Virus record (IMG/VR): IMGVR_UViG_3300009034_000029
DNA: 64,000 nucleotides
Reading direction: 5' to 3' (one strand)
From: an uncultured virus (IMG/VR IMGVR_UViG_3300009034_000029)
Taxonomy: Duplodnaviria; Heunggongvirae; Uroviricota; Caudoviricetes
Notes under the pieces: generated by a model
Database searches by the model: none
What the model was told of the DNA's origin: nothing
What the model saw: only the letters and a program-made list of their open reading frames with translations
Made by a program: the position numbers and the translations under genes
Shown here: piece after piece, positions 1 through 64,000 of the stretch
Layout of the letters: each line of letters starts with the position of its first letter
Position numbering within the stretch: position 1 is the stretch's first letter

Positions 1-56
1 AAAAGGCCAACGTCCAAGATGTAAAGGAACTCGAAAAGGTTAAGGAGGTATGTGTA

Positions 57-3028
57 ATGGAAAAATTTATAACAGCCGATGGACATGAGTGTGATTTAAA
101 GGACTATCCCATAGGAAGTTTTGTAAGGTTAACGTACGAGCCCATAGGATGGAAAGTAGAGTTGTTGGTGTGGAATGAGGAACTACAAAAACAAGTCCCA
201 AGAATTACATGTACAGGAGAGAAGATCCTGAATATTGATGAGGTAGATATACGAACAGAAGACAATGTGATGTGGCTATCTCCAGCAACAGTCAATCATA
301 TGGCAGTGACAAGAACAAAGATTGCAAGAGGAGCACCGGCAGCAATTTCAGATGAGATATGCATATATCAAATAGAACTAGATGCAATCGACAAGGAGAA
401 TCTACCATCATGGCCATGAAAGAAGAAAACATAGATAGGGACTTTAGGAAATACTTCGTCAAGAAGATGAGAAAGAAATGGAAAGGCAAGACTCTAGGAC
501 AAATATCAAGGAGGTGATAAAATGAGTGAGATAGTAATAGAATTAGTACATGTTAAATCGACCAAACGATTCCATAGATTTGAGGAACTTAACCGAGAAC
601 CAAAGATGACTGTCTACGTCAGAAAAAGTGATATGGGTGATGTAGCATGGCCCAAAGCACAGATGACAATGAGACCACTGCCTGGAATCGTGAATGAGAC
701 TAAAGCTGAATTGAATCAAGTATTTAAAGAAGAACAACAAAAACCACAGGAGTGATGTAAATATGAATGTACAAAAATTAAGAGCCCTGATGATCAGGCA
801 CATAAATATGTATCATAGAATCGAAATACAGGAAGGTGATTGCTGGTGGCGTAATTACGATGATCAGACCACCGGTGAACAGATACAACAGGCTAGTGAT
901 TTGGAGATCGAACAGTTAGGTATACAAATCCATCAGATCTCTGTTGACGGTGGGTGTAAAACAGCTATGAGCATAGTACTAGGGATGATGTTAGAGATAT
1001 ACAGTGATAGGGACTTTACTAAGACAGACATTGTGGTACTTATGAATGTGTTGAGTTCAACGAGTGAATGGGCAACATAAGGAGGTATGTATATGGATAA
1101 ATATAAGTTTGACAAAGACGATGATCAAAAGACCATACATTGGATATTATTGGCTATAGCAAATGAACAGGCCAATCTGGTAAAAGAAGTAAAGAAGGTA
1201 CACGAAGCCATTATCAATGTCAGCGGAATGTTACAGTAGGAGGAATGATATATGACCGAGGAAAAGAAGAAGGTAACGCTCGAACAAAAGTTGTTTGATG
1301 CACTAGAACAGTATTACCGTAGGCCACCGACTTATATCAAATGGTTTCTTGAAGATGAGGAACTTACGTTAAAGAGGCTATGTGAGGAGGTACATCAGAT
1401 AGCCCACGATGATGACTGGAGAGAGGCTCTGGAGATAATACTTAATATAGTGTATTATGATACTGAGTTGACAAACAAAGACCAAGGTAGGTTCATCGAC
1501 ATGATAGATGATACCGAAGCACATAGTAGTTAGGTGATGTGTATGAGAAGGTATGTTAAATGTCCGAAATGTGGGAAACCAATTCCGAAGAGTTGGCTGA
1601 AGGGTATTTACATTTGCACAAAGCTTGGTGGACATATACGAACAGGGAGGTGAGTATATGACCAAAATACGAACTACAATAAGTACCGCATCTGGTAATA
1701 AAGAAGCAGACTTTGAACTACAAGACAAGACTCATTTGAAAATGACAATGTATGCCAATTCAGGAGAACGAATGGCTTGGGTAGGTATAAATATACATCG
1801 TTTGGAGAAGATAATAGACTTCTTCAAGAAAGGTGAGTTGTAATAGGAGGTGAATGTATGAGTGATAAAGTAAAATGGAAGGAATTTGAGGCTGAGTTAG
1901 TTGACAGAATAAAAGAAATTACAGAGTGCAGTGAAGTGGATATACATGAGTCAATAAGGACAGATTACAAGATTGAGTTTATTGTCTACGACTTTGAGAA
2001 AAAAACATTAGATAAAATAGACCAAGCAGTGAACGATGTGCACGATGAAGTCTGGGGTAAAGAACCAGTAGGGATGAAGATCTCAGACTGGGAGATATGT
2101 CCAGTTATTGAAGGCTGTCATTTGAGAATAAAAATTTGGATTTAGGAGGTATGTATATGGTTAAGGCCGAGACATGTGATCTTGTTAGAGCTGAGTATCA
2201 AGAACAAACCAAACGTTGGAAGGCCAAATTGATTTGGACAAAGATGAGAACAATTATTGCAGAGTGGGATGTTAAGGAGATATCTTTCAGTGGTTGTGAC
2301 GGACATTTAGATAACAATGTTCCGGGGGAAGTATTACAGATATCATTGACACCAACAATGCAGGGATATAAATTAAGTGTCCTTGTTGAGCATGATACGT
2401 TGTATGTAACACAATATAAGGAGGAATGAACAGTGAGTAAGCCTGCAATAGATTTGAGTGATGATTATACGAATGAACTTATGTGTAAGATTGTAGAACG
2501 ATTGATGGAGCATATGTCTACAGAGACAAAATATTGGTTTGCTGAACAGGTAGATCAATCGATGTCAGATATTTCCGATCATAGTGACCCTAAGGATATG
2601 TTAAGAGACTTGACGTTCTATGGTATATGGGACATTATAAATAAAGTATGTATGGAGGAATAATGCATGACGAGTAATGAAGAGCTTAAGAAACTGATAG
2701 AAGAGAAGTTCAGAGAACAAAGGAAGAACATTGTGATTTGTTGGATAGAACTGAACATCGTAGCACTAGCAATGTTTATTTACCTAACCCTATAGGAGGT
2801 GATTGAATGGTACACGTAGAAGGATATTTAGTATATGTAATTGACCATGAAGTATTGGGAATAGTATGTGTGAGAACGACGAGTGATAAGTTGGCGAAGA
2901 GACTATCAGTGTATGATATCAAAGCAACGTTAAGAGGTCTCAACGTACTAGGTGGAGCAATAGGCCAACATTACACGGCACAGGAGTTTCTGAAGAAGTA
3001 CCCAGCACCATCCCCTTTACCAATTTAG
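57..3028 (+). CDS. Run of ~14 small hypothetical early proteins (e.g. 57-419, 522-755, 763-1080, 1252-1533, 1858-2145, 2433-2663, 2807-3028)
   Basis: Tightly packed co-directional ORFs, most preceded by GGAGG(T) SD motifs; no recognisable domains. Confidence 0.75.
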
Positions 3029-3393
3029 ATTGGCTATATTCAGGTTCCTCGGCTGCGATATGGTTAATCTGGGTATGGGTATTTAGTAGAGTAGTTCAGG
3101 GGCGAGGAGTAATATTCGTTGAACCGAACAAGCCCTTGGCCTGGGTTGAGATGTTCATGTGTTTGGCTTTGGCCTTATATGGAATGCGAACGTTCTACAA
3201 CCAAGTCCAACGGCGATGAACTAAAAAGGCCCAACTCCAAGAGGGTGAACAAGATCAGAGTGGTTGTGAAAATATATGGAAATTGTTTGAAGGAGGAATG
3301 ATTTAACGTGACCGAAATGGAAAAATTGGAATTAATAATGTTGTTTATGGCGGCAGTGATACTTATGTCGCTATTGGTAAAGATAATCATAAT

Positions 3394-4344
3394 GTGGTCG
3401 GTGATTTTAATATGAAGGAATATATTGGAGATAGAATGGAAGTTTGGAATGTTAGTGGAACAATGAGAGCGATATTAGAACTTAACGGCAAGGTAGTGAG
3501 GGTATTTGACAAGATATTACAAATCACGGATACGCGTCCGAGCGCCAATTGGAGCGAGCGTGGTAAGATTACGATCATAACCCCGAAGCCTATTTCAGAT
3601 CGATGGATGTCCTATCAACTCTCAGTAACCTATGATAATCTGATGTTACGAGTGAAAACTGTGTATAATCCAGGAGCGTATTGGATATGACTAGGTCATT
3701 TTCTTACCAAAATTTCTATTTCTACCACACTTACCACAATATTTATATAGGAAAAGATGGAACATTAAAATACAAATCAAATGATTAAAGGAGCCCATGA
3801 AACGGAGGTGACTACATGAAAAAGGAAGAATTTATAGGAACGGATCTATGGCTCTTTCCCAAAAAGAAGTTAGACGGCTGTACATATTTCAGTGCGGAAT
3901 TGAAGAATGCCAAGAAAAGGAAGAAGACAGTAAAACAGTGGAATGAAGTCTATGGTGTAGATACTAAGATGGATTGGGTAAGACTACTTATCAATTACAA
4001 TATCTGTAATAACGGGGATATAAGGATTCGATGTCCAGATAGGAATTTACAGTTGTTAAGGGTCACAGAGACCAATAAGGGTTATCCGAGCAAATTACAT
4101 TTAAAGATACAAACATGGTAAACAAGGAGGTATGTCTATGAAAAAGATGTTAGAGCCCTTGACTCCTCAAGAAGAGGAGTTATGGAAAAAAGTAAAGTCG
4201 TGGGTAGTCAATCATTTCATTGACTATCGTGATACGGAAGATGAAGATATCCGTAGGAATGTGGAGTTATATCAACGAACGCTTGATAAACTCAATGGTT
4301 ATGTTGAATATGCGAAGGGTATTGAAGTAGCCATGAGAACGTGA
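3394..4344 (+). CDS. Three small hypothetical proteins (3411-3690, 3816-4121, 4132-4344)
   Basis: ORFs with SD motifs (ggtga, ggaggtga, ggaggt). Confidence 0.7.
3735..3770 (+). promoter_or_regulatory. Archaeal TATA-box promoter (TTTATATAG) with a conserved downstream element
   Basis: tttatataggaaaagatggaacatta in an intergenic gap; near-identical to the motif at 11150. Confidence 0.65.
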
Positions 4345-4530
4345 AGGAGGGTCCGGTGAGAACGAGTATGGGTCAAAAAATAAGATGTCCGAGGAAAGGA
4401 TGTGGAAGGATATTGCATGTGAAGGGTAAGTCGTATCTTTTCGTGCGATGTCTATGTGGGTATGGTGCACAAGCTCCAAATACTTCAGAAGGTAGAGTAA
4501 TGATTGCAAGTCTTAGTAGGAGGAAGGCCA

Positions 4531-5052
4531 ATGAACGTGTATAAGAAAGGTCATGGATGTATGCAGTGTGCACAGACTATGGGATGGTCAGGGTATACGA
4601 AGTTTCATCAAAGGTACTATTGTTCGTATTGTGAGATTACACTTTATGTCGATGATTTCAGTACAGAGAAGTTTTGGTTTGATGCAGATGGGAAACCATT
4701 GAATGGTAAGTTGGATGAAAGAGTTTGGTTGATAGGTCAGTATTTGGAATGGCAAAGAAGACCGCTGTTTTGGGAGCGGGGAATAAAGCAAGATAGTGTG
4801 GTGAGTAAATTGTTTGTAGAACATGCAATTATAGAAAGTGTAAGGAAGTTTTTAAAAGAAAGAAGTGATATGGCTTGGACTGCGAAAGAGATTGCTTGGG
4901 AACTAAAGATGTCAAGGATGGAGGTAGGTATTGCAGTAACGCAGTTAATAACTGATGAGGGTGTTGTGGTAAGTAAGTTTATTGAGGGAAGGTATAGGTA
5001 TATATATGAGGGTAAAAAGGAGGTAGTTAAAAATGAGCAACAACAGACTTGA
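4531..5052 (+). CDS. Zn-ribbon plus winged-helix protein
   Basis: CMQC...CSYC at the N-terminus; C-terminal AWTAKEIAWELKMSRMEVGIAVTQL...EGRYRY wHTH pattern. Confidence 0.6.
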   Translation: MNVYKKGHGCMQCAQTMGWSGYTKFHQRYYCSYCEITLYVDDFSTEKFWFDADGKPLNGKLDERVWLIGQYLEWQRRPLFWERGIKQDSVVSKLFVEHAIIESVRKFLKERSDMAWTAKEIAWELKMSRMEVGIAVTQLITDEGVVVSKFIEGRYRYIYEGKKEVVKNEQQQT

Positions 5053-5306
5053 ACAAGAAGAGTTGAAGTTTAAGAAGATGATACTTGAGGAATTTGAGAA
5101 ACTAGGATGGGAAGGAGTTATCTCCAACATTGATGATGTTGATGTGGTATTAACGGCTATAAGAGGAGCAGAAGCAAGGATAATGAAGGAGGCAGACTAA
5201 TGAGTATCTGGTGGAATATCTCTATGGTATTCCTTGGGGCTATTATTGCAATAACATTATGGTACCTTATTATAGAGCCTTGGCTAAATAGGAGAATAAG
5301 TAAATA

Positions 5307-6104
5307 ATGAGCGAAGCAAACATACTCCGAGCATCAGGTAATGTTTGGAATGTAGAGTCTAAGGGTACGAAGGGTAAGTGGTATCAGGTTAGGTTGAAGG
5401 GTAAGAAATTAATATGTAACTGTGCTGGGTATCAGTATCGTGGGTATTGTTGGCATGTTAAGACAATACAGGAGAAGTTAAAGGAGAGTGTGAAGAAATA
5501 TGACTGGGAGACTGGGATTTACTTTTGGCGTGATGGTGGGTTGCGGTATCAAGAGTCTATACCTTTATCTAAGATTGGGAAGTACTCGGGTACTATCGAT
5601 TGTTATTACGATCTTTGGAAAACGCCACTGGGAAAAGAAGAACCGGTTGTGGCACCGCTTTATTTCATTCTAAGCCATGGTGTGGATAGGGATTATAATG
5701 ATGTGTTGGAAGATGTAAGGAATTTGGTATTTCTATTGAAGGCCTTAGGAGTTAAGAAACTCTTTATATGGTTCGCCGGTGGAGATGATTGGATTAGTAG
5801 GAGAGAAGTGTTTAATATTACGGTACCACCTAGTCAGTTGGGTATAGCAGTGGAGTTAGTAACTCCTCAAGAGTGGCAGAGATACGCATGGTATTTTAGG
5901 ACGTATATGACTATGGAGATTGAGAGCATTGATACATGGGTGTATAGTACCGAGAAGGTTGGTGTATGGAAGGTACCAAATACTAAGTCATCAAAGACCA
6001 ATTTGTATAAGATTAGAATTACTGAGCAGGAATTAGCTAATTGGAGTATGAAGAAAATTATGGAGTTGGCTAAGTATCCAAGGTTAAAACCGATAAGGAG
6101 GTAA
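5307..6104 (+). CDS. SWIM zinc finger fused to a degenerate AEP/primase-like domain
   Basis: CNC-x8-CWH SWIM motif; the C-terminal part follows the viral AEP layout (PLYF.., IWFAGG, IDTWVY, VPNTKSSKTNLYKI) but lacks the DxD and His catalytic residues. Confidence 0.55.
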   Translation: MSEANILRASGNVWNVESKGTKGKWYQVRLKGKKLICNCAGYQYRGYCWHVKTIQEKLKESVKKYDWETGIYFWRDGGLRYQESIPLSKIGKYSGTIDCYYDLWKTPLGKEEPVVAPLYFILSHGVDRDYNDVLEDVRNLVFLLKALGVKKLFIWFAGGDDWISRREVFNITVPPSQLGIAVELVTPQEWQRYAWYFRTYMTMEIESIDTWVYSTEKVGVWKVPNTKSSKTNLYKIRITEQELANWSMKKIMELAKYPRLKPIRR

Positions 6105-6110
6105 TATAGT

Positions 6111-9100
6111 ATGGAAGTAATTATGAAGGTGAAATGGATTAGTGTACAACAAAAAGGTGAAGTTAAACATTACCGTACCCCTTCAGACATCAGAGAACAT
6201 ATGGCACTAATAGGTACAGTATACAGTCGAGTACTAAATGTAAAAGCAGATAACGATGGGTTCAGTGTTTTGTTAATAAAAAGAGGCGAAGTACATACTG
6301 GACATATTAAACCACAAATAAGATTCATTGTAGGGAGGTAATAACATGTTATGGGATCGTATTGAAAGTCTTTTTATACGGTTTAAAGGATGGTGGTGTG
6401 AGAACATTGGACATGAATGGACAAGTCATGTTATAGATAATACGAAGTATACTATATGTTATAGATGTGGTAGTCTTAAAGAAGAGGTGATATAATATGT
6501 CTGGTAAGAAAAAGAGATATAAAGGATTTGCAGAAAAGTTAATGGAAGAGCATTATAAAGAAATAGATGAGCAAGGAGCTTACAAAGATCTTAAACCAGA
6601 AATGTCCGAAGAGGAACTTAATGCAATGGAAGATGATGAGGTGATAAATAGTGCCGATTGTGAAACAGAAGGTAGGGAATGATAGTAATACATATATTAC
6701 TGTAGATCCAGGTAAGGATCCTATGGGACGGCCTAAGAAGATTGTAATAATTGTACATGATCCGAAGGCTGAGATACAACCACGTGAGAGTGCATGGACG
6801 GAGACTATACATATAAAGGTGAAGTGAATGACTGACTATCCAAGGTATTGTCCGAAATGTGGTAAACAAGGAAAACTCAAACGAGAGGGTTCCGGTTGGC
6901 GATGTCGTAGTTGTGGGTATGGGTTTATACCTATATTGAAGAGACCGACAACTGCAGCTAGTACATTTGCGGATGTAGTAGTAAGGAGAGATAAGTAATG
7001 GATGGTTATTCTAAAAAAGAGTGGGAGAGGATAATGGAAATGCAGACTGAGTGTGTATGTGATATATGTATAAAGAATAAGAATTGTGAGTTACAAGATA
7101 AGATCATCGAACAAGTAAAATTAAAAAACCCAAAAGCAAGTAGAAGGTTCGAGATGAAAGAATGTCCCGAACTTGTAGAAAAACCAAATTTAAGTGATTT
7201 CATAACGTGAGGTGATAAAGAATGTCGTATGATTTCAAAGCAGAAGATAAACCAGTTCCTCAAGAAGAACCCAAAAAGGAAAAGAAAGAGAACAAGTGGA
7301 TAAAGTGGCTTAAAGACTTTATACAGACCAAGAAGTTCGTAAAGGCTACAGTGACTGGTAGTACACTACTGGTAACTCTGATATTGATTGCTTTGTTGAT
7401 TAGTATGTCAGCTGGCCCCGGAGCAGTAGGCCTTTTTGGAATAGGAGTAGCTGCAGGTGTATTTGCAGAGGCAATGTTCCTCTTGATGATGGAGAAAACA
7501 TAAATGGATAAATGGAAAATTTGGAATATGATGTGGCTGCTAGGATTTTTTGTAATGGCAGTTGCAATCATAATCCTAATAGGAGGTATGATATATGGTA
7601 CAATGTGAATATTGTAAGGATGAGATCAATCCAGAGGTTGATTCTCATGTGATATACAAGAAAGTAGTATACACGAGCATTGAGGAGTTTCTTCAGCGTA
7701 GAGCTGTTTCAGAGATACATGAGTACTATTATTGTAGTGATGAACATTTACTCAATGATCTTATACAAGATGGTGTGGAGATACCTGAAGATATGATTCC
7801 AGTGAGAGAACCAGAACCACCACCTTTTGACCCAACGGAGTTGGATTAAATGAGATTGATAAAGACAATCTTGGATAAGATTAGAAAGATGAATTGTCCA
7901 ATATGTGGACGGTTCATGAAGAGAACTACTCATCCATGTCGGTATATTAGGGATGCACAAGTCACTGCATTTAGATGTGTTAGTGATGGATACGGTGTAG
8001 CAGAGTTGGTATAGATGGTCAAGGATAAAAGATTAATTGGTGGTTATGTAGATTTCGAGGAAGAGAAACTCATAAAACGAGCAGTGAGTATATATAATAT
8101 GATTAGACCTATAAAGTTAGGTTCACAGATACGATGCGAATGGATGGATGCACATGTTGGCAATGATGTCGAGAAGGATGATTTGCAAGATATTACAACG
8201 ATTATAACATATGGGGTATTGTATCAGGTAGGTTTTAATCATATTGTGATTATCATGGAACACTACGGTGATAAAGATGTTGATATATTTCATCCTGATA
8301 TGGGAAGAAAGGTAACAGTGGTACCTACTTTGAATATAGTGAAGATTGAGGTGAAGCAATGATAATCTGTGAATATGGATTTGAAGCAGAGGATTCAAAC
8401 AATCCTGGATATTCAATATTAGAAGTGGACTATTATGCTTGGATACCAAGTGCAATGAGGAAGACTATGCCAAATCATAGGTTGTCATTGAGAAAGAATC
8501 TCAAGACTAACGAGTATGAAGTATACAGACATTTTGTAAGAGCCATACAAGGTATGTTGATACTCGGTGGAAAATTTACACCAAAAGTACGTACACATAT
8601 CAGTGCGAGGACTCAGGATGAAATAGCATTCAAGTCGAAGAGTTTACAGGATGCAGTGAGTTTTGCAAATAGTAAGTGGAATAAGTATCATGCAACAAAG
8701 GACTACAAACGTATGGATGATGAGGTGTGTATACATAAACCACCAGTGTTACATTGGATGTGTAGAAAATTCTATGGAGATAATAAGAATGACGTGGCCA
8801 AAAAGGATTAAACTCGACAATCGAAATGTAAGGTTCATATTGGCTATGCTTAACGACAGAAAGTTGATTACCCTATTCCCGAAGGATAAGAATACAGATC
8901 AACCACAAGAGAAATATGTACAGTGGCTAGGAACTATTCGGACCAAATTCAAGGATTTAGGTAGAACTCAGTGGCAAATCATTGCTACGCCTGGTGTTCA
9001 AGCGCGGGATCCTATGAAAATGTCAAAAGAACCTGATTTGAGAAAGAGGAGGTGACTGTATGGTTAAAATACAGGATTGGTTGGATCAGATAACAGACTC

Positions 9101-11112
9101 AGCATATAGACATGTAGGAGAGTCTGCAAAGATGGAAGAATTCCTACAAGATGTTGAACCGTTTTTACACGGTTTGGCTTCTCATATATGGATAATGTAT
9201 AAAAATAAAGCAGGAGGTAAATGAATGACAGATTGGAAGTTAACTAAAGATGAACGTAAAGAGATCTTAAAACAGAGAGCCGAGAAATGGATGAATGATA
9301 TTGATGCCAATATGGCTTCAGTGAGGATAGTGGTGAATAGATTCGTATCAGTGGCGAATTACCATGAATCTGATTTGTCAGAATTTCATAGATATGTTGA
9401 GAAAACTAAAGATGGACTGACTCAGTTGCTTTCGACTATTGAACATATAAACAAGAGGGATGAGTAATGCCAAGTATGATAAGAGGTTTAATCATAAACG
9501 TGGATTATAAGAGAAATATGATAACAGTTAAGACAAACTACAGGACAGTTACGCTGCGTCTTCCTAAAGATGTAGTATCAATTAAAGTAAGAGATGATGT
9601 TGTATTTTATTATGACGTTCTCGGAGTACTGTCTGCAAGAGGCAGGAATACTACGATACATTATAGACACGGACAGGTTATCTATGCTCACGAAACAACA
9701 GACTGTAGTGAATGTCCTCTTGGATGTAAAGAAGAAATGAATGCTAAGATAATACCAAAATTAATACGAGGTGAACCAAAAAGTGGAAAGAATACCTGAA
9801 ATACCAAAACCAACAAGGCCTGAAGTTCCAGAAAAACCTAAGACACGTCCGCCATCAGTATCAGTAAAGATGAAATGTGAGAGATGCGGGGATGCATACA
9901 GAGTTGAATCAAAGCCTCGATCATGGGTTTTGAATTTGAAGTCTAAGGAGAAAAGTGTAACAAAGATCGTGCCTGAGGGTGGTAGGACTTTAGAAACGGC
10001 AGAAAGATATGTCGTTTGGTATACCTGTAAGAAATGCAGGAAATTAAAGAAAGATAGTAAAAAACCGGAGGTGTAATGAGCCATGCCGTTAAGTAGAGAA
10101 GAGTTAGAAAAACTGTCGAAAGGTGATAGAGAGCGTGGAAAAGCGTTACTAGAGAACTATGAGATTGTTCTTCTGGTTGAAACAGAAGGATGGGATACTC
10201 CAGAGATAACAGAGAAATTACAAGTCGCAACCGCAGCAGTCTTGAGAAGACTACATATCTTGAGAAAAGCTGGACATCTTCAGAGATTCAATGATGGAAA
10301 GAAATACTATTGGATCGCAACAGAAGATGGAATACTTTGGGCTCGTCGAATGAAAAAGGAAGCAGACGAGAAAGAACCCGCAGTTGAAGAGGAACAACCC
10401 GAACCAGAATTCTAAGGAGGTAGATAAGAATGAAAGATAAGATGAAAAGAGTGCTACTTGGAGTGTTAGTTACTAGTGACAATCCGTTGAACATTGAGCA
10501 GTTGGCTATTCTTATCTCACCACAATTTACAGAAGAGGACTATAAAGATAAGGAACCATTTCATAGGGCAATCTATAGGGCGTTGAGATCAATGCATATG
10601 ATTGGACTGATTGAAAAGATGTACGGTGAAAAGGGATTGACTTGGTGGAAATTTTCTTTTGGGGAAGTGAGAAAGAGATATGCCAGTCGACAGGGTTAGA
10701 TTAGAGAAAGCAGCGAAGACTAGAGAGGAACTAGAGAAAAAGGAACCTAAGGTAGTGGAATATACAAAGGGTAGTATCAAGTCTGTAAAGTTACAGGATG
10801 GTACTATCTTTCGTATACATCCCACAGGGATGAAGGAGAGAATTAACAAGAAGTCTGGAACGACAAATACATGGAGGTAAATGAATGAAAGCAATATCGG
10901 AAGATAGTATGGCAAAGATGATGGCGATCATGGAACAAGCATTACAGAAGAACCTTGGCGAGCAATTTTACATTGATAATAGATCAAAGATACAGAAGAT
11001 TGTAGTGTTGACTGTGGCAGAAACAATTAGGATGTTCGATGAACTTGAAACAATGGACTTTGATGAGAATGGCAACGTTCCTATTCCAACATATGATCAA
11101 TTCATTACCTAA
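6111..11112 (+). CDS. Run of small hypothetical, Zn-ribbon, membrane (7222-7503) and wHTH (10083-10415, 10430-10699) proteins
   Basis: Packed ORFs with SD motifs; CxxC pairs; helix-turn-helix patterns. Confidence 0.7.
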
Positions 11113-11142
11113 TGATCAATTTATCATTGCTATATCTATGAA

Positions 11143-11180
11143 CCATAAGTTTATATAGACGAAAAGAGAACATTATAACC
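11143..11180 (+). promoter_or_regulatory. Archaeal TATA-box promoter
   Basis: ccataagtttatatagacgaaaagagaacatta upstream of the SD and ATG of 11203. Confidence 0.65.
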
Positions 11181-11202
11181 AATTAGGAGGTGTAAAGAAC
11201 TT

Positions 11203-11487
11203 ATGCCAATAACACGTGATCAATTCAATACGGCAGTCGCACCCGGATATAACTGGGCTGAGGTGTTAAAACCTGACTTAGCTTACAGCGCGAAGGAAGT
11301 TTCTGAAATATTCCAGAAATCACAGAACGTTGTCCGGAAGGCATTAATTGCAGCAGTTGATGCAGGTGTACTCGAAGTGAAAGAGATAGGGCGAGCTCGT
11401 CATTATGCTTTGGTGCTGGGAGAAGGTGGAGGCTCCACTGAACCCGCAACTGAAGAGAAAGAGGGCGATGATGAGTACCCTGAGTAG
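11203..11487 (+). CDS. Small winged-helix DNA-binding protein with acidic tail
   Basis: YSAKEVSEIFQKSQNVVRKAL...LEVKEIGRARHY; acidic C-terminus; own promoter and terminator. Confidence 0.6.
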   Translation: MPITRDQFNTAVAPGYNWAEVLKPDLAYSAKEVSEIFQKSQNVVRKALIAAVDAGVLEVKEIGRARHYALVLGEGGGSTEPATEEKEGDDEYPE

Positions 11488-11547
11488 GGGGAATTAGTTT
11501 CCCCTCACTCCTTCATTTCTTTTTTTCCAACCACGACCATTTTTTTG
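11482..11547 (+). terminator. Hairpin plus oligo-T terminator
   Basis: gagtagggggaa-ttag-tttcccctcactc followed by T-runs. Confidence 0.6.
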
Positions 11548-11578
11548 TCGTTAAATCCAATAAACAAGACGAGGTGTC

Positions 11579-12661
11579 TTGATGTCTGAAGAAATTAACC
11601 CAACAATAGCGGAACAGCTAACTGGCTGGGCAACCTCCCATAAGGAGAAGCCCGAGAAGTACATAAAGATCTTTATGGATAAGATGGTTGATGTGGAGTC
11701 ACATCATCCTAGCTGGTCTGTAGAGAAAAAAGAAGAACGTGCAATATCTTTAGCACGTGCGGAAATTAAGGCTCTACGGAGAAGCCCTGCGATTTACTTC
11801 ACAGGGTTCATATTAGGAGCATCTGCCCCACGAGATATTTATGGACATCTAAGGGTTAGAGCAAATCAAGCGGCACAAGAAGATTTCGATAAAGCAGTGC
11901 GGGCTCGATTGGTAAATCCAGATGGGGAGCCACTAGATACACGGAAGAACCTAAGTTCAGGTAAGCCGAATCCGAACTATATGAAGAAAGTACCCCCAGC
12001 AGTCTTTATTAAGAATGTTGTGGGTGCAGTAGCACCAGAGACCGATCCAAAAGCTATGAAGCCATTTGTCATGAATATGACGAGAGAGATGGCTCAGGCT
12101 AGAGTACCAATAGGAATTAAGGCTAAATTCCGAGCCAATATGCAGAGACGAATGCCAGAAGATCGGTATTTATTGAATAGTTCGGTATATACAAGATTCG
12201 AAGAACTACCAGATGAAAGCTGGACTGAACAGGCCAAAATAGAGATGTTGCAGAAACATCCAGGATTTGTTCCGTTAGGGAAGTTAATGGATTGGAATGC
12301 AGCGAATGTCGCTGATATGCAGAAGGTTATTGTAACTGAAGGGGATGTTGTAGCTGTGTCTACACAACCTTCAGAGACAGGTAATCTTCGAATGGTACTG
12401 GAAGATACGTCCTTAGGAATGGATGCAGATCCAGTTACGGTGTTTATGTCGGGTGATATGAACATCGATTTCGGACCTGGAAGTAGAGTGTTAGTTATTG
12501 GACGACTGAATGTCGGCCGAGGTCTGAACAGAGAAACAGGGCAATTAGATCCAAACATTAAAGTACCCGTTATTGCTGGGTATGGAATATATTCAATGCC
12601 AGAATTTAGGAGACCACCAGAAGAAGTTTCTCCACAAGAGTTTAAAGACGTAAATCTATAG
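11579..12661 (+). CDS. Putative OB-fold ssDNA-binding (RPA/SSB-like) protein
   Basis: C-terminal OB-like strand pattern (VTEGDVVAV...MVLEDTS...FGPGSRVLVIGRL); located upstream of a recombination-type ATPase. Confidence 0.55.
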   Translation: MMSEEINPTIAEQLTGWATSHKEKPEKYIKIFMDKMVDVESHHPSWSVEKKEERAISLARAEIKALRRSPAIYFTGFILGASAPRDIYGHLRVRANQAAQEDFDKAVRARLVNPDGEPLDTRKNLSSGKPNPNYMKKVPPAVFIKNVVGAVAPETDPKAMKPFVMNMTREMAQARVPIGIKAKFRANMQRRMPEDRYLLNSSVYTRFEELPDESWTEQAKIEMLQKHPGFVPLGKLMDWNAANVADMQKVIVTEGDVVAVSTQPSETGNLRMVLEDTSLGMDADPVTVFMSGDMNIDFGPGSRVLVIGRLNVGRGLNRETGQLDPNIKVPVIAGYGIYSMPEFRRPPEEVSPQEFKDVNL

Positions 12662-12761
12662 GAACGTAAGATATTGGTATGCTCGACCAATATGCCTCCT
12701 TGTAAGAGGGGATGGTCAGTTATGATTCTTCCCCGCATACCTCCTACGAAATTCCTATAGA
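12655..12761 (+). ncRNA. Structured RNA closed by a bulge-helix-loop motif
   Basis: 10-bp stem tctataggaa/ttcctataga, 4-bp helix cgta/tacg, 3-nt bulge aaa; inner stems ggtatgc/gcatacc and cctc/gagg. Confidence 0.55.
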
Positions 12762-12771
12762 TAATTCATAA

Positions 12772-12885
12772 GGGAAGGACACAGGAAAGCATACGTGGGA
12801 GTTAATCCCATTGTCAGCGACGAGCCTACAGGGAGTAGGTGCGGTTCAATTCCGGACTCGTCGTATGTCCTAGATTGTCCTTTCC
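12772..12885 (+). ncRNA. Structured RNA closed by a BHB-like motif, containing a tRNA T-loop-like hairpin
   Basis: gggaaggaca/tgtcctttcc stem; cagg/ccta helix with aaa and gat bulges; gcatacg/cgtatgt; internal cgg-TTCAATT-ccg; followed by a T-run. Confidence 0.65.
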
Positions 12886-12904
12886 ATTTTTTTGTTAATA
12901 TGAG

Positions 12905-13693
12905 GTGACCAAGTTGGGCTGGACTAGTATGAAAACTGAGGAACAGAAGAAAGTAGAGATGGATGTAAAGCCAAGTGAGGTATTTACTCCTATTAAACAG
13001 GCTAAGAGGAGAAAAGGATTAAAAATTGCTATTGCTGGAAGGGAGGGATCTGGAAAGACTCACTTTGGATGTACTTGTCCTCCTCCGATTTATTTTATTG
13101 GGACTGAATTTGGAGTTGAGCAGGTGGCCAAGAAATTTAATAAGGAGATTCATCTCGTAGAGGCTGTGTATATTGATCCTAAGACTGATGAGATAGATCC
13201 CTTAAAGAGTTTAGATACAGTTGAAAGGGCAGTAAGGTCAGTAAGACATATTACGGAAGGGACTATAGTATTGGATACCGTTACTGCTATATGGAGTTGG
13301 CTTGGAGATTGGTTGAAGGTTATATATGATGCGGAGGTTAAACAGAAGAAGTTTTTCCAGTTCATGTGGGGACCTGCGAATAGACGATATGATGGTATAA
13401 TATTGAGATTGTTGAGTAGAGATACAACGGTTGTTTTTACTGGACAAAAAAGAGAGGTATGGATTGGGAAAGACAGACAGCCTAATTTATGGGAGCCAAA
13501 ATGGCAGAAAACGACTCCTCATTGGGTTGATGTGTTTATTGATATTAACAGTAATTTAAAAGCTGATGGAGGATATATCCACACGGCGAATATACCGAAA
13601 TGTAGGTTTAAGCAGTTGAATAGTGCGATGTTGGAGCCAATCACCTATCCTGCGTTAATAAAGAAGTTTGCAGAAGAGGGAGTTAAATGGTAG
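12905..13693 (+). CDS. P-loop ATPase (AAA_24/Sak4-like recombination ATPase)
   Basis: Walker A GREGSGKT, Walker B TIVLDT; downstream of the SSB-like gene. Confidence 0.75.
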   Translation: MTKLGWTSMKTEEQKKVEMDVKPSEVFTPIKQAKRRKGLKIAIAGREGSGKTHFGCTCPPPIYFIGTEFGVEQVAKKFNKEIHLVEAVYIDPKTDEIDPLKSLDTVERAVRSVRHITEGTIVLDTVTAIWSWLGDWLKVIYDAEVKQKKFFQFMWGPANRRYDGIILRLLSRDTTVVFTGQKREVWIGKDRQPNLWEPKWQKTTPHWVDVFIDINSNLKADGGYIHTANIPKCRFKQLNSAMLEPITYPALIKKFAEEGVKW

Positions 13694-13825
13694 CATGGTA
13701 TGTATCGAGAGATAGTGGGCAAACTGAAGATGATTCGAGAGTTTATACTGTTAGGGATACTGAAGGAATGATTGATAAGATGCTTGCTAATGCAAGATAT
13801 GGAGCTGTAATAACATCTGAGGGAT

Positions 13826-14104
13826 TTGAAGATCATGATATATGAAGTACAAGAGAAGTTATTAATTGAGGAATTGGCTAAACGATTACATAATGCTTGG
13901 TGGGAGGAATCTAAAAGACAACAGAGAAAATATTCAAGTATGATTCCTTATGAAGAGTTAAGTGAGGAGCAAAAGAATTTGGACAGAGCGTGTGCACATG
14001 CGGCAATAGTTTTTTTTGCTCAAATGAAATCAAAAGGTGTGTTGAGTCTTATTACGAATAAGCCAACTCCACTCCTTCCAAAAGGGAGGCATAGTTTACC
14101 ATGA
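13826..14104 (+). CDS. RyR (ryanodine receptor repeat) domain protein
   Basis: ELAKRLHNAW...MIPYEELSEEQKNLDR matches the RyR repeat consensus. Confidence 0.7.
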   Translation: MKIMIYEVQEKLLIEELAKRLHNAWWEESKRQQRKYSSMIPYEELSEEQKNLDRACAHAAIVFFAQMKSKGVLSLITNKPTPLLPKGRHSLP

Positions 14105-14868
14105 TGAAGACAGGATTAGGATTATGTTTGATAGGACCAGTCTCGTTACGACAGTTCATTGAGACTAATACAGATAGTCATTTCTTAATTGCAACGATTG
14201 CGAGTAAGGATGAGGTATATAAGAATTGGTATACTGAGTCTGATAGGTATAAGATTATTGATAATGGAGCTTATGAGGATAAAGATAGAAACCCTATGGG
14301 AAGTGAGGATCTTATAAGTATGGCTATTGAAACTAAATCGAATGAGATCTGTGCACCTGATAAGATGTTTAATAGAACGGATACTATTGTTAGGACTGCA
14401 CAGTTCTTAACGATATTATCAAGTGAGGAGAGAAAGAAATTTACTATTATGGGAATTCCTCAGGGGAAGGATGTGCCTGAGTGGATTAGTTGTTATAAGG
14501 ATATTACTTGTATGGAGGGTATAGATACAGTAGGATTGCCAATTTGGTTGGATAGGAAAGGAGGAAGACCTGCAGTAGTTGCATATATGTCTAAGAAGAA
14601 TATTTTAAAGGAAGGTATGGATCATCACTTGTTAGGATTAGATAGACCAGCTGAATTGTTTTGGTATTCAAACAATTCGGTTGTAAGGTCTGTTGACACG
14701 AGTTTACCTATATCATGTGCATGGGATAAGATAACTTTAAATCCAATAGGTGCTCCACCAAAACATAAGAGGGTGCCATTGATTAATTGTAATGATAAGA
14801 TTAATAGGAATTTATTGATACACAATGTGGAGGTGCTACGATATGCAGCGAGAGGATTCTCAAAATAA
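14101..14868 (+). CDS. dpdA: TGT-fold transglycosylase, DpdA-like (7-deazaguanine insertion into DNA)
   Basis: TGT/DpdA motifs IIDNGAYE, APD, IPQG, HHLLG, SVDTS; queE and queC in the same genome. Confidence 0.7.
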   Translation: MMKTGLGLCLIGPVSLRQFIETNTDSHFLIATIASKDEVYKNWYTESDRYKIIDNGAYEDKDRNPMGSEDLISMAIETKSNEICAPDKMFNRTDTIVRTAQFLTILSSEERKKFTIMGIPQGKDVPEWISCYKDITCMEGIDTVGLPIWLDRKGGRPAVVAYMSKKNILKEGMDHHLLGLDRPAELFWYSNNSVVRSVDTSLPISCAWDKITLNPIGAPPKHKRVPLINCNDKINRNLLIHNVEVLRYAARGFSK

Positions 14869-15622
14869 GACTGCGAGTGGCAAATGTCCATATTGTAATA
14901 AGAATATACATTTAAAAGCTGATGGGTTTGCTATTGGTGATAAAGCCCTATGTGGGGGTTGTAATAAAGTATTTTATATAGCAGGCGTTGAGGTGGAAGG
15001 TAAGGATATACGACTTACTACCTCAATATATAAATGGATTAGAGAAGGAGGTTAACATATGGTTAAATGTCCTTATTGTGAGGTAGAATTGAATCCTCCA
15101 GAGAAGCATAACCTGTTTGTGGATTGCAGTGCATGTGGGAAGTCATTCTATGTAGTGAAGACCGAAACAGGTTGGGAAGGTTCAAAGACTCCTCAGAAGA
15201 TATATAAGAAATCAAAAACAAGTTTGGTAGTAGAGAGTCCAAAGATTAAAACCGAAATTGAAAGGCCAAGGATTAAAACTGAAATCGAGCCAGCCGTTGA
15301 AGAGTAAAGGAGTGTAGGTCCTCGAAAGTTGCTGTTTCCATAATAGTTCACCTGTAAATCTTTCGTCACTTCGCTCAACTTAACGGTGGGTGATTGTATG
15401 CCAAGAAATGAACAAGAATTAAAAAAGGAATTGGAAAAGCACGGTATGCTTCTGGTAGCGGTGGGATTGATAGTTATAGCCCTTACGGGATATGCATCTA
15501 TTATTGGATATCTATCGTTAGCAGAAATGGCAATCATCATATTGCTGGGATTTCTTCTATTGAGTATCCGAGCAGTATTGATGTTATTGGCAACCATTGC
15601 AGAGATCCAGATAAGAGGGTAA
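14825..15622 (+). CDS. Two Zn-ribbon proteins (14825-15055, 15059-15307) and a small membrane protein (15398-15622)
   Basis: CPYC...CxxC pairs; two hydrophobic helices in the last ORF. Confidence 0.65.
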
Positions 15623-15623
15623 G

Positions 15624-16236
15624 TTGTCTCTTAGTACCACGAACCTGAGAAGGCAGGGTACTAGTCACTAGCTTTCGTGTCTTACGAATCGAGGACGCAA
15701 GTCTTACCGAGGAGTTTGACAAGGCCACAAACCTGAACAGTCACGAGCCGGTATATGTAGAGACATTTACATAGAGGCATATGCGTATGTGACTGTATGG
15801 CCACAATCTGACTTAGTGACGTGGGATACACGAGACTGAAATGCGACTTAGACACGTTTTGTCACCGCAAAACTTTTTTTGAGTCGCTTGCCCCACTAAG
15901 ACAGACACAGACCTGGGATACGCACAATTGGCACGGAGTGCAAATAGCACAAACCCGACCGGATCGGTTCACGTTGATAATCGAGGTTGAAAAGCCTAGA
16001 TGGGCTCGTGCTGTAAGGATTAGAAGGGTTGAAGAAACCTAGTACAATCCGCGGCGAGTTAAAAGTAGTCATTTAGGATCTAATATCGTGTCAGCACGGT
16101 ATTAGAGTACCTCGGCCAATTGGCCAACGCGATCCCTAAGGGAGTTAAGGGTTACCCCGTGGTGTGGGTGTGCAGTATCTAGAGTTAATGACTTAAACAG
16201 GTATTCGTGTCTCAGGGTGGATATATTAAGAGATAA
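15624..16236 (+). ncRNA. Large (~600 nt) highly structured ncRNA closed by a canonical bulge-helix-bulge
   Basis: 13-bp outer stem, ccac/gtgg 4-bp helix with gaa and ata 3-nt bulges, 7-bp inner stem; many internal hairpins; no convincing SD-led ORF. Confidence 0.75.
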
Positions 16237-16254
16237 TATAGGGGGTTTCTGTCA

Positions 16255-17012
16255 ATGAGTTCTCAAGAACGGATTTATAAGGTTTATGAGTTGATTAAAA
16301 GAAAACCTCGAAAGATAGAGGAAATTGCAGATATCTTACAGATCAAGCGTCGGACGGTAAGTAGTTATTTGAAGACATTAAGAAATTGGAAAATGGTTGT
16401 ATCGACAGCATTATTGGATGATGGCAGAGTAAAGATTCATCACACACCTAATAAAAAGCCTATATGGAGGATGAATGGAATTGGAATTAAGCAAGAGGCA
16501 TAAGTTCTTTTTAGAGGTATTTGGTGTCTGTATAGGAGCCGCGATAGTGTTTGGTAATTTCGTAACACTAGCGATTGTGTTAGTGTTTTTTGTAATATGG
16601 ATGATTATTGAATTTACATGGTCATTAAGAAATTTAATAATATCTTGGAAAGAGAAAAGAACGTCCAGGAGGCGTTTGCGTGGTGAATAAAAGACCAGTA
16701 AGTATTAAAAGAATGAGAACGGATAATGAATCCGCAGGCATAAAAAAAGGCACAATGGTAGTCTACGAATGTGGACATACGGAGTATAGTCTCGATCCGG
16801 ATTATAGACCAACATTTTGTCCGGCATGTAAAGTACAAACTAAAGAGACACAGGTAACAACTACTACGTCAGGTGCTACATTCATGACATATCCTTGCGG
16901 ATGTGTTGTGCAGTACTATAAAGGATTTATGGATGTTACGTTGTGTGAAATGCATAAGAAGATGTTAACCCAATACCCTGATGTGGGTAAGGCCCACATA
17001 CCGGAAGTTTAG
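16255..17012 (+). CDS. wHTH protein (16255-16503), small membrane protein (16475-16690) and Zn-binding protein (16680-17012)
   Basis: KIEEIADILQIKRRTVSSYLKTL HTH; hydrophobic segment; CGH..CPAC motifs. Confidence 0.65.
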
Positions 17013-17096
17013 TGGATTTTTTCCAACTCCGTTAGAAATTTCCTTAGATTTCCTCCTCAAGAATTTTGCCACTATCCGAAAGTAAAGGGTGAGCCA

Positions 17097-17765
17097 ATGA
17101 AGGTTACTAGCATATTCTATTCTGTTCAAGGTGAAGGACAGAGCTTGGGACAGCCTTCTGTCTTTCTGAGATTGAATGGGTGTAATTTGAGATGTAAGTG
17201 GTGTGATACGAAGTATACATGGGCTGAAAGTGATGGGAAGGATATGAATATATCTGAGATTGCTTTTGGTGAGATAAAGAAATATCCTACTGCTAATAGG
17301 TTGGTTATAACTGGTGGGGAGCCTTTAATGCAGGCTGATGAAGTAGAGAGACTTATAAATGTATTACGGGAACAAAAAGATTGGTGGGTCGAAATTGAGA
17401 CTAATGGGACTATATCGCCTACCTTTAATAGTCCGAATTTATGGACAGTAGCTCCGAAGTTGAGTAATTCAGGAGTACCAGATTTTAAAAGAAAGATTAA
17501 GCAATCATGGTGGGACTATAGTTCTACAGGTAAGCTTATAGTGTATAAGTTTGTTGTAAATGATCCTGAGGATTCATGGGAAATTTTTGAATTTCAACAT
17601 AAGCATGGAATACCTTCAGAGAAGATTTACGTTATGCCGGAGTGTATAACTGTTGAGAAGCATAATGAGAATTTATTGTTGGCTATTGAAATGGCGAAGA
17701 ATAATGGGTGGAGGGTTACTCCTAGATTACATATACTAGCATGGGGGAATATACGAGGTGTCTGA
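17097..17765 (+). CDS. queE: 7-carboxy-7-deazaguanine synthase (radical SAM)
   Basis: IFYSVQGEG, CNLRCKWCDTKY, ITGGEPL, IETNGT, PKL, PRLHI motifs. Confidence 0.92.
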   Translation: MKVTSIFYSVQGEGQSLGQPSVFLRLNGCNLRCKWCDTKYTWAESDGKDMNISEIAFGEIKKYPTANRLVITGGEPLMQADEVERLINVLREQKDWWVEIETNGTISPTFNSPNLWTVAPKLSNSGVPDFKRKIKQSWWDYSSTGKLIVYKFVVNDPEDSWEIFEFQHKHGIPSEKIYVMPECITVEKHNENLLLAIEMAKNNGWRVTPRLHILAWGNIRGV

Positions 17766-18619
17766 CGAAATTGGATTATTACAAAAACGCATTGAAGACT
17801 TATATAAGATAGTACTTGACCTGATCGATCTAAACCAATTAGACGCTACTGCAGGCTTGTTACCTGATTGGTTTGTAAAAGATCAGAGAAAGAAAAGATC
17901 AGAACGTCTACGAATACAAGGGTGAAAAAACATGTGTAGATGTGCAGTGTGTGGTGAATGGATATTTGGTAAAATAATGGAGCTACAACACCCAATACCT
18001 ATTCCAGAATCTATGTACCTACATTCTCTCGGTAGGAGTACTGAGACTATAAGAATTCTTTGGAAGAAATATACAGTACATGAAAGACATGTAGATGATC
18101 TAAAGAAGATATTAGAAAGATTAGATGATGTGGGGGAATTAGAGATGTCTGATAAAGTTAAACTTGTAATGCCTAAGAATATGATACAGGCAATTAGTGG
18201 AGCTATATCATTAGCTCGTGAGGCTGACGGTGTTATATTAGATGAGAAGCTATATTTGTCTTTAAAGAAGCTTGAGGAGGATTTCAATACATTAGTTGAA
18301 ACGGCTGGTGTAGATACTAATGTGTTTCTACAAAGATATAAGAGGTGAAAGATTAATGAAATCTGATGCACGAAAGACTCTTGAGCATTCGGTAATTTCA
18401 GGATTGTCAAAGCGAGCACATCTAACTGGGGTGGCTATTGATACAGCTCATATTATGATAGAAGACTTGCTTTGGGAAATCTTCCATAATCCGTCAGTAC
18501 AATGGGCGGCACGAAAATATATACTTGAGGTGAAAGACATCAAGGGGTAGCTAGGCGGTTGATCCGTTGATCCGAGGAATCAACTTTTTTACCCTTGCTG
18601 TCCACTAAAAGGTGATTAT

Positions 18620-19627
18620 ATGATAAGGAATGTGAAGAGGAAGTATGAGAAGTATCTTTTACGGTTAGGTAATGTTGTGTCTGTTGGAATAGGTTGGAAG
18701 ACTACAGCAGGTGTAAAGACAAGAGCAGAGTCAATAGTTGTAGGTGTTACGAGGAAGTTACCTGTAAGTGAACTGAGACAATCGGATGTAGTACCATTGA
18801 AATTAGATGGTGTTATGACTGATGTAGTTGAGGTTGGTATTATAAGTATACCAACAGCTATAGCTGATAGGAAGGAGAGAGTTAGACCTCTGAAGGGTGG
18901 TTATTCGATTGGGAATGTGAAGATAACTGCAGGGACACTTGGATGTATGGTGTTGAGAGATGATCAGAGGTTTATATTAAGTAATGCTCATGTACTGACA
19001 CCGGATCCTATGAAGGAGGAGTTGGTTCCAAGTGAGATATTACAACCAGGACCATATGATGGTGGTACGTTGGAAAAAGATTTAGTAGGACATGTTACTG
19101 AAGCCGAAGTAATTAGACCGATTGGAATTCCTGAATGTCCAATAACGACTGGGATTGTAGGGACGCTTAATAGGTTATATGAGACGTTTGGGAGAAAGAC
19201 GAGATTCGTTGCATTGTTGGAGGAAGTTGTGAATAAAATAGATGCTGCGATTGCATTAGCAACAGAACCAATAATACCGGATGTTGAGGGCATAGGTCCG
19301 CCAAGTAGACTATATGATGGTGCTTTAATGGGAAAGCCTGTTATTAAGTCAGGTCGAACGACTGGTATAACTAATGGAATTATAAGTGCTGTTGATGTAA
19401 TAGCTGATGTGAATTATGGCGGGATTAAGTTCGCGAGACTTGAGGAGCAAATAATGATTGAGTCAACAGAGGTTTTTAGTCAAGGTGGGGATAGTGGATC
19501 AGTTATATTCGAGGCTGGTGGTAGTCGTAAGCTATGTGGATTGTTATTTGCAGGTAATGAAGATGGTACAATGACGTATGCGAATGATATTTATAATGTG
19601 TTTGATAGATTCAAGATTCACTTATGA
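18620..19627 (+). CDS. Chymotrypsin-like (S1) serine protease with N-terminal prodomain
   Basis: GTLG, LSNAHV (His), IDAAIA (Asp), KSGRTTG, GGDSGS (Ser). Confidence 0.85.
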   Translation: MIRNVKRKYEKYLLRLGNVVSVGIGWKTTAGVKTRAESIVVGVTRKLPVSELRQSDVVPLKLDGVMTDVVEVGIISIPTAIADRKERVRPLKGGYSIGNVKITAGTLGCMVLRDDQRFILSNAHVLTPDPMKEELVPSEILQPGPYDGGTLEKDLVGHVTEAEVIRPIGIPECPITTGIVGTLNRLYETFGRKTRFVALLEEVVNKIDAAIALATEPIIPDVEGIGPPSRLYDGALMGKPVIKSGRTTGITNGIISAVDVIADVNYGGIKFARLEEQIMIESTEVFSQGGDSGSVIFEAGGSRKLCGLLFAGNEDGTMTYANDIYNVFDRFKIHL

Positions 19628-19727
19628 TAGAGGATGTGTAAAGCTGATCGGTTCAATACAATAAGGCGATATGATGACAGTTCAATTACTTGACTGTACA
19701 CATTGTAAGAAGGCACTTAGGAGTGAT

Positions 19728-20604
19728 ATGGATGTTAGATACAATATGGGAGTTTATAACTGATTTTGGTAGAGGTATAGGATTAGCAATATTCTTTGGA
19801 GTCTTAGGACTGCTTGGATTCTTATACGAAACATGGTATCAAACGAATTACTTGTATGCTTATGGAATTACTATAGAGCATCTGAGGACAATGAACTTTT
19901 GGTGGCTATTAATGGAGGAAGGTCCATTATTAGGTGCATGGTTAATTTTTGTGGTACCATGGATATCGTTTCCACTAATGGTGTTCCTACCTGCAATATT
20001 CGGATTTGTCTTAGGAGTGTGGTGGGATTGAAGAGAGAGTTAGAAATGCAGGCTAATATAATAGCGAAAGATATAAACACAACTGTGATGAATGGTAGTT
20101 ATAAAACTGCATTAGTCAAGATTAAGATGTTAACGCCATTACTGGAGGAATTAATTAAACATGATGGATAGTGAAGAATTTACAGTTGCATTTATTACGA
20201 TGGTACTCCTTGGTGTGATTTCTGTCGGGTTGTTTGATATGGTAATGTTGGTACCAGAGGTAAGTGCAATGTTATATTTCAATCCTGCATTTTACACGGA
20301 GTGTTTGACGTATATTGTGATGACATATATAATTATTGATGCCTCAAATGTAGAGGCTGGATTGATAATAATGTGGGTACTTCTCGTGGGTCTATTAGTC
20401 GGGGAAGTTGTCTACTGGACAGTAACAACTGATCCTTGGATGATAGAGTATTTTGGTATTCAGTGGTTATTCCATATCTATTTATTCCATCCGTACACTT
20501 CGGCGTTTGCATTGTCGTTGTTTGTATCGACATTAACTGGTGCCGTTATACATATGAATAATGGGAGTGATTATTATACCATTGTTGGTAATGACAAACG
20601 TTAA
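19728..20604 (+). CDS. Two multi-pass membrane proteins (~19728-20031, 20161-20604)
   Basis: Several hydrophobic helices each. Confidence 0.65.
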
Positions 20605-21529
20605 GGGATTATTTATTATTGATGAAGTATTCAATAATCTACTTGGTCAATGGCCGGTAGCTAATAATCTCGGACGAGGCTTCGGAGTGGATGTAAATGA
20701 AGACAATGGTCATGTTTTTGTTGGCACTGACAAACGTGTCATTGAGTTTACTCGCTCGGGCAAAAAGGTATGGGAGTTTACATATACACCATTTGTGGAT
20801 ATGCATAGTGTTCAGTTTACGAATGCTGGTACAATACTTGTCGCTGAGGCTAATTGTGACACTGCGTTCGAAATCAACAAACAAAAAGGTATAGTGTGGA
20901 AATGGTGGGTTAGAGATCATTTCGAACCACCAGAGTGGTATGATGAGCAAATAGAGATTAGTCTTTCAGGTGTATCGCATTCTAGACGCTGGACGCATAT
21001 GAATAATGCTTATAGGTTACCTAACGGTGATACGTTGATTACCATACATACATGGAGTGGATATCGTACTCCAAAACGGTATGGTGAGGTATTGAGAGTC
21101 AATCCATCTGGTATTGTTAAATGGCAGTGGGGTAAAGATGTCCTTAAAGGTGCACATGCAGTTAGGCCTTATAAGGATGGGTATCTTATTTGTGATACAT
21201 TGAATTCTAAGATACGGTATGTGACGGAGAAAGACGGAGAGGTTACCCATATTGATTTGGTTCGTGGAAATATGGAGTATCAGGTTAGATGTATAGAACT
21301 TACGGGCAATGCATTGTTTATGTCAACGACTACGGAGTATAAGATCTTTGGTATTCTTTTAGATGATCTCAGTACTGAACTGGATTGGGAACGTATGTGG
21401 ATATGGAAGATGCCAAGAATGTGTAGGCCTTATGGGTTGAAGTGGGTGAAGGAATGGAATACTGATTATACTGAGGAAGAGCAGAGGGTTGTTAGAAAAC
21501 AGATGAAGGAGTTGGGATATATTGACTAA
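20561..21529 (+). CDS. Arylsulfotransferase (ASST)-like beta-propeller protein
   Basis: Repeated G..VWEF/W propeller blades; HMNNAYRLPNGDTLIT and AHAV resemble ASST His motifs; start may be 20591. Confidence 0.6.
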   Translation: MGVIIIPLLVMTNVKGLFIIDEVFNNLLGQWPVANNLGRGFGVDVNEDNGHVFVGTDKRVIEFTRSGKKVWEFTYTPFVDMHSVQFTNAGTILVAEANCDTAFEINKQKGIVWKWWVRDHFEPPEWYDEQIEISLSGVSHSRRWTHMNNAYRLPNGDTLITIHTWSGYRTPKRYGEVLRVNPSGIVKWQWGKDVLKGAHAVRPYKDGYLICDTLNSKIRYVTEKDGEVTHIDLVRGNMEYQVRCIELTGNALFMSTTTEYKIFGILLDDLSTELDWERMWIWKMPRMCRPYGLKWVKEWNTDYTEEEQRVVRKQMKELGYID

Positions 21530-22154
21530 GGCTAGGATAATTATATGTCTCGAGAGTATGGATTATGATTTTCTGATGTCATGTAATGTACCGAATATTA
21601 AGGCATTAGATCCACACCCAGCTAAGTCGTGGGGTGGACATACGAGAGCATCTGTTCCTGCATTACTGGCTGGATTGATGCCAAAGTGTACTGTGAAGGG
21701 ATGTACAAAGCATGGCTATTTTAGATCTGGTCCTATGGAATTAGCAAGTTTCCATAAGGAAGGTGCATTATTTTTATATATACCAAACGGATGGATTTTG
21801 GAGTTAATTGATCATTATGTGAACTCTATTCAAAGAAAGCGGTTGATGTATTGGATAAATCATTTGAAGGATCAGCCCACAAAACAAATGGTTAAGGCCC
21901 TCCAAATGAATTTAATGGGACGTAGGGAGTATCTTGCATATCTCCACGTTATGGAAACACACTCTCCATTCTTCCCAAGTAATCCTAAGTCTGAGAATAG
22001 AAGGAAGGATGCGTTGGAGGAAGTAGATAAGATGATTGAGCCATTGTTGTTTGGATATCCTGAGGCTCAAGTTATTGTTACATCTGACCATGGGTTAAAA
22101 CATAATGAATGGAATGAAGGTGCATTTGATGTCTTTATTGCGACTAATAGGTAA
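21522..22154 (+). CDS. Alkaline phosphatase/sulfatase superfamily protein
   Basis: IICLESMDYD, T.ASVPALL, HVMETHSPF, VIVTSDHG. Confidence 0.7.
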   Translation: MTKARIIICLESMDYDFLMSCNVPNIKALDPHPAKSWGGHTRASVPALLAGLMPKCTVKGCTKHGYFRSGPMELASFHKEGALFLYIPNGWILELIDHYVNSIQRKRLMYWINHLKDQPTKQMVKALQMNLMGRREYLAYLHVMETHSPFFPSNPKSENRRKDALEEVDKMIEPLLFGYPEAQVIVTSDHGLKHNEWNEGAFDVFIATNR

Positions 22155-22929
22155 AACTAGGTCTATTATCAATTTTGTGAAGAACAAGTTTGATGATAAT
22201 GAGATTGGTATATTTTGGAGTGGAGGGAAGGACTCTACTGCTATGTTACATTTGATTGGAGAGACATGTGGGGAGATACCATGGCAGGTAGTGTATGTAA
22301 ATACTGGTTATCACTTTCGGGAAACACATAACTTTATTAGTAAGCTAAGCGATACATGGCAATTTGATGTCTGTCATATCTTGGCTGAATCACCTCGTAC
22401 ACCTAATAATTCTACTGTGAAGGAATGTTGTTATTCAAGAAAGACATATCCGATAAAAGCTACAATTGAGGAGTTTGAATTTAAAGGTGTATTTGTTGCT
22501 ATACGTAGGGACGAGCATGGTGTAAGAAATAAGGAGAGATTTATTTCTCCAAGGGATCAAGGTCTTAAATGGAACATCAAGGAGCAAGACACTGAGCTGT
22601 CCGGATGGAATATCTACTATGCAGATTATGGTGATCAATGTCATCATTTTAGGATACATCCATTGTTACATTGGAATGAAGTAGATGTATGGAATTACAT
22701 TAGGGACTTTGAGATACCTGTGAATCAGTTGTATTTTTCGAAGAACGGTAAGAGATATAGGTCGTTAGGATGTAAGACTTGTACGGTTCCTATAGAGAGT
22801 AATGCAGTCACTATTGATGATATGATTAAAGAGATTAAATCTGACCGTTGGGGTGAAAGAGACGGTAGGTGGAGTAAAAAAGATATGACAATTATTTATG
22901 AGCATATGAGAGCATTAGGATATTTCTGA
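22105..22929 (+). CDS. cysD: Sulfate adenylyltransferase subunit 2 (CysD; PAPS-reductase superfamily)
   Basis: WSGGKDS, IRRDEHGVRNKERFISPRD, RIHPLLHWNEVDVWNYI, RYRSLGC..CT.PIES, ER.GR. Confidence 0.82.
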   Translation: MNGMKVHLMSLLRLIGKTRSIINFVKNKFDDNEIGIFWSGGKDSTAMLHLIGETCGEIPWQVVYVNTGYHFRETHNFISKLSDTWQFDVCHILAESPRTPNNSTVKECCYSRKTYPIKATIEEFEFKGVFVAIRRDEHGVRNKERFISPRDQGLKWNIKEQDTELSGWNIYYADYGDQCHHFRIHPLLHWNEVDVWNYIRDFEIPVNQLYFSKNGKRYRSLGCKTCTVPIESNAVTIDDMIKEIKSDRWGERDGRWSKKDMTIIYEHMRALGYF

Positions 22930-23645
22930 GGTGATAGAATGAGTAAGAAAGAAGAGGTAAGGTTTTTATCTGATGGAACAGTAGTGTTGCCTGATGGATC
23001 AGGATTCTTTGTTGCAGGAATATACACACGTAAGGATGGTATTCGATATTGGATACGATGGCTTAAGATGAAATTTTGGAGTATCTTTGGAAAGAAATGT
23101 GTATGTGGATATCGAGGGGCTATTAAGTGGAATCCGTACAATAAAGCCGTATTATGCCATAATTGTGGTAAACAGTATTAGGAGGATTGAATATGAGTCA
23201 TATGATGGGTATATATTTGTACCAATGTGGAAATTGTAAGGAAATTAAGACATTCAATTATGATATCGGATCAGGTCAACCGTGTGGAATGTTATACTGT
23301 ACTGGTACGTTAAATTTGAAACTTAAGATAGAACATCCCCAGGGGGTGACATGATGAGTGAAAGATCAAAAAGTCTAGACGAACTTAATACAGAAAGAAT
23401 TGCAAAATTGGAACAACAGGTAAAGGATCTTCAAGGTGGTACTACAGTGGAGAATTTCAACCATACTATGGGGAAAGTGAAAACAAGAGTTACTAATACA
23501 GAGAGTGATATCGCTATCTTGAAGAGAGATTATAAGGCCTTACTAGATAAGATTGCAAACATCAAACGAGCTACAGGACTCACAGGAATTGCAAGAGCAG
23601 TTCCTAAGAAGGAGGTAACCTTACCAAAACCTGAGGTGAAGCCAA

Positions 23646-23756
23646 GTGGAGGAAGTAGAGTGCCCAAATTGCCAGACAAAATTTGAAGCGAATCCAAATA
23701 GGATAACTACATGTCCGAACTGTGGGAATCAGTGGTGTGAGAATTGTGACGGATAA
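23646..23756 (+). CDS. 36-aa Cys-rich Zn-ribbon microprotein (not in the ORF track)
   Basis: gaggtga SD then GTG; MEEVECPNCQTKFEANPNRITTCPNCGNQWCENCDG*; overlaps the end of 23351-23686. Confidence 0.6.
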   Translation: MEEVECPNCQTKFEANPNRITTCPNCGNQWCENCDG

Positions 23757-24224
23757 ATGTTGTGAAGTTTGTACTAAGTTAGCTGAACAGACTGCAGCAA
23801 CCAACATGGCTCTTGGTATATGGGCGAGGTTTAGAGTAGTCGCCGATAATAAGAAAGCAGGATATTATAAGCATCGTGATTTTCTAGTTCATGATTCTTG
23901 CTTCTCTAAGTTTAAAGAGATATATGGTAAGATAGCAGTTAGACTACTACAAATCAAGGAGGAAGGATCTTATGGAAAACATTACTCGTAAGGGGTGGTA
24001 TTATGAAGTGTTGTGAAGCGTGTGCTAAGTTGGCTGAGAGTGTTGCTAATCGTAATGCGGTGTTAGGTCAGTGGGCTAATGTAAGTACAGTTAAGGATAA
24101 TGAAGAAGCAAAATATGAGAGTGTTGGAAGCTACTTAGTACATGAATCTTGTCTTGAGGGATTTAGAAGAATACATATGGATACTGTACATAGGATAATA
24201 ACTATTAAGGTGAAAGGATCATGA
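23722..24224 (+). CDS. Tandem paralogous Cys/His proteins (23722-23991, 24003-24224)
   Basis: KCCEVCTKLAE..LGIWA..LVHDSC versus KCCEACAKLAE..LGQWA..LVHESC. Confidence 0.7.
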
Positions 24225-25047
24225 TATATAATGCTCCGATATATAAGAGATGTCCACATTGTGGTAAGTTTATACATCCAGATCAGTATGATGCTCATAT
24301 AAATGCACATATGATAGAGGATGCAAAACGTAAGGGGTGATAAATTGAGTGCCTATGTCAGCTATTGGATTAATATGACTTGTGAAGATAATTCCACGAA
24401 TATACCACCGATATGTGCATGTTGTGGAACACCTATATATGGTAGTAGGAGTAAGTGGATAGATGGGCTTCAATATCATATAGACTGTGATGGTTGTTAA
24501 GAGGTGATTGTGATGACTGGTGTAAAAAAATCGATTGGCATGGATTATCTACCTGACATTAAATGTCATTGTGGTGGAAAATTATTACCAATAATCTTCA
24601 AGATATTAGAGGGAGAAAGACGTGATGATATGCTCCTTATAGCAGATATTGTTTGGAAATGTAGTAAATGTAAGACGATTATAGGTAGGGAAGAGTCCTA
24701 TGCGAAAACTAAGACGTCGAAGAAAAACCCCACGTAAAGCAGGTTGGGAGACATTTACGGCTTTTCAGAAGAGATGTTCGTGGAGGCAGTTTTATAATAC
24801 CTGTACGAATGTAGATGCCTGCCATATGATTTGTCGTATGACAAATTGTCCGGTATATACTAAAGAACGGAGGTGGATAAATGGTGAAGTTAACAGCCCA
24901 CGTTGAATTTAGAGATATCGGTATGGATAAATTAGAGTCACTACTCACTAAATTACATGGACATATATTTCATATGAAAGTAGGACGATTAGGTTCTAAA
25001 ACCTACACTGGAATAGTGACAAGTATAACTGTCGAATAGGTGGTGAC

Positions 25048-25578
25048 ATGACAGAAGTTAGAAGATCTGTACAAATAGCTGAGATTGGGATATTTGCGGC
25101 ACTCTATGCAGTGTTGACTTGGTTCTTGGCTCCGATTAGTTATATGGCGATACAGTTTAGGATGTCGGAGGTATTGAAGTCAGTGGTAATTAAACGGAGG
25201 CATATAATATTGGCCTTCGTGTTTGGTGTTGCATTGAGTAATGCATTTAGTCCATATGCGGGTATTTGGGAGTTTATCTGGATGCCATTCATCAATCTGA
25301 TTGGTGGCTTCGTATGTTGGGTAATTGGATCGAGATTTGCATACTATGTAAATATTAGTGAAGGACGAGCGTATAATATAACAGCGATATTTGCTTGTGC
25401 AGTGTACGGTGTAATCATTGCAGGTGGAGTAGCAATTATGTTGGACTTCGTATTGGGTATACCATTTATGGTATTGATTGGACCATTAGTGATCAGTGAA
25501 GTAGTGTTGTTAATAGCTTCGGCCTTGATTGTCTTACCCTTAGTAGATAAACTACCAACTTGGAGGGAGATGATTTAA
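25048..25578 (+). CDS. queT: QueT-like membrane transporter component (queuosine precursor)
   Basis: AALYAVLT..LAPISY.AIQFRMSE signature; multiple TM helices; adjacent to queC. Confidence 0.8.
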   Translation: MTEVRRSVQIAEIGIFAALYAVLTWFLAPISYMAIQFRMSEVLKSVVIKRRHIILAFVFGVALSNAFSPYAGIWEFIWMPFINLIGGFVCWVIGSRFAYYVNISEGRAYNITAIFACAVYGVIIAGGVAIMLDFVLGIPFMVLIGPLVISEVVLLIASALIVLPLVDKLPTWREMI

Positions 25579-25593
25579 CTCCCTCCCTTTTTT
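25562..25593 (+). terminator. Hairpin plus T-run
   Basis: ggagggag-atgatttaa-ctccctcc followed by ctttttt. Confidence 0.5.
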
Positions 25594-25610
25594 ATTATGG
25601 AGTGATGATG

Positions 25611-26339
25611 ATGAGTAATAATAGAAGAGTAGTAATATTATGGAGTGGTGGAATTGATTCTACTACCTTAGTATGGTGGGCAAAAAAGAAAGGAATGGAT
25701 GTTCGTACTCTGACTATTTATTATGGTCAGAAACATACTAAGGAAACTTCCTTCGTAGCGAAGCTTACAGAGAAATTTAGGATTGATAATAAGACTGTGG
25801 ATTTAGGAGCAATCCAGCCTCTTATTGATTATGGTGCACTAACTGGTACTGCTAATGTACCACAAGGTACGTATGATGAGAAGACCCAAAGAGTTACTAT
25901 TGTTCCAAATAGGAATATGATATTATTAGCCATTGCCGCTGGGTATGCTATAACATTGGGATCGTCGGTTATATTATATGCGGCTCACAGGAATGATCGT
26001 AGTATATATCCAGATTGTAGACCAGTGTTTGTTAATGCCATGAATGCTGCAATAGAAGCGGGGAATGTTTGGAGTCCCGTGGAGATATGGGCTCCTTTTA
26101 TTGATTATTCGAAGACTGAGATTGTAACGTTAGGTTTGAAATTAGATGTTCCATATGAGGATACTTGGAGTTGTTATGAAGGTGGAAGGAAGCCTTGTGG
26201 TAAATGTGGGACTTGTTTGGAGAGAACGGAAGCCTTTATGAACAATGTGGCTAATGACCCAGCATTGAACCCCAAGGATTGGATTAAGTTTATGGGGTAT
26301 TATAAGGATGCCAGAATTAGTGACGGTAACAAAACATAG
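25611..26339 (+). CDS. queC: 7-cyano-7-deazaguanine synthase
   Basis: SGGIDST, YGQKH, VPNRN, YPDCR, TWSCY, CGKCGTC.ER. Confidence 0.95.
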   Translation: MSNNRRVVILWSGGIDSTTLVWWAKKKGMDVRTLTIYYGQKHTKETSFVAKLTEKFRIDNKTVDLGAIQPLIDYGALTGTANVPQGTYDEKTQRVTIVPNRNMILLAIAAGYAITLGSSVILYAAHRNDRSIYPDCRPVFVNAMNAAIEAGNVWSPVEIWAPFIDYSKTEIVTLGLKLDVPYEDTWSCYEGGRKPCGKCGTCLERTEAFMNNVANDPALNPKDWIKFMGYYKDARISDGNKT

Positions 26340-26598
26340 TTTGATAAAATTGATCGAAGAGTATAATGATCACACATTAGGTAATGCTGTCACTACTAAG
26401 TCCTTCGCATGGTACTTAAAGAAGAAACAGATAATCTTACCTTCACAGAAGTTAAGGTTTGTTCACGAATGTTTGAAGAAATTGGAGAAGTGGGGTATAA
26501 TCACTCCTATTAATAGAAGACAGTATGTATGGGGGATTAAACCAAAATGGAAACGACCGAAGAAAGATTTAATATTATCACTTCTGCGACAACAGTAG
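26308..26598 (+). CDS. Small wHTH-like protein
   Basis: VHECLKKLEKWGIITPINRRQYVW wing pattern. Confidence 0.5.
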   Translation: MPELVTVTKHSLIKLIEEYNDHTLGNAVTTKSFAWYLKKKQIILPSQKLRFVHECLKKLEKWGIITPINRRQYVWGIKPKWKRPKKDLILSLLRQQ

Positions 26599-28901
26599 AT
26601 AAGAAGACAACCTATGATTGGTTGTTCCTTAGGAATGAGAAGGGAAGAAAGGTTCTAAGGATTACTGGTAGGAAGTCGTATTTTTATGTGGAAGGTGATG
26701 GAGCATATAAGTCTTTATTTGGTCAGAGTTTGAAGAGATTGGTTTATAATAACCCAGGTGGGGTCTTAACGAATAGAAAGGATTATAATAGACATTATGA
26801 GGCTAATATTGAACATCATATGAGAATAAGGATAGACGAGGATTTAAAGTATGGTGTGAAGTTAATTGGTGATAGGATTGAATCTTGTGAGCCAATAGAT
26901 GTATTACCAACTATGTTTTTCATAGACCTGGAGGTAGAATCTCCCCCAGAGATTTTTCCGCTACCAAGGAAGGCAGATTACCCAATAGTGAATATTGGAA
27001 CTATTCATGGCAATAAGGCTGTGATGTATGCGTTAGAAGGTAGTGAAGAAGGTAGGCATCAAGGGGTTAGAGGGAAGAATGTAGAGGTTATAGTTTTTAA
27101 TGATGAAAGGAATATGTTGGAGTATTTCTTGGAATATTTTATAGAATGTGATCCAGATGAGATTACAGGCTGGCATGCTGAAGGGTTTGATGTTTTATAT
27201 TTATTGAGGAGAATGCAGAAGTTAGGAGTACCTTATAGGAGAATATCTCCTATTGGGAAAGTTAGGTTTAAATTGATTAAAGATCAACTGAGGGTCAATA
27301 TTCTCGGTAGGGTTATATTGGATACTCTCTCAGCGTTTCAGAAGATACATAGTCCATTTCATGGACGACTACCGAGTTATAGGTTATCGTATGTACATGC
27401 TTATTTATTCAAACATGATGAGCGAGAGGATTTTGGTGATAGGATTAAATATTTGAGAGATAATGAGAAGTATGAACAAGTTGCAGATTATTGTACGCAG
27501 GATGTTGTTGATACGTTAGAGATATTTGAAGAAGTAGACGTGATGAGGTATTTTGAGAATATTAGGAAGATTGTAGGCTGTAGGGTGGAGGATATACTTT
27601 CTAATAAGAGAGTAGTTGATGTATTATCTTTAAGACAGGCTAAGGAAGATAATGTGGTATTACCGAGTGTGAGTTATACCACTGCTGTTGAGAAAGTCTT
27701 GGGAGGTAAGGTATTAGAACCTACAGTAGGATTACACAGATATGTTGCTGTTTATGACCTGAAGGCGTTGTATCCAGCTATTATTATGGCTAAGAATATT
27801 TCTCCAGAGATGATATTACCAGATAGGACTTTTAGGAAAGATGAAGTTGGGTTTATTCCTAAGATTATGAAGAAGCTTATTGTTGTAAGGCAGGCTGTTC
27901 AGACAGAAATGAAAAAGCATAAACCTAAGAGTGATGTCTGGAATAAGTTGTATGCAGAACAGTTTGCGTTAAAGTTCTTAGTGAATTCAATTTATGGTGT
28001 GTTAGGTCATGAGTCATACAGATTGTATGATCCTAGAGTGGCTAATGCAATTACTCTAGAGGGTAGGACTTTAGTTTTGAAGTTGAGAGATTTATGTGAG
28101 GAAAAAGGATTTGTAGTATTGTATGGAGATACAGATTCTATATTCGTTGCTGTGAATACAGCAGAAGAAGCAGTTTATTTGGAAGTAGAGATTAATAAGT
28201 TCCTAGCGGTTTATTCTAAGGAGTTAGGAGCTGAATATCCGATGATTGTAGAGTTTGAGAAGTATTACAAGACCTTAGTTTTTAAGAAAAAAGTGAAGAG
28301 AACGAAAAGGCGGGCTAAACGAGCTATTGCTGGAGCTAAGAAGATTTATAGTGGATATATGTTGTTACGAAGTGGTAAGTCAGTGGATCCTGAAAGAGCA
28401 TTGGATGTTGTTGGAGCTAAGAAGTCAAGTACGGCATTATTGACTCAGAAGGTATTAGAAGGTGTACAGAGGGCAATATTAATTGAAGAGGATGTAAAAA
28501 AGGCTTTGGATATTGTAAAGGAAGCTTGGGATAATTTTGAAGACTATCCATTAGAGGAGATTGGGATACCTAGAAGTATAAGGGCTACGAGAGAGGATTA
28601 TAAGGCTCCTTCATTGCATTTTAGAAGTTCTGAATATATGATGGTCAATTATGGGTGGTTGTTTAGACAGGATGAGAGTCCTAAGTTATTGTATGTCAAG
28701 AAGGTTCCTGAGGGTATGCCACATACTAAGGCTATTACATTTCAAAGTAGTCATAAGATACCCGAGGGCTTTGAAGTTGATTGGGCTGTTATGAGAGAGA
28801 AAGTTATTAGGTCTACTGTTGAGACTATTATTGAAGCCACTGGGTTTGATTGGACATCAATCTTCCACGGTGGTAGGCAAGCAACATTAATGGAATATTG
28901 A
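26547..28901 (+). CDS. polB: Family B DNA polymerase with 3'-5' exonuclease
   Basis: DLEVE, GFDVLYL, YCTQDV, YDLKALYPAII, KFLVNSIYG, YGDTDS; C-terminal QATLMEY PIP-box-like motif. Confidence 0.96.
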   Translation: METTEERFNIITSATTVDKKTTYDWLFLRNEKGRKVLRITGRKSYFYVEGDGAYKSLFGQSLKRLVYNNPGGVLTNRKDYNRHYEANIEHHMRIRIDEDLKYGVKLIGDRIESCEPIDVLPTMFFIDLEVESPPEIFPLPRKADYPIVNIGTIHGNKAVMYALEGSEEGRHQGVRGKNVEVIVFNDERNMLEYFLEYFIECDPDEITGWHAEGFDVLYLLRRMQKLGVPYRRISPIGKVRFKLIKDQLRVNILGRVILDTLSAFQKIHSPFHGRLPSYRLSYVHAYLFKHDEREDFGDRIKYLRDNEKYEQVADYCTQDVVDTLEIFEEVDVMRYFENIRKIVGCRVEDILSNKRVVDVLSLRQAKEDNVVLPSVSYTTAVEKVLGGKVLEPTVGLHRYVAVYDLKALYPAIIMAKNISPEMILPDRTFRKDEVGFIPKIMKKLIVVRQAVQTEMKKHKPKSDVWNKLYAEQFALKFLVNSIYGVLGHESYRLYDPRVANAITLEGRTLVLKLRDLCEEKGFVVLYGDTDSIFVAVNTAEEAVYLEVEINKFLAVYSKELGAEYPMIVEFEKYYKTLVFKKKVKRTKRRAKRAIAGAKKIYSGYMLLRSGKSVDPERALDVVGAKKSSTALLTQKVLEGVQRAILIEEDVKKALDIVKEAWDNFEDYPLEEIGIPRSIRATREDYKAPSLHFRSSEYMMVNYGWLFRQDESPKLLYVKKVPEGMPHTKAITFQSSHKIPEGFEVDWAVMREKVIRSTVETIIEATGFDWTSIFHGGRQATLMEY

Positions 28902-28902
28902 G

Positions 28903-29385
28903 GTGATAGGGATGGGTAAAGTACAAGGTGTGTTTATTCCGATATTTCATGGTGATAAGAAGGTCGGAGAAGTACATATCAGGAGACGTATGTGGAGTTT
29001 ACATGTAAGCCTTAGAGTACTACCAGATTATGCAATGCAGGGTACTATCATGGATGTAAAGGATGAGGATGCTAAGAGAATGGTTAAGTATATTAGGAGA
29101 ATGGAAGCACTTATTAAATTAGAACAAAAATGGAAGAAACAAAAAGAGTTGGAAGGCAAAACCGATTATACAGGGAAAGTGTTCCGTGAGGAGTACCAAG
29201 CCAAACCCACATATGAGCCTGGATTTGCAGTGATTAAATGTGCATGTGGATATGTAACAGGTGTTAATATAGGTGAAGTAATTAAATGTTCTATGTGTGG
29301 GAATACAGGGTTGAATGATATATTATTATTGTCGGTGAGACCAGATGTCGATAAGTCTAAGAAAATCAATGTTGATAACATTTGA
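28903..29385 (+). CDS. Hypothetical protein with C-terminal Zn ribbon
   Basis: CACG...CSMCG. Confidence 0.6.
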   Translation: MIGMGKVQGVFIPIFHGDKKVGEVHIRRRMWSLHVSLRVLPDYAMQGTIMDVKDEDAKRMVKYIRRMEALIKLEQKWKKQKELEGKTDYTGKVFREEYQAKPTYEPGFAVIKCACGYVTGVNIGEVIKCSMCGNTGLNDILLLSVRPDVDKSKKINVDNI

Positions 29386-30127
29386 TATATGTCAGAAAAT
29401 GTTTGAGGCAACCTGGCTACATAAGAAGAAATCTTTGGCGTGGCCGAGACAAAGAGAAGGCACATTGGTACATGAGTTTAGTCATCAGTTCTTTAAGAAA
29501 CTGGATACGGATAAGCTCCTAGCCGAAGGTAAGGAGTATATCATGAGCTTTGCAAATGGTGATTGGGAAACTCCTAGATTAGCCGAGCTTATTAGGAAGT
29601 TCTGTAAGGTTGAAGCTATTAGGTGGAATGCATTACAGAAGAAGACTGATCCATTAGAGTTCTACTTACCCTACGCGACAGAGGTAAGAATTAGTGTACC
29701 TAGTAAGTTGATTGAGGGTACAATAGATAGGATACATTTGTTGGAGAACGGGAAACTTGCTGCGTTTGAGATTAAATCAGGGTTTTATTGGAACAAGAGG
29801 ACATTAAGGAGAGAGCTGGCTTTCTATGCTAATCTCCTGAATGAATACATATCTATTGTAAGGGAGGGCAATCCTGGATTTATGTTGGCTCGAACTAATC
29901 CTAAGATTGAATGGATTGGGGCTTGGAATATCGAGCTGGAGACTTGGTTTGTTGAGAAGATTCATACACTCACTTGGAAGGCATTATGGAGGGCAATGGA
30001 TAGGGTGAGAGAAGCAGTGAGGACAAGGACTTTTAAGAGGAGAGTCAGTGGAATGTGTATGAGGTGTCCCATAGCAGACGAGTGTCTATTCGAGGAACAT
30101 TGTGTGACATCTAAGGAGGTGGGGTAG
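29345..30127 (+). CDS. Cas4-like PD-(D/E)xK exonuclease
   Basis: N-terminal Cys, GTLVH, E..I...GTIDRI, EIKSG, C-terminal CMRCP....C; no CRISPR locus in the window. Confidence 0.82.
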   Translation: MSISLRKSMLITFDICQKMFEATWLHKKKSLAWPRQREGTLVHEFSHQFFKKLDTDKLLAEGKEYIMSFANGDWETPRLAELIRKFCKVEAIRWNALQKKTDPLEFYLPYATEVRISVPSKLIEGTIDRIHLLENGKLAAFEIKSGFYWNKRTLRRELAFYANLLNEYISIVREGNPGFMLARTNPKIEWIGAWNIELETWFVEKIHTLTWKALWRAMDRVREAVRTRTFKRRVSGMCMRCPIADECLFEEHCVTSKEVG

Positions 30128-30273
30128 AAAATGTTTAACGAAGAGGAAGTCGCCTTTATGTTTGTACATTTGAAGTTACTGCAGGGAAAAATAAAGAATC
30201 AGTTTAATGATTATGAGAATAAGATATTAAGTGATATCCTAGAGAAACTTGAGAAATATAAACGGGGTGAAAT

Positions 30274-30684
30274 ATGATGAAAATTGTAGTATGTGGTTCG
30301 TTTGGAGACATAGATTCGTTTTTAGGATATGTTGCACATTTAGTACGTCAAGGACATGAGGTGTATCCCAGTGTTATGCATATAGAACAGTCTAAGCAGA
30401 TAATTATGTCACAACATATAGAGAAGAAGGATAGTTATAGTGAGTTAGGAACTGTTTCGGAACTTAGAGCAACTATGATGAAGAAGTATTTTAAGAAGAT
30501 TAAGGAATGTGATATGGTACATGTCTACAATAGAAAGTTTGGAAAGGAGCACATTGGACTAGGAGCTGCTATGGAGATTGGTTATGCTTATGCACTTGGG
30601 AAGAAAGTAGAGTTTGTGATTAAGCCAAGTGATGGTAATGTAGCATCAATGAAGTTATTAGTTGACAGAGGTGAATTTGTTTGA
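30274..30684 (+). CDS. Nucleoside 2-deoxyribosyltransferase-like protein
   Basis: KIVVCGS, IKECDMVHVYN, IGLGAAMEIGYAYALGKKV. Confidence 0.72.
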   Translation: MMKIVVCGSFGDIDSFLGYVAHLVRQGHEVYPSVMHIEQSKQIIMSQHIEKKDSYSELGTVSELRATMMKKYFKKIKECDMVHVYNRKFGKEHIGLGAAMEIGYAYALGKKVEFVIKPSDGNVASMKLLVDRGEFV

Positions 30685-31334
30685 TAATTGTTGATACAAG
30701 AGAACCTATGAAGATAGATAATGTGTTAAGAAGATTGAAGATACCATTTAGAAGGCAGACATTAACTTATGGAGATTATAAGATCGGTGAGTTGATTATC
30801 GAGAGAAAGACCTGTGGAGATTTTATAGGATCCATTATGAGCAATAGACTTGATGATCAAATGTACAAGTTAAGTCAGTTCGATTATCCATGGTTGGTTA
30901 TCATTGGAGATTTCGATGCAGTAATAAGGGGATTTAAGAAAAGAGGACAGAAGTTAAACCCAGCCATTGTAGGCGGAGCTATTGGTAGTATAATGGTTAG
31001 ATATCCTACAATACACTTTGGATGGTTCCAACATGATAGACAAATGTTGTATATTATGAATAAAGCAGGAACTAAAATGGGTGAAGGGAAATATGGTATA
31101 CCAAGGAGATCGAATATTATATATAGGGGTAATAAACAAGTAGGAGCTTTGAGCAATATATTGAGAATGTCGCCAAATATTAGTAGAGCATTGTTATCGC
31201 GATTTGGAACAATAAGGGAGCTATCGAAGGCTACTGCTCTTGAATTAGAGAGAGTGTCTGGTATAGGACCTATTAAGGCAAGAGAGATCAAAGAGAGAAT
31301 AAGTATAATATGGAATGGTGTGTCGAAAATATGA
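30681..31334 (+). CDS. ERCC4/XPF (Hef-like) structure-specific nuclease with HhH
   Basis: IIVDTRE, GDY, IERKT..DF..SI; C-terminal VSGIGP helix-hairpin-helix. Confidence 0.9.
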   Translation: MIIVDTREPMKIDNVLRRLKIPFRRQTLTYGDYKIGELIIERKTCGDFIGSIMSNRLDDQMYKLSQFDYPWLVIIGDFDAVIRGFKKRGQKLNPAIVGGAIGSIMVRYPTIHFGWFQHDRQMLYIMNKAGTKMGEGKYGIPRRSNIIYRGNKQVGALSNILRMSPNISRALLSRFGTIRELSKATALELERVSGIGPIKAREIKERISIIWNGVSKI

Positions 31335-32479
31335 CATTATATGATATTATATTGAATACATTGGAATCAAGGAAGATTGCTAAGGTACAAATGTATGCAC
31401 CGTATTATGTTTGTTCAGCTATGGCACACTTATTTAACATTAAGAACAAAACTGAACCCGTGTATTATGAGGCAGGCAGAATACCAGATATGAGGATACA
31501 TATCATGTTCGTAGCACCTCCAGGGTTTAGTAAGAGCTTTTGGTTAGAGCAATTCTTAAGAGGTAATAGATCAATATTTGGTACTACAAGCATACAATGT
31601 GCTTTTGAAGGAACTATGACAGAAGCAGCATGGACTGGCACAATCAGGTTTATGGACGAAAATAAAGAACCAGTCATTAGACCAGGTGCAGCGCATGAAT
31701 TCCAAACAGCAATACTAGGTATTGAGGAATTTTCAGCGTTAACGAACATGATGAAGAGTCAGCATTCTAAGTTATTGGATAATGCATTGTTGACTAGTTT
31801 AGACTCAGGATGGTTATTCAAACGTCTCGCGGCAGGACCAATAAGATATATCACGCATATTACACTTCATACAGGAACACAACCTGCAAGATTTGATCTG
31901 TCAAGTGGTTTAGGGAGAAGGTTTATGTTTCTGTTATTTAATCCGTCGAAAGGTGAAATGGATGAAATTAAACTTGCTAGACGACGGAGTCAAAATATAT
32001 TAGGTGATTCAGCAGCATTAAGTGAGATTAGACAGAGAGTGCGGTATATTCAAGATTCAATAAAGAGGATACAGACTGTTGTGTTTGATAGATCAATACA
32101 AAAAGCATTTGATACATTGCCTATGCCGCATTATGAGGAACCTTTGTATGAGAGGTTGTTTTTGGGTTATACATTGGCTACGCAGGATTTTAATGAACAT
32201 GTAGTTGTTAAAACTGATACTGAGTCAATGAGACTACTCACTCAAGTAGTTAAATGGAGAAGGCAGGTTAAGAGAGGTAGTGAAGTTTCACAAGTTGCCA
32301 GTATAATTAATGAAGCTGGTGGAGTAATGACGATTCGTCAATTCAGAGAGAAAATGTTAGATTTCGGTGTGGATTGGCAAGGTAGTACAGAACTGATGAA
32401 TCAATTACAAAGAATGAGAGTTGTTATAGTATCAAAAGGCGAGATAAGGCTATGGAGGCGAAGAACCAGTGGTAAATGA
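31331..32479 (+). CDS. MCM-like AAA+ ATPase, putative replicative helicase
   Basis: Walker A APPGFSKS, T.AAW.GT, Walker B LGIEEF, GLGRRF arginine finger; C-terminal wHTH. Confidence 0.7.
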   Translation: MTLYDIILNTLESRKIAKVQMYAPYYVCSAMAHLFNIKNKTEPVYYEAGRIPDMRIHIMFVAPPGFSKSFWLEQFLRGNRSIFGTTSIQCAFEGTMTEAAWTGTIRFMDENKEPVIRPGAAHEFQTAILGIEEFSALTNMMKSQHSKLLDNALLTSLDSGWLFKRLAAGPIRYITHITLHTGTQPARFDLSSGLGRRFMFLLFNPSKGEMDEIKLARRRSQNILGDSAALSEIRQRVRYIQDSIKRIQTVVFDRSIQKAFDTLPMPHYEEPLYERLFLGYTLATQDFNEHVVVKTDTESMRLLTQVVKWRRQVKRGSEVSQVASIINEAGGVMTIRQFREKMLDFGVDWQGSTELMNQLQRMRVVIVSKGEIRLWRRRTSGK

Positions 32480-32954
32480 TAAGCAACAAACAACTGTGTA
32501 TTTAAGTAAAAGGTTAATTGATATTGTAAAGGCTAAGGGAATAAACCTTAGTAGGGTTGTTAATGATGTATTGGATTCGATGTTTGCTGCAGAAAGAAGT
32601 ACTAGACATTTGACACTCGACGTTCTTTCTGGACGAATGTCAGATATCGATTTACAGATACATGAGGCACAATTAGATGTTGATAGACTAAACTTGAGAA
32701 TTAACGAATTACATACACAGCGTAGGACACTTGGGTTCTCGTCAGAGAAACTAAAGGATGAAATTGCTCAGATTGAACGAAGTAAGAAAGTTGCTAAGAT
32801 ATTGAGTGAGATCAATACAATTATCAAAGACGTTGGATACACTATGGATGCATGGGACAAGATCGTAAAATATCAACAGGAACTCGGTGAGCTAGAACAT
32901 CCTATTGATGAGAATTGGTTGAGAATGCATATTAGAAGGTTACAGATGTATTGA
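32469..32954 (+). CDS. Ribbon-helix-helix (CcdA-like N-terminus) coiled-coil protein
   Basis: TTVYLSKRLIDIVKAKGINLSRVVNDVL followed by heptad repeats. Confidence 0.6.
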   Translation: MVNDKQQTTVYLSKRLIDIVKAKGINLSRVVNDVLDSMFAAERSTRHLTLDVLSGRMSDIDLQIHEAQLDVDRLNLRINELHTQRRTLGFSSEKLKDEIAQIERSKKVAKILSEINTIIKDVGYTMDAWDKIVKYQQELGELEHPIDENWLRMHIRRLQMY

Positions 32955-33729
32955 GGTGATATAATGGATGAAGAAGAATTTCAGAAAATACCTACACCAC
33001 ATAAGAGATGGTGGAGGAGTACAAAATTAGAGGCAAAGTATGATATAAGAGATTACGAACAACAGATAGCCCAGAAACATGGTGCTATACACACTGCAGT
33101 TATTAGGGAGCTTGTGGAAAAAGGTCTTGCTAAGGTTACAATATATTCAAAAAGTAAACACTTAGAGAGGTGATCTTGAAATGCCAAGAATAGAATTTGC
33201 AAGTGCAATGCAGTTTAGTATATGGAGAAAGGAACGAACCAAACCAGAGAGACACGACATGTATGTGACCGCCGCCAGTGAGTTTATTATGGTACCCAGA
33301 AAATCAACAGACCCCATATTGTATGGATATTTCCCTGGTAGCGATACACTCCGTGACGATTTAATAAAGGAACTAGAGGCTGCTGGGTATATGGTCTTCA
33401 TAATAGAGAAATTTGCATGGAGTGCAGCGTTCCCGTTAAAGACTGTAGGGAGGTGATAAGTTGGAGAAATTTAAAAAGATTGCGGAAATTCCTGGTAAGA
33501 TAGTTGAGGCAGGTAAGACAGTTGTAAAGAAGTTTGTTAACCTATTTGCATTCACAGAACATATAAAAGGATACTGGGAGAAGTCTCTTTGCGCGTATGG
33601 TAATCATCCGTGGATTGAGGCCGATGACTATGCCATAAAGCAGTTTAAGGGATTATACCCTGACAAGGAATTAACAGCGGTATGTCCAGTTTGTGGTGCA
33701 GCGAAATGCGGTGAGGAGGTGATTAAGTA

Positions 33730-34065
33730 ATGTCAGCTCCTAATGAGATAACAGGCTTTTCGGACAACGAATATGATGCGGTATTAGAAATGGCGAAGAC
33801 CATTCAACGAAGCAGAAATGTGTCGTATGGTGATGCATGGAAGACAATGGACTTCGAACAGATAATGAGTATAGTAGAAGTCAAGGTGAAGAGAGTTATT
33901 AAACTCGAACAACAGATAGCATTCGCTAAGACAGAGGATGTGAAACCAAAGAATTTGTATAGGGTACAAGTAGACAATGCGTTGGATTTAATAAACTATT
34001 TCGCGTTTCTAGTCGCAAATCTAGTTAGAAAAAGAGGTATACCTAAAGACAAGGGAGAAGAGTAG
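33730..34065 (+). CDS. All-alpha nucleotide-modification-associated protein (DUF1599/MazG-like)
   Basis: RNVSYGDAW...KVKR...DNALDLINY pattern. Confidence 0.6.
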   Translation: MSAPNEITGFSDNEYDAVLEMAKTIQRSRNVSYGDAWKTMDFEQIMSIVEVKVKRVIKLEQQIAFAKTEDVKPKNLYRVQVDNALDLINYFAFLVANLVRKRGIPKDKGEE

Positions 34066-34116
34066 TTTTTCTTTTTCCTTCTCCTCTTTTTTGTTCTTTT
34101 TTTTGTTTTTGTTTCT
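34066..34116 (+). terminator. Long pyrimidine/oligo-T terminator between the convergent early and late operons
   Basis: tttttctttttccttctcctcttttttgttctttttttgtttttgtttct. Confidence 0.75.
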
Positions 34117-34176
34117 AAAAGTTTCATCCTTACAATATTAACGGCAGTGCATCCTGTTCCTTTTGGTCACTTTTCC

Positions 34177-37100
34177 CTATATCTCTGGGGGTTCGTTAGA
34201 TATTGCTCTAAACGTAGCCTGCCAGTTGATTATCCCAGCATGCCGTTCTCTCTCAAAGACTCTCTCTAAAACACCACGCATAACATCTCTATTGGTACGC
34301 AAATAGAGTATCTTTTTTCTTTCCTGCCAATACCATAACAACATCATGTTAGTATCCGCGTTACTTCCAAATAATCTACCTTGTATCATGAATGACCTAG
34401 ATTTAGTCCCATAAGGTTCAATTCTTTCTACACCATCCAGTGTTGCCGTCCTAACACTAAACTTTGTCACGACACTATCTGCTCTCTCCATACCTATATC
34501 CTTACTATGAGCAAACTCAGGTTGATCAGTTAACGTATACAAATCATCTTCCTGTACAAAGTCAGTTCTGAATGAGAATGCACCACCACCACTATGATAT
34601 GGAACAATAAGATGATTACCACCTGGTTTTAGCACAGGTTGTTCAGAAAATGATCCATATAACTCTGAAGTATCCAACCAACATTCAATATAGAAATCAT
34701 GTAACGCTGCATATGAACCAGATGTCACTGTTTCTTCATTACGAACTCGTAAATATAATTTACGAGTACCAGCCCAGTTATCCAAACCATAGTAGTACTT
34801 TGTAATGTTATCTTCGGTATTAGCCCATGAGATCACATTAGTAAAATTAGCAGTCGTACCGTCTGACGAAAGTGCCAAAGTCATATCAGCATCAACTTGT
34901 AACACTTCTGACTTAGATACAATTCGTCCACCTATCAGTGGGAATCCGAGATCAAACTCGTAAATAATCTTACTGTTATTATACGCAAGCCTCATATAGG
35001 GATCACTAGCGAAACCATAAAATGCTATCTTCCCGGCCCCATCCGGTGAGACACCCGGACTGTAAAAGATGGCATCTGACATTCCCTCATACGTAAAGAA
35101 ATTCGCTTTATATGTATATTTAGCCCTACCATTCGGATAGAATGTATATTTCCCACCAGTCAGCATCCTAATATTATCCATAACCAATGTCTTGTTCGTC
35201 GGCGTGCTTTTCAGCTTTAACTCTGGATGTTCTGCATATGTCGTGTAGAACATCAAGTCACCTGTAGTTGCAGCCCATACAGTTCCATTATACCAAATAC
35301 GAGAACCATTACCATACTGATCAGTAGACATAAACCTTATTGATCTATAATTAACATTATCTAAAGCACCCGTTCGGCTCAATGTAATCGCATACGTAGC
35401 AGTAGTATCCATATCAACATTCTCTAAATTTACATGCAACCAATAATTATTACTACCCACCGCACGGTTCCAATTAGCATTACCAAATCTCCTAAAAGCC
35501 AACGGATTACCGGTTGGCAACCCACCAGATGTAGCAAACAACCTAATATCTACACTATCTGTTGGAGTACCATAATTCTGTCCCGGATTAATTATGATAC
35601 TTCTCAAATCGGGCTTATGCAATATAAACGTTTGACCTATTTGCTCCCCATTCGTTGTTGTTCTCCCAAATGCACCATTAGTATCATGTTGCCATTGAGC
35701 TTGATCAACATGCTCAGAACCTATTCCCACAACTTTACACGTTGGTGCTATACAAGCCGCACGTGAACCTTTAAAGTATAATCCATCCAAGTAGATTATA
35801 GTCGTATTTGCATCTGTAGAGAGCCACTCAAATCTAATATGATTTACCTCAGCCCAGTCAGGTGATCCTCCACTAGTCCAACCAGTTGAACCAGTACCTA
35901 CCGGTACAATCACCTTATTCCATTTATTAGCTACTATCCCAGTTATTGTACGCTCTCTGTAATTTGCACTACCAAGTGAAGTCAACCTAACTTTGAAATC
36001 CTCAGAGGAATTTTGATACACCCAAAATATGAGACTACTATGAGAACTAAGATCCATCTCAAGATTACCATAAACATCGTCTTGTATATCGTAGCGACCG
36101 TACTCGACAAGCGACTGTAACGAAACCGTTCGAGTGATTTTGATGCTGTAATCTCCGACAACAACTTGCTCTCGAGATAACCCAGTACTACAGTTAGCAT
36201 TACTTACCCATAATTTCTTCATATAATCAAGTGCACTATCTTGCACATAATTCTCAGTCCACTCATCTCTACCAGTAGGAATATCACCAGTCTTATCAGT
36301 TAATATTAAGTTCTCATTGTCTTTGAATGTCGGAATATACTCAATTTCCACCCAATCAATAGTGTATATCCGACCTGCTCCAGGAGTCCAGGTCCTAAAT
36401 CTAATATCTCCGTCTTGAAATTCATCATCAACAGCACTAAGTACCTCTACACCATCCTGATACACCTTAATACTATTTCCCCTTACATCAATCACCCATT
36501 CATAATAAGTACCCACTACTACATTCACAGATGTATTAGAGTCCAAAACAGTTTCGGACCCACCAACCACTCTCGATAATCTAATCTCAGTAGGCGAACC
36601 TGTTGTTCTAATACCAAACTCATAATGGTTATTATGATCCACACGTCTAAAATAAGTATACGTATAAGTATCTGCATGATCCAGTTTACATCTTTGACGT
36701 ATTCTAAAATCAACAGGGAAACTTCCAATAAGAGGAGTTGCCTCTTCATTATTAGCATCTAGAACTAGTGTTCCAGAGCTTACAGCAGGCGCACCATTCG
36801 TTGATGCCCAATTGAAAGCACCGCTACCATCACTTTCATAATTGAAACGATCTGCAAATATTGTAAGTGGTATAACCTGAAAATCATCCCAATAGACATA
36901 ACCCGCTGCATGATAGAACAACGGCTTAAATACAATCCTACCGATCTCTTTAGTTGTTGTAGTGGTATGATAGGTCACAAACCGTTTCCATTCAGTTGTT
37001 ACCGGAGTCGTAGTCAGTGATATAGCATTTGGTGAAGCACTAGCAGTATTGGTGCCATCTGTGTAGTGAAAATCTGCGTTCAGTCTGACATAACCAGTAC

Positions 37101-37437
37101 CGTCTGGAGAACTAGCATTGACTAATTTGTACCAACCAACGATCATCCACTTAACACATCGTCTATACATATCACCAATAGGTACCCTACATTCAAGTAA
37201 ACTAGACGCATCACCAATACCTCCATACATCTCACAAGCATATTTACCCGAATGCACATGCTTACGCGTAATCCTTACATTACCACCGACTGATAAAGTA
37301 GATAGCCATCTACCAGCATTATGTAATGAACTAGCATAATCATCTGGATCTAATGATCCAGTCTCAAACCCACCATTAGGTAATAAATTTGGCATAACAG
37401 TCTTATACACACCCTGTACATAACTACTCATCATCAT
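34177..37437 (-). CDS. Large tail protein with carbohydrate-binding/lectin-like domains and a Dit-like C-terminus
   Basis: NLLPNGGFE CBM-like start, LamG-like segment, beta-rich; last gene of the tail operon. Confidence 0.7.
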   Translation of the reverse strand: MMMSSYVQGVYKTVMPNLLPNGGFETGSLDPDDYASSLHNAGRWLSTLSVGGNVRITRKHVHSGKYACEMYGGIGDASSLLECRVPIGDMYRRCVKWMIVGWYKLVNASSPDGTGYVRLNADFHYTDGTNTASASPNAISLTTTPVTTEWKRFVTYHTTTTTKEIGRIVFKPLFYHAAGYVYWDDFQVIPLTIFADRFNYESDGSGAFNWASTNGAPAVSSGTLVLDANNEEATPLIGSFPVDFRIRQRCKLDHADTYTYTYFRRVDHNNHYEFGIRTTGSPTEIRLSRVVGGSETVLDSNTSVNVVVGTYYEWVIDVRGNSIKVYQDGVEVLSAVDDEFQDGDIRFRTWTPGAGRIYTIDWVEIEYIPTFKDNENLILTDKTGDIPTGRDEWTENYVQDSALDYMKKLWVSNANCSTGLSREQVVVGDYSIKITRTVSLQSLVEYGRYDIQDDVYGNLEMDLSSHSSLIFWVYQNSSEDFKVRLTSLGSANYRERTITGIVANKWNKVIVPVGTGSTGWTSGGSPDWAEVNHIRFEWLSTDANTTIIYLDGLYFKGSRAACIAPTCKVVGIGSEHVDQAQWQHDTNGAFGRTTTNGEQIGQTFILHKPDLRSIIINPGQNYGTPTDSVDIRLFATSGGLPTGNPLAFRRFGNANWNRAVGSNNYWLHVNLENVDMDTTATYAITLSRTGALDNVNYRSIRFMSTDQYGNGSRIWYNGTVWAATTGDLMFYTTYAEHPELKLKSTPTNKTLVMDNIRMLTGGKYTFYPNGRAKYTYKANFFTYEGMSDAIFYSPGVSPDGAGKIAFYGFASDPYMRLAYNNSKIIYEFDLGFPLIGGRIVSKSEVLQVDADMTLALSSDGTTANFTNVISWANTEDNITKYYYGLDNWAGTRKLYLRVRNEETVTSGSYAALHDFYIECWLDTSELYGSFSEQPVLKPGGNHLIVPYHSGGGAFSFRTDFVQEDDLYTLTDQPEFAHSKDIGMERADSVVTKFSVRTATLDGVERIEPYGTKSRSFMIQGRLFGSNADTNMMLLWYWQERKKILYLRTNRDVMRGVLERVFERERHAGIINWQATFRAISNEPPEI

Positions 37438-40225
37438 CCCTCGTACTGGTAACTTCTCTTAACCTTGCCCTAAATTTGACATCCTCAATTCTGCCACTTT
37501 GATGTTGGGGTTGGAATAAATCAACCACACATTTTATCACATGCCTACCAGTCATTACATACACTGGCTTCTTCGAACTAGCCCAATCACCGTATTTATC
37601 CTTATCCTTTAAAAAGGTCTGTGCAGCCAATACACCATCAACACTGATTTGTCTGGCCTCAAAACCCCTAATAACTATATAATCATCCCTATCCAAAATA
37701 GTCTGCCTACTAGCCAACATACGTCTATTAATATCAAACTTCGTATCAACACACATTACTTCCGGAACGTCTGGATGCTCTCCTAGATACACAGCTTTTT
37801 GTTGTTGTTTGGAAATATCTATATGTTCCAATTGAGCTGACCAACCATCAGTTTGTGGGACAAGATCATTACTCGTGCCTATTAACATAGGAACACTATT
37901 TAGCCCCAAAGAAGGACATCTAATCAATGCATCAAACTTTAACCCAGTATATCTAACCCAACCTGCATGTACCTCACTCTCTGTATCTGCTGCTGAATTC
38001 AATTCAACCTTAATATACACAACATTCGAATCAATATCATCAATCTCAAGAACTTTACCATTGGCCTCACTTCTAAAGTCCTGATTACTTCCAGACCCAT
38101 TTACACTTAATAATAGCGTCCACGTATAATTATCAACACTATAATACACCTTAAACCTACCAGATGCAACTTCATTACTTGATATATATCCACCAACATT
38201 CAAGTCTATCTTACCAAACTTCCACCCAGCAGGTAATCTAAACTCACTCACATAACTTGCAGTCGAACCAATTGTAGTATTATCAGACCATCCAACAGTA
38301 TACCAAACATCCTTATTAGTCCCAACCCATGGTTTCCTCGGACTATACCCATAATAATACGGATACCCACTAGTATCTATAATCGACCACCATAATGGAT
38401 CACAATCACCAATGGCTTCAGTATACAACCTACTATCATATAAATACCTACCATGACCGGTTGGCTCAATAGTAATTGTAGTTCCAGGCACTACCCTACT
38501 AGCTTCTAATCTCTTCCATGAAGTCTGATTCTCCAGCACTACATCAGACTCTCTATCATAATGAAGTTTAAAGTACATATCGTAAGTTGTATTATACCAC
38601 GTACCGTTATCATATCTCCATAATATCCCATCATCATACGGGCCAGGATTTTGAGTCCTTACTTTCCTATAATGAGAATCATTCTCAGTAGTATTACTTA
38701 ATACAATTGCATACATAGTCCCAGGAGTCAACTCTACCCCCAAATTCACATATATCGCGGCATCAGGTTGTGCTTCAAGACGATCCCATATTTCATACGG
38801 AATTATAGTTCTCGCTAATTTCCAATTTGTATACGGTTGATTAGACCCATCCACTGGAGTAACATCAATCCTTATATCAGTCGTTGGAGTACCAAAATCA
38901 GCTCCGGGCATAATAGTCAAACCTCTCAACCGTGAACTTTGTGCAGTAAATGTTTGTCCAAGTCTTTGATAATTACCAGTAGCCGTAGTACCAAATTGTG
39001 TTTCAATATTCTCCGAAATATTAGCCTGATCTACAATCTCAACAATAGGATTACCAGTAACATCAACTTTAGGAGCCGAAGCTAATAAATTCGTTCCAGT
39101 TCTAGTAATTGTAGCAGTATCATATTGAAATGCAGGAGTATAAGGCTCCACAGCAACCCAATTCCAATACATAGTATTAGAAGTAACCTGCACACGACCC
39201 ACCCTAACAGAACCTCTATAAGTCTTCGTAATCTTCGTACTTGTAGCTATAAGTTCACTATTGAAATAAAATGAAGAAGTATTCCCATACACATGTATCT
39301 CAAATGGATATCCAACACCATATGTTATGGCAGTTGGCAATGCAGTCCAACTAATCACATCACCATCCTGATCAACCAACTTATATTGGTCTGTCGAGGA
39401 ATTAATATGCCACCTATAATATATAGTCCCTGCACTATTACACCTAAATGTAAATGTAGCCTCATTATCACCAGTAACAAACTGCATTGTTCCGCTCAGT
39501 ATGTAATCTCTCCACTCAAACGACTCTGGATATAATGTTGGGTCTAATCTAGCTTCAGCAGTTCCACCCAACATTGTCATTGTTCCGTTACCTATTGCTG
39601 CAACTCTCACAATATCATCTACTTCATCCCATTGAGATGGAGGATAACTACCACCTGATTTTTCGTTCATAAAATTATCAAAAAACATCTGACGTGGACT
39701 CAAAACCAAATCATCAATCCAAGCTTCGCCAATCCTCGTTGACGTACTTGTATGAGTAACATAAACCCTAATATAATTTATTACCTTAGCATTTGTAGAA
39801 TAATCAGCCTCATCATACGTCCAACCTTGAGCCTTTTCATTTCCAGGAGCAAAATCTAATATACACTGATTACCTGAATTAGTCCCATCAATGTAATAAA
39901 ATATACAATAAATCTGTACAGTCCCACTAGAACCACGTTGTATGGATTTTGCCCAAGCACTCAATCTCCATTTATCCATTCTTGCATATTTCAGTGTTGG
40001 ATATATATCCTGATGTATGGTTGTACTGACCTCAGAAGGATAAACATTCACATAAAGACTTTTACTCCCAATACGTGATTGATCACCAACAATCTCAGCC
40101 TTACCTGAGTCTTGTACCCAAGGACAATTATCCTCATTTAACCCATAATCCTCAAACCCAGGATCCTTAATCAAATTAGGCATAGCCATTATACTAGGCT
40201 GAATTGTATGTGTTTGGCTAACCAA
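37424..40225 (-). CDS. Large tail protein paralogous to 34177-37437
   Basis: NLIKDPGFE, GQTF.. module and similar C-terminus. Confidence 0.7.
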   Translation of the reverse strand: MVSQTHTIQPSIMAMPNLIKDPGFEDYGLNEDNCPWVQDSGKAEIVGDQSRIGSKSLYVNVYPSEVSTTIHQDIYPTLKYARMDKWRLSAWAKSIQRGSSGTVQIYCIFYYIDGTNSGNQCILDFAPGNEKAQGWTYDEADYSTNAKVINYIRVYVTHTSTSTRIGEAWIDDLVLSPRQMFFDNFMNEKSGGSYPPSQWDEVDDIVRVAAIGNGTMTMLGGTAEARLDPTLYPESFEWRDYILSGTMQFVTGDNEATFTFRCNSAGTIYYRWHINSSTDQYKLVDQDGDVISWTALPTAITYGVGYPFEIHVYGNTSSFYFNSELIATSTKITKTYRGSVRVGRVQVTSNTMYWNWVAVEPYTPAFQYDTATITRTGTNLLASAPKVDVTGNPIVEIVDQANISENIETQFGTTATGNYQRLGQTFTAQSSRLRGLTIMPGADFGTPTTDIRIDVTPVDGSNQPYTNWKLARTIIPYEIWDRLEAQPDAAIYVNLGVELTPGTMYAIVLSNTTENDSHYRKVRTQNPGPYDDGILWRYDNGTWYNTTYDMYFKLHYDRESDVVLENQTSWKRLEASRVVPGTTITIEPTGHGRYLYDSRLYTEAIGDCDPLWWSIIDTSGYPYYYGYSPRKPWVGTNKDVWYTVGWSDNTTIGSTASYVSEFRLPAGWKFGKIDLNVGGYISSNEVASGRFKVYYSVDNYTWTLLLSVNGSGSNQDFRSEANGKVLEIDDIDSNVVYIKVELNSAADTESEVHAGWVRYTGLKFDALIRCPSLGLNSVPMLIGTSNDLVPQTDGWSAQLEHIDISKQQQKAVYLGEHPDVPEVMCVDTKFDINRRMLASRQTILDRDDYIVIRGFEARQISVDGVLAAQTFLKDKDKYGDWASSKKPVYVMTGRHVIKCVVDLFQPQHQSGRIEDVKFRARLREVTSTRDDDE

Positions 40226-41255
40226 TCCTCATAACCTCCTTGGAGATTTGATATCGTATCTGTTCAAACGTACAGTAGTCTTCTGGAATTTCAGTAAGGG
40301 ATTTCCCACCAGACCGTAAGTGACAAACCTTATAACATCCCCCACAAGGATACACCAAACAGTTATAACACTGTTCATGATCTAGACCTCTCCAAAACTC
40401 AACTTTGTTTTTGTCTACTCCAGTCTCAACATGACCTATCCTAAACTCTGGTTGTATCAGACGATGACAAGGATAAATAAACCCATCTAAACCTACGGCA
40501 GTCGAACCTTGACAGGCTCCACAGGTCCAGCGAGAACGAGTATGCCTTGGCATCTTTTTCTGCAACCGAGTTATGGTCTTATCAACAAAAACTATCGATA
40601 TATCATTTTCTTTTGCCCAGTACGCGGCCTTACGATATTGTCTTTCCAATTCCTTAAAATCATTAATTGTGTAAGTCCTATAGCTATCAACAACTTTATT
40701 AAACGCAATACTCTCAAACCCAATCTTCACAGCCTCCTTAACACTATCAACCAAATATGGGATAGCTTCAGGGCTAACCGCCATTGCACAGCGTAAATTC
40801 AAGAGATGATAAACACGCATGAGGTTGATAGTCCTCGCAACTAACGGATAACTTTCCCTTCCATTCCACATTGGTCGCATGTAATTTTGGACGAACGGAA
40901 CCCCATCAAACGAGACTAGGGCGCCAAAATCATTTTCTGCAAAATACTTGACCCGCTCGACATTCCAAGGAGTCCCGTTCGTTGTAACACCAGCACGTAC
41001 GATCCTTCCCCTTTCACGTTCTTCAAGTACCCTCTTAAATGTATGTTTGACGAGATGCCAGGAGAGCATTGGTTCGGTACCAAACAAAGATACACTACAT
41101 TTACCGGAGGCTTGGCCGAAGAACCAATCGAGCGTGGAATCTAGTAGCCCCACTGACATCTCATCTTTACCTTTATCCTGTAGGAAACAATACCTACATT
41201 TCATATTACACTTATCATTAATATGTAACACTACGCTGGAAAATTCTATCGACAA
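40218..41255 (-). CDS. Radical SAM/SPASM domain maturase
   Basis: CNMKCRYC, FGTEP, TTNGT, VSFDG; SPASM CGAC...DGFIYPCH...CYNC...CGGC...C...YC. Confidence 0.9.
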   Translation of the reverse strand: MSIEFSSVVLHINDKCNMKCRYCFLQDKGKDEMSVGLLDSTLDWFFGQASGKCSVSLFGTEPMLSWHLVKHTFKRVLEERERGRIVRAGVTTNGTPWNVERVKYFAENDFGALVSFDGVPFVQNYMRPMWNGRESYPLVARTINLMRVYHLLNLRCAMAVSPEAIPYLVDSVKEAVKIGFESIAFNKVVDSYRTYTINDFKELERQYRKAAYWAKENDISIVFVDKTITRLQKKMPRHTRSRWTCGACQGSTAVGLDGFIYPCHRLIQPEFRIGHVETGVDKNKVEFWRGLDHEQCYNCLVYPCGGCYKVCHLRSGGKSLTEIPEDYCTFEQIRYQISKEVMRIG

Positions 41256-41577
41256 GTAACCACCCCGCAGCTCCTAGTATGCCTCCAAATCCACCTAATG
41301 ATAGATAAGCCCACCAATACGTTGTAAGTGCATACGTATGACCCAAGAGAATAAAATGCCAATAAAAATCACCACACACCCCAATGAACAGTAATATTAT
41401 CGGATACCAAAGACTTATATCAGCCTCACGTACCATCATACATACAAACATAATCATTAGAGGCTCAACAATAATATTCAACTGTGACATCCCAATCACA
41501 TAATTGTTATGAAAGGCCCACATAGCCATCTCTATCATACCAAGTGTCTCTAACATAAACCTAACTCTAATATTCAT
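41218..41577 (-). CDS. Small multi-pass membrane protein
   Basis: Hydrophobic helices; overlaps both the hub and rSAM genes. Confidence 0.6.
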   Translation of the reverse strand: MNIRVRFMLETLGMIEMAMWAFHNNYVIGMSQLNIIVEPLMIMFVCMMVREADISLWYPIILLFIGVCGDFYWHFILLGHTYALTTYWWAYLSLGGFGGILGAAGWLLVDRIFQRSVTY

Positions 41578-43336
41578 GCACATCACCACCCTCTTCACAT
41601 GTCTGACAATTCAACGTCTCGCAACTCACCTGATTGGCTGTCTCGCAATACTTCTCACATCCAGTCTGACATGCACATATATCACAATCAGTTTGACCAG
41701 CTGCAACTTCACAACTCACCTGACATGTAGAGGTCTCACAAGCCGTTGGACAATCAACCAATAACTTAAACTCCGACCTAATCTCCTCAATATTTCCTCC
41801 CTTAGCCCATAATAATCTCAGATCATACCCTGCACTTGCAACTACATCACTTAAATCTGGCTCTTCCTTACCCAGAGACACAATAGTCCTGAATGACCTA
41901 AAATCATGCTTAACCTGCTTTACTCTCATCCTAAATAACTGAAAGCCATTCCAACACTTTATCACATCTCCAGGATTGATATTGAAATTCAACCTATTCA
42001 CAGTAACCGTTACATACTTATGTTCATCCTTATAATGATCCAACAATGCATTAGCTAGATTAGTTGCCTTTATAGAAGCCTGATTTGTCAAATCCATAAT
42101 TGGTAAATTTCTCAATCCATGTCTTGCAATACTTGTACAATCCTTAACATCCGCAGCCACTCTTCCAGTCACAACAGCTATTCCATCAAACCATACATGT
42201 GATCCAGAGTTTTGATTATCCGTTGGCTTAACCGAAATTATTATATATTTCCAATCGCTCCAACTACAAGTCCCGTATGTACTGAAACTAGATAGGGGTA
42301 GATCAATAAGATGCCATGTATTGGAAGCCCCATTAAGGATATAATATTTATACTTGTAATCTGTATCCCATGTCTTAACAAAAAAGACGTCTATTGAATT
42401 TAATTCTGAACCTCCACCGTTATCAGGTAGGAAATCAGATCTAATCCAAAATCTTATCCTTTCGTGATTTGACAAATCCCTCGTTATAGGTTGTGATGCA
42501 CTGCCTAGTACTCCTCCAGCTCGTTCACCCTCGACTATAGGTCCATTGGTACATTGGACAGAATGTATCCCAACAATACTCGGATCATTTACCTGCTGTA
42601 TACTTGTTGTTTGATCCCATATAGTCCACCAGTCTGTAATATCATTCTCCGTCCAAGCATCCCCATCTGAAGGTATAGGTTGGTTGATTGACCCATAAAT
42701 CAATATTCTATTATAAATCTCCCTTGCACTTCTCTTATATGAATAATCAGTTAAATCATTCTTCTCCAACACGACCTTCGATGGTCTACTATATCGCGGG
42801 AAAAAATTCAGATCCTTATTCTCATCAACGTAGAAATCATACCCAAATTGTCCACTACTATCCTTTGCTAGTCTCGCAGCCATCTGTACTGCCTCGAATA
42901 ACGTTTTGCCTCTGAGGAACCATCGTGATGCTGTTTCCGCTGAATTTATTACATTAGCATATGTCAAATTATCCTGATAGACATCAAGTAGCCTTTTAAC
43001 AATCTCATGTGCTTTAAGTGTATCTATCGAGATATAATCAATCTGCTTCCCCTGTAACAAGTACCCATAATCTCGTCCAGTAAATCTTATTTCATTAGGA
43101 GTAATTATCTTTTCCTCTATAACCCCTGCAGTGATCAAGGTCTCTATATTACCATTTACCTCATACAATTTAACATCAGTCATATTGAATATCTCTGCAT
43201 ACTCTCTCGTTCTTGGCAATGAGAAAGTAAAACTCCCCGATGCACTATTAATAGATCTTGTTACATCAAAATCCTCTACATAAGCAATTCTAGGACCCTT
43301 ACCTCTCCATTCTAAATCTACCCTATAATATGTCAT
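41567..43336 (-). CDS. Tail hub/baseplate protein with CBM-like insertion and Cys-rich C-terminal tail
   Basis: Follows the tape measure gene; hub-like motifs (FTGRDYG, YDFYVD, IYNRILIYG, SIARHG, INPGDVI); 12 Cys in the last ~62 aa. Confidence 0.75.
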   Translation of the reverse strand: MTYYRVDLEWRGKGPRIAYVEDFDVTRSINSASGSFTFSLPRTREYAEIFNMTDVKLYEVNGNIETLITAGVIEEKIITPNEIRFTGRDYGYLLQGKQIDYISIDTLKAHEIVKRLLDVYQDNLTYANVINSAETASRWFLRGKTLFEAVQMAARLAKDSSGQFGYDFYVDENKDLNFFPRYSRPSKVVLEKNDLTDYSYKRSAREIYNRILIYGSINQPIPSDGDAWTENDITDWWTIWDQTTSIQQVNDPSIVGIHSVQCTNGPIVEGERAGGVLGSASQPITRDLSNHERIRFWIRSDFLPDNGGGSELNSIDVFFVKTWDTDYKYKYYILNGASNTWHLIDLPLSSFSTYGTCSWSDWKYIIISVKPTDNQNSGSHVWFDGIAVVTGRVAADVKDCTSIARHGLRNLPIMDLTNQASIKATNLANALLDHYKDEHKYVTVTVNRLNFNINPGDVIKCWNGFQLFRMRVKQVKHDFRSFRTIVSLGKEEPDLSDVVASAGYDLRLLWAKGGNIEEIRSEFKLLVDCPTACETSTCQVSCEVAAGQTDCDICACQTGCEKYCETANQVSCETLNCQTCEEGGDVHEY

Positions 43337-45684
43337 CTAAATGGCAACCCCTTAGTCCTTAGTTCCTCCGCAATGGCTGCAGCTATGTCACTCCCAGTTT
43401 TTCTTGGATCAGATACACTACCCTGTACGGTAACATTAATTACCATTGAGGTACCCCTCGGCCATTCTGGGGAACCTCCTTCTTGTTGACCTGCTATCCA
43501 TTCTGCTCCTGGTCCACCAACAGTCGTCAATCTACCTCCTGTTGCAACATCCGCCTCTTCCATTTGTTTGGCCCAATCAACATCCCTACCTTGTAGTGCG
43601 GCCACCCAATCCATGGCAATTCTACCTGCTACTCCACCAACTAATGCTCCTGCTCCAGCTGCTCCAATAGCTAATGCTGCAGATGCTGCAGTACCCATTC
43701 CAGCTAATCCACCAACAGCTACTCCTAACTCAGCTTCTAATGCACCAGCAGTAACAACACCTGCTCCTCCTAAACTTCCACCCAATGCACCAAATGCAGC
43801 AGTTGCAGCTCCCATTAACGGAGCAGCTGCTCCAATAGTAGCCATAGCTGCACCAATAGCCTGTAATGCCATACCTAGTCCCAACAACAATGGAGTTAAC
43901 TTAACTAATTCTGCTAACAATCTCCCGAATGCCTCTGCACCACCCATAGCAGTAACCATTTCCTGGAATGCTTCAGCTAATGATATAACAGCTGGTATGA
44001 CACTTTCAATAAATGATGTAGCAAGATCCTTTAGGAATTTCTGAAATTCAGGATCCTCTAATAATTCCTTTAAGTTCCCTATACCATCCTCAATAGCAGG
44101 CAACAACGCTGATCCAATCTCAACAGCTACCATATCAATTAAATTCATTAAATCCGCAATTCTATCATTAAACGTTCTCATCTGCATATTCGCAACATCT
44201 TCAGCAGTTCCACCAACATCTTCAAGTGAACCCCTGATATTCTCAAACTCTTTATCCCATGCTATTAGTATATTCAATACCCATTCAGACTGATTTCCAA
44301 ACAGATCCTGTATAAGCAATTGCTTCTCCAGATCAGTACTATATCCCTGAACCCTCTCTCGGAGTTGATCTAAGATATAACTAAAATCTGCAAAGTTCCC
44401 AGAAGCATCATAGATTGATATACCCATATCCCAACTTTTATCAATCAGTCTTGAAAAGAACTCATCTAACCTCCTTCCAGCAGTCGAAACATTCATTCCC
44501 TGTCTCTGTAACATAACCATCATAGCTATAACTTCTTCAGCTGTCAAACCAAACTTCATAGCTTTTTGTGAGGCATAAGCAAATCCTGTGCTGAGCTCAC
44601 TCATCGATGCACCTGTTAGATAATTAGCCTTAGTCAATAGATCCGCAATATATGCAGCATCTGTCATCTCTAAATTAAACTGATGCATTGCATTCAATAA
44701 AATATTCGAAGCTTCTGCAGCCTCAATAGTATTAGCCTTTGCAAACATCATCACTATATTTAGATACTCCAAACTCTCTGCAGTATCAATCCCTTGCATC
44801 TCTAATTGCAACGCAGCTTTAGCAGCATCTCCTAACCTAATATTCCACTCATCAGCCAATTGTAAGATATTCTCACTTACCTGTCCAAATGCCTGATCAA
44901 GATTATCAGCATACCTACCACTCAAATCCATCGCAATGTTAAGATTCATCATGGCTTGTTGGAAGTCAGCCGCTCTATCCACAATCTGCTTTATTACACC
45001 AATAATTATCCCAGAAATAGCAAGTAACCTAAAACCCATACGCTCCATAGTCCTACCCAGATATGCAATCCTAAACCCAGCTTTCTCAACAGCTCTACCA
45101 TAATCTTGTATTTTAGTCCGACCTTTTCGTAGTGCCTCCATATTTTCATCGCGTATTTTCTTTAACCTATATTCCTCTTTAATCTCTTCTTTTATTGACT
45201 CTGTCAACAATTGAGTTTGAACTCTCATCTGCTCTATAAATTCTCCCCTAGCAGCCCTACCCAATTCTCTATATGCCCAAGCTAACTCATACGATGCTTT
45301 TGTTCCTGCCACCATTGTTGTCGATGCAGTACCCACATACTTATGAACATCTTCCTTTATAGAAGCAAGCGAATTAGCTATTTGTTCTCGCATCATCATA
45401 ATTGCTTGACCTTGAGACTCCAATTGGGTCTTTACAGCCTGTGGAATTTGTACTGAGATAGTTGTACCTACTGCATCATAAAGTTTTATCATGCCTTCGA
45501 CTTCGGTTTTTACCGTCTTAACAAATTCTTTAAAGGAATCTCCCATAGCTTTCGTAGTATTCTTTACGCGAGTAGCAAGTTTTTTCATTTGCTTAATCAT
45601 AGGGTCAACTACTGCACTTACATGCAACCCTATTTTGGCTGTACTTTCCCACTCGCCTAATTCTTTTGGTGATAAACCTGGCAT
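43333..45684 (-). CDS. Tape measure protein
   Basis: Long helical Ala-rich protein with a TP901-like core (AADF..AM, IADLLTKAN, AGRRL); follows the tail chaperones. Confidence 0.9.
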   Translation of the reverse strand: MPGLSPKELGEWESTAKIGLHVSAVVDPMIKQMKKLATRVKNTTKAMGDSFKEFVKTVKTEVEGMIKLYDAVGTTISVQIPQAVKTQLESQGQAIMMMREQIANSLASIKEDVHKYVGTASTTMVAGTKASYELAWAYRELGRAARGEFIEQMRVQTQLLTESIKEEIKEEYRLKKIRDENMEALRKGRTKIQDYGRAVEKAGFRIAYLGRTMERMGFRLLAISGIIIGVIKQIVDRAADFQQAMMNLNIAMDLSGRYADNLDQAFGQVSENILQLADEWNIRLGDAAKAALQLEMQGIDTAESLEYLNIVMMFAKANTIEAAEASNILLNAMHQFNLEMTDAAYIADLLTKANYLTGASMSELSTGFAYASQKAMKFGLTAEEVIAMMVMLQRQGMNVSTAGRRLDEFFSRLIDKSWDMGISIYDASGNFADFSYILDQLRERVQGYSTDLEKQLLIQDLFGNQSEWVLNILIAWDKEFENIRGSLEDVGGTAEDVANMQMRTFNDRIADLMNLIDMVAVEIGSALLPAIEDGIGNLKELLEDPEFQKFLKDLATSFIESVIPAVISLAEAFQEMVTAMGGAEAFGRLLAELVKLTPLLLGLGMALQAIGAAMATIGAAAPLMGAATAAFGALGGSLGGAGVVTAGALEAELGVAVGGLAGMGTAASAALAIGAAGAGALVGGVAGRIAMDWVAALQGRDVDWAKQMEEADVATGGRLTTVGGPGAEWIAGQQEGGSPEWPRGTSMVINVTVQGSVSDPRKTGSDIAAAIAEELRTKGLPFR

Positions 45685-45946
45685 TTAATGCAACCCCAAT
45701 ATTGATTTATATGGTCTTAATTTCCTACCTGTCTTAATAGATTCCCCTACTGTTTGTGCATACCCACCACCCTGTTGAGCGGTAACTCCCTTTGGTTTGA
45801 CCTGTAATTGCCGTAGGATTTCTGCATCTAATAAAAGACAAGAAGCCGGATCTTGTTTTGGATCCATACCTAAAATCTCACTTGGTCGTTGGCCTAGGCT
45901 TAGGCCCACCCGCCCCGCTAGGCTTGACACCGGGGCTTGTGCGAAA
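45685..45946 (-). CDS. Tail assembly chaperone extension (gpT-like), reached by frameshift
   Basis: Open +1 frame overlapping the end of 45878-46297, directly before the tape measure gene. Confidence 0.65.
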
Positions 45947-46297
45947 CGACTTTAGTTTCTCCAAGTCAAGTTCGGTTAGTTTACTCCAACTCAATGTTTC
46001 GTTATTTATTGCAATGACATCCATCGGATCGACATCATTGAATGCTAACTCATCCTCTTTAGGATGTGCATTGTCTACTACTTTAGGATCCACAGAGCAT
46101 GCACATACAACTAACTTCATTGCATTATACTCTCTTTCACTAACCCCTGGTTGTTCTTTTGGCTTGTTTGATACGGCTAATGTAGACAATTGTATAAATA
46201 CATCCATGGGTATTTTTCTTATGGTCCACATAGCTCCACTAGGTACTTCAAACTCCTTAAACCTACCCTTCTTATATTCAGCTGCCCTATTTGACAT
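45878..46297 (-). CDS. Tail assembly chaperone (gpG-like)
   Basis: Position between tail tube and tape measure; TCG-TTT-CGC shift site near its end. Confidence 0.75.
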   Translation of the reverse strand: MSNRAAEYKKGRFKEFEVPSGAMWTIRKIPMDVFIQLSTLAVSNKPKEQPGVSEREYNAMKLVVCACSVDPKVVDNAHPKEDELAFNDVDPMDVIAINNETLSWSKLTELDLEKLKSFRTSPGVKPSGAGGPKPRPTTK

Positions 46298-46332
46298 TTC
46301 AGTACCACCTCCTCTATGGTGGTGGTTTCAAC

Positions 46333-47310
46333 CTATTCCGGAATATCTGTCTCGTCGTTCCAAATATCTATCTCTATGATATCTGTCCCTGTAGGCCCAA
46401 GTACTGCTCTCCATTCAACTGGTTGGACGATTCGATCTCTAGTTCTTAACGGTACGCCTGTCGCTGCGAATATAACTTTTGGAATGTTTATATCCATTTT
46501 ATATGGAAAACCCACACCTGCATCAACAGTTGATTCAAATGCCACTTGCATCTGATATGCCTCTAACGGCACAGTTGGTGTCAATGCATCAGTTGTTCCA
46601 AGAACTCTCTGATATTGAGTTGAATCATCGAATGAAAAGTCCGCTGTACCACTTACAGTTCTATTCTGAGGATATAGTCCCTTCAAAAACCGACTACCTA
46701 GTCTTGTAACATCTGGAACTAGGTTATTCTCTATAGTCAATCTAAATGCCTCTAAAGTTGTAATAGCACCAGCCTCAATTTCTGTTGTCCCAGCTTGATG
46801 GAACACAAATGGAGGTTGATCTCCATATGCTGGTGAAGTCCCAGTTGTAGTAGTTACAATTTCCTCTTTGTTACAAATCAGATCTGCAGTACCCTTTACG
46901 ATATCATTCATCGCGGCTTCAATCGTCAGTCTATTCACACCAATTCCTATAAGTTTCCTCCACTGTATACTGTCATCACAAATCTCTGCCTTGAGACTTG
47001 GAACTGTATCCGCAGCACGTATCTCATGCCTATACGCAGTCGTTGTACCTTCTATATTAGGTGTACTCTCTCCCAATACTGCCTTAAGCAATAATGGTAT
47101 ATCTAACGGATCCACTGGGAATGCAATAGACCCACCTAGATCAAACCTTCCACCTACATGCATATGTACATCACGTGCTCTAGTTCCCTGTATATATATA
47201 GGATTCTGATTTGGCCGAATATCCTCACTCTCTACGTTGATGAATTTTACCGGTGCAGTCCATGCTTCCGCAAAGGCTGCTTCTTCGTCAAATCCAATAT
47301 ATCTTGCCAT
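46333..47310 (-). CDS. Major tail tube protein
   Basis: Acidic beta-rich protein, FRLTIENNL...RTVSGT motif, position in the operon. Confidence 0.8.
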   Translation of the reverse strand: MARYIGFDEEAAFAEAWTAPVKFINVESEDIRPNQNPIYIQGTRARDVHMHVGGRFDLGGSIAFPVDPLDIPLLLKAVLGESTPNIEGTTTAYRHEIRAADTVPSLKAEICDDSIQWRKLIGIGVNRLTIEAAMNDIVKGTADLICNKEEIVTTTTGTSPAYGDQPPFVFHQAGTTEIEAGAITTLEAFRLTIENNLVPDVTRLGSRFLKGLYPQNRTVSGTADFSFDDSTQYQRVLGTTDALTPTVPLEAYQMQVAFESTVDAGVGFPYKMDINIPKVIFAATGVPLRTRDRIVQPVEWRAVLGPTGTDIIEIDIWNDETDIPE

Positions 47311-48024
47311 TTATTTCACCTCTAATCTAGCATGCATTTTTATAACATATCTCCACTCCAGACCTTCTGTACGTTCAAAATAACCCGGAGTGAGTTCGTC
47401 AATTTCAGTTGTCTGAACCGTTCCATTTAATGAACGGTCAGCAACCAACACATCATAAACCTTAGCAATCAAGTCTGTAGATTCTCGTATTCCTAATTGC
47501 ACGTCATTATTTTTACCATGTACTGCTATTCTAAATTTAGCAAATACAGTATCACCATAAATATTCCTAATCTCTATAGTTGTAGGACTTCCCATAACAT
47601 ATGCCGAAGGCCATTGTGTAATAGGTACCTTCGGACTATAACTCACATACTTCAAATCCCCAGACACTACAAGAGGATCCAACTTACCCTTAATAGCCTC
47701 CAAGGCTTCTGTAAATCTCCCAAACAACTTCCAGCTCTGAGTAATCGTCAATGTACTAGCCATATCCAATTGATGTCCACCATCAGCATTTGATGCTACA
47801 TAATGACCATCAGTCGTTGCAAAAGCTGCAACACCAATTAGGGCTCCTAATATCTCAGTCCGATACGTAGTACCTGAAATAAACCTTAATACCCAAGACT
47901 TGCCATTGATCGAGAAAAGTACCTCACCAGGTGAATTAGACACATCACATTGGATGACATAATACTCCTCAGTCCCACCCGATGTAGGAGTTACCGATTG
48001 ATTACTAATCACTGGTACAGCCAT
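47311..48024 (-). CDS. Tail terminator-like protein with N-terminal Ig-like domain
   Basis: C-terminal ADRSLNGTV pattern; position before the tail tube. Confidence 0.55.
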   Translation of the reverse strand: MAVPVISNQSVTPTSGGTEEYYVIQCDVSNSPGEVLFSINGKSWVLRFISGTTYRTEILGALIGVAAFATTDGHYVASNADGGHQLDMASTLTITQSWKLFGRFTEALEAIKGKLDPLVVSGDLKYVSYSPKVPITQWPSAYVMGSPTTIEIRNIYGDTVFAKFRIAVHGKNNDVQLGIRESTDLIAKVYDVLVADRSLNGTVQTTEIDELTPGYFERTEGLEWRYVIKMHARLEVK

Positions 48025-48028
48025 TATA

Positions 48029-48571
48029 TCACTTCCTAAACACAGACTCTATCAAATTTAATATCTCTTCTCTTGCTCTCTTCATCATAGCTTGTTTGGC
48101 TTTACCCATCCATTCATATTTCTTCTTAACCTGATGTGTTCCAAAATCTTCTCTTGGAACTTCCATTCTCTTCTTAACTGCAGGATAACCTTTCCTACCC
48201 TTCTTCCCCGGAGCAAGTTTTACCCATTTCGTTATCGTAGGCTTTTTTAATCTCTTCCCAATCTTAGGTACGAACCTACCAGGTGTCTGTCTTGACCCAC
48301 CATGAAGTACCCTTGCATATGGTGCATCTGATGTAAGAAACACATTGTCGCCTTCTACCACATATCTTAGAGATTTGTGAAATCCTCCAGTCTTCCCGGA
48401 TGGTACTACTTCCTTAGCCCTTGCGACACCCGCCTGACCAATCCTTTCCAATATTTGTGGTATCTTTGCTCTCACACCTTCAAATCTTCTAGCTAATTCA
48501 TTAAAGGTATACCTATAAGTTATCTCTACACCATCTTCAAATGTACGTCCTTTATCAGCCAAACTATCCAC
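48029..48571 (-). CDS. Neck/tail-completion protein (HK97 gp10-like)
   Basis: Basic protein with VP..TGG...S...APYA..LHGGS. Confidence 0.6.
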   Translation of the reverse strand: MDSLADKGRTFEDGVEITYRYTFNELARRFEGVRAKIPQILERIGQAGVARAKEVVPSGKTGGFHKSLRYVVEGDNVFLTSDAPYARVLHGGSRQTPGRFVPKIGKRLKKPTITKWVKLAPGKKGRKGYPAVKKRMEVPREDFGTHQVKKKYEWMGKAKQAMMKRAREEILNLIESVFRK

Positions 48572-48929
48572 TCCAATCTTTTAACTTCGAGACTGGAGAT
48601 GCTGCAGCAGGAGTACCCTTCCAACGTGATTTGGAAATTGACTCTAGCGTCCGCTCAGCTTTATCTCTCAGTATTGCTATATGTGTTACTGCATTCTCTG
48701 GATAGGTACCCTGATCCCTCTCAACCATGGTAATATAACTAGTATACGCCTCAAGAGTTGCCCAGTCCTTAATACAGGCCTCTAACAAATCTATTGGTGC
48801 ATTACTATCAGCCTTTCTCTGTACATATGCAGCAGCACTCTTAATACCTTCCGAAATGGTATCATCCGGGATTTGCTCAATCCCTATATTATTAAGCCTA
48901 TCCCGAATCATTTGTATTGTCACTGCCAT
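48564..48929 (-). CDS. Head-tail adaptor
   Basis: Small helical protein (IRDRL...IPDDTI) in the adaptor position. Confidence 0.6.
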   Translation of the reverse strand: MAVTIQMIRDRLNNIGIEQIPDDTISEGIKSAAAYVQRKADSNAPIDLLEACIKDWATLEAYTSYITMVERDQGTYPENAVTHIAILRDKAERTLESISKSRWKGTPAAASPVSKLKDWSG

Positions 48930-48931
48930 GT

Positions 48932-49288
48932 CTATCCCTTCTGCCAGCCAACTAGGAACCCTAATCCTAATCCACCAAGTAGTGGTAATACTATCATAGC
49001 ATTTACCATTGCTGCAAACGCATTAATGATAAAGCTTGGATTAGCTGTCAGCCATCCTGAGGTTTTCCCAAAGATACTCCCAACTATGGCTCCTAAATCA
49101 AACCCAGCATAAAGCATTAGAGCTCCGGTTGCAATAAGTAATACCAACCCAATGGTCATAAAAGCCCTAACTAGTTTTCTCATCATAAAACCTGAGAAGA
49201 ATCCCATACCTACACTTAGTATTGGAATTCCCCATATCACTGGATTTGCTGCTATCCATCCTACAATTGACCCTATTATTTCTTGCAT
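48932..49288 (-). CDS. FUN14-like membrane protein
   Basis: GFFSGFMMRKLVR...LPLLGGLGLGFLVGWQKG resembles the FUN14 family. Confidence 0.55.
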   Translation of the reverse strand: MQEIIGSIVGWIAANPVIWGIPILSVGMGFFSGFMMRKLVRAFMTIGLVLLIATGALMLYAGFDLGAIVGSIFGKTSGWLTANPSFIINAFAAMVNAMIVLPLLGGLGLGFLVGWQKG

Positions 49289-49298
49289 CTAACTCACC

Positions 49299-50388
49299 TC
49301 ATGGTTTCTTTTCTGGTGGTGGTGGAGGAGGAGCTCCTTTAGGTTGTTCTGGAACTATACCTTGCGCTCTTAATGCCATTTCTTCAAGTCTCTTGTATTT
49401 GGTTTCGAATTCCTCTTGCATCTTTGCTAATCTAACATCGTACTCAGACTTTGACATCCCAAATTTTCTCTCTTTTAGTTTCCATGCACCATAATCAACA
49501 ACCATATGTGCTATTTCCTCAAAGAAATATCCAGTACCAAAAGCAACTATTAATGCCCAATTCCAATAAAAGTCTGGGAATATAAACAATTGCCATGTTC
49601 GGGAGAGTATCTCTCCGCCAATAACAAACACACATACAAATATCCCAAAATACTTATAGTCAAAGTCCTTCAACGAACCCTTCTTCTTTTTAAACCAATA
49701 TGGATAGGCCATCCTGAGTGTTTGTCCTAATAGTAATCCCAACATAATCATCCATGTAGTAAATGGTATTCTTGTCCACCAAAACGGATCTTGCATCATA
49801 TATCACCTCTTAATATCCTGGTATGAATCGAACTATAAATTCTCTTAATAACTCAAAGATCAGTACTAAATCAAACGGGAGTTGGATACCCATCATACCT
49901 AGTAACCAAACTAATGTTCCCGCAAATAATGTGAAGAACCCCGTGACTATTGCTATAAATGCTACTAGAGACCATCCGAAAAGTTTTCCAATAAACGCTG
50001 CAAGAACCCACAATGGATGAGGATCCTTTTTCTCCAACTGCTCAGTAATTGTTTCTGCTAAACTTTTAACCTTCTTCCCAACAAATTCTTGGATCTTTCC
50101 TGCAACGGCTGCAAACATTTGTTCTTTCTCAATCTGTTGCAGAAGTCTTCTCAGTTGTCTCGGCCTTCTCTTAAATTTATTTAAGATCTTAAAGAGGAGG
50201 GTTTGTCCTTCTTGAAGATTGGCCACTTCCCAACCAGCTAACACTACAAATTCTGATCTCTCTGTCTCAGACATACCCGCGCCCTTTTGCATTAAGTAGT
50301 TTAATCTTTCTCTATTCACCTCATACGGAAGTTTAATAACTTCACCGAGTAGCTCCAACTGCTTTTGTTCTTCTGTGGCCTCGCTCAT
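49299..50388 (-). CDS. Two membrane proteins (49299-49799 holin-like; 49810-50388)
   Basis: TM helices plus coiled-coil or Pro-rich tails. Confidence 0.55.
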
Positions 50389-50398
50389 AGAATCACCT

Positions 50399-51121
50399 CT
50401 AAAGCTTTACAATATCTTCGTCTGAGGTTACAACCAAGTTGTCAACCCATAAATCAACGGCAGTAGCAGTCTTAGCTTCCACACCCACAAGTAATTCAGT
50501 ATATGGGTCTGCAGCATTTGCCGCTGTTTGAAATTGTATTCCCTTTAGACGTATAACTTGGTTATCGGATATTAATATTCCATAATACCTTTCGTTTAAA
50601 TCTGCAGACAACTTAAATGCATGCCAAACAGGAACTACACCTACATTTAATAGCTGTGCACCTCCAACAACATCAACAAATACACCAGCTGTGTTTAGGT
50701 ACTGCCACTTTTCATTTGTCTCTCCAAGATATTTCACGGCACTTGTATGTACATTTGTCCCATCAAACTGTTTTAGTTGTATCAATATCTCAGTAATATT
50801 TGCTGATAGAGCATCACTTGCCCACCAGAATTCTACGCCAATTTTTTGGCTTCCTTGTGGTCCTAAACCCCATGCCCTAGAGGCCTGTGCAACATCATCA
50901 GCAGCACCAGCAGTTGTTAATTTAAGACTCTGTTTACCCATAAACGCAAGATCTGTACCTGCCGCAATTGTTCCATCAACTGTTGTCCATCTAGCAGTTA
51001 TAGTTGTACCGTCCTCCATATCATCCTTAAATAATATCCTTCCCGACGGATCGATCCTATGAAACTTATCTATATCAAATAATATTCTTCTCATCGCATC
51101 TGATAATCTCATGGTTGACAA
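50399..51121 (-). CDS. Beta-sandwich (lectin-like) putative virion protein
   Basis: FKDDMED...SLKLTT...LWVDNL jelly-roll pattern. Confidence 0.5.
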   Translation of the reverse strand: MSTMRLSDAMRRILFDIDKFHRIDPSGRILFKDDMEDGTTITARWTTVDGTIAAGTDLAFMGKQSLKLTTAGAADDVAQASRAWGLGPQGSQKIGVEFWWASDALSANITEILIQLKQFDGTNVHTSAVKYLGETNEKWQYLNTAGVFVDVVGGAQLLNVGVVPVWHAFKLSADLNERYYGILISDNQVIRLKGIQFQTAANAADPYTELLVGVEAKTATAVDLWVDNLVVTSDEDIVKL

Positions 51122-51154
51122 CTCCTAATATAAAAAATAGGGGAGAAAAATCCC
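51122..51154 (-). terminator. Hairpin/oligo-T terminator after the capsid gene block
   Basis: - strand gggatttttctcccctattttttata. Confidence 0.55.
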
Positions 51155-52120
51155 CTATGGACTTAATTTCGCATCGAAGTAATTTCCTCGTGCAGCGGCC
51201 GGAGATATAGATTTTCCAACTTTGATGTTCTCATCCTCTTCTGAACCAACATTAACAGTAATGTTAGTACCAGAGGCAACATCACCAACAAGTATATACT
51301 CTACAGTATGTACCTCTGTCGGAAGTATTACGGTAGTTGTACCATTCAGAGCTATACAATTATCATACATCTCTGTATAGGCATTACCATAACCAATTGC
51401 TGCGATCTTCTTAGTTGATGCACCTGAAGCAACAGCCGTGACTTTAACATTAAAACCACGGGTCTCACCATCAGGTACGATCATACCAGCTAGCGTGTTA
51501 GTTGCTGTAATTGTAGTGATTGTCAGATCACCAGATGCTTCACGAATAGTAATTGTACCTACTGCGGCAGATGCTAAAATTACTCCTAGTATCTCACCCC
51601 AGTCAGTTTTAACTGTGCTCTTCGGAGACGTACCCGTCAGAGTAATAGTCTCCTTCACAACAGTCGCCGTACCATTCGTAGTTCCGTATATCGTACAGTC
51701 CTGTACATCACTAGCACTGTCCGATATTACCTCTACACCATCATTCGTTGGTTGGTTTCCAAAGTTCCCGCCAGCAGTTGCACTTAATATCTCATCCGCT
51801 TCGTTATCTGCATCGACACATCTTCCACTTCTGCCCTCTTCATAACACTTGATCGGATAGCCAGCCTCTACAGGTTGACTAGCCACTAACTTGGCAAAAC
51901 CAAGGGCAACATTAATACCCTGGTTAACCGTTCTTATTGCATTGTCCGCTTCTGCCCCAATGATATTCTTTGAATCTACTGTACCTACAACAGCCTTACC
52001 CGAGGCATCTGGTTTGACTAAACGTCTTCCATTCACTGTCCCACCAGCTTCCATTGGATAGTAAGTTGTAGCCTTTTCGAGTTCCATTATCTTCTTCTCA
52101 ATTATATATGGTCCTGGCAT
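51155..52120 (-). CDS. Capsid decoration/accessory protein
   Basis: Gly/Thr/Ala-rich; cement-like N- and C-terminal segments around an inserted domain; follows the MCP gene. Confidence 0.55.
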   Translation of the reverse strand: MPGPYIIEKKIMELEKATTYYPMEAGGTVNGRRLVKPDASGKAVVGTVDSKNIIGAEADNAIRTVNQGINVALGFAKLVASQPVEAGYPIKCYEEGRSGRCVDADNEADEILSATAGGNFGNQPTNDGVEVISDSASDVQDCTIYGTTNGTATVVKETITLTGTSPKSTVKTDWGEILGVILASAAVGTITIREASGDLTITTITATNTLAGMIVPDGETRGFNVKVTAVASGASTKKIAAIGYGNAYTEMYDNCIALNGTTTVILPTEVHTVEYILVGDVASGTNITVNVGSEEDENIKVGKSISPAAARGNYFDAKLSP

Positions 52121-52156
52121 TGTTTTATCACTCCTGAATAAAATAGGTGATGGCTA

Positions 52157-53140
52157 TTAAGCCACCACATTGTCGATTTTAGATATTCTATAAGAGGTTG
52201 ATACCGAATCACTCTCAGGCGTAATTTTGGTATTGTAAAACTGCCTGATTATCCACTCGAATCCAGACCCAGCAACACGCTCTCTCTCAGTAAGAGGTAT
52301 GCGTGTGGTCTGTAATTCACCGTGGGTACCTGTTTCGGTTCCCTTGACAAGCAGATATGCAGAGTCTGTAAAGTACCTTGTTGGATAGAATGCTATTCCA
52401 GATGAACTGGCCATGTAGTCACTTAGTCGTTGCTGAACGTTGTTTATCATGTGTAAGCCTCTCAGCTTTGCATGACATTTCACTGGGTAAACCAATGCTG
52501 TTCGTCTCATGTCATCCGTAGAGACATTAGACTCATCTAATATGTTCTCCCAAGCTTCCTCAATATTTCCAACAATATCCACTGCAGCACTATTGCTGTT
52601 CCATTCCTGGCCAGCTGGTACAGTAACTTGTGTAGCTCCTGCACCTGCAGATATGGCATCGAGGATATTCTCATCCTTTTTCTTGGCTAGCGCCTCTGAA
52701 GCACGTCGTAGTGAAGTTTGGACTTGTAAATTCCCGGTCCCTCGAAGTACAGCCTGATCAGATATGAATAATCTAACCATAGCAGCTTCAAGTGTCAATC
52801 GGAACGGAGTCCATTCAATGCGTTGTCTCATACCAATAGCTGTTTCTCCCATAGGCCAATCTGCCGTGATCTCACTTGGAAAATCATATCTCACATCCAG
52901 GTCACCAAAGGTTACTGGAGGAAATACTTTTGTTCCAACTGAAATGAACGCAGCAGTTTTATATAGTACTCTCTGCACAACGGCCTTTCGATATGCTACA
53001 TCTGATGTTGCACCACCAGCAGCCATTAAAGACTTCGCATAGCTGTCAATTTCCCCTTTCCAAGCTTTTAGTTGTGCCTCGGAGACATTATACTTCTTAA
53101 TAAACTCCGGCTGTTCCGTCAATAAACTATCTACTGACAT
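52157..53140 (-). CDS. Major capsid protein (HK97 fold)
   Basis: 327 aa, downstream of the protease/scaffold; ISDQAV...ASEALAKKKDENILDAI long-helix pattern. Confidence 0.8.
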   Translation of the reverse strand: MSVDSLLTEQPEFIKKYNVSEAQLKAWKGEIDSYAKSLMAAGGATSDVAYRKAVVQRVLYKTAAFISVGTKVFPPVTFGDLDVRYDFPSEITADWPMGETAIGMRQRIEWTPFRLTLEAAMVRLFISDQAVLRGTGNLQVQTSLRRASEALAKKKDENILDAISAGAGATQVTVPAGQEWNSNSAAVDIVGNIEEAWENILDESNVSTDDMRRTALVYPVKCHAKLRGLHMINNVQQRLSDYMASSSGIAFYPTRYFTDSAYLLVKGTETGTHGELQTTRIPLTERERVAGSGFEWIIRQFYNTKITPESDSVSTSYRISKIDNVVA

Positions 53141-53152
53141 TTCATATCACTC

Positions 53153-53587
53153 CTAAGCTCTTCCAAGGACTAATTTGACGTCCATCTTTCCACCGGCAGA
53201 TGCACCAACAGCTTCTAATGCAAACCCAATTAGGATCTGCATGTCGGCATTATGGTTTGCTAGAGAATCCTCTCGAATAGTGTGTTTATCGGCGAGTCCG
53301 CCAGACACTACTTTGATTGGATCTCCAGGAACGATGGCAGAATTGGCAGCTGTTACTTTGACTCGTGCAACACCGTCTTGTATCAGTCCACCCCAACCTT
53401 TTATTGCAGCTAATTGTTGGTCTAATATAGCCATCTGATTTATCCCACATGGAATATTCCCAGATGTCCATATCTGCACATTCAGGGCTGTGGCGCTTGA
53501 CCACATACAAATATATCCTTCATCATCAAAGTTGGTTTCATCGAAGTATACATTCAGTGGTTCTCCAGGTAGATGTCGTTGTGCCAT
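53153..53587 (-). CDS. Capsid cement/decoration protein
   Basis: GVARVKV...IVPGDPI...IGFALEA pattern. Confidence 0.65.
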   Translation of the reverse strand: MAQRHLPGEPLNVYFDETNFDDEGYICMWSSATALNVQIWTSGNIPCGINQMAILDQQLAAIKGWGGLIQDGVARVKVTAANSAIVPGDPIKVVSGGLADKHTIREDSLANHNADMQILIGFALEAVGASAGGKMDVKLVLGRA

Positions 53588-55219
53588 TTATATACCACCC
53601 TCAAATAGTCTCTTCAAGTCAACACCAAAAACATCCGTTGCCGCTTTATCAGATGGATCAAGAGCCGATTGCGAATCAGCTATTCCTGGTGCTTTAAGGT
53701 TCGCAGGGCCTGATACCTCACGAGCCTTCTTCGCCAAGTCAATCATCCGAGTTAGCATACTAATCCGAGCGGCAGCAGGAACATCTTTATATTCCTCCTC
53801 ATCGAAAGAAGGATCTAGCTCCTTATATTTCTCATGCAACTCAGTTAGTTTTGCTTTCTCTTCAGCCGCTCGCGCATCAGCTTCTGTCTGTCGCTGAGCC
53901 TGGATGGCCTCGAGATTCTTCTGAAGCTCGTCCACCCGCGAGGTCATGGCGTCAATACCTTCCGTTGTTTTATTCACCATACCTTCTAATTTAGAAGTAT
54001 CTGGCTTTACCACGGGAGGTACACTTGGCGCACTTACTGGAGGAGTTGCTGGAGGCTTTGTAACCTCAGCTCCCTCCACTTGTGTATCCGGTTTAGTTGT
54101 TTCGTCTTCTGTCATATGTTGTGCGCCTCCTAAATAGGCGATCTCAGTATGGCTAACTCTACAGTTAGTACACGCAGGGGTCTTAGTTAATGCCCCACCA
54201 GTAAACTCCATACTCGTGATATCGGGGATTGGTTTGTATCCATTATTCAGATACAATAGCTCACCTGATAATCCCCAATCGGGTTCATTCATAACTCTCC
54301 CTTTCATCTCGTTGTTATATATTCCCCCTCTGACCCACATTTCATCTCCCTTCATGTATGATCTCATGAAGAACCCTATGTTTTTCTCCTTATTATGTTC
54401 GAGGTTTAATGTTGTATCCTCGATTGATTTGTGAGCTAACTTTATCGGTTCCGCTGGATAGTTATTAGTTCTACCCAACATGTCCGTATAGACCCCTGGT
54501 ATTAACAGAGGTCCCTCAAATATTACAATGTCTTTTCTTTCAATAAACGTAAACCCACTTAAGGGTACGGTTAATGTAGCCACTTGCATGCTATTCTTTC
54601 CAGTCTGCGGTTTATGTGATGCAGCCCATTTCTTAGCCCTATCCATAGTCCATCCTGCTTGTTTACTAAACCTATAACCCGTAATGACTTTATTATCCCC
54701 ACAAGTTGCTCTTATTGCAGCAACTCCCTTAGAGAAGTTAACCCTATGAAAGTCTGTACATTCACCAGATTCCCTAACTCGGTGCCAGATTTCTTTCTCT
54801 TTAGACTCCCAAATAAGCTTAGCTTCCTGAGGCTCTGACAATGCTCCTTCTTCCCATTTAAAGTCTGCATTCCACCCCATCGCTACCTTATTCACGGTAA
54901 GCTTCCCTGTGCCTTTTAACACATAAGTCCCTTTATATGGAGTCTCACCATTCTCTATTGTATACTCACCACTCCGAAGGATATTAATCTTAGCCTTTTT
55001 ATCCTTTTTGGCACCTGGTAATCCCGCTGGGATTCCTCCCTCAAAAGCCAACCATCTTTCATGGTGAGGGCCTTTTCTCTTTGCTAATGCATTTTTAGTA
55101 TCACATAAAGTCCCACAGTAAACTTCATAACCCTCTAACTTACCATTTTCCTTCTGGAATCTAAAATCCAAATGGGGATCTTCACCCTCAACTTCATGTA
55201 ATTGCACTACATACTTCAT
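53588..55219 (-). CDS. Prohead protease/scaffold with N-terminal LigD phosphoesterase-like domain
   Basis: N-terminal YVVQLH..HLDFR..FEGGIP.G; central LNLEH, GLSGE, ALTKTPAC; C-terminal Pro-rich linker and coiled coil. Confidence 0.72.
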   Translation of the reverse strand: MKYVVQLHEVEGEDPHLDFRFQKENGKLEGYEVYCGTLCDTKNALAKRKGPHHERWLAFEGGIPAGLPGAKKDKKAKINILRSGEYTIENGETPYKGTYVLKGTGKLTVNKVAMGWNADFKWEEGALSEPQEAKLIWESKEKEIWHRVRESGECTDFHRVNFSKGVAAIRATCGDNKVITGYRFSKQAGWTMDRAKKWAASHKPQTGKNSMQVATLTVPLSGFTFIERKDIVIFEGPLLIPGVYTDMLGRTNNYPAEPIKLAHKSIEDTTLNLEHNKEKNIGFFMRSYMKGDEMWVRGGIYNNEMKGRVMNEPDWGLSGELLYLNNGYKPIPDITSMEFTGGALTKTPACTNCRVSHTEIAYLGGAQHMTEDETTKPDTQVEGAEVTKPPATPPVSAPSVPPVVKPDTSKLEGMVNKTTEGIDAMTSRVDELQKNLEAIQAQRQTEADARAAEEKAKLTELHEKYKELDPSFDEEEYKDVPAAARISMLTRMIDLAKKAREVSGPANLKAPGIADSQSALDPSDKAATDVFGVDLKRLFEGGI

Positions 55220-56859
55220 TCTCTCGCACTCCTTTGACCTTGTCTTTGAGTACGCTCATAAGTTGGAAGTTCTGTCCCTGGATCCTGAGTAGCTCTTTGT
55301 CCCCTATCTGCCTGTATCTCTCGTGTAGTCGACGTATGCTTATGTTCCTGAATCTTCTTTGCCCATTCAAGAATCTCTTTCTTCTGATCATCAGTCAATG
55401 GTTCCTTATTAAACAGCTCTCGTATCTCAGTTGGAGTAAAGTCTCCAGTCTCTATCAATACAGCAGCTATTCTTGCTAACTCAGCTCTATCCTTATCTAA
55501 TATCAATTGGTGCTTAATTTCCAACTTTTTCATTAATTCCTGATAACCTTGATAATTCGCCAACCTAAAATGACTCTCGATAAGCTTAATAACTTCCTTG
55601 GAGATGATATCAGCCAACACAGAAGCTCGCATTAACATATAACTATTCGGGAATGTTGCAGCTGCAAATGCCTGACTCTCCCTAGTAGCCATAGCCACTT
55701 CAGGGTTGAATAGAGAATTATAGATAGATCTATTCAAATTCTCCAACATGGGGTTTGGATCAGTATACTTCATCTTGGGTTCTAAATAACTAGGCACTAC
55801 ATTATCTGAAATTACCCAACCCTGTTCGGTTTCCTTCCATCTAATCTTCTTCTCGAAATCATCCAATGCGGTCTGCATATCGGCTAATGCTGCAGTTCTC
55901 CTTTGTGTTGGAGTTCCATCATAAAATTCTGGATTGAATGCTTCGACTTTCAGACTAAATACTGGCCTAGGAACTGCATAATGTCTCCATTTCATATCAT
56001 CCAGTTGCATGTTAAGTTTCCACAGTATTATCTGTCTACATGACTCCAATGGAGAAATTGACCATACACCAAAGGTCCATCTATCCACAATATCAATAAC
56101 TTCACTATTACTCATTAAACTGCAATGGAATATTTTATCTGTAGTAGCCTTATCGGGTTTAAATGTCTGTCTCCCTTCAACGATCTGGGCACCCGTATAC
56201 TGTTCATTCAACACATATATATTCTTATTCATAATCTCTACATCAAAATGCCCGATCTGAGCTGCATTCTCCACGATAGTCGTCCTTGAAATCGGCCAAG
56301 TCTGCAATCCAGTTATATTCCCATCAATAAGAACTTTCGAGATATGATCACCATGCCGCAACATATCTCTCGCAGCAGTCTCATAAATCAATGGAACATC
56401 AATTTTCTTCGCGAAGTCTCGTGCTTCCTCAAGGAATTTCTTCTCTGTTTCCTCTTCCTTCTCACCCATCTTTAACCCTAACCCAGCATAAACCCTACGA
56501 GTCATCATTGAAATTGTATCTATAGCTCCTCTTACCTCAGGATCTACCTGATACATTGTATCATACCCGAAGTGTTTATTCACCGGATAACTAATATTAA
56601 ATATAATCCCACGTAGGTTTTCAACGGAATGTAGCAATGGAGGTTCCTTATATGCCGCACCAATATTCACAAACTCCGATAATTTTGATTTCTTACCCTT
56701 TAAACTGGCCTTATACATCTTACTCCATCGATGTTGAATAAACTCCCGATGTTTTGTAACACCATCAATCTCGGGCTCGGGGATTGGAGCAACCAAAAAT
56801 CCCTTAAATGGCTGTTCTTTCTCTGGTTTCGTCCATTTTTCCCAAAACTTCCACTTCAT
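55216..56859 (-). CDS. Portal protein
   Basis: 547 aa between TerL and protease; DPEVRGAID, GDFTPTEIRELF..EPL C-terminal motif. Confidence 0.82.
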   Translation of the reverse strand: MKWKFWEKWTKPEKEQPFKGFLVAPIPEPEIDGVTKHREFIQHRWSKMYKASLKGKKSKLSEFVNIGAAYKEPPLLHSVENLRGIIFNISYPVNKHFGYDTMYQVDPEVRGAIDTISMMTRRVYAGLGLKMGEKEEETEKKFLEEARDFAKKIDVPLIYETAARDMLRHGDHISKVLIDGNITGLQTWPISRTTIVENAAQIGHFDVEIMNKNIYVLNEQYTGAQIVEGRQTFKPDKATTDKIFHCSLMSNSEVIDIVDRWTFGVWSISPLESCRQIILWKLNMQLDDMKWRHYAVPRPVFSLKVEAFNPEFYDGTPTQRRTAALADMQTALDDFEKKIRWKETEQGWVISDNVVPSYLEPKMKYTDPNPMLENLNRSIYNSLFNPEVAMATRESQAFAAATFPNSYMLMRASVLADIISKEVIKLIESHFRLANYQGYQELMKKLEIKHQLILDKDRAELARIAAVLIETGDFTPTEIRELFNKEPLTDDQKKEILEWAKKIQEHKHTSTTREIQADRGQRATQDPGTELPTYERTQRQGQRSARE

Positions 56860-58358
56860 ATCGTATCAATCCTCCCAACAACAAACATAGGTCTGTATAC
56901 AATCTCTACTGTATCAAACCCATAATTGACTAATGCTACTGCATCAGCCACATCTTTACTTCCACCCGGAGGATGGTCAACACGTCTTCCGTTAATAATC
57001 TCCAAACACTCTAATTCCTCGGTTAAAAATGGAAAATCACACACATCAATAGTTCCTCTAACAAACCTCTCTTGGAGTGAATCTTGTTCTGGTAGCTTTA
57101 TGATATGATTTTCGACCTGTATACCCTTATTAATCAATTTTTGCTGTAAAATCGGATAGTTCCAAGTATCAAACACAGCCATTTTTACTGGGAATGTCTC
57201 AGTAATATCCATAATAAACTTTAAAACTTCCTCGGGGTTAATACCAAACTTCCTCTCTGGTTTGAATCTCCATATACCATCTATCACCAAAACATCCATA
57301 GAAAACTTATTACCCGTATTGGGGTCGGTTTTCTTCCAATATTCCCTATGACCCAGAGCTATCCCAAATGCATCTCTCTTGGCTGCAGGGTCTCCACCCA
57401 ACACATAAGTATAATCTCCAGGGACTATTCCTTCAGTATTCCCATCTTTTATCCTTTTTAATATATTCTCCCTCAGTGGGTTTATCTTAATCACATCAGG
57501 GTTGGTGTAGTATGGCAATATTGCAGATGTAGGTTCTGCTCCATAATCTCTTAGAGCCTTAGCATAATCTAACCTAAACTCCGTATCGAAGCTTTCCCTC
57601 GTAAGGTTAGGATTGAACTCCCATGTAGCCAATTTATACCCCAACATATGAGAATGTTTTTGTGTGCCATCTACCTTTAATGCAATCGCATCCTTATATA
57701 AAGTCATTAAAAAGTCATTGGGGTATAAGGGTGAGGAGATAACAATTCGGTAGCCGTCATTTCCGAATGTCTTCGTTGCTCTACCCAACGAGAAATACAC
57801 TGCCTCACCCGACCGCTTACCAGAGGTGTCTTGGAACCTCGCCAATTCATCGAAGGTTACAATTTTCGCAGTTCTACCCACTATGGATGCACTATTGGAA
57901 CCACCAGATCTAATACGCACTCTTTTCGGTAATCTTATAGTATCATATGTTGATTCATACCCGATAAAGTTAAAATAAGGCGACTTTTCAACCTTAGCAT
58001 CAATTTGAGCAAATACAGTATCTCGAGCCTGAGTTTGACTTGTCGCCGTGTTGATAATAAATATCTCAGATCCCTTAGACAATCCCCAATGTGCTGCGGG
58101 ATCATCATACTGTTGGAGGCAGAAAGCCTCGTAAGTAGAGAATAAAGCAGCCTCAAATGTCTTGCCGCTCCTCATACCCGCAACCACAACTAGATCTGTC
58201 TTTTTCTCTCTATAAAACCTATCAAACATCTCCTTCTGCATGGGGTATAAAGTTTCTCCCAAGAAATACGGATCCTCTGCAAAGAAAGATGGAGTCTCAA
58301 GTGCTCGCATTTTTTTCAAGGTTTGTTCCTTGTAATCGAGATCCTCCCATCTTAACAT
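56856..58358 (-). CDS. terL: Terminase large subunit
   Basis: AGMRSGKT Walker A, FDELARF Walker B, ISSP, GDPA..RDAFG, HPPGGSKDVADAV nuclease motifs. Confidence 0.93.
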   Translation of the reverse strand: MLRWEDLDYKEQTLKKMRALETPSFFAEDPYFLGETLYPMQKEMFDRFYREKKTDLVVVAGMRSGKTFEAALFSTYEAFCLQQYDDPAAHWGLSKGSEIFIINTATSQTQARDTVFAQIDAKVEKSPYFNFIGYESTYDTIRLPKRVRIRSGGSNSASIVGRTAKIVTFDELARFQDTSGKRSGEAVYFSLGRATKTFGNDGYRIVISSPLYPNDFLMTLYKDAIALKVDGTQKHSHMLGYKLATWEFNPNLTRESFDTEFRLDYAKALRDYGAEPTSAILPYYTNPDVIKINPLRENILKRIKDGNTEGIVPGDYTYVLGGDPAAKRDAFGIALGHREYWKKTDPNTGNKFSMDVLVIDGIWRFKPERKFGINPEEVLKFIMDITETFPVKMAVFDTWNYPILQQKLINKGIQVENHIIKLPEQDSLQERFVRGTIDVCDFPFLTEELECLEIINGRRVDHPPGGSKDVADAVALVNYGFDTVEIVYRPMFVVGRIDTI

Positions 58359-59947
58359 TACATCAGCACTTCCGTTTCAATTTTTGGTTCTTCTATTGAT
58401 TGATCAATCTTATTTTCCTCAACACTCGCAATTATGTAGAATCCTATATCCATATGTTCGATAATCAGATCAGCCGTGAATGATACAAGCTGTGTCTTTC
58501 GTATGCGGATATTTGCCAGATAGGTCTTTGTCATATAACCTACTTCAGACCAAATTATAAGATCCGCAGTGAAAGTCTTTTCTTGTATCTTTAACGTCCG
58601 CATATCTGCAGAATATGTTTCCTCATATACCTTGGCAGTTCTCATATTTGCAGTAAAGTCTTTCTCTATAGTCTTCCTAATTCTTAAATCCGCAAGGAAC
58701 GTTTTTGTTTGAGTCTTACGAATTCTAATATCTGCAGTAAATGTCTTCTCGAACGTTCGCATTGTACGTAAATCAGCAGTGAAGGTTTTCTCAATCGTCT
58801 TACGTGTTCGTAAATCAGCCGTATAAGTTTGTTCTTGTGTTTTCTGTACTCTCAAATCTGCAGTGAATGTTTTATCATACAACTGCATAATCTTGACATC
58901 GGCATTAAATGTCTTATCCAATGTCTTTCTTATACGTAGATCTGCAAAGTATGTTTTCTCAACTATACCACTAATCTTAACATCCGCTGTAAAGGTCTTT
59001 TCTTGCGTTTTTCTCGTTCGGAGGTCAGCAGTGAACGTTTTGGTATATGGCTGCATTATCTTAATGTCAGCCAAAAATGTCTTAGTCTGAGTTTTCCGCG
59101 TTCTTAAATCAGCCGTAAAAGTTTTCTCAGTTGTCTTACGAATCCTCAAATCTGCAGTGAAGGTCTTCTCATAACCCTTCATTGTACGAAGATCTGCAGT
59201 AAATGTCACAGTCTGAGTCTTTCTTATTCGTAGGTCAGCCAGAAATGTCTTTTCTTGTTCCTTTAAAGTCCTCATATCAGCCGTAAATGTCTTTGTATAC
59301 GACTGCATGATTTTTACATCAGCAGTAAAGGTCTTAGTCTCAGTCTTTCGAGTCCTTAAATCTGCAGTAAATGTTTCTGTGAATGTTTTTCTCGTACGTA
59401 AGTCTGCAGTGAAAGTTTTAGTCTGCGTCTTCCTAATTCTTAAATCAGCCGTGAATGTCTTCTCATACGTTGTATATCCAGCAGTATAATATACCGTAAC
59501 GGTACATGAATCCTGCCGATAATTGCTTGCTGCCTTACCAGAAATAACTGGAGTTACACGAATCCTGAAACTTGTCGATTTGATATGAGTGGCAGTCCAT
59601 GTTCCGCCCCACAGATTGGTTGGACTACCAACAGTTGCATCTGTCGATGCTGCACAATTAGCTAAAACTCCCTGTGCTGCAGTATTCAAAGCACGCCATG
59701 TTGATGTACTGTCATACAACTCAACAGTGAACATATCGTTAGAGTCATCACAACCACCATGTATTGTCACTTCAATACCATCGATTGTCCCGGCCACATT
59801 AACAAAGGCAAAACTAAACTCACCAGATACCGCTGTACCGGAAGTTGTGCTCATACATGCATCATCACCAGCACCAGTGAAATTGCTTTCATTTGTCCAG
59901 GCGCCGGCAGCTTCTAATGTATTAGCATTTTTTGCTTCACTCGCCAT
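58358..59947 (-). CDS. Fibre-like protein with ~24 tandem 14-aa repeats
   Basis: Repeats of KTFTADLR(I/T)RKTx(E/T) after an N-terminal beta-rich domain. Confidence 0.8.
   Translation of the reverse strand: MASEAKNANTLEAAGAWTNESNFTGAGDDACMSTTSGTAVSGEFSFAFVNVAGTIDGIEVTIHGGCDDSNDMFTVELYDSTSTWRALNTAAQGVLANCAASTDATVGSPTNLWGGTWTATHIKSTSFRIRVTPVISGKAASNYRQDSCTVTVYYTAGYTTYEKTFTADLRIRKTQTKTFTADLRTRKTFTETFTADLRTRKTETKTFTADVKIMQSYTKTFTADMRTLKEQEKTFLADLRIRKTQTVTFTADLRTMKGYEKTFTADLRIRKTTEKTFTADLRTRKTQTKTFLADIKIMQPYTKTFTADLRTRKTQEKTFTADVKISGIVEKTYFADLRIRKTLDKTFNADVKIMQLYDKTFTADLRVQKTQEQTYTADLRTRKTIEKTFTADLRTMRTFEKTFTADIRIRKTQTKTFLADLRIRKTIEKDFTANMRTAKVYEETYSADMRTLKIQEKTFTADLIIWSEVGYMTKTYLANIRIRKTQLVSFTADLIIEHMDIGFYIIASVEENKIDQSIEEPKIETEVLM
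58460..59465 (-). repeat. Degenerate 42-bp coding tandem repeat
   Basis: Recurring tc(a/t)gc(a/c)gt(a/g)aa on the + strand every ~42 nt. Confidence 0.85.
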
Positions 59948-60245
59948 CTACCCTCACCATCCTAAAACCACACCCTTTTGGTAAATGGTAAATTGGAGGA
60001 ACATGTGCTGGTCTGTTTGGATCAGGAAACGGTAAACATTCCTTCAACCAATAATCATACACCCACTGTGGAATATCTGGTGGCCTCAACCTATCCCTCT
60101 TAACAATACATGCATATTTCCCACCAGGTTGTCCTTCTAAATATCTACATGCAGTCCTCTTAGGATTCATCAACGTTAACGGCGGCTCAATCTTACAACA
60201 AACCCCACACTGTATACACTGACCCTCTAATACCCAGGAACTCAT
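59937..60245 (-). CDS. CxxCxxCC (YkgJ-like) Zn/Fe-S-binding protein
   Basis: CIQCGVCC...CRYL...C...C..FP...CGF. Confidence 0.65.
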   Translation of the reverse strand: MSSWVLEGQCIQCGVCCKIEPPLTLMNPKRTACRYLEGQPGGKYACIVKRDRLRPPDIPQWVYDYWLKECLPFPDPNRPAHVPPIYHLPKGCGFRMVRVDGE

Positions 60246-61686
60246 TCTTCTTCGTCCTCCTTTACCCATCTGAACTCCTGCGCACTGTATCCATCGTAGA
60301 TATTTGAAAACTTTCCACCTAGTTGTACCGAACCATCTTCATAGATATACATTACACTCTGTAAATTTTTCCCTTCCACTGTCATCTGCCATCCAAGCAG
60401 ATACACCGTTCTTTTTGGTACATTAGAAGGTTTAAGTTCTCCATCTCTGCTCACATCTATTGGAGCAAAATTTCTACTCAACCGAATAATTCTTCGTCCA
60501 GGCAATACATGCATAATATGAGGTTGTAGCCTAGGATCTCTCTTCACATTAATCCCTTGGCTTGCCAATACCCATGCTAATTCATCGTCAAATGGAAACC
60601 ATCCTACATACACAGCCTTTGATTGATCAACCTCCTTCCAGTTATGTTGTTTTCCGGTGATAAAATGATACTGCGGAAACATAATAAATCGACCGGGACG
60701 TTCCTCATCTGGATAAAAGACAATCCAGTAAAAACTCGGTGGGTTGTATCCCAAATCCATTCCCAATCACCTCCATTGTATTGGTTGATGTTATTTCCTA
60801 TATCTCATCATACATAAAGGTAAATGTCTCGTCTGGTTGTTCACCTGGTGTTGCATCAGTAGCTAATTTAACTTGGTACACGATAGAGTCACATCTTCCT
60901 GGGGCGACAATAGATTGTGTATCTACAACCATAGCATTACCGGATGAGTTGAATGTATCCGCGTTTGCTACTGCTGCGGTTTGACCAAGATAATAAGAAT
61001 GCCCATTTGTGGCATGTTTAATATCATCTCCAGTCTCACCCAACGTACCAGTTGCTTGATCATATGAACCTTCTGGACACCCATGATCACCAGCATCTCG
61101 TTGCCCAACCTCTAATTGCCCACCAGTTCCAAGGTTCCAGTTAGTCGCAACGTTCCCAGAACAATACCACTTGATGTTTGTAATCTCAGTAAATGTACCT
61201 GAGAAATTCACACAGTGGTGTTTCCAATAACTATAATTATTCCCTGCTCCTGGTACCTTACATGGGTTGGCATTCACCGGGTTATGATCATCCATCGTAC
61301 AGAACCTTACAGTTGTCTTAGTCGTCCAAGCTACAGTCGCACCATTACCTTCTTGTACATCTGCTGTTGCTGCCATATTACGACACTCCTGTTTCTACTA
61401 TATCATGAATATTTCTTTCCTTATGCGGATTACCACCAATAGTAGCTCTCCACTCTATAATATAAGCCCCCAGAGTCATATCATCAGGTACACTCCACCA
61501 GTAATAATAAACACCTGTACCGTCTTGGGTTGTAGTAAATGGTCCACTGATTTCTTCGCCTCCCTGTTTGATATATATCTCAGGCAAGGCATCAGCATTG
61601 ACAATAATTCCGTTCTCATTATACACAGTACCCTTAAGCTTATACGATGAACCTACCTCAAGCTGTAAAAGTATTGATACTGACAT
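60242..61686 (-). CDS. Three putative structural/accessory proteins (60242-60766, 60798-61376, Ig-like 61378-61686)
   Basis: Beta-rich ORFs co-transcribed between TerS and TerL; GTGVYYYWW...GAYIIEW Ig-like pattern. Confidence 0.6.
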
Positions 61687-61687
61687 C

Positions 61688-62173
61688 CTACGACCCCACA
61701 ACTACTGTCTCTGGCTTTTCTTTCTCTAGGAACTTCCTAAATTCAACCTTACAGTCTTCACATGCATGTTCCAGCATATAGGACTGAAATCTTTCTAATT
61801 GTGCTTGGTTGTTTTGAATTATGATCATATGATCGGGCATATTCTTTCCTCTAAGTTTCTGTATGTCTTGTGCTAACTGACTGAGCTCACGAATGTAATC
61901 TTTAATAGCTCTTTCCACACGGGGGTCTATGTCTTTTGTCATTAACCCCTCGAGTCGTTCCTGGACACGGTCATACATATTTTCTAATAACTTAACACGA
62001 TCTTCTACACTCACATATTTATCTAATATATGATTCTTCATATGCATCCAGATAATTTTCGGATCGGCTTTTAACTGTTCCCCGACATCGTGCGCGGACA
62101 GTGAACCTAATGTCAGTTGCTTCTCGTAGTATCTTCTATTCGGTGCCTTACAAAGCGGACAATTTCCGGTCAT
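61688..62173 (-). CDS. Putative terminase small subunit
   Basis: First gene of the late operon; CPLC...HTH...HMKNH followed by a coiled coil. Confidence 0.6.
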   Translation of the reverse strand: MTGNCPLCKAPNRRYYEKQLTLGSLSAHDVGEQLKADPKIIWMHMKNHILDKYVSVEDRVKLLENMYDRVQERLEGLMTKDIDPRVERAIKDYIRELSQLAQDIQKLRGKNMPDHMIIIQNNQAQLERFQSYMLEHACEDCKVEFRKFLEKEKPETVVVGS

Positions 62174-62189
62174 ATAAACACAACCAAGT

Positions 62190-62222
62190 ACAAAGAATTA
62201 TTCTTTTGCGTGTATATAAAGC
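62190..62222 (-). promoter_or_regulatory. Late-operon TATA promoter
   Basis: - strand gctttatatacacgcaaaagaataatt ~40 nt upstream of the TerS ATG. Confidence 0.6.
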
Positions 62223-62359
62223 TTCGTATAGGGCTCACAGCATTATATTATATCCTGTTTTGGAGTTAGCAAAAAGAAACTTGTGTTAGCAACACAATGT
62301 TTAGAAACAGGGGTAATTTGTTTAAGTCAGGTGTTTAGCGTTTTTGCTAAAAGAAACAT

Positions 62360-63010
62360 TTGCAATTTATAATGTAATGTTAATTAAATAGATAATTATT
62401 AAATTAAATAAATAAAATATTATTGTATATAAAATTTTATTATAAAATTAGATGATAGGTTATATATATAATCAAGATGTTATATAATTAAAAGTTTGTA
62501 TATAAAAATAAATAAGAGGTTAAATATATATGAAAAATGTTGAAAAGATAGATAAACATCTATTTAATTCGAAATTGATTGATATAGTATTAAAAATTGT
62601 TATAGAAATAGTAAAATGTAAAAATAATAAAGAAAAGATTTATATATATACGGAATTGTTTTATTATCAATGGAATAAGTTAATTAAATAGATAGATAGT
62701 TAATTAATCAATTAAACTATTATTTATATATAGACTATTTGATATAATCAAGTAGTCATATAAATATATAGGAGAAGATCTATATAAAGCATAAAGTAGC
62801 TAATCAAATACGAAGATTGTTGAATAAGCAAGAGAACAGTTATATAATCAAGCATAAGCTTAAAACTATAAAGCTAAACAAAGATAAATAGATAAACGCT
62901 TATTTAACTAGCAAGAAGTTTGAATAAGGAAATGATCTGTTGAATAAATAGACAGATCATTATACTTTATATTGACTATTTATAAATATAGATAGTCATT
63001 GATACATTCA
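62360..63010. other. Very AT-rich divergent intergenic region with short repeats (candidate origin/control region)
   Basis: Repeats atataatcaag and (t)aaatagata; located at the strand switch. Confidence 0.5.
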
Positions 63011-63023
63011 AGGAGATGATTGA

Positions 63024-63287
63024 ATGAATAAGCAAAAGCTTAAAAGACCAACAATAGCTCTATTAGTTAAAGAAGGATCTGATTCAAAGAAGAAATCAGG
63101 TAAAATTTCAATGAAACAGTTAAACAGTCTATTAAACAAGTATAAAGTTATATCAGTAAGTGATCTTGCAAACAAATGTAAAGTTGTTCACCAATGGAGT
63201 TACAAGTATTTACAGAAACTTGTACAATCAAAAGTACTAGTGAAAAAATACATGAATGGTAGAACATATTACTTCAGATCTAAATAA
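63024..63287 (+). CDS. Small basic winged-helix protein
   Basis: SVSDLANKCKV...SYKYLQKLVQSKVLVKKYMNGRTYY. Confidence 0.65.
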   Translation: MNKQKLKRPTIALLVKEGSDSKKKSGKISMKQLNSLLNKYKVISVSDLANKCKVVHQWSYKYLQKLVQSKVLVKKYMNGRTYYFRSK

Positions 63288-63705
63288 ATAGATAGTTGAT
63301 AGAACAATCAACTATTTCCCTCTTCTTTTTAATAGAGTATTGAACAAATAAACAAGTGATTGAAAGAATAAAGAGGTGATTGAAAGATTAGAAAAGTAAT
63401 TGAGGACATAGGTAAAGGACATGAGGCTCAATAACATTATAAAATATATATTGAGATTAACGTTACCCTGAACCCGCGCCTTGACCTGATCCAGGTCGCT
63501 GATCCCGGGACTTGAGTTAAGGGGACTATTGAAATTGGCATTGACCAAAAAGTATATATAGTTGTACATTGTAATATATATATGATAAATAAAAATTAAA
63601 AGGTGATAAAGTTCATGTTCAAGTTCGTAAATCATCATTCATTCGTCATAGTTACTTTATCATTAAGTAACAACACACAGCTCAAACTACAAGGAGGTAG
63701 ATAAT

Positions 63706-64000
63706 ATGAGCAAGCAAGACAATACCCAAACGAAAGACAAACGACCAAGCATCAAGGTGCTTGAGAGCATGCCAGAAGGAACAGGTGTTAAAGGACACCT
63801 GATCAGAAGCGACGATGAAATCGTTGCGTACATCAAACGCAAAGGACCACAGAGCAAAGCAGACCTAGCATCCTGGCTCAGTGACCCGAAGAAACCAACT
63901 CTAGGCACAGTGTTCATCAACAAGGTGATGGCACGTGTTGTAGGGACAACGGCCGTTGAGAAACGGATACACGGAGGAAGAAACTGGTACTTCGTCCGTA
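63706..64000 (+). CDS. wHTH-like protein, truncated by the window end (not in the ORF track)
   Basis: ggaggt SD and ATG at 63706; MSKQDNTQ...GPQSKADLASWL...EKRIHGGRNWYFVR, open to the window edge. Confidence 0.7.
   Translation, partial: MSKQDNTQTKDKRPSIKVLESMPEGTGVKGHLIRSDDEIVAYIKRKGPQSKADLASWLSDPKKPTLGTVFINKVMARVVGTTAVEKRIHGGRNWYFVR

Follow-up and report, generated by a model that had tools for sequence, protein, structure and literature searches.

In a 64,000-nt stretch of DNA from an uncultured tailed virus (IMG/VR record IMGVR_UViG_3300009034_000029; hereafter the window), three gene-free gaps hold ORF-free, strongly folded RNAs on the coding (+) strand (z from -3.6 to -7.1). One of them, E3, is closed by the exact bulge-helix-bulge (BHB) geometry of the archaeal tRNA-splicing endonuclease motif, and a second, E2, nearly so. 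We tentatively read E3 and E2, and less surely E1, as structured viral RNAs carried in transcripts and bounded by this motif, a reading to which the folds and their geometry lend a little under even confidence. The elements are probably substrates of the host splicing endonuclease, which would place a known motif in a new viral context, and the host may release these folded intergenic segments of the virus as RNA rings. All three elements lie outside reading frames and flush with the neighbouring genes (Table 1). The initial annotation had placed two of them at an upstream stop codon, and this holds: E1 overlaps the stop of ORF 11579-12661, and E3 begins one base past the stop codon that ends ORF 15386-15622.

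Table 1. Coordinates of the three elements and their predicted parts within the window
Feature	Position	Strand	Description
E3 cassette	15623-16237	+	615 nt; 46-bp closing rod (9 G.U), branched structured interior
E3 BHB 5' half	15623-15650	+	outer 15623-15636, H 15637-15640, bulge GAA 15641-15643, inner 15644-15650
E3 BHB 3' half	16210-16237	+	inner 16210-16216, H 16217-16220, bulge ATA 16221-16223, outer 16224-16237
E3 predicted cuts	between 15642 and 15643; between 16222 and 16223	+	one in each bulge
U7 run within E3	15874-15880	+	weak A/U-rich hairpin precedes; possible internal transcription stop
E2	12772-12885	+	114-nt folded element; dG -44.9, z -3.64
E2 stems	outer 12772-12781/12876-12885; H 12782-12785/12869-12872; inner 12789-12795/12862-12868		inner helix 7 bp
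E2 bulges	AAA 12786-12788; GAT 12873-12875		predicted cuts between 12787 and 12788 and between 12874 and 12875
T7 run	12887-12893	+	immediately 3' of E2
E1	12655-12761	+	107-nt folded element; dG -35.8, z -4.25
E1 stems	outer 12655-12664/12752-12761; H 12665-12668/12745-12748; inner 12676-12682/12735-12741		H is CGTA/TACG; inner helix 7 bp
E1 bulge and loop	3' bulge AAA 12749-12751; 5' side 12669-12675 against 12742-12744		7x3 internal loop on the 5' side

The strict motif (hBHBh') was defined as a central helix (H) of exactly 4 bp that has a 3-nt bulge 3' of it on either strand, with both an outer and an inner flanking helix required. E3 closes in precisely this form: 14 bp, a 3-nt bulge, 4 bp, a 3-nt bulge and 7 bp, with three G.U pairs among the 14 of the outer stem and CCAC/GTGG as H. 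In the structural ensemble computed with flanking sequence, the H pairs have probabilities of at least 0.975 and the bulges are unpaired with probabilities of at least 0.957. The whole element folds at -217.6 kcal/mol on the + strand (z -7.13) and at -178.7 kcal/mol on the - strand, an advantage of 39 kcal/mol for the former; its interior folded alone gives z of -4.17 and -3.08, respectively. Region 12300-16600 was found in no RNA run; it is represented in one DNA sequencing run, with next to none of it in two more runs of the same study. The DNA contigs of these runs show no joints and, at 15852, an A>G polymorphism that would turn an A-U pair of the predicted fold into G.U.

A scan for the motif against shuffled sequence, proposed in the initial annotation, singles out E3 and leaves the window as a whole unremarkable. 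On both strands together the window has 724 strict matches, compared with 676-818 in shuffles, and thus no overall excess. E3 is the top match of the whole window; in 32 shuffles nothing reached its weighted score of 56, and one shuffle reached its base-pair sum of 21. When one mismatch in H was allowed, E3 again came first (0 of 23 shuffles reaching it) and E2 second in the window, with a score of 48 that two of the 23 shuffles reached. E2 and E3 lie on the same strand within the same 4-kb region. A BHB-like match at 4395-4445 was rejected, as it falls within a zinc-ribbon ORF. A sliding-window folding scan was uninformative because its fixed windows do not match the borders of the elements.

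The single closing geometry that had been ascribed to all three elements is exact in E3, nearly complete in E2 and confined to the 3' half of the motif in E1. E2 has the 3-4-3 arrangement of E3, but C and A are mismatched at the outermost position of H, which leaves three H pairs, and the minimum-energy fold shifts this position; its flanking helices are 10 bp outside and 7 bp inside. In the interior of E2, a hairpin whose 7-nt loop resembles a T-loop (12842-12854) stands beside a stem of 5-7 bp. In E1 a 10-bp outer helix is present and the 7-bp inner helix is set back behind a loop; the outer and H pairs have ensemble probabilities of at least 0.915, and the AAA bulge is unpaired with a probability of at least 0.998. 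E1 appears among neither the strict nor the one-mismatch matches: it is a relaxed bulge-helix-loop form only, which would need an endonuclease of broad specificity. E1 and E2 each have a TATA-like string some 26 nt upstream of the predicted 5' cut. Runs of at least six T on the + strand of the + gene block are mostly intergenic, and the T7 run after E2 is likely an archaeal-type transcription stop of a unit ending with E1 and E2. Because both elements sit before this run, their earlier description as parts of a polycistronic mRNA is doubtful.

We compared the elements with known RNA classes. A tRNA was taken to have acceptor, D, anticodon and T arms and to be found by ARAGORN or the Rfam tRNA model. 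E1-E3 were rejected as tRNAs: ARAGORN called no genes in them at default settings, with or without introns, none in 18,012 single-deletion variants of 12640-12900, and none in doubled copies of the predicted circles, which would reveal permuted genes. ARAGORN matches at lowered thresholds were discarded, being scattered all over coding sequence. Rfam 15 gave no match at gathering score in the whole window, group I and II introns, RNase P, SRP, ROOL and GOLLD among the families covered, and no match at E <= 10 in 12500-16400, tRNA included. C/D box sRNAs were defined by the four boxes C, D', C' and D and by guide spacers about 12 nt long; no element has a box match and this class was likewise rejected. 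The half-motif has two matches in the window, both outside E1-E3 and at chance level.

The elements themselves are not conserved among the relatives compared. E1 and E2 are missing in all six syntenic relatives (L001, L083, L092, L084, L107 and L102), and E3 has no homologue in 80 related loci or in 401 Halobacteriota genomes, where its DNA gave one 24-nt match at chance level. Searches with blastn of E1-E3 against the 80 loci returned just 13-24-nt matches (E >= 0.59), those of 12600-16300 against phages returned none, and neither of two exact DNA patterns taken from E3 and E2 occurs in IMG/VR. Three flanking proteins have no close relative in IMG/VR, and the Sak4 alignment recovers no relative in IMG/VR or GTDB genomes and one (L001) in JGI metagenomes.

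The initial annotation had looked to related viruses for conservation of the geometry, and what recurs there is the motif. Canonical BHB cassettes, unrelated in sequence, occur in three family-level relatives (L102, L184/L187 and G406), which have 5-10 replication-module genes in common with the window; each cassette occupies the coding strand of a gap between co-oriented genes and contains no ORF of 70 aa or more. The L102 cassette (3665-3801) scores 57 with z -4.06. Among the 80 loci, the next-best match confined to a gap scores 33; in a rescan of 365 gaps with a shuffle control the next scores 36, and none of eight shuffles exceeds 40. Positions 1032-1193 of L184 correspond to 436-597 of L187 (score 57, z -4.16); the cassette is 100% identical in the two, as is a block of about 360 nt (1024-1383) that runs from its 5' edge into the downstream gene, whereas 60-position windows of the upstream flank agree at 40-52 positions each, a pattern as after recent exchange. 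The G406 cassette (49520-49707, - strand) scores 53 and folds weakly better than its shuffles (z -2.5). Bulges in these relatives consist mostly of A (AAA/ACA, AAA/ATA and TAA/ACT; GAA/ATA in E3). Matches in L113 and L027 were rejected as long perfect inverted repeats, and the split Sak4 genes of G404 and G406 have no BHB at their breaks.

Equal-scoring matches also occur elsewhere in relatives, inside a deoxyribosyltransferase-like ORF of L123/L185 (strict, score 58) and antisense to genes in L112 (strict, score 60), so the motif can arise without a cassette role. These matches speak for stable structured RNAs or UTR elements (sRNAs, mRNA stabilisers or protein-binding scaffolds) that EndA never cuts and whose long closing stems, with small A-rich bulges, have an incidental likeness to a BHB, as do the departures of E1 and E2 from the strict motif, the lack of a BHB excess in the window and a structured ncRNA region in L083 that folds (z -5.14) without a BHB. 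We regard this explanation as credible but rather doubtful, given the exact staggered 3-4-3 arrangement of E3 with helices on both sides, which no shuffle reached. Moreover, exactly this geometry is found again around unrelated intergenic inserts of three related viruses, a pattern difficult to account for without selection on the geometry itself.

On the reading that we prefer, in which the elements are endonuclease substrates, the flanks of a transcribed element would pair into a long outer stem presenting two 3-nt bulges 4 bp apart. The host EndA would cut both bulges of E3 and of E2, and the host ligase, RtcB, would then circularise what has been excised, giving rings of 580 nt (E3) or 87 nt (E2). 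The flanks might be rejoined too, in which case a hairpin with a loop of 7 nt would remain between the genes; splicing of E3 would bring no reading frames together. Transcription through the elements, both enzymatic steps and any role of the rings are inferred. The initial annotation had proposed rings of 80, 87 and 580 nt for E1, E2 and E3 that might act as decoys, scaffolds or EndA titrators, roles that are conjectural. Counting against excision of E3, its U7 run could halt an archaeal RNA polymerase ahead of the 3' half.

The inserts vary in sequence, size (87-580 nt) and position from virus to virus and would therefore be either fast-evolving accessory ncRNAs with a shared processing signal or intron-like passengers. 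Passengers would be excised by EndA, selfish or neutral, and tolerated because excision restores a harmless hairpin; their patchy distribution, the empty syntenic sites of relatives and the identical L184/L187 block next to a diverged flank would all fit. We nevertheless find this decidedly unlikely. The cassettes have no common sequence and are therefore not copies of one mobile element. No homing endonuclease, LAGLIDADG or other, was found in E3 with Pfam, and its four internal ORFs (45-73 aa) have no Pfam match at E <= 1. For E3 we lean slightly towards an accessory ncRNA with a shared processing signal, because its interior is itself strongly structured, beyond the needs of a spacer.

There is a slim chance that E1 and E2 are protective or terminator hairpins of 3' ends and E3 the 5' leader of the regulator gene starting at 16255, acting in stability or translation. 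The T7 run right after E2 would suit the former role. As for the latter, E3 ends 18 nt before the ATG at 16255, and the cassettes of E3, L102 and L184 all end 7-18 nt ahead of the ribosome site or start codon of the next gene. The ribosome-site-like G run ahead of 16255, however, lies outside the E3 stem, branched structures of 107-615 nt far exceed what a hairpin in either role needs, and the exact BHB geometry is left unexplained. That the elements act as DNA, as inverted repeats of an origin, a packaging site or transposon ends with incidental RNA folds, is highly improbable: inverted repeats of 10-14 bp do bound each element, E1 and E2 lie in the replication module beside a Sak4-like gene, and G408 has a 953-nt ORF-containing module between 18-bp inverted repeats, but G.U pairs, which are mismatches in DNA, make up 9 of the 46 in the closing rod of E3, both E3 and E2 fold better on the + than on the - strand, the three elements have no terminal sequence in common, and their interiors have a G+C content above that of the genome, unlike an unwinding element.

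An archaeal host is plausible for this tailed virus. The PolB of the window is nearest to that of haloarchaeal tailed viruses, and a Hef/Xpf-type nuclease is encoded. The closest relative, L083, with 10 genes in common with the window, points to an archaeal host in that it encodes a complete archaeal C/D box sRNA (a full-length match to Rfam sR1, E 3.6e-5, below the gathering score); a full-architecture C/D scan matched L083 only. Introns are predicted in three of the 80 tRNA genes called in PolB-related viral loci. QueC is nearest to bacterial homologues, and its neighbours are a mixture of bacteria and archaea. The terminase gave one weak match and no provirus in 401 Halobacteriota genomes, the major capsid protein and portal had no match in phage records, and neither EndA nor RtcB is encoded in the window.

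If the cassettes are cut, archaeal viruses would make circular RNAs by means of host tRNA-splicing enzymes. Such rings would constitute a new viral ncRNA class and a new interface of virus and host, and the cassettes would provide a marker, readable from sequence alone, for assigning uncultivated viruses to archaeal hosts. A more far-reaching proposal, which we consider unlikely, is that in this family of archaeal tailed viruses the endonuclease and ligase of host tRNA splicing serve as a general means of delivering viral non-coding RNAs. Whatever is inserted between the halves of a BHB stem in a viral transcript would then become a nuclease-resistant ring, and E3 would be a 580-nt viral circular RNA functioning in infection, for example by binding a host factor or the splicing machinery.

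BHB-dependent excision is known from tRNA, rRNA, one crenarchaeal mRNA and one haloarchaeal 5' UTR. In the full-text literature searched, whose coverage excludes most subscription journals, no paper places a BHB motif in a viral genome. Cellular systems offer several comparisons. In the tRNA-Trp intron with a C/D box sRNA, an excised and circularised BHB intron delivers a functional small RNA (PMC12558985), whereas E1-E3 have no C/D boxes and do not lie inside a tRNA. The circularly permuted SRP RNA of Thermoproteus, matured by BHB cleavage and circularisation (Plagens et al. 2015, PMC4731332), resembles the reading given here in being a BHB-matured RNA that is neither tRNA nor rRNA; its ring restores a known RNA, whereas our elements contain no half of a known family even at E <= 10. 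The cbf5 pre-mRNA intron of Crenarchaeota (Watanabe 2002, Yokobori 2009; cited in PMC7714728, and PMC2738675) is likewise a BHB in the transcript of a protein gene, and the tRNA-splicing machinery takes it out. Since this intron lies within a reading frame, the protein depends on splicing, whereas E1-E3 lie outside reading frames. In archaeal 16S and 23S pre-rRNA, paired flanks form a BHB whose cleavage and ligation give a circular intermediate (PMC7714728, PMC12558985). The 46-bp rod of E3 around a 580-nt folded RNA has the layout of these processing stems, but E3 has no rRNA or Rfam match and sits between viral protein genes. EndA is also known to cut BHB sites outside tRNAs, including one in an mRNA 5' UTR, and to yield rings (PMC7714728). 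In Haloferax volcanii, the 5' UTR of HVO_1309 mRNA has a BHB intron that the splicing endonuclease cuts in vitro and whose excised piece was found to be circular (Schwarz et al. 2020, PMC7714728). That cellular intron measures 46 nt and has been conserved in haloarchaea, whereas the cassettes described here are viral, 87-580 nt long, not conserved and predicted; in both, a canonical BHB lies in non-coding mRNA just upstream of a gene.

The intergenic elements E1, E2 and E3 are without an ORF and fold far more strongly than dinucleotide shuffles. The predicted folding energies are −35.8 kcal/mol for E1 (z −4.25), −44.9 kcal/mol for E2 (z −3.64) and −217.6 kcal/mol for the + strand of E3 (z −7.13), the − strand of E3 reaching −178.7 kcal/mol. 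Without its closing stem, the interior of E3 scores z −4.17 on the + strand and −3.08 on the − strand, and 9 of the 46 bp in the closing rod are G.U pairs. The strand difference, the interior scores and the G.U pairs indicate that E3 is not a DNA repeat but an RNA of the coding strand. E1 and the stop codon of the upstream 360-aa gene overlap; E3 begins one base past the stop of a 78-aa gene, and 18 nt separate its end from the next ATG. The interior of E2 contains a hairpin with a T-loop-like 7-nt loop adjoining a 5-7-bp stem, which was matched to no known fold. Positions 12690-12705 inside E1 are complementary to 15767-15782 in E3 at 14 of 16 positions; this is one of 16 listed inverted pairs in 3.7 kb and may be due to chance. 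The sole variant seen in E1-E3, A>G at 15852 in one contig of a DNA run, would turn an A-U pair into G.U in the predicted E3 fold.

The initial annotation attributed one closing geometry, of the bulge-helix-bulge (BHB) type cut by the archaeal splicing endonuclease EndA, to all three elements. This is exact for E3, a textbook BHB. In the structural ensemble computed with 60-nt flanks, the pairs of its central 4-bp helix have probabilities of at least 0.975; for the bulge bases, the probability of being unpaired is at least 0.957. E2 has the same register as E3, but a C.A mismatch takes the place of the outermost pair of its central helix, and this corner is rearranged in the minimum-energy fold. 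In E1 the geometry is confined to a clean 3' half, the 5' side forming a 7x3 internal loop ahead of the inner stem. At best, E1 would be a relaxed bulge-helix-loop form, accepted solely by broad-specificity endonucleases; splicing endonucleases with such specificity exist (PMC3239211, PMC3488258).

We scanned both strands of the window with a strict BHB descriptor (spans of 20-1500 nt), using 32 dinucleotide shuffles as the control. The window yields 724 matches versus 676-818 in the shuffles, and thus shows no general excess. The weighted pair score of E3 (56) was reached by none of the 32 shuffles, whose maxima were 39-51, and its base-pair sum (21) by one. A relaxed scan, permitting one mismatch in the central helix and spans of up to 700 nt, put E3 in first place (reached by 0 of 23 shuffles) and E2, with a score of 48, in second (reached by two of the 23). 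The comparison with shuffled sequence therefore picks out E3 and, more weakly, E2; E1 is not picked out.

Close relatives are scarce. A search of 5.8 billion proteins gave only two homologues for Sak4, encoded 3' of E1 and E2, and six for the family-B polymerase (PolB); one Sak4 homologue, on a contig of 2,428 nt, is 83% identical, and one PolB homologue, on a contig of 5,593 nt, is 92% identical. Family-level relatives were gathered from protein alignments: L001 from a JGI metagenome and 80 IMG/VR loci from the PolB alignment. A conserved 389-aa protein led to a further 31 loci, among them the window's own virus, which was excluded from the scans. By tblastn, the window has 10 genes in common, in the same order, with L083, 8 with L092, 7 with L084, 6 each with L107 and L123, and 5 with L102. 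The junction between the 360-aa gene and Sak4, the position of E1 and E2, holds a small ORF in L083 and L092 and is at most 67 nt long in L084, L107, L102 and L001; E1 and E2 are absent there in all six. Sequences resembling E1-E3 occur neither in the 80 related loci nor in 401 Halobacteriota genomes. The initial annotation had looked to conservation in related viruses, and the elements themselves are not conserved; what recurs is the motif, in unrelated cassettes. In two relatives the Sak4-like gene is split into two or three pieces in differing frames (G404:C1:33937-35173 and G406:C1:45570-46416, L196-L200), and in G404 about 460 nt lie in a gap between pieces. The breaks of both genes were searched and gave no BHB; the splits could result from frameshifts, gene fission or another type of insert.

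The strict scan was extended to 80 loci (1.18 Mb), 30 more loci (0.56 Mb) and five whole records (0.33 Mb), sets that partly overlap; the record G406 was scanned to 58,000 of its 58,482 nt. Three further canonical BHB cassettes were recovered; all lie between co-oriented genes, on the coding strand, and lack an ORF of at least 70 aa. The L102 cassette (predicted excised piece 112 nt, score 57, z −4.06) is followed by an ATG 7-9 nt past its end. The L184/L187 cassette (143 nt, score 57, z −4.16) overlaps the final codons of the upstream ORF and stops just short of the next ribosome-binding site; the two loci are 100% identical for about 360 nt starting at the 5' edge of the cassette, and in the 140 nt upstream of it only 40-52 of 60 positions match per comparison window. 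The G406 cassette (159 nt, score 53) folds weakly (z −2.5). Among matches wholly within gaps of the 80 loci, L102 scores 57 and the runner-up 33. When 365 gaps were rescanned with looser stem minima, the best score was 57 and the next 36, and eight gap shuffles peaked at 33-40; E3 was missed in this rescan because spurious small ORFs split its gap.

Locations of the intergenic elements, BHB cassettes of relatives and selected genes of the window
Feature	Location	Strand	Description
E1	window 12655-12761	+	
E2	window 12772-12885	+	
E3	window 15623-16237	+	outer 14 bp, central helix CCAC/GTGG, bulges GAA/ATA (both 3' of the helix), inner 7 bp
L102 cassette	3665-3801	coding strand	outer 9 bp, central helix CCTG/CAGG, bulges AAA/ACA, inner 11 bp
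L184/L187 cassette	L184 1032-1193 = L187 436-597	coding strand	outer 6 bp, central helix GGCA/TGCC, bulges AAA/ATA, inner 14 bp
G406 cassette	49520-49707	−	outer 11 bp, central helix GCAG/CTGC, bulges TAA/ACT, inner 7 bp
7-deazaguanine set	window 14101-14868, 17097-17765, 22105-22929, 25048-26339		weak DpdA-like protein, QueE, CysD/PAPS-reductase-like protein, QueT, QueC
Radical SAM/SPASM peptide maturase, PapB-like	window 40218-41255	−	E 2.6e-52, below cut-off; among tail genes

Equally high strict scores inside coding sequence count against the reading of the elements as splicing substrates. A perfect BHB of 12 + 4 + 12 bp (score 58) lies inside a coding frame at L123:7015-7173 (= L185:3388-3546), in a gene whose product reads as deoxyribosyltransferase-like. 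The length of its piece, 128 nt, is not divisible by 3, and excision would delete an apparent part of the protein fold; this BHB would be either a chance occurrence or an mRNA cleavage site. A match scoring 60 in L112 lies within low-complexity sequence, antisense to genes, and strict matches in L156, L111 and L131 score 48-50 inside coding sequence. In cellular control loci (355 kb) the top non-artefact scores are 47-54; every one comes from GC-rich sequence, in which scores are inflated by the weighting. The high scores in coding sequence and controls show that natural sequence is heavier-tailed than shuffles. What sets the counted cassettes apart is not score alone: it is their gene-free position on the coding strand, flush with genes, together with mostly-A bulges and folded interiors. 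A 953-nt module at G408:C1:1202-2197 (L205) was left uncounted because of its 18-bp inverted repeats, which have BHB spacing, and its internal small ORFs, one of them for a zinc-ribbon protein; it is located close to the end of a genome that is complete and has terminal repeats, and may be a mobile or invertible segment. Long near-perfect inverted repeats with more than 80 bp per arm were seen at L113:6155-6563, at a contig end, where the repeat looks like an assembly fold-back, and at L027:2711-3403, in a Methanocorpusculum genome.

Known RNA classes were considered for the elements. ARAGORN found no tRNA, with or without introns, none in 18,012 variants from which any single 6-89-nt stretch of 12640-12900 had been removed, and none in the doubled predicted circles. 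No Rfam family reached its gathering score in the whole window, or E ≤ 10 in 12500-16400. E1-E3 have no C/D boxes, Pfam matches none of the small ORFs in E3, and removal of E3 joins no reading frames.

The window represents most of the genome, about 67 kb, of an uncultivated tailed virus from a sediment metagenome, with genes on the + strand to about 34 kb and then on the − strand. Searches of Pfam, PHROGs and NCBIfam identified a tail, capsid and terminase module, a replication module (PolB, the Sak4-like AAA_24 protein, a PD-(D/E)XK nuclease and a Hef/Xpf-type ERCC4-HhH nuclease) and a 7-deazaguanine gene set, which suggests that the viral DNA is modified. The major capsid protein (MCP) and portal had no match in phage records, and neither EndA nor the ligase RtcB is encoded in the window. 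Between 62001 and 63000 the G+C content is 24.5% versus 38-40% elsewhere, genes are few and the strand bias shifts; this stretch is a possible origin or genome end.

Several signals point to an archaeal host. L083, the locus with most genes in common with the window, carries a predicted complete C/D box sRNA (6621-6678, + strand) in a structured gap of 220 nt (6535-6754, z −5.14). Its layout is C, 12 nt, D', C', 12 nt and D with a short terminal stem, box C being exact and C' having one mismatch, and it is the sole complete C/D match in the window and eight relatives. It aligns end to end with the archaeal sR1 model of Rfam (35 bits, E 3.6e-5, under the gathering score of 45) and was also aligned by Rfam to a Pyrococcus C/D model; a viral methylation guide would be of interest in itself. 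Introns are predicted in three of 80 predicted tRNA genes of the PolB-related loci. T-rich runs without hairpins at unit ends and the Hef/Xpf nuclease fit archaea, and PolB is nearest to haloarchaeal tailed viruses (about 25% identity). QueC is nearest to bacterial homologues (42-46%), and the terminase gave only one weak match in the 401 Halobacteriota genomes.

Beyond the fold of E3 and E2, we infer every step of the best reading: host EndA would cut both within the bulges, at 15642|15643 and 16222|16223 in E3 and at 12787|12788 and 12874|12875 in E2, and a ligase would close the excised RNAs into rings of 580 and 87 nt, respectively. We give E3 an even chance of being a real endonuclease substrate; E2 is a tentative candidate with the odds somewhat against it, and E1 is doubtful and probably not a substrate. 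The initial annotation is confirmed in part as an observation and supported in part as an interpretation. One weak point is a U7 run in E3 (15874-15880), which follows a weak hairpin and could terminate transcription within the element. Another is the T7 run that comes after E1 and E2; these two may be part of a 3' end instead of lying inside a polycistronic RNA. A third is the presence of TATA-like strings, about 26 nt before the predicted 5' cuts of E1 and E2, which could start transcripts inside the outer stems.

In the literature searched, we came across no account of viral genomes with BHB cassettes; if cut, E1-E3 would place a known RNA-processing motif in a new, viral setting. The 5' UTR of HVO_1309 contains a 46-nt BHB intron for which in vitro cleavage has been shown and which occurs as a ring, and the processing stems of pre-rRNA and the intron of the cbf5 mRNA are further known parallels (PMC7714728, PMC12558985). 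The cutting proposed here for E3 and E2, from sequence alone, would be akin to that of these three RNAs.

What the first reader, a model, noticed from the sequence alone, without database searches (positions are those of the whole stretch)
12772..12885. BHB-closed 87-nt RNA containing a tRNA-like acceptor/T-arm module without an anticodon arm
Seen: 10-bp outer stem, cagg/ccta helix (one C-A mismatch), bulges aaa (12786-88) and gat (12873-75), and a 7-bp inner stem. Inside are tggga/tccca, cgacgag/ctcgtcg enclosing cctac-aggga-gtagg, and cgg-TTCAATT-ccg, a canonical T-loop. The cgacgag/ctcgtcg stem overlaps the inner stem by 2 nt, so two folds may alternate. Inference: a tRNA-elbow mimic reminiscent of Y-RNA or tmRNA tRNA-like domains. 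It sits next to the element carrying an anticodon-like loop.
Basis: partly seen in the sequence, partly recalled or inferred. Interest (0 to 1): 0.78.

Follow-up and report, generated by a model that had tools for sequence, protein, structure and literature searches.

The report
Virus RNA with tRNA-like top half
Between two replication genes of an uncultured archaeal-type tailed virus lie two neighbouring folded RNA elements, each closed by a motif like the one archaeal tRNA-splicing enzymes cut, and one holds a tRNA-like arm pair; it is unusual, but nothing yet shows it is made, cut or conserved.

Summary
At 12772-12885 (+) there is a 10-bp outer helix, a 4-position central helix (3 pairs and one C.A), offset 3-nt bulges (12786-88, 12873-75) and a 7-bp inner helix. 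This is bulge-helix-bulge (BHB) geometry in the right strand topology. It encloses 87 nt that hold a canonical T-arm abutting a 7-bp acceptor-like stem.

It is the best BHB in the window; 1 of 60 shuffles equals it. A second BHB-like element, E1 (12655-12761), lies 10 nt upstream and carries a CUUGUAA anticodon-like loop.

The window is a tailed virus with archaeal hallmarks. The elements sit between an RPA-like gene and a Sak4-like gene.

No tRNA, tmRNA or Y RNA model matches. No permuted or spliced tRNA can be built from the predicted cut sites. I found no homologous DNA and no RNA data. A 38%-identical relative keeps the gene pair but has only about 35 nt between the genes.

Best reading, confidence 0.35: host splicing endonuclease and ligase excise circular tRNA-like RNAs from an intercistronic spacer. 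Their function is inferred, not shown. The rivals are an unprocessed structured spacer, a tRNA-derived remnant and a selfish insertion.

The parts
11579..12661 (+). Upstream gene, 360 aa. Likely an RPA-like multi-OB-fold ssDNA-binding protein. This is a lead only.
   Evidence: No Pfam or PHROG family. The Atlas neighbours by features and by structure are archaeal RPA/OB-fold clusters, all under the naming bar. The only sequence match in the protein database is itself.
12655..12761 (+). E1, the neighbouring BHB-like element. Outer helix 12655-64/12752-61 (10 Watson-Crick bp). Central helix CGUA 12665-68/UACG 12745-48. 3' bulge AAA 12749-51. 5' AGA 12669-71, not followed directly by a helix. Inner 7-bp stem GGUAUGC 12676-82/GCAUACC 12735-41. 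Predicted excised piece 12671-12750 (80 nt).
   Evidence: Fold of 12655-12900: -82.8 kcal/mol, z = -4.0. Top relaxed BHB score in the window (35), but 52 of 100 shuffles reach 33 or more, so it is not significant alone.
12694..12710 (+). Anticodon-like hairpin in E1: GCCUC-CUUGUAA-GAGGG. It has U33 and A37 and would be anticodon UGU (Thr). One G.G mismatch at the base.
   Evidence: Sequence. ARAGORN in metazoan-mitochondrial mode calls 12676-12744 a D-loop-type tRNA-Thr(tgt), one of 7 such calls in the window. Standard mode calls nothing.
12772..12785 (+). E2 outer helix 5' strand (12772-81) and central helix 5' strand CAGG (12782-85).
   Evidence: Pair probability is 1.0 for the outer helix and 0.945 for the central helix.
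12786..12788 (+). E2 5' bulge AAA. Predicted cut between 12787 and 12788.
   Evidence: Geometry. The cut position after the second bulge base is recalled from the literature and was not tested here.
12789..12795 (+). E2 inner helix 5' strand GCAUACG. It pairs with 12862-68.
   Evidence: Pair probability 0.69 (C12790-G12867) falling to 0.37 (G12795-C12862).
12796..12810 (+). Hairpin UGGGA-GUUAA-UCCCA.
   Evidence: Pair probability 0.998.
12818..12864 (+). tRNA-like top half. Acceptor-like stem CGACGAG 12818-24/CUCGUCG 12857-63. Extra hairpin CCUAC-AGGGA-GUAGG 12825-39. T-arm UGCGG-UUCAAUU-CCGGA 12840-56, directly abutting the 3' acceptor strand. Unpaired U12864 sits at the discriminator position.
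   Evidence: Sequence. It is the only such module in the window. Best fold with this stem enforced is -44.2 against the MFE of -44.9 kcal/mol.
12862..12885 (+). E2 3' side. Inner strand CGUAUGU 12862-68. Central CCUA 12869-72. Bulge GAU 12873-75 (predicted cut 12874|12875). Outer strand 12876-85.
12887..12893 (+). T7 run directly after the outer helix. Likely an archaeal-type oligo-T termination or pause signal.
   Evidence: Sequence. Similar oligo-T runs end other gene blocks.
12905..13693 (+). Downstream gene, a Sak4-like AAA_24 ATPase. The Shine-Dalgarno sequence GAGGUGA lies at 12902-08.
   Evidence: PF13479, E 2.2e-13. phrog_124 Sak4-like.

Best explanation
The 243-nt spacer between the RPA-like and Sak4-like genes of an archaeal-type tailed virus carries two tandem, independently folding RNA elements, E1 and E2. 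Each is closed by a long helix with bulge-helix-bulge geometry.

Proposed mechanism:
1. The elements are transcribed with the upstream gene, ending or pausing at the T7 run.
2. The host tRNA-splicing endonuclease cuts in the two bulges of each element.
3. The host RtcB-type ligase rejoins the flanks into two 10-bp hairpins with 7-nt loops and closes the excised pieces into circles of 80 nt (E1) and 87 nt (E2).
4. The E2 circle displays a tRNA-like top half: an acceptor-like stem stacked on a canonical T-arm, plus one extra hairpin whose AGGGA loop could serve as a D-loop or variable-arm substitute. It has no anticodon arm.
5. It therefore most likely acts as a stable mimic of the tRNA elbow/acceptor domain for host tRNA-binding factors. 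E1 would supply an acceptor-like stem and a Thr-type anticodon loop.

What is shown: the sequence features, their thermodynamic stability and their rarity.

What is inferred: transcription, cleavage, circularisation, which of the two competing folds forms, and any function.

My odds: a real structured RNA element 0.8; cut at the BHB 0.5; the tRNA-like fold forms 0.5; the whole chain 0.35.
For: - Structure: z = -3.64 for E2 and -4.0 for the whole spacer.
- BHB: E2 has the highest strict BHB score in the window, 44 against a next best of 39; 1 of 60 shuffles reaches 44 (first look).
- E1, 10 nt upstream on the same strand, has the highest relaxed score, with 14 perfect Watson-Crick pairs interrupted by a 3-nt bulge.
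- Bulge topology, with each bulge 3' of its central strand, fits the + strand only. This follows from reading against the recalled BHB definition.
- T-arm: it has the G-C closing pair and loop UUCAAUU, and it abuts a perfect 7-bp stem with no spacer, as in tRNA.
- Archaeal setting: PolB is nearest to halovirus PolBs. A short XPF aligns over its full length with Aeropyrum pernix XPF. RPA-like leads are all archaeal. TTTATATAG promoters share a downstream box. Sigma-70-like sites are depleted, 45 against 67.9+-8.2.
- Precedent: the archaeal endonuclease also cuts BHBs in rRNA precursors, one mRNA and a 5' UTR, and the excised pieces are circularised (passages of PMC7714728).
- An 83%-identical relative keeps an ungapped equivalent of 12863-12913, with CCN-AGR and the T run preserved. 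This is inferred from its over-extended ORF call.
Against: - No expression data. The only holder of the sequence is the source DNA sample.
- No homologous DNA in any collection searched.
- The 38% relative has the same gene pair with only about 35 nt between the genes, so the elements are dispensable for that module.
- Imperfections: a C.A mismatch next to the 3' bulge of E2; no helix directly after the 5' AGA of E1, where the MFE instead draws a 1x1 loop plus 2 bp; a G.G mismatch in the T stem.
- The MFE (-44.9) is a five-way junction without the minihelix. The T-stem pair probability is only 0.43.
- Window-wide, the T-arm/acceptor module is not rare by itself: 20 of 100 shuffles have one. 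E1's closure is not significant alone.
- Rfam and ARAGORN see nothing tRNA-like in standard modes.
- The changes inferred in the 83% relative hit at least 4 paired positions whose partners I cannot see.
- No virus-encoded endonuclease, ligase or other RNA enzyme among the 110 ORFs scanned with Pfam.
- The host is not identified.
Confidence: 0.35

Rival explanations
1. A structured intercistronic or 3'-end element that is never cut at the bulges. The two multi-branched hairpins followed by T7 would stabilise the upstream mRNA, terminate or pause transcription, or tune translation of the Sak4-like gene. The BHB and tRNA likenesses would be incidental.
For: - It lies exactly between two co-oriented genes, with the T7 run right after the outer helix and the Shine-Dalgarno sequence 17 nt further on.
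- There is no room for a promoter between T7 and the next start.
- E1 holds two CCUCC anti-Shine-Dalgarno-like motifs.
- E1's closure is not significant alone, and both BHBs are imperfect.
Against: - Archaeal termination needs only oligo-T, and other gene ends in this window have T runs without such structures.
- It does not explain two offset 3-nt bulges 4 positions apart in the right topology in the best-scoring site of the window.
- It does not explain the canonical T-loop abutting a 7-bp stem.
- The 38% relative does without it.
Confidence: 0.25
2. tRNA-derived remnants. E2 would be a class II (long variable arm) or ordinary tRNA gene that lost its D and anticodon arms. E1 would be a decayed or highly non-canonical tRNA-Thr(UGU). 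They would be pseudogenes or odd tRNAs processed by RNase P and tRNase Z, not by BHB cutting.
For: - The 7+15+17+7 layout of 12818-12863 equals acceptor, variable-arm-like hairpin, T-arm and acceptor of a class II tRNA with positions 8-44 removed.
- ARAGORN mitochondrial mode calls E1 tRNA-Thr(tgt) with a perfect 7-bp acceptor, then U and CC.
- In a series of 28,785 single deletions, only this region yields sub-threshold tRNA calls: 14 at 95% of the threshold and 174 at 90%. Four control regions give 0.
- ACA makes up 274 of 864 Thr codons in 27 viral genes.
Against: - Standard ARAGORN gives 0 calls, with introns allowed or not, and on circles. The deletion series gives 0 at the default threshold.
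- The Rfam tRNA model is silent at E<=10.
- The sub-threshold chimeras need deletion end-points that match no predicted cut site.
- Decay does not create 10-bp closing helices with offset bulges around each piece.
- No tRNA in 185,579 species genomes carries the T-arm/acceptor string. The single match is a non-tRNA site in a Planctomycetota MAG.
Confidence: 0.15
3. A selfish insertion: a mobile BHB-intron-like or MITE-like cassette with terminal inverted repeats that landed in the spacer and is neutral for the virus.
For: - It is present in this virus and apparently in its 83% relative, but absent from the 38% relative with the same gene order.
- Each element is bounded by 10-bp inverted repeats.
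- The two inner stems share the core GCAUAC/GUAUGC in flipped orientation.
Against: - No other copy in the 64-kb window.
- No copies in the phage, plasmid or viral-contig collections.
- No clear target-site duplication.
- E1's left repeat overlaps the last codons (V-N-L-stop) of the upstream gene, which align with V-N-V-S-stop in the relative.
- E1 and E2 do not align convincingly with each other.
Confidence: 0.15
4. The host is a bacterium, and the 21-position interrupted stems are RNase III-type processing sites or an elaborate intrinsic terminator.
For: - Terminase and QueC relatives are mostly bacterial or phage.
- The stem plus T run resembles a terminator.
Against: - PolB is nearest to haloviruses, the short XPF to Aeropyrum, and the RPA-like leads are archaeal.
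- The window has TATA-type promoters.
- Sigma-70-like sites are depleted and intrinsic terminators are not enriched, 13 against 9.2+-3.2.
Confidence: 0.05

Closest known systems
Archaeal BHB substrates outside tRNA anticodon loops: rRNA processing stems, the cbf5 mRNA intron, the HVO_1309 5' UTR intron
   Same: A long helix carries two 3-nt bulges 4 bp apart. The piece between the cuts is circularised and the flanks are religated. An untranslated part of an mRNA can be the carrier (passages of PMC7714728).
   Different: - This one is in a virus, in an intercistronic spacer, as two tandem elements whose excised parts are the information-rich ones.
- E2 has a C.A mismatch in the central helix, and E1 lacks the inner helix next to its 5' bulge.
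- No cleavage has been shown.
Circularly permuted tRNA genes and the permuted SRP RNA gene of Thermoproteus (the latter recalled; review PMC3978253 seen as listing and abstract only)
   Same: Leader and trailer pair into a BHB that encloses the functional RNA, and a circular RNA is the product or intermediate.
   Different: Opening the predicted E1 or E2 circle at any point gives no tRNA in ARAGORN standard mode, even at 80% of the threshold. In E2 the order acceptor 5' strand, hairpin, T-arm, acceptor 3' strand is not permuted.
Split tRNA genes (Nanoarchaeum, Caldivirga)
   Same: Long complementary helices of 10-14 bp lie next to a relaxed BHB (passage of PMC4090602). The tRNA features are spread over separate pieces.
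   Different: Here each helix forms in cis around its own piece. No joining of the pieces at the predicted cuts gives a cloverleaf.
tRNA-like domains without an anticodon arm: the tmRNA tRNA-like domain and the bacterial Y RNA YrlA (recalled)
   Same: An acceptor stem stacked on a T-arm with a canonical T-loop and a reduced D-like element, with the anticodon arm missing.
   Different: - No match to any Rfam model.
- No tmRNA call here.
- No Ro or SmpB-like gene in the window.
- No encoded CCA.
- An archaeal rather than bacterial setting.
tRNA-like processing signals in longer transcripts: plant mitochondrial t-elements and mascRNA of MALAT1 (recalled)
   Same: An acceptor/T-arm module embedded in an mRNA or long RNA could be read by RNase P and tRNase Z.
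   Different: This module is enclosed by a further BHB-type closure. No RNase P or tRNase Z cleavage was tested.

Membership tests
Archaeal BHB (hBHBh') splicing-endonuclease substrate | Two 3-nt bulges on opposite strands, separated by a 4-bp helix and flanked by helices, with each bulge 3' of its central strand | tested here: inconclusive
   - E2: bulges of 3 nt, 4 positions apart, 10-bp and 7-bp flanking helices, correct topology, but one C.A in the central helix.
- E1: perfect 10+4 bp and a 3' bulge, but no helix directly after the 5' AGA.
- These fit relaxed forms only.
Archaeal BHB (hBHBh') splicing-endonuclease substrate | Cleavage by the endonuclease and ligation or circularisation in vivo or in vitro | not testable with these tools
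   No RNA run holds the sequence. The laid contigs show no joints.
tRNA (Rfam RF00005 / ARAGORN) | A cloverleaf with acceptor, D, anticodon and T arms, scoring above model thresholds | tested here: not met
   - 0 ARAGORN genes.
- 0 Rfam matches at gathering score.
- No tRNA match at E<=10 in 12550-13000.
- E2 has no anticodon arm. E1 is called only in metazoan-mitochondrial mode.
Circularly permuted tRNA | The circle made at the BHB yields a complete tRNA when opened at the acceptor ends | tested here: not met
   ARAGORN with circular topology on the 80-nt and 87-nt circles and on both concatenations gives 0 genes in standard mode at the default, 90% and 80% thresholds.
Split or multi-intron tRNA | Removing the BHB-bounded segments, or joining the pieces, gives a complete tRNA | tested here: not met
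   - The spliced flanks give 0 genes.
- 28,785 single deletions give 0 at the default threshold.
- Sub-threshold calls use end-points unrelated to the predicted cuts.
tmRNA tRNA-like domain | A match to tmRNA models, with a tag reading frame and an alanine-type G3.U70 | tested here: not met
   No Rfam match. ARAGORN tmRNA mode gives only 3 low-threshold calls, all elsewhere. The acceptor-like stem has A3-U70.
Y RNA / YrlA | A match to Y RNA models, a Ro-binding stem, and an adjacent Ro (TROVE) gene | tested here: not met
   No Rfam match. No TROVE or RtcB family among the 110 ORFs scanned with Pfam.
T-loop motif (tRNA elbow) | A 5-bp stem closed by G53-C61 and loop U54-U55-C56-R57-A58-N-N, directly stacked on the acceptor 3' strand | tested here: met
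   UGCGG-UUCAAUU-CCGGA at 12840-56 has G12844-C12852 closing the loop and one G.G at the second stem position. It is followed at once by CUCGUCG, which pairs with CGACGAG. Tertiary folding is not testable here.
Phage attachment site copying a tRNA 3' end | An integrase gene, and identity to a host tRNA 3' part | tested here: not met
   No integrase or recombinase family among the 110 ORFs. The only genome match to the T-arm/acceptor string is a non-tRNA site.

The most novel reading that the evidence does not exclude
An archaeal virus encodes a two-piece tRNA mimic that the host's own tRNA-splicing machinery releases as exonuclease-resistant circles.

- E1 would present an acceptor stem and a Thr-type anticodon loop.
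- E2 would present the acceptor/T-arm elbow with a variable-arm-like hairpin.
- The circles would bind or decoy host tRNA-recognising factors: RNase P, tRNase Z, the CCA-adding enzyme, a synthetase that reads the variable arm, or tRNA-targeting defence nucleases.
- The two inner stems share the core GCAUAC/GUAUGC in flipped orientation, so the two circles could also pair with each other.

This would be the first virus-encoded BHB-excised circular RNA, and the first BHB introns in a viral intercistronic spacer.
Probability: 0.15. Interest if true: 0.85.

Novelty: new variant of a known kind. Interest (0 to 1): 0.58.

Why it matters
Known substrates of the archaeal splicing endonuclease outside tRNA and rRNA can be counted on one hand. 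The passages of PMC7714728 read name one mRNA and one 5' UTR. My three literature searches found no report of a virus using this pathway or of a BHB-enclosed tRNA-like RNA. If E1 and E2 are cut and circularised, that would show an archaeal virus borrowing the host tRNA-splicing machinery to make stable small RNAs. It would also add a tRNA-elbow mimic to the archaeal virus-host toolkit, alongside tmRNA, Y RNA and viral tRNA-like structures in other domains. If they are not processed, this is simply an unusually structured spacer in a singleton virus.

Tried and rejected
**Searches for related sequence**
- Homologous DNA: blastn against phages and plasmids found nothing.
- Exact strings in viral contigs found nothing.
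- A degenerate T-arm/acceptor pattern in 185,579 species genomes gave 1 match. It is a non-tRNA site in a Planctomycetota MAG, taken as chance.
- Related loci through the Sak4-like protein: none in viral contigs, with the single protein or with the alignment. One metagenome contig, L002, was found.
- Protein relatives: the Sak4-like protein has 2 besides itself. The RPA-like protein has none.
- The nearest held virus record, G001, is the same virus from window position 18527 on and lacks the region.

**Expression**
- No RNA holder is listed.
- Laying the three DNA runs at 80% likeness gave no variants and no joints. X2 and X3 had no cover.

**Other readings tested**
- C/D box, H/ACA and K-turn readings: no boxes and no tandem G.A after the bulges (read). 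The SNORD59 match on the minus strand has E 2.1 and is taken as noise.
- Other BHB candidates in the window (4383-4453 and 23722-23901, score 39) lie within the shuffle range and in stretches with small zinc-ribbon ORFs, so I rejected them.
- E1 and E2 as duplicates of one element: the alignment is unconvincing.
- A small protein in the open + frame 12765-12908: no relative in the protein database.
- A permissive BHB scan that allowed G.U everywhere was uninformative and timed out.

**Unavailable**
- Earlier findings were not open, and the window's own assembly is not held.

Full report
**What is there**

The window is one strand of a tailed virus. About 34 kb of + strand early and replication genes is followed by a - strand structural block. 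That block holds a tail tube, a tape measure and a terminase.

The finding lies in the 243-nt gap between ORF 11579-12661 and ORF 12905-13693.
- a 10-bp outer helix (12772-81/12876-85);
- a central helix CAGG/CCUA with C12782.A12872 unpaired;
- bulges AAA (12786-88) and GAU (12873-75);
- a 7-bp inner helix (12789-95/12862-68);
- hairpin UGGGA-GUUAA-UCCCA;
- the stem CGACGAG/CUCGUCG (12818-24/12857-63), enclosing CCUAC-AGGGA-GUAGG and a T-arm.

The T-arm reads best as five positions, UGCGG/CCGGA, with one G.G mismatch, a G-C pair closing the loop UUCAAUU, and no spacer before CUCGUCG. That is the tRNA arrangement of T stem and acceptor 3' strand. U12864 sits at the discriminator position, and no CCA follows.

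**Is it more than chance?**

- The 114 nt fold at -44.9 kcal/mol, z = -3.64; 1 of 200 shuffles folds as well. The whole spacer gives z = -4.0.
- I wrote a scanner for the BHB layout: outer helix, 4-position central helix with at most one mismatch, 3-nt bulges each 3' of the central strand, and an inner helix.
- E2 is the best site on either strand of the window, with score 44 against a next best of 39. One of 60 shuffles of the whole window reaches 44 (first look).
- The module of T-arm plus abutting 7-bp acceptor occurs once in the window. On a window-wide count it is not rare: 20 of 100 shuffles have at least one. What is improbable is that it lies inside the best BHB in one of the few non-coding gaps.
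- The minus strand folds with the same z. The strand is assigned from the bulge topology, the T-loop, two G.U pairs, the T7 run at 12887-93 and the gene direction.

**A second element**

Folding the whole gap shows that the neighbour E1 (12655-12761) is closed in the same way. It has ten Watson-Crick pairs (12655-64/12752-61), CGUA/UACG, and a 3' bulge AAA (12749-51). Its 5' AGA (12669-71) is not directly followed by a helix, and the MFE draws a 1x1 loop and 2 bp there.

E1 is the top relaxed BHB hit of the window, but such a closure is not significant by itself: 52 of 100 shuffles reach 33 or more.

Inside E1 are:
- a 7-bp stem GGUAUGC/GCAUACC, followed by U and CC;
- a hairpin GCCUC-CUUGUAA-GAGGG with a textbook Thr(UGU)-type loop.

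ARAGORN calls 12676-12744 a tRNA-Thr only in its permissive metazoan-mitochondrial mode, which makes 7 calls in this window.

The inner stems of E1 and E2 share the core GCAUAC/GUAUGC in flipped orientation. Otherwise the two elements do not align convincingly.

**Setting**

- PolB is nearest to haloarchaeal tailed viruses, at 24.6-26% identity and E down to 3e-57.
- A 217-aa ERCC4-HhH nuclease aligns over its full length with Aeropyrum pernix XPF, E 6e-11.
- The upstream 360-aa protein has only archaeal RPA/OB-fold neighbours in the Atlas. These are leads under the naming bar.
- Two + strand gaps carry TTTATATAG followed by a shared AAAGA..GAACATTA box, and genes use GGAGGTG.
- Sigma-70-like sites are depleted, 45 against 67.9+-8.2, and intrinsic terminators are not enriched.
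- Terminase and QueC relatives are bacterial or phage, so the host domain is likely archaeal, not certain.
- The source is a sediment metagenome.
- No endonuclease, ligase, Ro, integrase or other RNA enzyme was found among the 110 ORFs scanned with Pfam or the 19 scanned with PHROGs.

**What it is not**

- Rfam gives 0 matches at gathering score in the window. At E<=10 in 12550-13000 it gives only two noise matches, neither a tRNA, tmRNA or Y RNA.
- ARAGORN finds no tRNA, with or without introns, and no tmRNA here.
- Treating the predicted excised pieces as circles (80 and 87 nt), joining them in either order, or splicing the flanks gives no tRNA in standard mode, even at 80% of the threshold.
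- A brute-force series of 28,785 single deletions of 12640-12900 gives no tRNA at the default threshold.
- At 95% and 90% of the threshold it gives 14 and 174 calls. Most are chimeric tRNA-Ser(gct) built from the hairpin at 12671-93 and E2's hairpin, T-arm and acceptor strand. Their end-points match none of the predicted cut sites.
- Four control regions gave 0 such calls. This shows only that E2's T-arm module is tRNA-like enough to seed the calls.
- Permuted, split and multi-intron tRNA readings were therefore tested and not met.

**Two folds**

The ensemble is split. The MFE (-44.9) is a five-way junction without the minihelix. The best fold with CGACGAG/CUCGUCG enforced is -44.2. Pair probabilities are 0.40-0.56 for that stem, 0.43 for the T stem, 0.88 for the CCUAC hairpin and 0.998 for the UGGGA hairpin. 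Nearest-neighbour energies ignore T-loop tertiary contacts, so the calculation cannot settle which fold forms.

**Comparative evidence**

It is thin.
- No similar DNA in phages or plasmids.
- No exact matches in viral contigs.
- One chance match in species genomes.
- The flanking proteins are nearly orphans.
- One metagenome contig, L002, encodes a 38%-identical Sak4-like protein directly after a homologue of the upstream gene's C-terminus. Only about 35 nt lie between them and there is no E1 or E2. The elements are therefore an insertion, or a loss, within a conserved gene pair.
- The 83%-identical relative P0002 was called with an N-terminal extension, MRPRVVLPFFYNYEVTR. This aligns without gaps to the window's frame from 12863 (VCPRLSFPFFC*YEVTK). 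It implies that CCN-AGR (central helix and bulge) and the T run are kept.
- It also implies changes at about 10 of 51 positions. At least four of those lie at paired positions whose partners I cannot see.
- The contig itself could not be fetched.

**Expression**

Not testable here.

**Most likely mechanism**

Confidence for the whole chain is 0.35.
1. The spacer is transcribed with the RPA-like gene. There is no room for a promoter between T7 and the next start.
2. The host splicing endonuclease cuts both bulges of each element.
3. The ligase rejoins the flanks and circularises the 80-nt and 87-nt pieces.

The cut position after the second bulge base and the broad specificity of heterotetrameric enzymes are recalled from the literature, not tested. 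The passages of PMC7714728 that I read show that BHBs in rRNA precursors, one mRNA and a 5' UTR are cut, and that excised pieces are circularised.

The E2 circle would display an acceptor/T-arm top half plus one hairpin. Its AGGGA loop could stand in for a D-loop, or the hairpin could be the variable arm of a class II tRNA that lost positions 8-44. A role as a stable tRNA-elbow mimic is inference only.

**Rivals**

- An unprocessed structured spacer (0.25).
- tRNA-derived remnants (0.15).
- A selfish insertion (0.15).
- A bacterial RNase III or terminator reading (0.05).
- The remainder is chance.

**Verdict**

I rate it a new variant of known kinds (BHB-bounded RNAs; tRNA-like domains without an anticodon arm), with interest 0.58.

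Noticed in passing
window 12655-12761: The neighbouring element with the anticodon-like loop is itself closed by a BHB-like motif: 10 perfect bp, CGUA/UACG and a 3' bulge AAA. It contains a 7-bp acceptor-like stem followed by U-CC. ARAGORN mitochondrial mode calls it tRNA-Thr(tgt).
   Followed up: yes
window 3742-3775 and 11150-11180: Two + strand intergenic gaps share TTTATATAG followed by AAAGA..GAACATTA. This is likely an archaeal TATA-type viral promoter motif. Genes use a strong GGAGGTG Shine-Dalgarno sequence.
   Followed up: partly
window 17097-17765, 22105-22929, 25048-26339, 30274-30684: A gene set that suggests 7-deazaguanine (preQ0-type) nucleic-acid modification. It comprises a radical-SAM/4Fe-4S protein, a PAPS-reductase-domain protein, a QueT-like transporter, QueC, and a weak nucleoside deoxyribosyltransferase-like hit.
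   Followed up: no
window 15623-15820 and 16043-16254: Two G+C-richer non-coding stretches. The first folds with z = -2.5, the second with z = -1.45. The second has GGGAGTTAAGGG, which resembles E2's GGGAGTTAATCCC hairpin. No BHB was found.
   Followed up: partly
window 62174-63007: An 834-nt AT-rich non-coding region with many TTTATATA and AATAGATAG-type repeats, between divergent gene blocks. It is a candidate origin or regulatory region.
   Followed up: no
window 23700-24900: A run of small paralogous ORFs with Cys-rich, zinc-ribbon-like motifs. A BHB-like hit here (23722-23901, score 39) lies within the shuffle range and is probably chance.
   Followed up: partly
window 30681-31334: A short XPF-type nuclease (ERCC4 plus two HhH). 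It aligns over its full length with Aeropyrum pernix XPF, which hints at a host among archaea that use short XPF.
   Followed up: partly
L002 1-400: A distant relative keeps the gene order (homologue of the 360-aa protein, then the Sak4-like gene) with only about 35 nt between them. The E1/E2 spacer is therefore lineage-specific.
   Followed up: yes
window 32469-32954: ORF with an N-terminal CcdA antitoxin-like match (PF07362, E 8.5e-08).
   Followed up: no

What the first reader, a model, noticed from the sequence alone, without database searches (positions are those of the whole stretch)
15624..16236. ~580-nt highly structured RNA bounded by a perfect bulge-helix-bulge: candidate new large circular ncRNA
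Seen: 15624-36 ttgtctcttagta pairs with 16224-36 tattaagagataa (13 bp including G-U). ccac(15637-40)/gtgg(16217-20) forms the 4-bp helix, with bulges gaa(15641-43) and ata(16221-23) each 3' of the helix. cctgaga/tctcagg follows. This is textbook BHB geometry and predicts excision of 15643-16222 (580 nt). The interior is full of helices: cagtcac/gtgactg, tctgacttagtg/cactaagacaga, gcgactta/tgagtcgc, gttttg/caaaac, tctaatatcgtg-tcag-cacggtattaga and agtcatt/aatgact. No homing-endonuclease ORF is present, and I see no RNase P, SRP or hammerhead signature. Inference: a novel large viral ncRNA in the ROOL/GOLLD/OLE size class, or a permuted known RNA, matured as a circle.
Basis: partly seen in the sequence, partly recalled or inferred. 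Interest (0 to 1): 0.93.

Follow-up and report, generated by a model that had tools for sequence, protein, structure and literature searches.

The report
Virus RNA flanked by splicing motif
A gene-free 630-base stretch of an uncultured, probably archaeal, tailed virus folds into an unusually stable RNA whose closing stem carries the exact motif that archaeal tRNA-splicing enzymes cut, so it may be released as a 580-base RNA circle, but no relatives or RNA data exist yet to prove it.

Summary
At 15623-16237 a 14-bp helix, the 4-bp helix CCAC/GTGG, two 3-nt bulges each 3' of it, and a 7-bp helix give canonical bulge-helix-bulge (BHB) geometry. They form the base of a 46-bp stalk (37 Watson-Crick, 9 G-U) that closes four domains.

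- **Structure:** the + strand folds at -219.9 kcal/mol (z -6.9); the minus strand at -180.5 (z -2.6). This is the most stable of 92 windows tested.
- **Composition:** GC is 47% against about 38% elsewhere.
- **Coding:** no ORF exceeds 76 codons, no Pfam match, no protein homologue.
- **Known RNAs:** no Rfam match even at E<=10.
- **Host:** probably archaeal. PolB, tail tube and an ERCC4 nuclease match archaeal viruses best.

Weak points:
- No homologue of the RNA was found anywhere, so there is no covariation test.
- No RNA-seq exists.
- A T7 run lies inside the RNA.
- BHB-like motifs of this size arise by chance in 2 of 14 shuffles of the window.
- Some genes look bacterial.

Best reading (about 0.45): a virus-encoded structured ncRNA excised by the host splicing endonuclease and circularised (580 nt). 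That would be a new variant of a known processing route, with an interior of unknown class.

The parts
15623..15636 (+). Outer ('exon') helix, 5' arm; 14 bp with 16224-16237 (3 G-U pairs)
   Evidence: mean pair probability 0.98
15637..15640 (+). Central 4-bp helix of the BHB, 5' strand (CCAC), pairs with GTGG 16217-16220
15641..15643 (+). 5' three-nt bulge (gaa); predicted cleavage between 15642 and 15643
   Evidence: Geometry. The cleavage position follows from the canonical BHB rule (cut after the second bulge nucleotide): recalled, and consistent with the passage read
15644..15675 (+). Inner stalk, 5' arm (helices of 7, 2, 7, 5 and 7 bp with 16181-16216)
15678..15721 (+). Domain 1: hairpin with GCAA (GNRA-type) tetraloop at 15697-15700
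15723..15802 (+). Domain 2: long hairpin with GACA tetraloop at 15762-15765; begins with motif copy CACAAACCTGA (15726-36)
15807..15905 (+). Domain 3: nested hairpins. Contains the T7 run 15874-15880 (possible internal terminator) and the only variant seen in the DNA run, 15852 A>G, which turns an A-U pair into G-U
15916..16180 (+). Domain 4: 265-nt multi-branched domain (z -4.94 on its own). Includes the 12-bp hairpin 16079-16106 and the palindrome GGCCAATTGGCC at 16113-16124
16181..16216 (+). Inner stalk, 3' arm
16217..16220 (+). Central 4-bp helix, 3' strand (GTGG)
16221..16223 (+). 3' three-nt bulge (ata); predicted cleavage between 16222 and 16223. The excised RNA would be 15643-16222, 580 nt
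   Evidence: cleavage rule as above
16224..16237 (+). Outer helix, 3' arm
15638..15958 (+). Span holding four copies of CACRRACCYGR (15638, 15726, 15906, 15948). These are the only four in the 64-kb window. The first copy is the 5' half of the BHB; the other three stand at the 5' side of domain 2, of domain 4 and of a sub-helix within domain 4
   Evidence: 0.21 expected in the window; pattern defined after seeing the copies
14973..14980 (+). TTTATATA box about 80 nt upstream of the first gene of the unit (15059); candidate archaeal TATA box from which the RNA would be co-transcribed
   Evidence: inference; the octamer is not enriched overall, 14 found against 8.8 expected
15386..15622 (+). Upstream gene (78 aa; looks like a membrane protein by eye, not tested). 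Its stop codon ends 1 nt before the outer helix
16255..16503 (+). Downstream gene (82 aa, ArsR-like winged helix-turn-helix). Its start lies 17 nt after the outer helix, with GGGGG as a likely ribosome-binding site

Best explanation
The 632-nt gene-free gap between two small genes of an uncultured tailed virus, probably of a euryarchaeal-type host in sediment, encodes a large structured non-coding RNA on the + strand. It is most likely transcribed as part of the polycistronic message that starts near 14973-15059. The flanks then pair into a 14-bp helix that presents a canonical bulge-helix-bulge motif. The host tRNA-splicing endonuclease (EndA) would cut after 15642 and after 16222. The host RtcB-type ligase would join the ends of the excised piece into a 580-nt circle, and would rejoin the message, leaving a 14-bp hairpin with a 7-nt loop between the two cistrons. 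The circle, a 32-bp stalk carrying four domains, would be exonuclease-resistant. It would act in trans as a scaffold or decoy, and the four CACRRACCYGR copies are candidate multivalent binding sites.

Shown: the anatomy, the thermodynamic stability, the strand bias and the absence of coding signal.
Inferred: transcription, cleavage, ligation, the circle and the function.
For: **Geometry.** The motif is exact: 3-nt bulges on opposite strands, each 3' of a 4-bp helix, flanked by helices of 14 and 7 bp.

**Stability.**
- The + strand MFE is -219.9 kcal/mol, z -6.86, with 0 of 20 shuffles as stable.
- It is the lowest MFE of 92 windows of 631 nt across the window, with a residual of -3.1 SD after regression on GC.
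- The two interior halves are each stable alone: z -4.94 and -4.96, 0 of 200 shuffles.
- 29 control sense-strand 250-nt windows gave mean z -0.63, SD 1.35, minimum -3.56. Domain-aligned 250-nt target windows gave -4.26 and -4.10.

**Strand specificity.**
- The minus strand folds at only -180.5 kcal/mol, z -2.57.
- The 46-bp stalk has 9 G-U pairs and only one C-A opposition. That pattern fits selection on the + strand RNA rather than a DNA inverted repeat.

**Non-coding.**
- The longest stop-to-stop frame is 76 codons.
- 0 of 12 frames hit Pfam at E<=1.
- ORF 15821-16042 has no homologue among 5.8 billion protein clusters.
- Its codon score is 0.036 bits per codon, below 39 of 40 small annotated ORFs (mean 0.296, SD 0.123).

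**Composition and placement.** GC is 0.472 against about 0.38, and the element fills the gap from stop codon to ribosome-binding site.

**Archaeal virus.**
- All 15 listed best PolB matches are haloarchaeal tailed viruses, with E down to 3e-57.
- The best tail-tube match is Haloarcula hispanica tailed virus 1, at 7e-15 against 2e-9 for the lowest E-value among the listed bacterial-phage rows.
- The ERCC4+HhH nuclease matches only 3 of 50,697 phage records, all viruses of Methanobacteriales. It also matches NCBIfam Hef nuclease at 2.6e-27.
- The convergent terminator region 34066-34110 is a series of T runs without a hairpin.
- TTTATATA boxes stand upstream of four operon starts.

**Precedent.** EndA is reported to process BHB sites in rRNA precursors and in an mRNA 5' UTR, yielding circles (PMC7714728, abstract read).

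**Variant.** The single variant in the one DNA run that holds the sequence, 15852 A>G, converts an A-U pair to G-U.
Against: - **No relatives.** No homologue of the RNA was found, so there is no covariation and no evidence of conservation.
- **BHB alone is not significant.** BHB-like motifs with >=21 flanking bp arise in 2 of 14 shuffles of the window.
- **Internal T run.** A T7 run at 15874-15880 lies inside domain 3. T runs of 6 or more in this genome are mostly intergenic and terminator-like, and oligo-T terminates archaeal RNA polymerase (recalled), so full-length transcription may be inefficient.
- **Host not proven archaeal.**
  - The nearest QueT clusters are bacterial, mainly Bacillota and Chloroflexota.
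  - The terminase and the DpdA-like protein match bacterial phages best.
  - Three hairpin-plus-T-run sites look like bacterial intrinsic terminators: 16564-16591, about 18585 and about 25588.
  - The ERCC4-HhH look-alike clusters are mostly 'Uroviricota' without host information.
- **Baseline structure is not zero.** A GC-rich coding region in the same window (11960-12660) also gives z of -3.5 to -4.7.
Confidence: 0.45

Rival explanations
1. A real structured RNA, but the BHB is incidental. The element is a linear ncRNA or a long structured intercistronic spacer, and its 46-bp closing stalk is a generic double-stranded processing or stabilising stem. In a bacterial host it would be an RNase III site like those flanking rRNAs. 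The two 3-nt bulges have no role.
For: - All the stability and strand-bias evidence applies equally.
- BHB-like arrangements of this size occur by chance in 2 of 14 shuffles.
- The stalk has four other irregularities besides the two bulges.
- Some genes point to bacteria.
- There are hairpin-plus-T-run terminator-like sites.
Against: - Two adjacent defects of a closing stem being exactly 3 nt each, on opposite strands, 4 bp apart and of the right polarity is unlikely. My estimate is under 1%; this is an inference, not a computed value.
- Three hallmark genes match archaeal viruses best, although archaeal viruses are, from recall and not counted here, a tiny share of the 50,697 records.
- From recall, most archaea lack RNase III and use BHB/EndA for exactly this architecture.
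Confidence: 0.27
2. A selfish, ORF-less BHB intron. In this reading it is a mobile archaeal-type intron, or the remnant of one that lost its homing-endonuclease gene, inserted into an intergenic hairpin of the virus. It is spliced out harmlessly and has no function for the virus.
For: - The BHB geometry and the long exon-exon helix.
- The size (580 nt) is in the range recalled for archaeal rRNA introns.
- GC content differs from the surrounding genome, as expected for a foreign insert.
- The RNA has no relatives, which would fit a sporadic insertion.
Against: - No trace of a LAGLIDADG or any other ORF.
- No second copy was looked for outside the window, because the window's own assembly is not held.
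- The interior is far more structured than an eroding ORF would be.
- The repeated motif at domain starts suggests a built architecture.
- From recall, known mobile BHB introns sit in rRNA or tRNA genes.
Confidence: 0.12
3. A DNA-level element: a replication origin, a packaging site, or a miniature transposon with about 55-nt terminal inverted repeats.
For: The flanking arms are long inverted repeats, and the interior is rich in inverted repeats.
Against: - 9 of the 10 transition-type differences between the arms are G-U on the + strand and only 1 is C-A. The binomial probability of 9 or more out of 10 is about 0.01 (my arithmetic).
- The minus strand folds 39 kcal/mol worse.
- No target-site duplication is visible at the ends (by eye).
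- A far better origin candidate exists: the 18% GC repeat-rich region at 62.4-63.0 kb.
Confidence: 0.05
4. Small protein-coding genes, for example ORF 15821-16042 (73 aa), missed by annotation.
For: An ORF with a GTG start exists.
Against: - No Pfam match at E<=1.
- No homologue in 5.8 billion protein clusters.
- Its codon score is lower than 39 of 40 small ORFs of the same genome.
- No Shine-Dalgarno sequence upstream (by eye), whereas most genes here have GGAGGTGA.
- The ORF would cover only 222 of the 632 nt.
Confidence: 0.03

Closest known systems
Archaeal pre-rRNA processing stems (BHB motif in the helix formed by the flanks of 16S and 23S rRNA; circular pre-rRNA intermediates)
   Same: A long helix formed by the 5' and 3' flanks of a large structured RNA carries a 3-4-3 BHB. 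The predicted outcome is a circular RNA plus ligated flanks. Sources: abstracts in the listing and the abstract of PMC7714728 read.
   Different: The enclosed RNA is not rRNA (no Rfam match). It is virus-encoded and lies between protein genes in an mRNA. Nothing suggests that the circle is later opened.
BHB introns of archaeal tRNA, rRNA and mRNA (including the 5' UTR intron of HVO_1309 in Haloferax volcanii)
   Same: The same motif and the same predicted enzymes. A non-coding part of an mRNA can be a substrate (PMC7714728, abstract). The passage on BHB geometry in PMC4090602 was read.
   Different: It is much larger than tRNA introns, which span 11-129 nt (PMC4090602 passage). It has no homing-endonuclease ORF, unlike many rRNA introns (recalled). 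It is intercistronic in a viral operon, and its interior is highly structured.
ROOL, GOLLD and OLE: large ornate bacterial and phage-associated ncRNAs
   Same: The size class is similar (ROOL at about 580 nt is recalled). They are multi-domain, GC-enriched relative to the genome, and often phage- or prophage-borne. They form RNA-only homo-oligomers (PMC12286853, abstract seen in the listing).
   Different: No sequence or structure match to their Rfam models, even at E<=10. Those RNAs are bacterial and are not BHB-bounded or circular. Oligomerisation was not tested here.
Permuted or circularised archaeal RNAs (permuted SRP RNA of Thermoproteus, permuted tRNAs, circular omega-RNAs)
   Same: BHB processing is used to circularise a functional ncRNA. 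The first example is recalled. PMC3978253 and PMC12558985 were seen only as titles and abstracts in the listing.
   Different: No part of the interior matches SRP RNA, tRNA or any other family.

Membership tests
Substrate of the archaeal splicing endonuclease (canonical hBHBh' motif) | Two 3-nt bulges on opposite strands separated by a 4-bp helix | tested here: met
   gaa 15641-43 and ata 16221-23 flank CCAC/GTGG
Substrate of the archaeal splicing endonuclease (canonical hBHBh' motif) | Helices on both outer sides of the bulges | tested here: met
   Outer helix 14 bp, inner helix 7 bp and continuing to 32 bp
Substrate of the archaeal splicing endonuclease (canonical hBHBh' motif) | Made in a cell that has EndA and an RtcB-type ligase (an archaeal host) | tested here: inconclusive
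   Of 9 proteins compared with the phage collection, 5 found matches. The best match is an archaeal virus for 3 of them (PolB, tail tube, ERCC4 nuclease) and a bacterial phage for 2 (terminase, DpdA-like). The other 4 had no match. QueT looks bacterial. No host genome, provirus or spacer was found.
Substrate of the archaeal splicing endonuclease (canonical hBHBh' motif) | Observed cleavage, circular junction or spliced junction | not testable with these tools
   No RNA run holds the sequence. The DNA contigs show no joints.
Conserved structured ncRNA family | Homologues with compensatory base changes | tested here: inconclusive
   No homologue was found in the phage or plasmid collections, in IMG/VR, JGI metagenome or GTDB genome contigs, or in the protein database. 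The pattern-based scans reach only close relatives, so absence is not shown.
ROOL / GOLLD / OLE / raiA / HEARO and all other Rfam 15 families (including RNase P, SRP, tmRNA, group I and group II introns, rRNA) | Match to the family covariance model | tested here: not met
   0 matches at gathering score in the whole window. 0 matches at E<=10 in 15300-16600 on both strands.
Mobile archaeal rRNA-type intron | Homing-endonuclease ORF (LAGLIDADG) or a remnant of one; location in an rRNA or tRNA gene | tested here: not met
   No frame longer than 76 codons; 0 of 12 frames hit Pfam at E<=1. The flanks are protein genes. No tRNA in the window.

The most novel reading that the evidence does not exclude
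This is the first example of a virus-encoded large structured non-coding RNA that hijacks the host tRNA-splicing machinery to be cut out of a viral polycistronic mRNA as a stable 580-nt circle. It would be an archaeal-virus counterpart of the large ornate phage RNAs such as ROOL and GOLLD, with an interior belonging to no known RNA class and carrying four copies of an 11-nt motif, one of which doubles as the 5' splice site.
Probability: 0.3. Interest if true: 0.85.

Novelty: new variant of a known kind. Interest (0 to 1): 0.6.

Why it matters
BHB processing by the splicing endonuclease is known for cellular tRNAs, rRNAs and one mRNA leader. My literature searches found no report of an archaeal virus using it to make a large ncRNA (full-text library only).

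If true, it would show three things:
- Archaeal viruses encode large structured RNAs, as some phages do.
- The host splicing apparatus is a viral RNA-maturation route.
- An RNA can be removed from between two cistrons without breaking the message.

The RNA itself (four domains, no family match) would be a target for structure determination. The construct is also directly testable: a single in vitro transcript and a recombinant EndA would settle the central claim.

Tried and rejected
**Searches for homologues of the RNA (all empty)**
- blastn 'distant' against 50,697 phage records and 72,556 plasmids.
- The nearest held virus record, G001, lacks the region. It covers only about window 18.5-51 kb.
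- nhmmer over 16 loci fetched through the QueE-like gene.
- Degenerate back-translated patterns from frames across the RNA: IMG/VR, JGI metagenomes, GTDB genomes.
- A two-copy motif pattern in IMG/VR gave one hit, L018. It is a tandem repeat inside a coding gene and not a relative.
- These pattern scans reach only close relatives.

**Searches through neighbouring genes**
- The 255-aa, AAA_24, HTH, PAPS-reductase-like and PolB proteins found only the same partial contig or nothing in IMG/VR.
- AAA_24 has only two relatives in the protein database, at 83% and 38% identity, both on short contigs.
- An alignment of these found one 1.5-kb metagenome contig and nothing in the genome collection.

**Expression**
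- No RNA holder is listed. One DNA sediment run holds the sequence.
- Laying its contigs showed one A>G difference and no joints; the run is kept as contigs only.

**Other BHB candidates**
- 4390/4440 lies in what reads by eye as a small zinc-ribbon ORF, and the fold does not use it.
- A minus-strand candidate at about 11992/12627 lies inside a plausible 360-aa ORF.
- A scan of Methanobacterium virus Drs3 gave only low-complexity chance hits.

**Not possible**
- Searching the window's own assembly.
- Reading earlier findings.
- Searching archaeal genomes by phylum without a genome handle.
- A covariance model of the whole RNA, because 615 columns exceed the 400-column limit.

**Other negatives**
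- A search for the tRNA_int_endo family in G001 found none.
- Rfam at E<=10 on the tRNA-like spacer at 12600-12960 gave only two chance-level rows.

Full report
**What is there**

The window is most of a 67-kb contig of a tailed virus; one search gives a longest contig of 67,299 nt for its own protein.
- Replication and DNA-modification genes lie on the + strand up to about 34 kb: PolB, AAA_24, a PD-(D/E)XK nuclease, an ERCC4-HhH nuclease, QueC, QueE-like, QueT and a DpdA-like protein.
- Structural genes lie on the minus strand after that: terminase, tape measure and tail tube.
- Genes are tightly packed.
- Between the stop codon of a 78-aa gene (15620-22) and the start of an 82-aa winged-helix gene (16255) lies a 632-nt stretch with no credible ORF.

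**The observation**

The unconstrained MFE fold of 15615-16245 gives the following, in order:
- a 14-bp outer helix, 15623-36 with 16224-37;
- the 4-bp helix CCAC/GTGG;
- a 3-nt bulge on each strand, each 3' of the central helix (gaa 15641-43 and ata 16221-23);
- a 7-bp helix.

The stalk then continues to 46 bp in all, up to 15675/16181. It closes a junction with four domains: 15678-15721, 15723-15802, 15807-15905 and 15916-16180. Pair probabilities are mostly above 0.9.

This polarity is the one found in pre-tRNA, where the 4-bp helix includes the first two anticodon bases (passage of PMC4090602 read). The rule that the cut falls after the second bulge nucleotide is recalled.

**Is it more than chance?**

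The BHB on its own is not.
- My scan finds 132 loose BHB-like arrangements in the window, and this one is the best.
- Among 14 dinucleotide shuffles of the window, 2 gave one at least as long and 6 came within one base pair.

The case rests on independent signals that coincide.
- **Stability of the whole.** The + strand MFE is -219.9 kcal/mol, z -6.86. It is the lowest of 92 windows of the same length across the 64 kb, 3.1 SD below the GC regression.
- **Stability of the parts.** Both interior halves are stable without the stalk: z -4.94 and -4.96, 0 of 200 shuffles. 29 control sense-strand windows had mean z -0.63 and minimum -3.56.
- **Strand bias.** The minus strand is 39 kcal/mol weaker, z -2.57. 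The stalk has 9 G-U pairs against one C-A opposition. This argues for an RNA read from the + strand and against a DNA inverted repeat.
- **Composition.** GC is 0.472 against about 0.38 in the surroundings.
- **Placement.** The stalk begins 1 nt after a stop codon and ends 17 nt before a start codon.

A caution applies. A GC-rich coding region in the same window also reaches z of -3.5 to -4.7, so z-scores here have a negative baseline.

**Not coding, and not a known RNA**
- No frame exceeds 76 codons.
- 0 of 12 frames hit Pfam at E<=1.
- Its codon-usage score is lower than that of 39 of 40 small ORFs of this genome.
- Rfam 15 gives nothing at gathering thresholds in the window, and nothing at E<=10 in 15300-16600 on either strand.
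- ARAGORN finds no tRNA.

**Internal features**
- Two hairpins end in GNRA-type loops: GCAA at 15697-700 and GACA at 15762-65.
- An 11-nt motif, CACRRACCYGR, occurs four times. All four copies are inside the RNA on the + strand, and there are none elsewhere in the 64 kb. The expectation is 0.21, but the pattern was defined after seeing the copies.
- The first copy is the 5' half of the BHB (CAC, bulge, CCUGA). The others stand at the 5' side of domain 2, of domain 4 and of a sub-helix within domain 4.
- I could not build further BHBs from these copies, because only one matching 3' half (UCAGG-GUGG) exists. This was judged by eye.
- A 12-nt palindrome, GGCCAATTGGCC (16113-24), sits on a small hairpin. 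One such palindrome in 600 nt is not unlikely by chance.

**Whose virus?**

The BHB matters only if the host is an archaeon.

For an archaeal host:
- All 15 listed best PolB matches are haloarchaeal tailed viruses, at about 25% identity and E down to 3e-57.
- The best tail-tube match is Haloarcula hispanica tailed virus 1.
- The ERCC4-HhH nuclease matches only 3 of 50,697 phage records, all Methanobacteriales viruses. It resembles the archaeal Hef nuclease.
- The terminator region between the convergent gene blocks is a string of T runs without a hairpin.
- TTTATATA boxes precede four operon starts, including 14973, upstream of the unit that holds the RNA.

Against an archaeal host:
- QueT resembles bacterial proteins.
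- The terminase and the DpdA-like protein match bacterial phages best.
- Three sites look like bacterial hairpin-plus-T terminators.
- Four further proteins had no match at all.

I put an archaeal host at roughly 0.7.

**How it most likely works**

No promoter-like box lies just upstream, and the downstream gene has no room for one (by eye). The RNA is therefore probably co-transcribed with its neighbours. The flanks pair. EndA cuts both bulges. An RtcB-type ligase closes the 580-nt piece and rejoins the message, as reported for rRNA precursors and for an mRNA leader in Haloferax (PMC7714728, abstract; abstracts listed). The circle would be a stable, multi-domain RNA acting as a scaffold or decoy. 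That last step is a guess.

A T7 run inside domain 3 (15874-80) could terminate many transcripts before the 3' arm is made, and this is the main internal objection.

**Relatives**

None were found, by any route open to me; the routes are listed under Tried and rejected. The lineage is very rare.
- The only related viral record is a partial copy that lacks the region.
- A neighbouring gene has just two relatives in the protein collection.
- The single DNA run holding the sequence shows one change, 15852 A>G, which keeps a pair (A-U to G-U). One data point proves nothing.

Covariation, the standard proof for a structured RNA, is therefore missing.

**Verdict**
- In mechanism this would be a new variant of a known route: BHB excision, here virus-encoded, intercistronic, large and ORF-less.
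- Its interior belongs to no described class.
- I found no report of such a viral RNA in four full-text searches; papers outside that library were not searched.

Noticed in passing
window 12818-12863 (+), with a T7 run at 12887-12893: The 243-nt gap before the AAA_24 gene holds a 46-nt tRNA-like mini-structure. It has a 7-bp acceptor-like stem (CGACGAG/CTCGTCG), a 5-bp hairpin, and a T-arm-like hairpin whose loop, TTCAATT, fits the T-loop consensus (recalled). It has no D-arm. It is followed by an oligo-T run. ARAGORN and Rfam at E<=10 do not call it. It could be a processing signal or a remnant of an attachment site.
   Followed up: partly
window 62380-63000: A region of 18-30% GC without ORFs. 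It is full of short direct repeats and holds 5 of the window's 14 TTTATATA octamers. It is a candidate replication origin or genome-end region.
   Followed up: no
window 14101-14868, 17097-17765, 25048-25578, 25560-26339, 22105-22929: A 7-deazaguanine DNA-modification gene set: a weakly DpdA-like protein, QueE-like, QueT, QueC and a CysD/PAPS-reductase-like protein. The structured RNA sits inside this block, between the DpdA-like and QueE-like genes.
   Followed up: partly
window 40218-41255 (-): A radical-SAM/SPASM peptide maturase of the PapB type (NCBIfam E 2.6e-52, below the family cut-off) sits among the tail genes. That is an unusual place for such an enzyme.
   Followed up: no
window about 11975-12645 (-): The second-best BHB-like arrangement of the window (9+4+10 bp, span 632 nt) lies on the minus strand, inside the plausible 360-aa ORF 11579-12661. 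The minus-strand MFE uses it (z -4.66). I judged it a chance product of a GC-rich coding region.
   Followed up: partly
window about 4357-4500 (+): An unannotated small ORF in the 159-nt gap reads, by eye, like a zinc-ribbon protein with CPxxGC...CxC spacing. It overlaps a small chance BHB-like hairpin at 4383-4453.
   Followed up: partly
window 32469-32954 (+): A 161-aa protein with an N-terminal CcdA antitoxin-like domain (Pfam E 8.5e-08). No partner toxin was recognised.
   Followed up: no
window 15852: The only difference between the window and the contigs of the one public DNA run that holds it is A>G at 15852. This changes an A-U pair of helix 15843-52/15878-87 to G-U.
   Followed up: yes

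Follow-up and report, generated by a model that had tools for sequence, protein, structure and literature searches.

Ranthipeptide maturation offers the closest described parallel to the locus analysed here, a tail operon within a 64,000-nt stretch of DNA (the window) from an uncultured tailed virus. In the freyrasin system of Paenibacillus polymyxa, the available text of PMC12373016 describes PapB as linking Cys to Asp or Glu at i+1 to i+7, C-terminal of the Cys, reports such cross-linking for acidic acceptors only, and assigns leader-peptide docking and recognition to the enzyme's RRE. PapB is the best family match of the radical SAM (rSAM) enzyme in the window, and the two share an rSAM cluster and, putatively, two auxiliary clusters. 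The candidate substrate resembles PapA in having repeated Cys followed by acidic residues, in CE and Cx4E arrangements that fall within the PapB range given in that text. However, the window enzyme reaches 178 bits against a family cut-off of 340 and has neither an RRE nor a leader peptide to read. Its candidate substrate forms the end of a 589-aa virion hub and has C[E/Q]xx units, in contrast to a short secreted precursor with CXXXD units, and the setting is a viral tail operon.

Several other systems share individual aspects of this arrangement. CrpC/CrpA of Methanococcus voltae and QhpD/QhpC use SPASM rSAM enzymes that set ranthionine-type links on protein-sized, Cys-rich substrates which are not exported peptides; CrpC puts thioethers on a 29-kDa protein (available text of PMC13692751, in which phages are not mentioned). 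QhpD is the fourth-best family for the window enzyme (98 bits), whereas the CrpC family (TIGR04463) gives only 40 bits; both enzymes use an RRE, and neither is viral or acts on a virion part. By analogy, the resemblance to QhpD and CrpC would be one of mode of action, not of family membership. CteB, from the SCIFF (six-Cys-in-forty-five) system, is the closest solved structure and has a Cys-rich substrate with spacers rich in T, S, Q and E, but the window enzyme scores 100 bits against 425 and lacks the N-terminal RRE of CteB, and no NCBIfam precursor family recognises the viral tail. The CXXX-repeat system (TIGR04115) shares period-4 Cys repeats and is the best family for one group of viral enzymes (L022; L-numbers denote related loci), whereas the window enzyme scores 83 against 350 bits and lies in a clade apart from L022 and L038. 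On the structural side, hub/Tal proteins (Mu gp44, T4 gp27, VgrG and the HFTV1 tail tip) share the fold of the viral hub at probability 1.00 and the gene position right after the tape measure, but a Cys tail occurs in only five of 149 family representatives. Our literature search found no paper describing such tail modification for a virus, and turned up no description of a hub that has a Cys-repeat C-terminal tail or an rSAM partner dedicated to it.

The tail operon and its hub protein

The preliminary description had noted a hub ending in a 12-Cys tail, followed by an overlapping small membrane ORF, a complete rSAM/SPASM enzyme and more tail genes. The ORF map and motifs confirm this layout (Table 1), and the hub ORF ends exactly in the letters quoted there, CPTACETSTCQVSCEVAAGQTDCDICACQTGCEKYCETANQVSCETLNCQTCEEGGDVHEY. 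The 126-aa ORF shares 32 nt with the end of the hub ORF and 38 nt with the start of the rSAM ORF, and the start of the 933-aa ORF lies over the enzyme stop by 8 nt. The two large downstream tail proteins are paralogs (BLASTP E 2e-20), and residues 191–337 of the 1086-aa protein resemble a 1209-aa Cys-repeat protein from L004 (E 1e-4).

Table 1. Tail-operon features in the 64,000-nt window
Feature	Position	Strand	Evidence or remark
Tape measure protein, 783 aa	43333..45684	−	Directly upstream of hub; Pfam PF10145 PhageMin_Tail, E 5.5e-31
Tail tube protein	46333..47310	−	PF18906 Phage_tube_2, E 1.9e-26; phrog_290
Baseplate hub / Tal-type tail protein, 589 aa, with inserted CBM-like beta-sandwich	41567..43336	−	phrog_400; AF2 and Foldseek
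Cys-rich C-terminal tail of hub, residues 529–589, proposed substrate	41570..41752	−	12 Cys, mostly C-[E/Q]-x-x; ends CQTCEEGGDVHEY
Small hydrophobic ORF, 126 aa from GTG	41218..41598	−	Between hub and enzyme
Radical SAM/SPASM enzyme, 345 aa, TTG start, PapB-like, without RRE domain	40218..41255	−	PF04055; NCBIfam
CX3CX2C radical-SAM cluster motif (C16, C20, C23)	41187..41210	−	Motif reading of rSAM ORF
SPASM-type Cys region (C245, C248, C263, C296, C299, C304, C307, C311, C328)	40272..40523	−	
933-aa tail protein	37424..40225	−	Paralog of 1086-aa protein
1086-aa tail protein, weak concanavalin/Laminin_G_3-like domain	34177..37437	−	PF13385, E 3e-5, below cut-off

The 589-aa protein is a baseplate hub of the Tal type. 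Residues 19–236 match phrog_400 ‘tail protein’ (E 3.3e-14), and relatives carry YQBQ and GpP-like Pfam domains; the hub itself has no Pfam family at E ≤ 0.01. Its AF2 model (pLDDT 80.9, pTM 0.72) matches the HFTV1 tail (E 7e-14), the MuSo2 43-kDa tail protein (3cdd) and Mu gp44 (1wru) in Foldseek, as well as diffocin, the phiCD508 needle, VgrG and T4 gp27. The Foldseek probability is 1.00 to 3cdd, 1wru, 9h4p, 8v3w, 9g8s, 1k28 and others, and there are partial matches to CBM11 and CBM16. Because of this fold and its position directly downstream of the tape measure, we assign the protein to the gp27/gp44/VgrG-like class.

The hub tail packs 12 Cys into 52 residues (529–580), and the first 526 residues contain only four. 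At the Cys frequency of 1.03% found across 36 long ORFs of the window, a stretch of 52 residues would have 12 or more Cys with a binomial probability of 7e-14; the hub alone among these ORFs reaches at least nine Cys per 50 residues. Six tail Cys are directly followed by E and three by Q, so the tail has six CE pairs and several Cx4E arrangements, with Gln in three units. Cys-to-Cys spacing is 4 in four of 11 intervals, a short and irregular form of the repeat. In one unit in three the Cys is followed by Gln instead of an acidic residue, an observation that speaks against PapB-like chemistry. AF2 gives residues 525–589 a pLDDT below 50, and at E ≤ 0.01 NCBIfam has no family for the hub or its tail, neither a SCIFF precursor nor any other.

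The ORF between hub and enzyme has at least two hydrophobic segments in a hydropathy scan and scores as coding (per-codon log-odds 0.04 in its own frame versus −0.79 and −0.40 in the other frames); public gene calls begin it at Met8. It matches no Pfam, NCBIfam or PHROG family, and its atlas matches are all below 0.9, none naming a family. It lacks similarity to the ORFs at the corresponding place in L004 or L240, and L004, L044 and L240 contain no counterpart.

The radical SAM/SPASM enzyme

The enzyme matches the radical SAM family in Pfam (E 7.6e-9) and contains an intact CX3CX2C motif, which would be missing from the public 283-aa gene call (P0005, starting at Met63). Nine more Cys at 245–328, including CGAC...Gx4C(HR) and Cx2Cx4Cx2Cx3C...C, form a set that, as read from the sequence, is enough for two auxiliary clusters. 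C245, C263, C296, C299, C304 and C307 are invariant in one alignment of relatives (A1), and C328 also is in a second (A2).

The top NCBIfam match is PapB (NF047865; E 2.6e-52, 178.1 bits), spanning model positions 2–323 of 330. It is followed by nif11 (116 bits), SCIFF maturase (TIGR03974, 100.2), QhpD (TIGR03906, 97.6 against a cut-off of 453), CcpM (86) and the CXXX-repeat family (83), all of them cross-linkers of Cys peptides or proteins; CrpC reaches 40.2 against 525. RumMC (56), AmcB (49) and YhhB (42 bits), which are sactipeptide and cyclophane-forming maturases, also appear. Eight viral relatives score 136–225 bits on NF047865, all likewise below its cut-off, and PapB is the best family for seven of them; the L022 group scores best on TIGR04115 (198 bits). 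The best PDB match is CteB (5wgg, E 3.3e-20), aligned from chain residue 98, and alignments to other maturase models start at model positions 77–98. Just 15 residues lie ahead of the cluster motif, and the chain ends 17 residues after the last SPASM Cys. Since neither end leaves room and the CteB alignment begins at residue 98, we conclude that the enzyme has no RRE domain; this absence speaks against PapB-like recognition.

Judged by these similarities, the enzyme belongs to the thioether-forming (PapB/CteB/QhpD-like) branch of peptide maturases. The preliminary description had called the Cys-rich tail SCIFF/ranthipeptide-like and suggested placing the enzyme among the SCIFF, Cxxx-repeat or anSME families. 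HMM placement puts the enzyme nearer PapB than SCIFF or CXXX-repeat maturases and below every curated NCBIfam cut-off.

Enzymes and Cys repeats across viral loci

Relatives of the enzyme were gathered from 118 loci, which form 41 clusters at 60% identity, 20 with a viral-contig member. In 18 of the 20 viral clusters, a same-strand ORF with at least nine Cys per 50 aa lies within 3.7 kb; L013 and L042 have no Cys-rich neighbour even at five per 50 aa. Among ORFs of at least 100 aa, with one representative locus per viral cluster, 21 of 177 are Cys-rich at less than 4 kb from the rSAM gene versus none of 92 at greater distances (Fisher p 1.5e-4; shared ancestry among related loci makes the locus counts less than fully independent). 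Tail proteins are among the carriers. For example, L005 and L010 have carriers assigned to phrog_31 (central tail fibre J), and in L004 the carrier is a virion protein of the Laminin_G_3 kind.

In a quick ML tree with many long branches and repeat-class labels set by eye, the window enzyme clusters with those of L004, L044 and L134 (SH-aLRT 99), all of which adjoin C[EQ]xx repeats, in a clade distinct from that of L022/L038. The CxCxxxCY, CTCE and G/S-rich CxxxC repeat classes each have a clade of their own; at the sequence level, the class of repeat motif follows the enzyme clade. The repeats of L004 (residues 522–644 and 867–1066) and L044 (148–238, 554–630 and 744–894) are internal to proteins of 900–1270 aa, between folded domains. 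Spacing can be more regular than in the window: it equals 4 in 36 of 37 intervals of the last L044 region, and in 12 of 13 intervals of P0066, a protein of L240.

L240 reproduces the order of the window closely. A tape measure gene is followed by the N-terminal part of the hub with a Cys tail (P0067), a second Cys-tailed protein (P0066), an rSAM enzyme 38% identical to that of the window (E 2e-63) and an 875-aa homolog of the 933-aa protein (E 2e-12). Here the hub is split, with two Cys tails. Among the 149 hub-family representatives examined, the 144 without a tail have at most five Cys per 50 aa. The five tails are all of the C[EQ]xx kind, sit at or near the C-terminus and align with that of the window, with C529, C533, C538, C551, C556, Q557, C560, C564 and C577 invariant. 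Contig placement was possible for two of the five (all but P0091, P0157 and P0193), and both lie directly beside the enzyme.

We also scanned viral contigs in reverse, for DNA encoding four C[EQ]xx units and a further C. Among the 80 loci fetched from at least 121 matches, 15 matches fell in open frames of at least 150 aa. Eight of these have diverse units, and six of the eight have an rSAM gene at less than 6 kb (one was cut by the contig end, and L198 has none within 6 kb); all seven simple tandem repeats lack one. Across diverged viruses, then, rSAM enzymes of this type and C-[E/Q]-x-x repeats in tail proteins co-occur in sequence, as the preliminary description had suggested checking. Its central idea, a RiPP-like Cys core fused to a tail structural protein and targeted by the adjacent rSAM enzyme, gains support from this comparison.

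A proposed stapled tail tip and its alternatives

We propose that the enzyme matures the virion: its substrate would be the hub Cys tail two genes upstream, and thioether cross-links would produce a stapled tip. From the sequence comparisons we give this reading a probability of roughly 0.6. Against it stand the family scores below cut-off, the absent RRE, the Gln-bearing units, the irregular spacing of this tail, the two viral clusters without a Cys-rich neighbour and the L198 repeat. Working in a reducing cytoplasm while late genes are expressed, the enzyme would cleave SAM and abstract hydrogen from an acceptor side-chain carbon. A Cys sulfur bound to an auxiliary cluster would then be joined to this carbon, with 2 Da lost per link. 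The most plausible acceptor, at i+1 or i+5, would be the Glu, perhaps also the Gln, found after nearly every Cys. Repeated along the tail, the reaction could yield as many as 12 links in each chain, or 36 in a trimeric hub. Stapling would give the hub a rigid, redox- and protease-proof segment at its distal end, which might act as tip or plug, or as a stalk to which the two large downstream tail proteins attach. Because the enzyme lacks an RRE, it would probably recognise the repeat itself or the folded hub.

The same enzyme and substrate might instead be paired in a different chemistry: sactionine formation (S to C-alpha), C–C cross-linking, epimerisation or Cys oxidation. With all family scores below cut-off, homology does not fix the exact reaction, and sactipeptide and cyclophane maturases are among the weaker matches. 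However, the best matches (PapB, SCIFF, QhpD) all form ranthionines or thioethers on Cys-rich substrates, the best solved structure is CteB, and the near-invariant Glu/Gln after Cys suits a side-chain acceptor. We therefore regard another chemistry as unlikely.

A further possibility is that the tail is a structural module built on metal, Fe–S or disulfide bonds that needs no enzyme, the rSAM protein having another target. Cys repeats can bind metals, tail-spike tips and PAAR proteins bind Fe or Zn, the tail is predicted to be disordered on its own, and the diverse repeat of L198 stands apart from any rSAM gene within 6 kb. Against this, enzyme and repeat occur together in nearly all viral clusters, Cys-rich ORFs concentrate near the enzyme, repeat class tracks enzyme clade, and most hub relatives do without a tail while both contig-placed tailed ones adjoin the enzyme. 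Such a module seems less likely again.

The preliminary description had also suggested that the tail releases a modified peptide. The hub would then be a giant leader or carrier whose modified tail is cleaved off as a RiPP-like product, with the 126-aa membrane protein serving export or immunity. Like the core of a RiPP precursor, the core-like segment does lie at the very C-terminal end, and the small membrane ORF sits between substrate and enzyme. Yet Pfam, NCBIfam and PHROG gave no protease or transporter family for the ORFs on either side of the enzyme, the membrane ORF is not conserved, and internal repeats in relatives fit release poorly, so this scenario is improbable. Finally, an anaerobic sulfatase-maturing enzyme (anSME) acting on a viral sulfatase-like protein, the alternative raised earlier, is very improbable: anSME is among the matches (TIGR03942, 79.4 bits; 4k37, E 2.5e-11) and weak alkaline-phosphatase-superfamily and arylsulfotransferase-like ORFs occur at 20561–22154, but that score falls short of the cut-off of 349 and of six peptide-maturase families, these ORFs are 18 kb off on the other arm, and the [CS]xPxR-type motif, which we take to be the sulfatase signature, is absent from the 210-aa ORF and, in extended form, from every frame of at least 100 aa in the window.

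Returning to the stapled tip, we tentatively offer a bolder and rather doubtful version. The RRE-less enzyme may recognise the repeat once the trimeric hub has formed or while it is forming, and staple the hub's three C-terminal tails, perhaps from chain to chain. The result would be a needle or plug, covalent and free of metal, at the very tip of a non-contractile tail. Such a structure would correspond to the metal-stabilised gp5/PAAR tips but be hardened by an enzyme, and would be one of a widespread, undescribed class of RiPP-type, radical-matured virion proteins in which enzyme clades have co-diversified with Cys-repeat ‘codes’. In the proposal as first stated, the recurrence of the pairing in many unrelated viruses suggests that this virus probably staples its own tail tip chemically.

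The late operon and its hub protein

The late structural operon occupies the minus-strand arm of the window, at about 34-62 kb, and ends in large tail genes that follow the enzyme (see table). The 933-aa and 1086-aa tail proteins are paralogs of one another (BLASTP E 2e-20) and are probably receptor-binding proteins attached to the hub. They have an N-terminal 'MPNL[IL]..GFE' domain and a C-terminal region in common, and the 1086-aa protein contains a weak concanavalin-like domain. The 126-aa hydrophobic ORF, a putative membrane protein, matches no family in Pfam, NCBIfam or PHROGs, with Atlas scores all below 0.9, and has no counterpart in the related loci L004 and L240. Coding-strand GC skew is very strong, at about +0.3 in the plus-strand arm (1-34 kb) and -0.3 in the minus-strand arm (34-62 kb), with a switch point at ~34.1 kb; GC falls to 30% and the skew reverses over the final 2 kb. 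No tRNA genes were found in the window (1-64000). On the plus strand, the cluster at 17097-26339 resembles a DNA modification module of the 7-deazaguanine type, with additional genes related to sulfur.

Features of the window that bear on the tail operon, the modification cluster and the host
Feature	Coordinates	Strand	Remark
QueE-like radical SAM protein	17097-17765	+	phrog_2076, E 2e-60
Nal1-like protease	18620-19627	+	
Weak arylsulfotransferase-like ORF	20561-21529	+	
Alkaline-phosphatase-superfamily ORF	21522-22154	+	
PAPS-reductase domain protein	22105-22929	+	PF01507, E 4e-35
QueC-like protein	25560-26339	+	E 1.5e-67
Family-B DNA polymerase	26547-28901	+	
Two large tail proteins, 933 aa and 1086 aa	34177-40225	-	downstream of enzyme
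345-aa radical SAM/SPASM protein (enzyme)	40218-41255	-	after 126-aa ORF
126-aa hydrophobic ORF	41218-41598	-	between hub and enzyme
589-aa hub protein	41567-43336	-	first of four overlapping genes
Tape measure	43333-45684	-	last before the four overlapping genes
Tube	46333-47310	-	late structural operon
Terminase	56856-58358	-	late structural operon

No Pfam family matches the 589-aa protein. Its assignment as the tail hub is supported by a match of residues 19-236 to phrog_400 'tail protein' (E 3.3e-14), by YQBQ and Mu GpP-like domains in distant relatives, and by its predicted fold. The AF2 model, built with 64 relatives, has a pLDDT of 80.9 and a pTM of 0.72, and with a Foldseek probability of 1.00 it matches hub and Tal proteins, namely the HFTV1 tail, the MuSo2 43-kDa protein, Mu gp44, diffocin, the phiCD508 needle, VgrG and T4 gp27. 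A beta-sandwich inserted in the model gives partial matches to CBM11 and CBM16.

The hub C-terminus reads exactly as quoted in the preliminary description, with 12 Cys within residues 529-580 versus four in the preceding 526 residues (binomial P 7e-14, against a background of 1.03% Cys in 36 long ORFs of the window). The residue after Cys (i+1) is Glu six times and Gln three times, and Glu lies at i+5 of several other cysteines. Model confidence falls below 50 across this tail (residues 525-589). A search of viral contigs for close relatives of the hub recovered only the window's own contig, and tblastn against GenBank phages gave no match.

A PapB-like radical SAM/SPASM enzyme

The enzyme carries a CX3CX2C motif at C16/C20/C23 and nine Cys between residues 245 and 328. 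Pfam identifies Radical_SAM only. NCBIfam ranks the thioether-forming PapB family first (178 bits, E 2.6e-52), ahead of nif11 (116), SCIFF (100), QhpD (98), CcpM (86), CXXX-repeat (83) and anSME (79), although every one of these scores lies far below its curated cut-off. Membership in the SCIFF, CXXX-repeat or anSME families is ruled out by score. Among solved structures the best match is CteB, the SCIFF thioether synthase; the alignment begins at CteB residue 98 and thus leaves out its N-terminal domain. With only 15 residues ahead of the cluster motif and 17 after the last SPASM Cys, the enzyme has no room for a leader-docking domain (RRE). We therefore infer that it recognises the repeat directly, or else the hub in its folded form. 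A predicted complex of hub residues 515-589 with the enzyme, SAM and three 4Fe-4S clusters scored 0.02, which is evidence neither way.

The public call for this gene (P0005) is 283 aa long, a length that matches a start at Met63 and would therefore lack the CX3CX2C motif. A TTG start at 41255, preceded by a Shine-Dalgarno-like GGGGTGG run, restores it. Truncated calls of this kind may hide the enzyme from automated annotation. Close relatives sought in viral contigs were again limited to the window's own contig, and GenBank phage records that contain relatives leave them unannotated or 'hypothetical'.

Co-occurrence of enzymes and cysteine repeats

Pattern-based searches with enzyme alignments yielded 42 viral, 52 metagenomic and 23 genomic loci; a further copy of the contig that holds the window brings the total to 118. 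ORFs were called stop-to-stop as 'gene-like' frames of at least 60 aa by a crude procedure of our own, and the enzyme was located with an HMM from the enzyme alignment A1. The enzymes form 41 clusters at 60% identity. The preliminary description had paired a Cys-rich tail protein with an adjacent radical SAM enzyme, and this pairing recurs across viral loci: of the 20 clusters that include a viral member, 18 have an ORF on the same strand with 9 or more Cys per 50 aa within 3.7 kb of the enzyme. The two exceptions, L013 and L042, have no Cys-rich neighbour even at 5 per 50. Such an ORF accompanies 6 of the 21 clusters known only from metagenomes or genomes; the remaining 15 include ~450-460-aa enzymes of Lachnospiraceae and other Bacillota, whose precursors, if short, the 60-aa floor would miss. 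When each viral cluster is represented by one locus, with loci that are partly related to one another, 21 of 177 ORFs of 100 aa or longer within 4 kb of a radical SAM gene are Cys-rich, versus 0 of 92 farther off (Fisher p 1.5e-4).

Several of the repeat carriers are themselves tail proteins. For example, the carriers in L005 and L010 match phrog_31 (central tail fibre J), and the 1209-aa protein of L004 has a Laminin_G_3 domain with a repeat region on either side, one of 26 Cys and one of 41. Two to four tandem radical SAM/SPASM paralogs adjoin the repeat protein in L007, L009, L014, L017, L079 and other loci. In a quick maximum-likelihood tree of 39 enzymes, which contains many long branches, the window's enzyme groups with those of L004, L044 and L134 (SH-aLRT 99), and C-[E/Q]-x-x repeats lie beside all four. 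The CxCxxxCY, CTCE and G/S-rich CxxxC classes likewise each correspond to one supported clade. Repeat class may thus follow enzyme clade, a match that is suggestive, as the labels were read off script output by eye and are shared among kin.

The association was also approached from the hub. An exhaustive phmmer search returned 248 representatives at E ≤ 1e-3; among the 149 listed, 144 do not exceed 5 Cys per 50 aa and five reach 11 or more. The Cys-rich tails of these five are all of the C[EQ]xx type, lie at or near the C-terminus and can be aligned with the window's tail, and two of them end, as it does, in C-x-x-C-x-x-G-G. Two of the five proteins, P0067 and P0066, are encoded side by side in locus L240, in the order tape measure, hub N-terminal part with tail, second part with tail, radical SAM enzyme, 112-aa ORF and a homolog of the 933-aa protein. 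The L240 enzyme is 38% identical to that of the window (E 2e-63). Here (L240:6001-9027) the hub is split into two adjacent proteins of 308 and 345 aa, each with its own C[EQ]xx tail and ...CxWCWE ending, and the enzyme gene follows directly. Single-protein searches for the loci of the other three (P0091, P0157, P0193) gave no match.

In the reverse direction, a DNA pattern for four C[EQ]xx units plus Cys matched at least 121 stretches of viral contigs. In the 80 loci examined, the matches were mostly simple 12-nt tandem repeats in short frames, and 15 fell in open frames of 150 aa or longer. Repeats of diverse units had a radical SAM gene within 6 kb in 6 of 8 cases (L119, L123, which is the L004 contig, L134, L138, L151 and L173), and low-diversity repeats in open frames in 0 of 7. 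The L144 contig ends 2 nt after its diverse-repeat ORF. On a 142-kb viral contig, L198:6001-7455 (-) contains diverse CE/CQ-type repeats with five pattern matches and no radical SAM gene within 6 kb; either the pairing fails here or the enzyme is encoded at a greater distance. The L151 protein (739 aa) contains 151 Cys, 143 of them in one period-4 region.

Proposed product, alternatives and setting

Our account of enzyme, tail and chemistry is inferred entirely from sequence. According to PMC12373016, PapB-type thioether formation proceeds with the Cys bound to an auxiliary cluster; QhpD and, since 2026, CrpC are known to carry out this type of chemistry on substrates the size of proteins (PMC13692751). 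Given these precedents and the Glu residues at i+1 and i+5, we propose that the enzyme would form thioethers one after another along the hub tail. Alternatively, the same enzyme and tail may be paired through different chemistry, which is unlikely but the foremost of the competing explanations. Somewhat less probable is a metal-binding or disulfide module that operates independently of the enzyme; it is contradicted by the co-occurrence of enzyme and repeat and by the rarity of such tails in hubs without the enzyme.

The preliminary description also allowed for a released, modified peptide. Release of the tail as a RiPP, in which the membrane ORF would serve for export or immunity, is improbable, because that ORF is not conserved and no protease or transporter was seen. 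The repeats of relatives instead lie inside 900-1270-aa proteins, between folded domains, which argues for a structural segment as the product. Since the tail ends the hub, and solved tails with a match to the hub model contain this protein as a trimer, three stapled tails would converge at the distal tip of the virus tail. That the enzyme is an anSME is very improbable.

The host could be bacterial or archaeal. The best full-length matches of the DNA polymerase are to haloarchaeal tailed viruses (~25% identity, E down to 6e-54), and the hub model has its top fold match in Haloferax tailed virus 1. Bacterial phages are indicated by the terminase, with matches in actinophages and a Thermus phage, and by the tape measure, with matches in Bacillota phages.

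A full-text literature search, with subscription journals largely outside it, yielded no paper on a radical SAM enzyme that modifies a phage or virion structural protein, and the CrpC paper (PMC13692751) does not mention phages. We class thioether formation on proteins by radical SAM/SPASM enzymes as known, and the viral tail as a new biological setting.

To our knowledge, enzymatic thioether stapling has been described for secreted peptides of small size and, among cellular proteins, for no more than a few to date. In this virus, an enzyme of the peptide-stapling type is found in the tail operon, paired with repeats in the hub and, in relatives, in fibre-like tail proteins. Confirmation would establish a new kind of virion maturation, in which covalent, redox-proof cross-links are installed by radical chemistry before or during tail assembly, and which would explain rigid, protease-resistant tail tips in reducing habitats where disulfides fail. 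RiPP enzymology would gain RRE-independent, repeat-directed cross-linkers for large proteins, and structural virology a marker, the Cys repeat with its radical SAM partner, for the business end of unknown tails.
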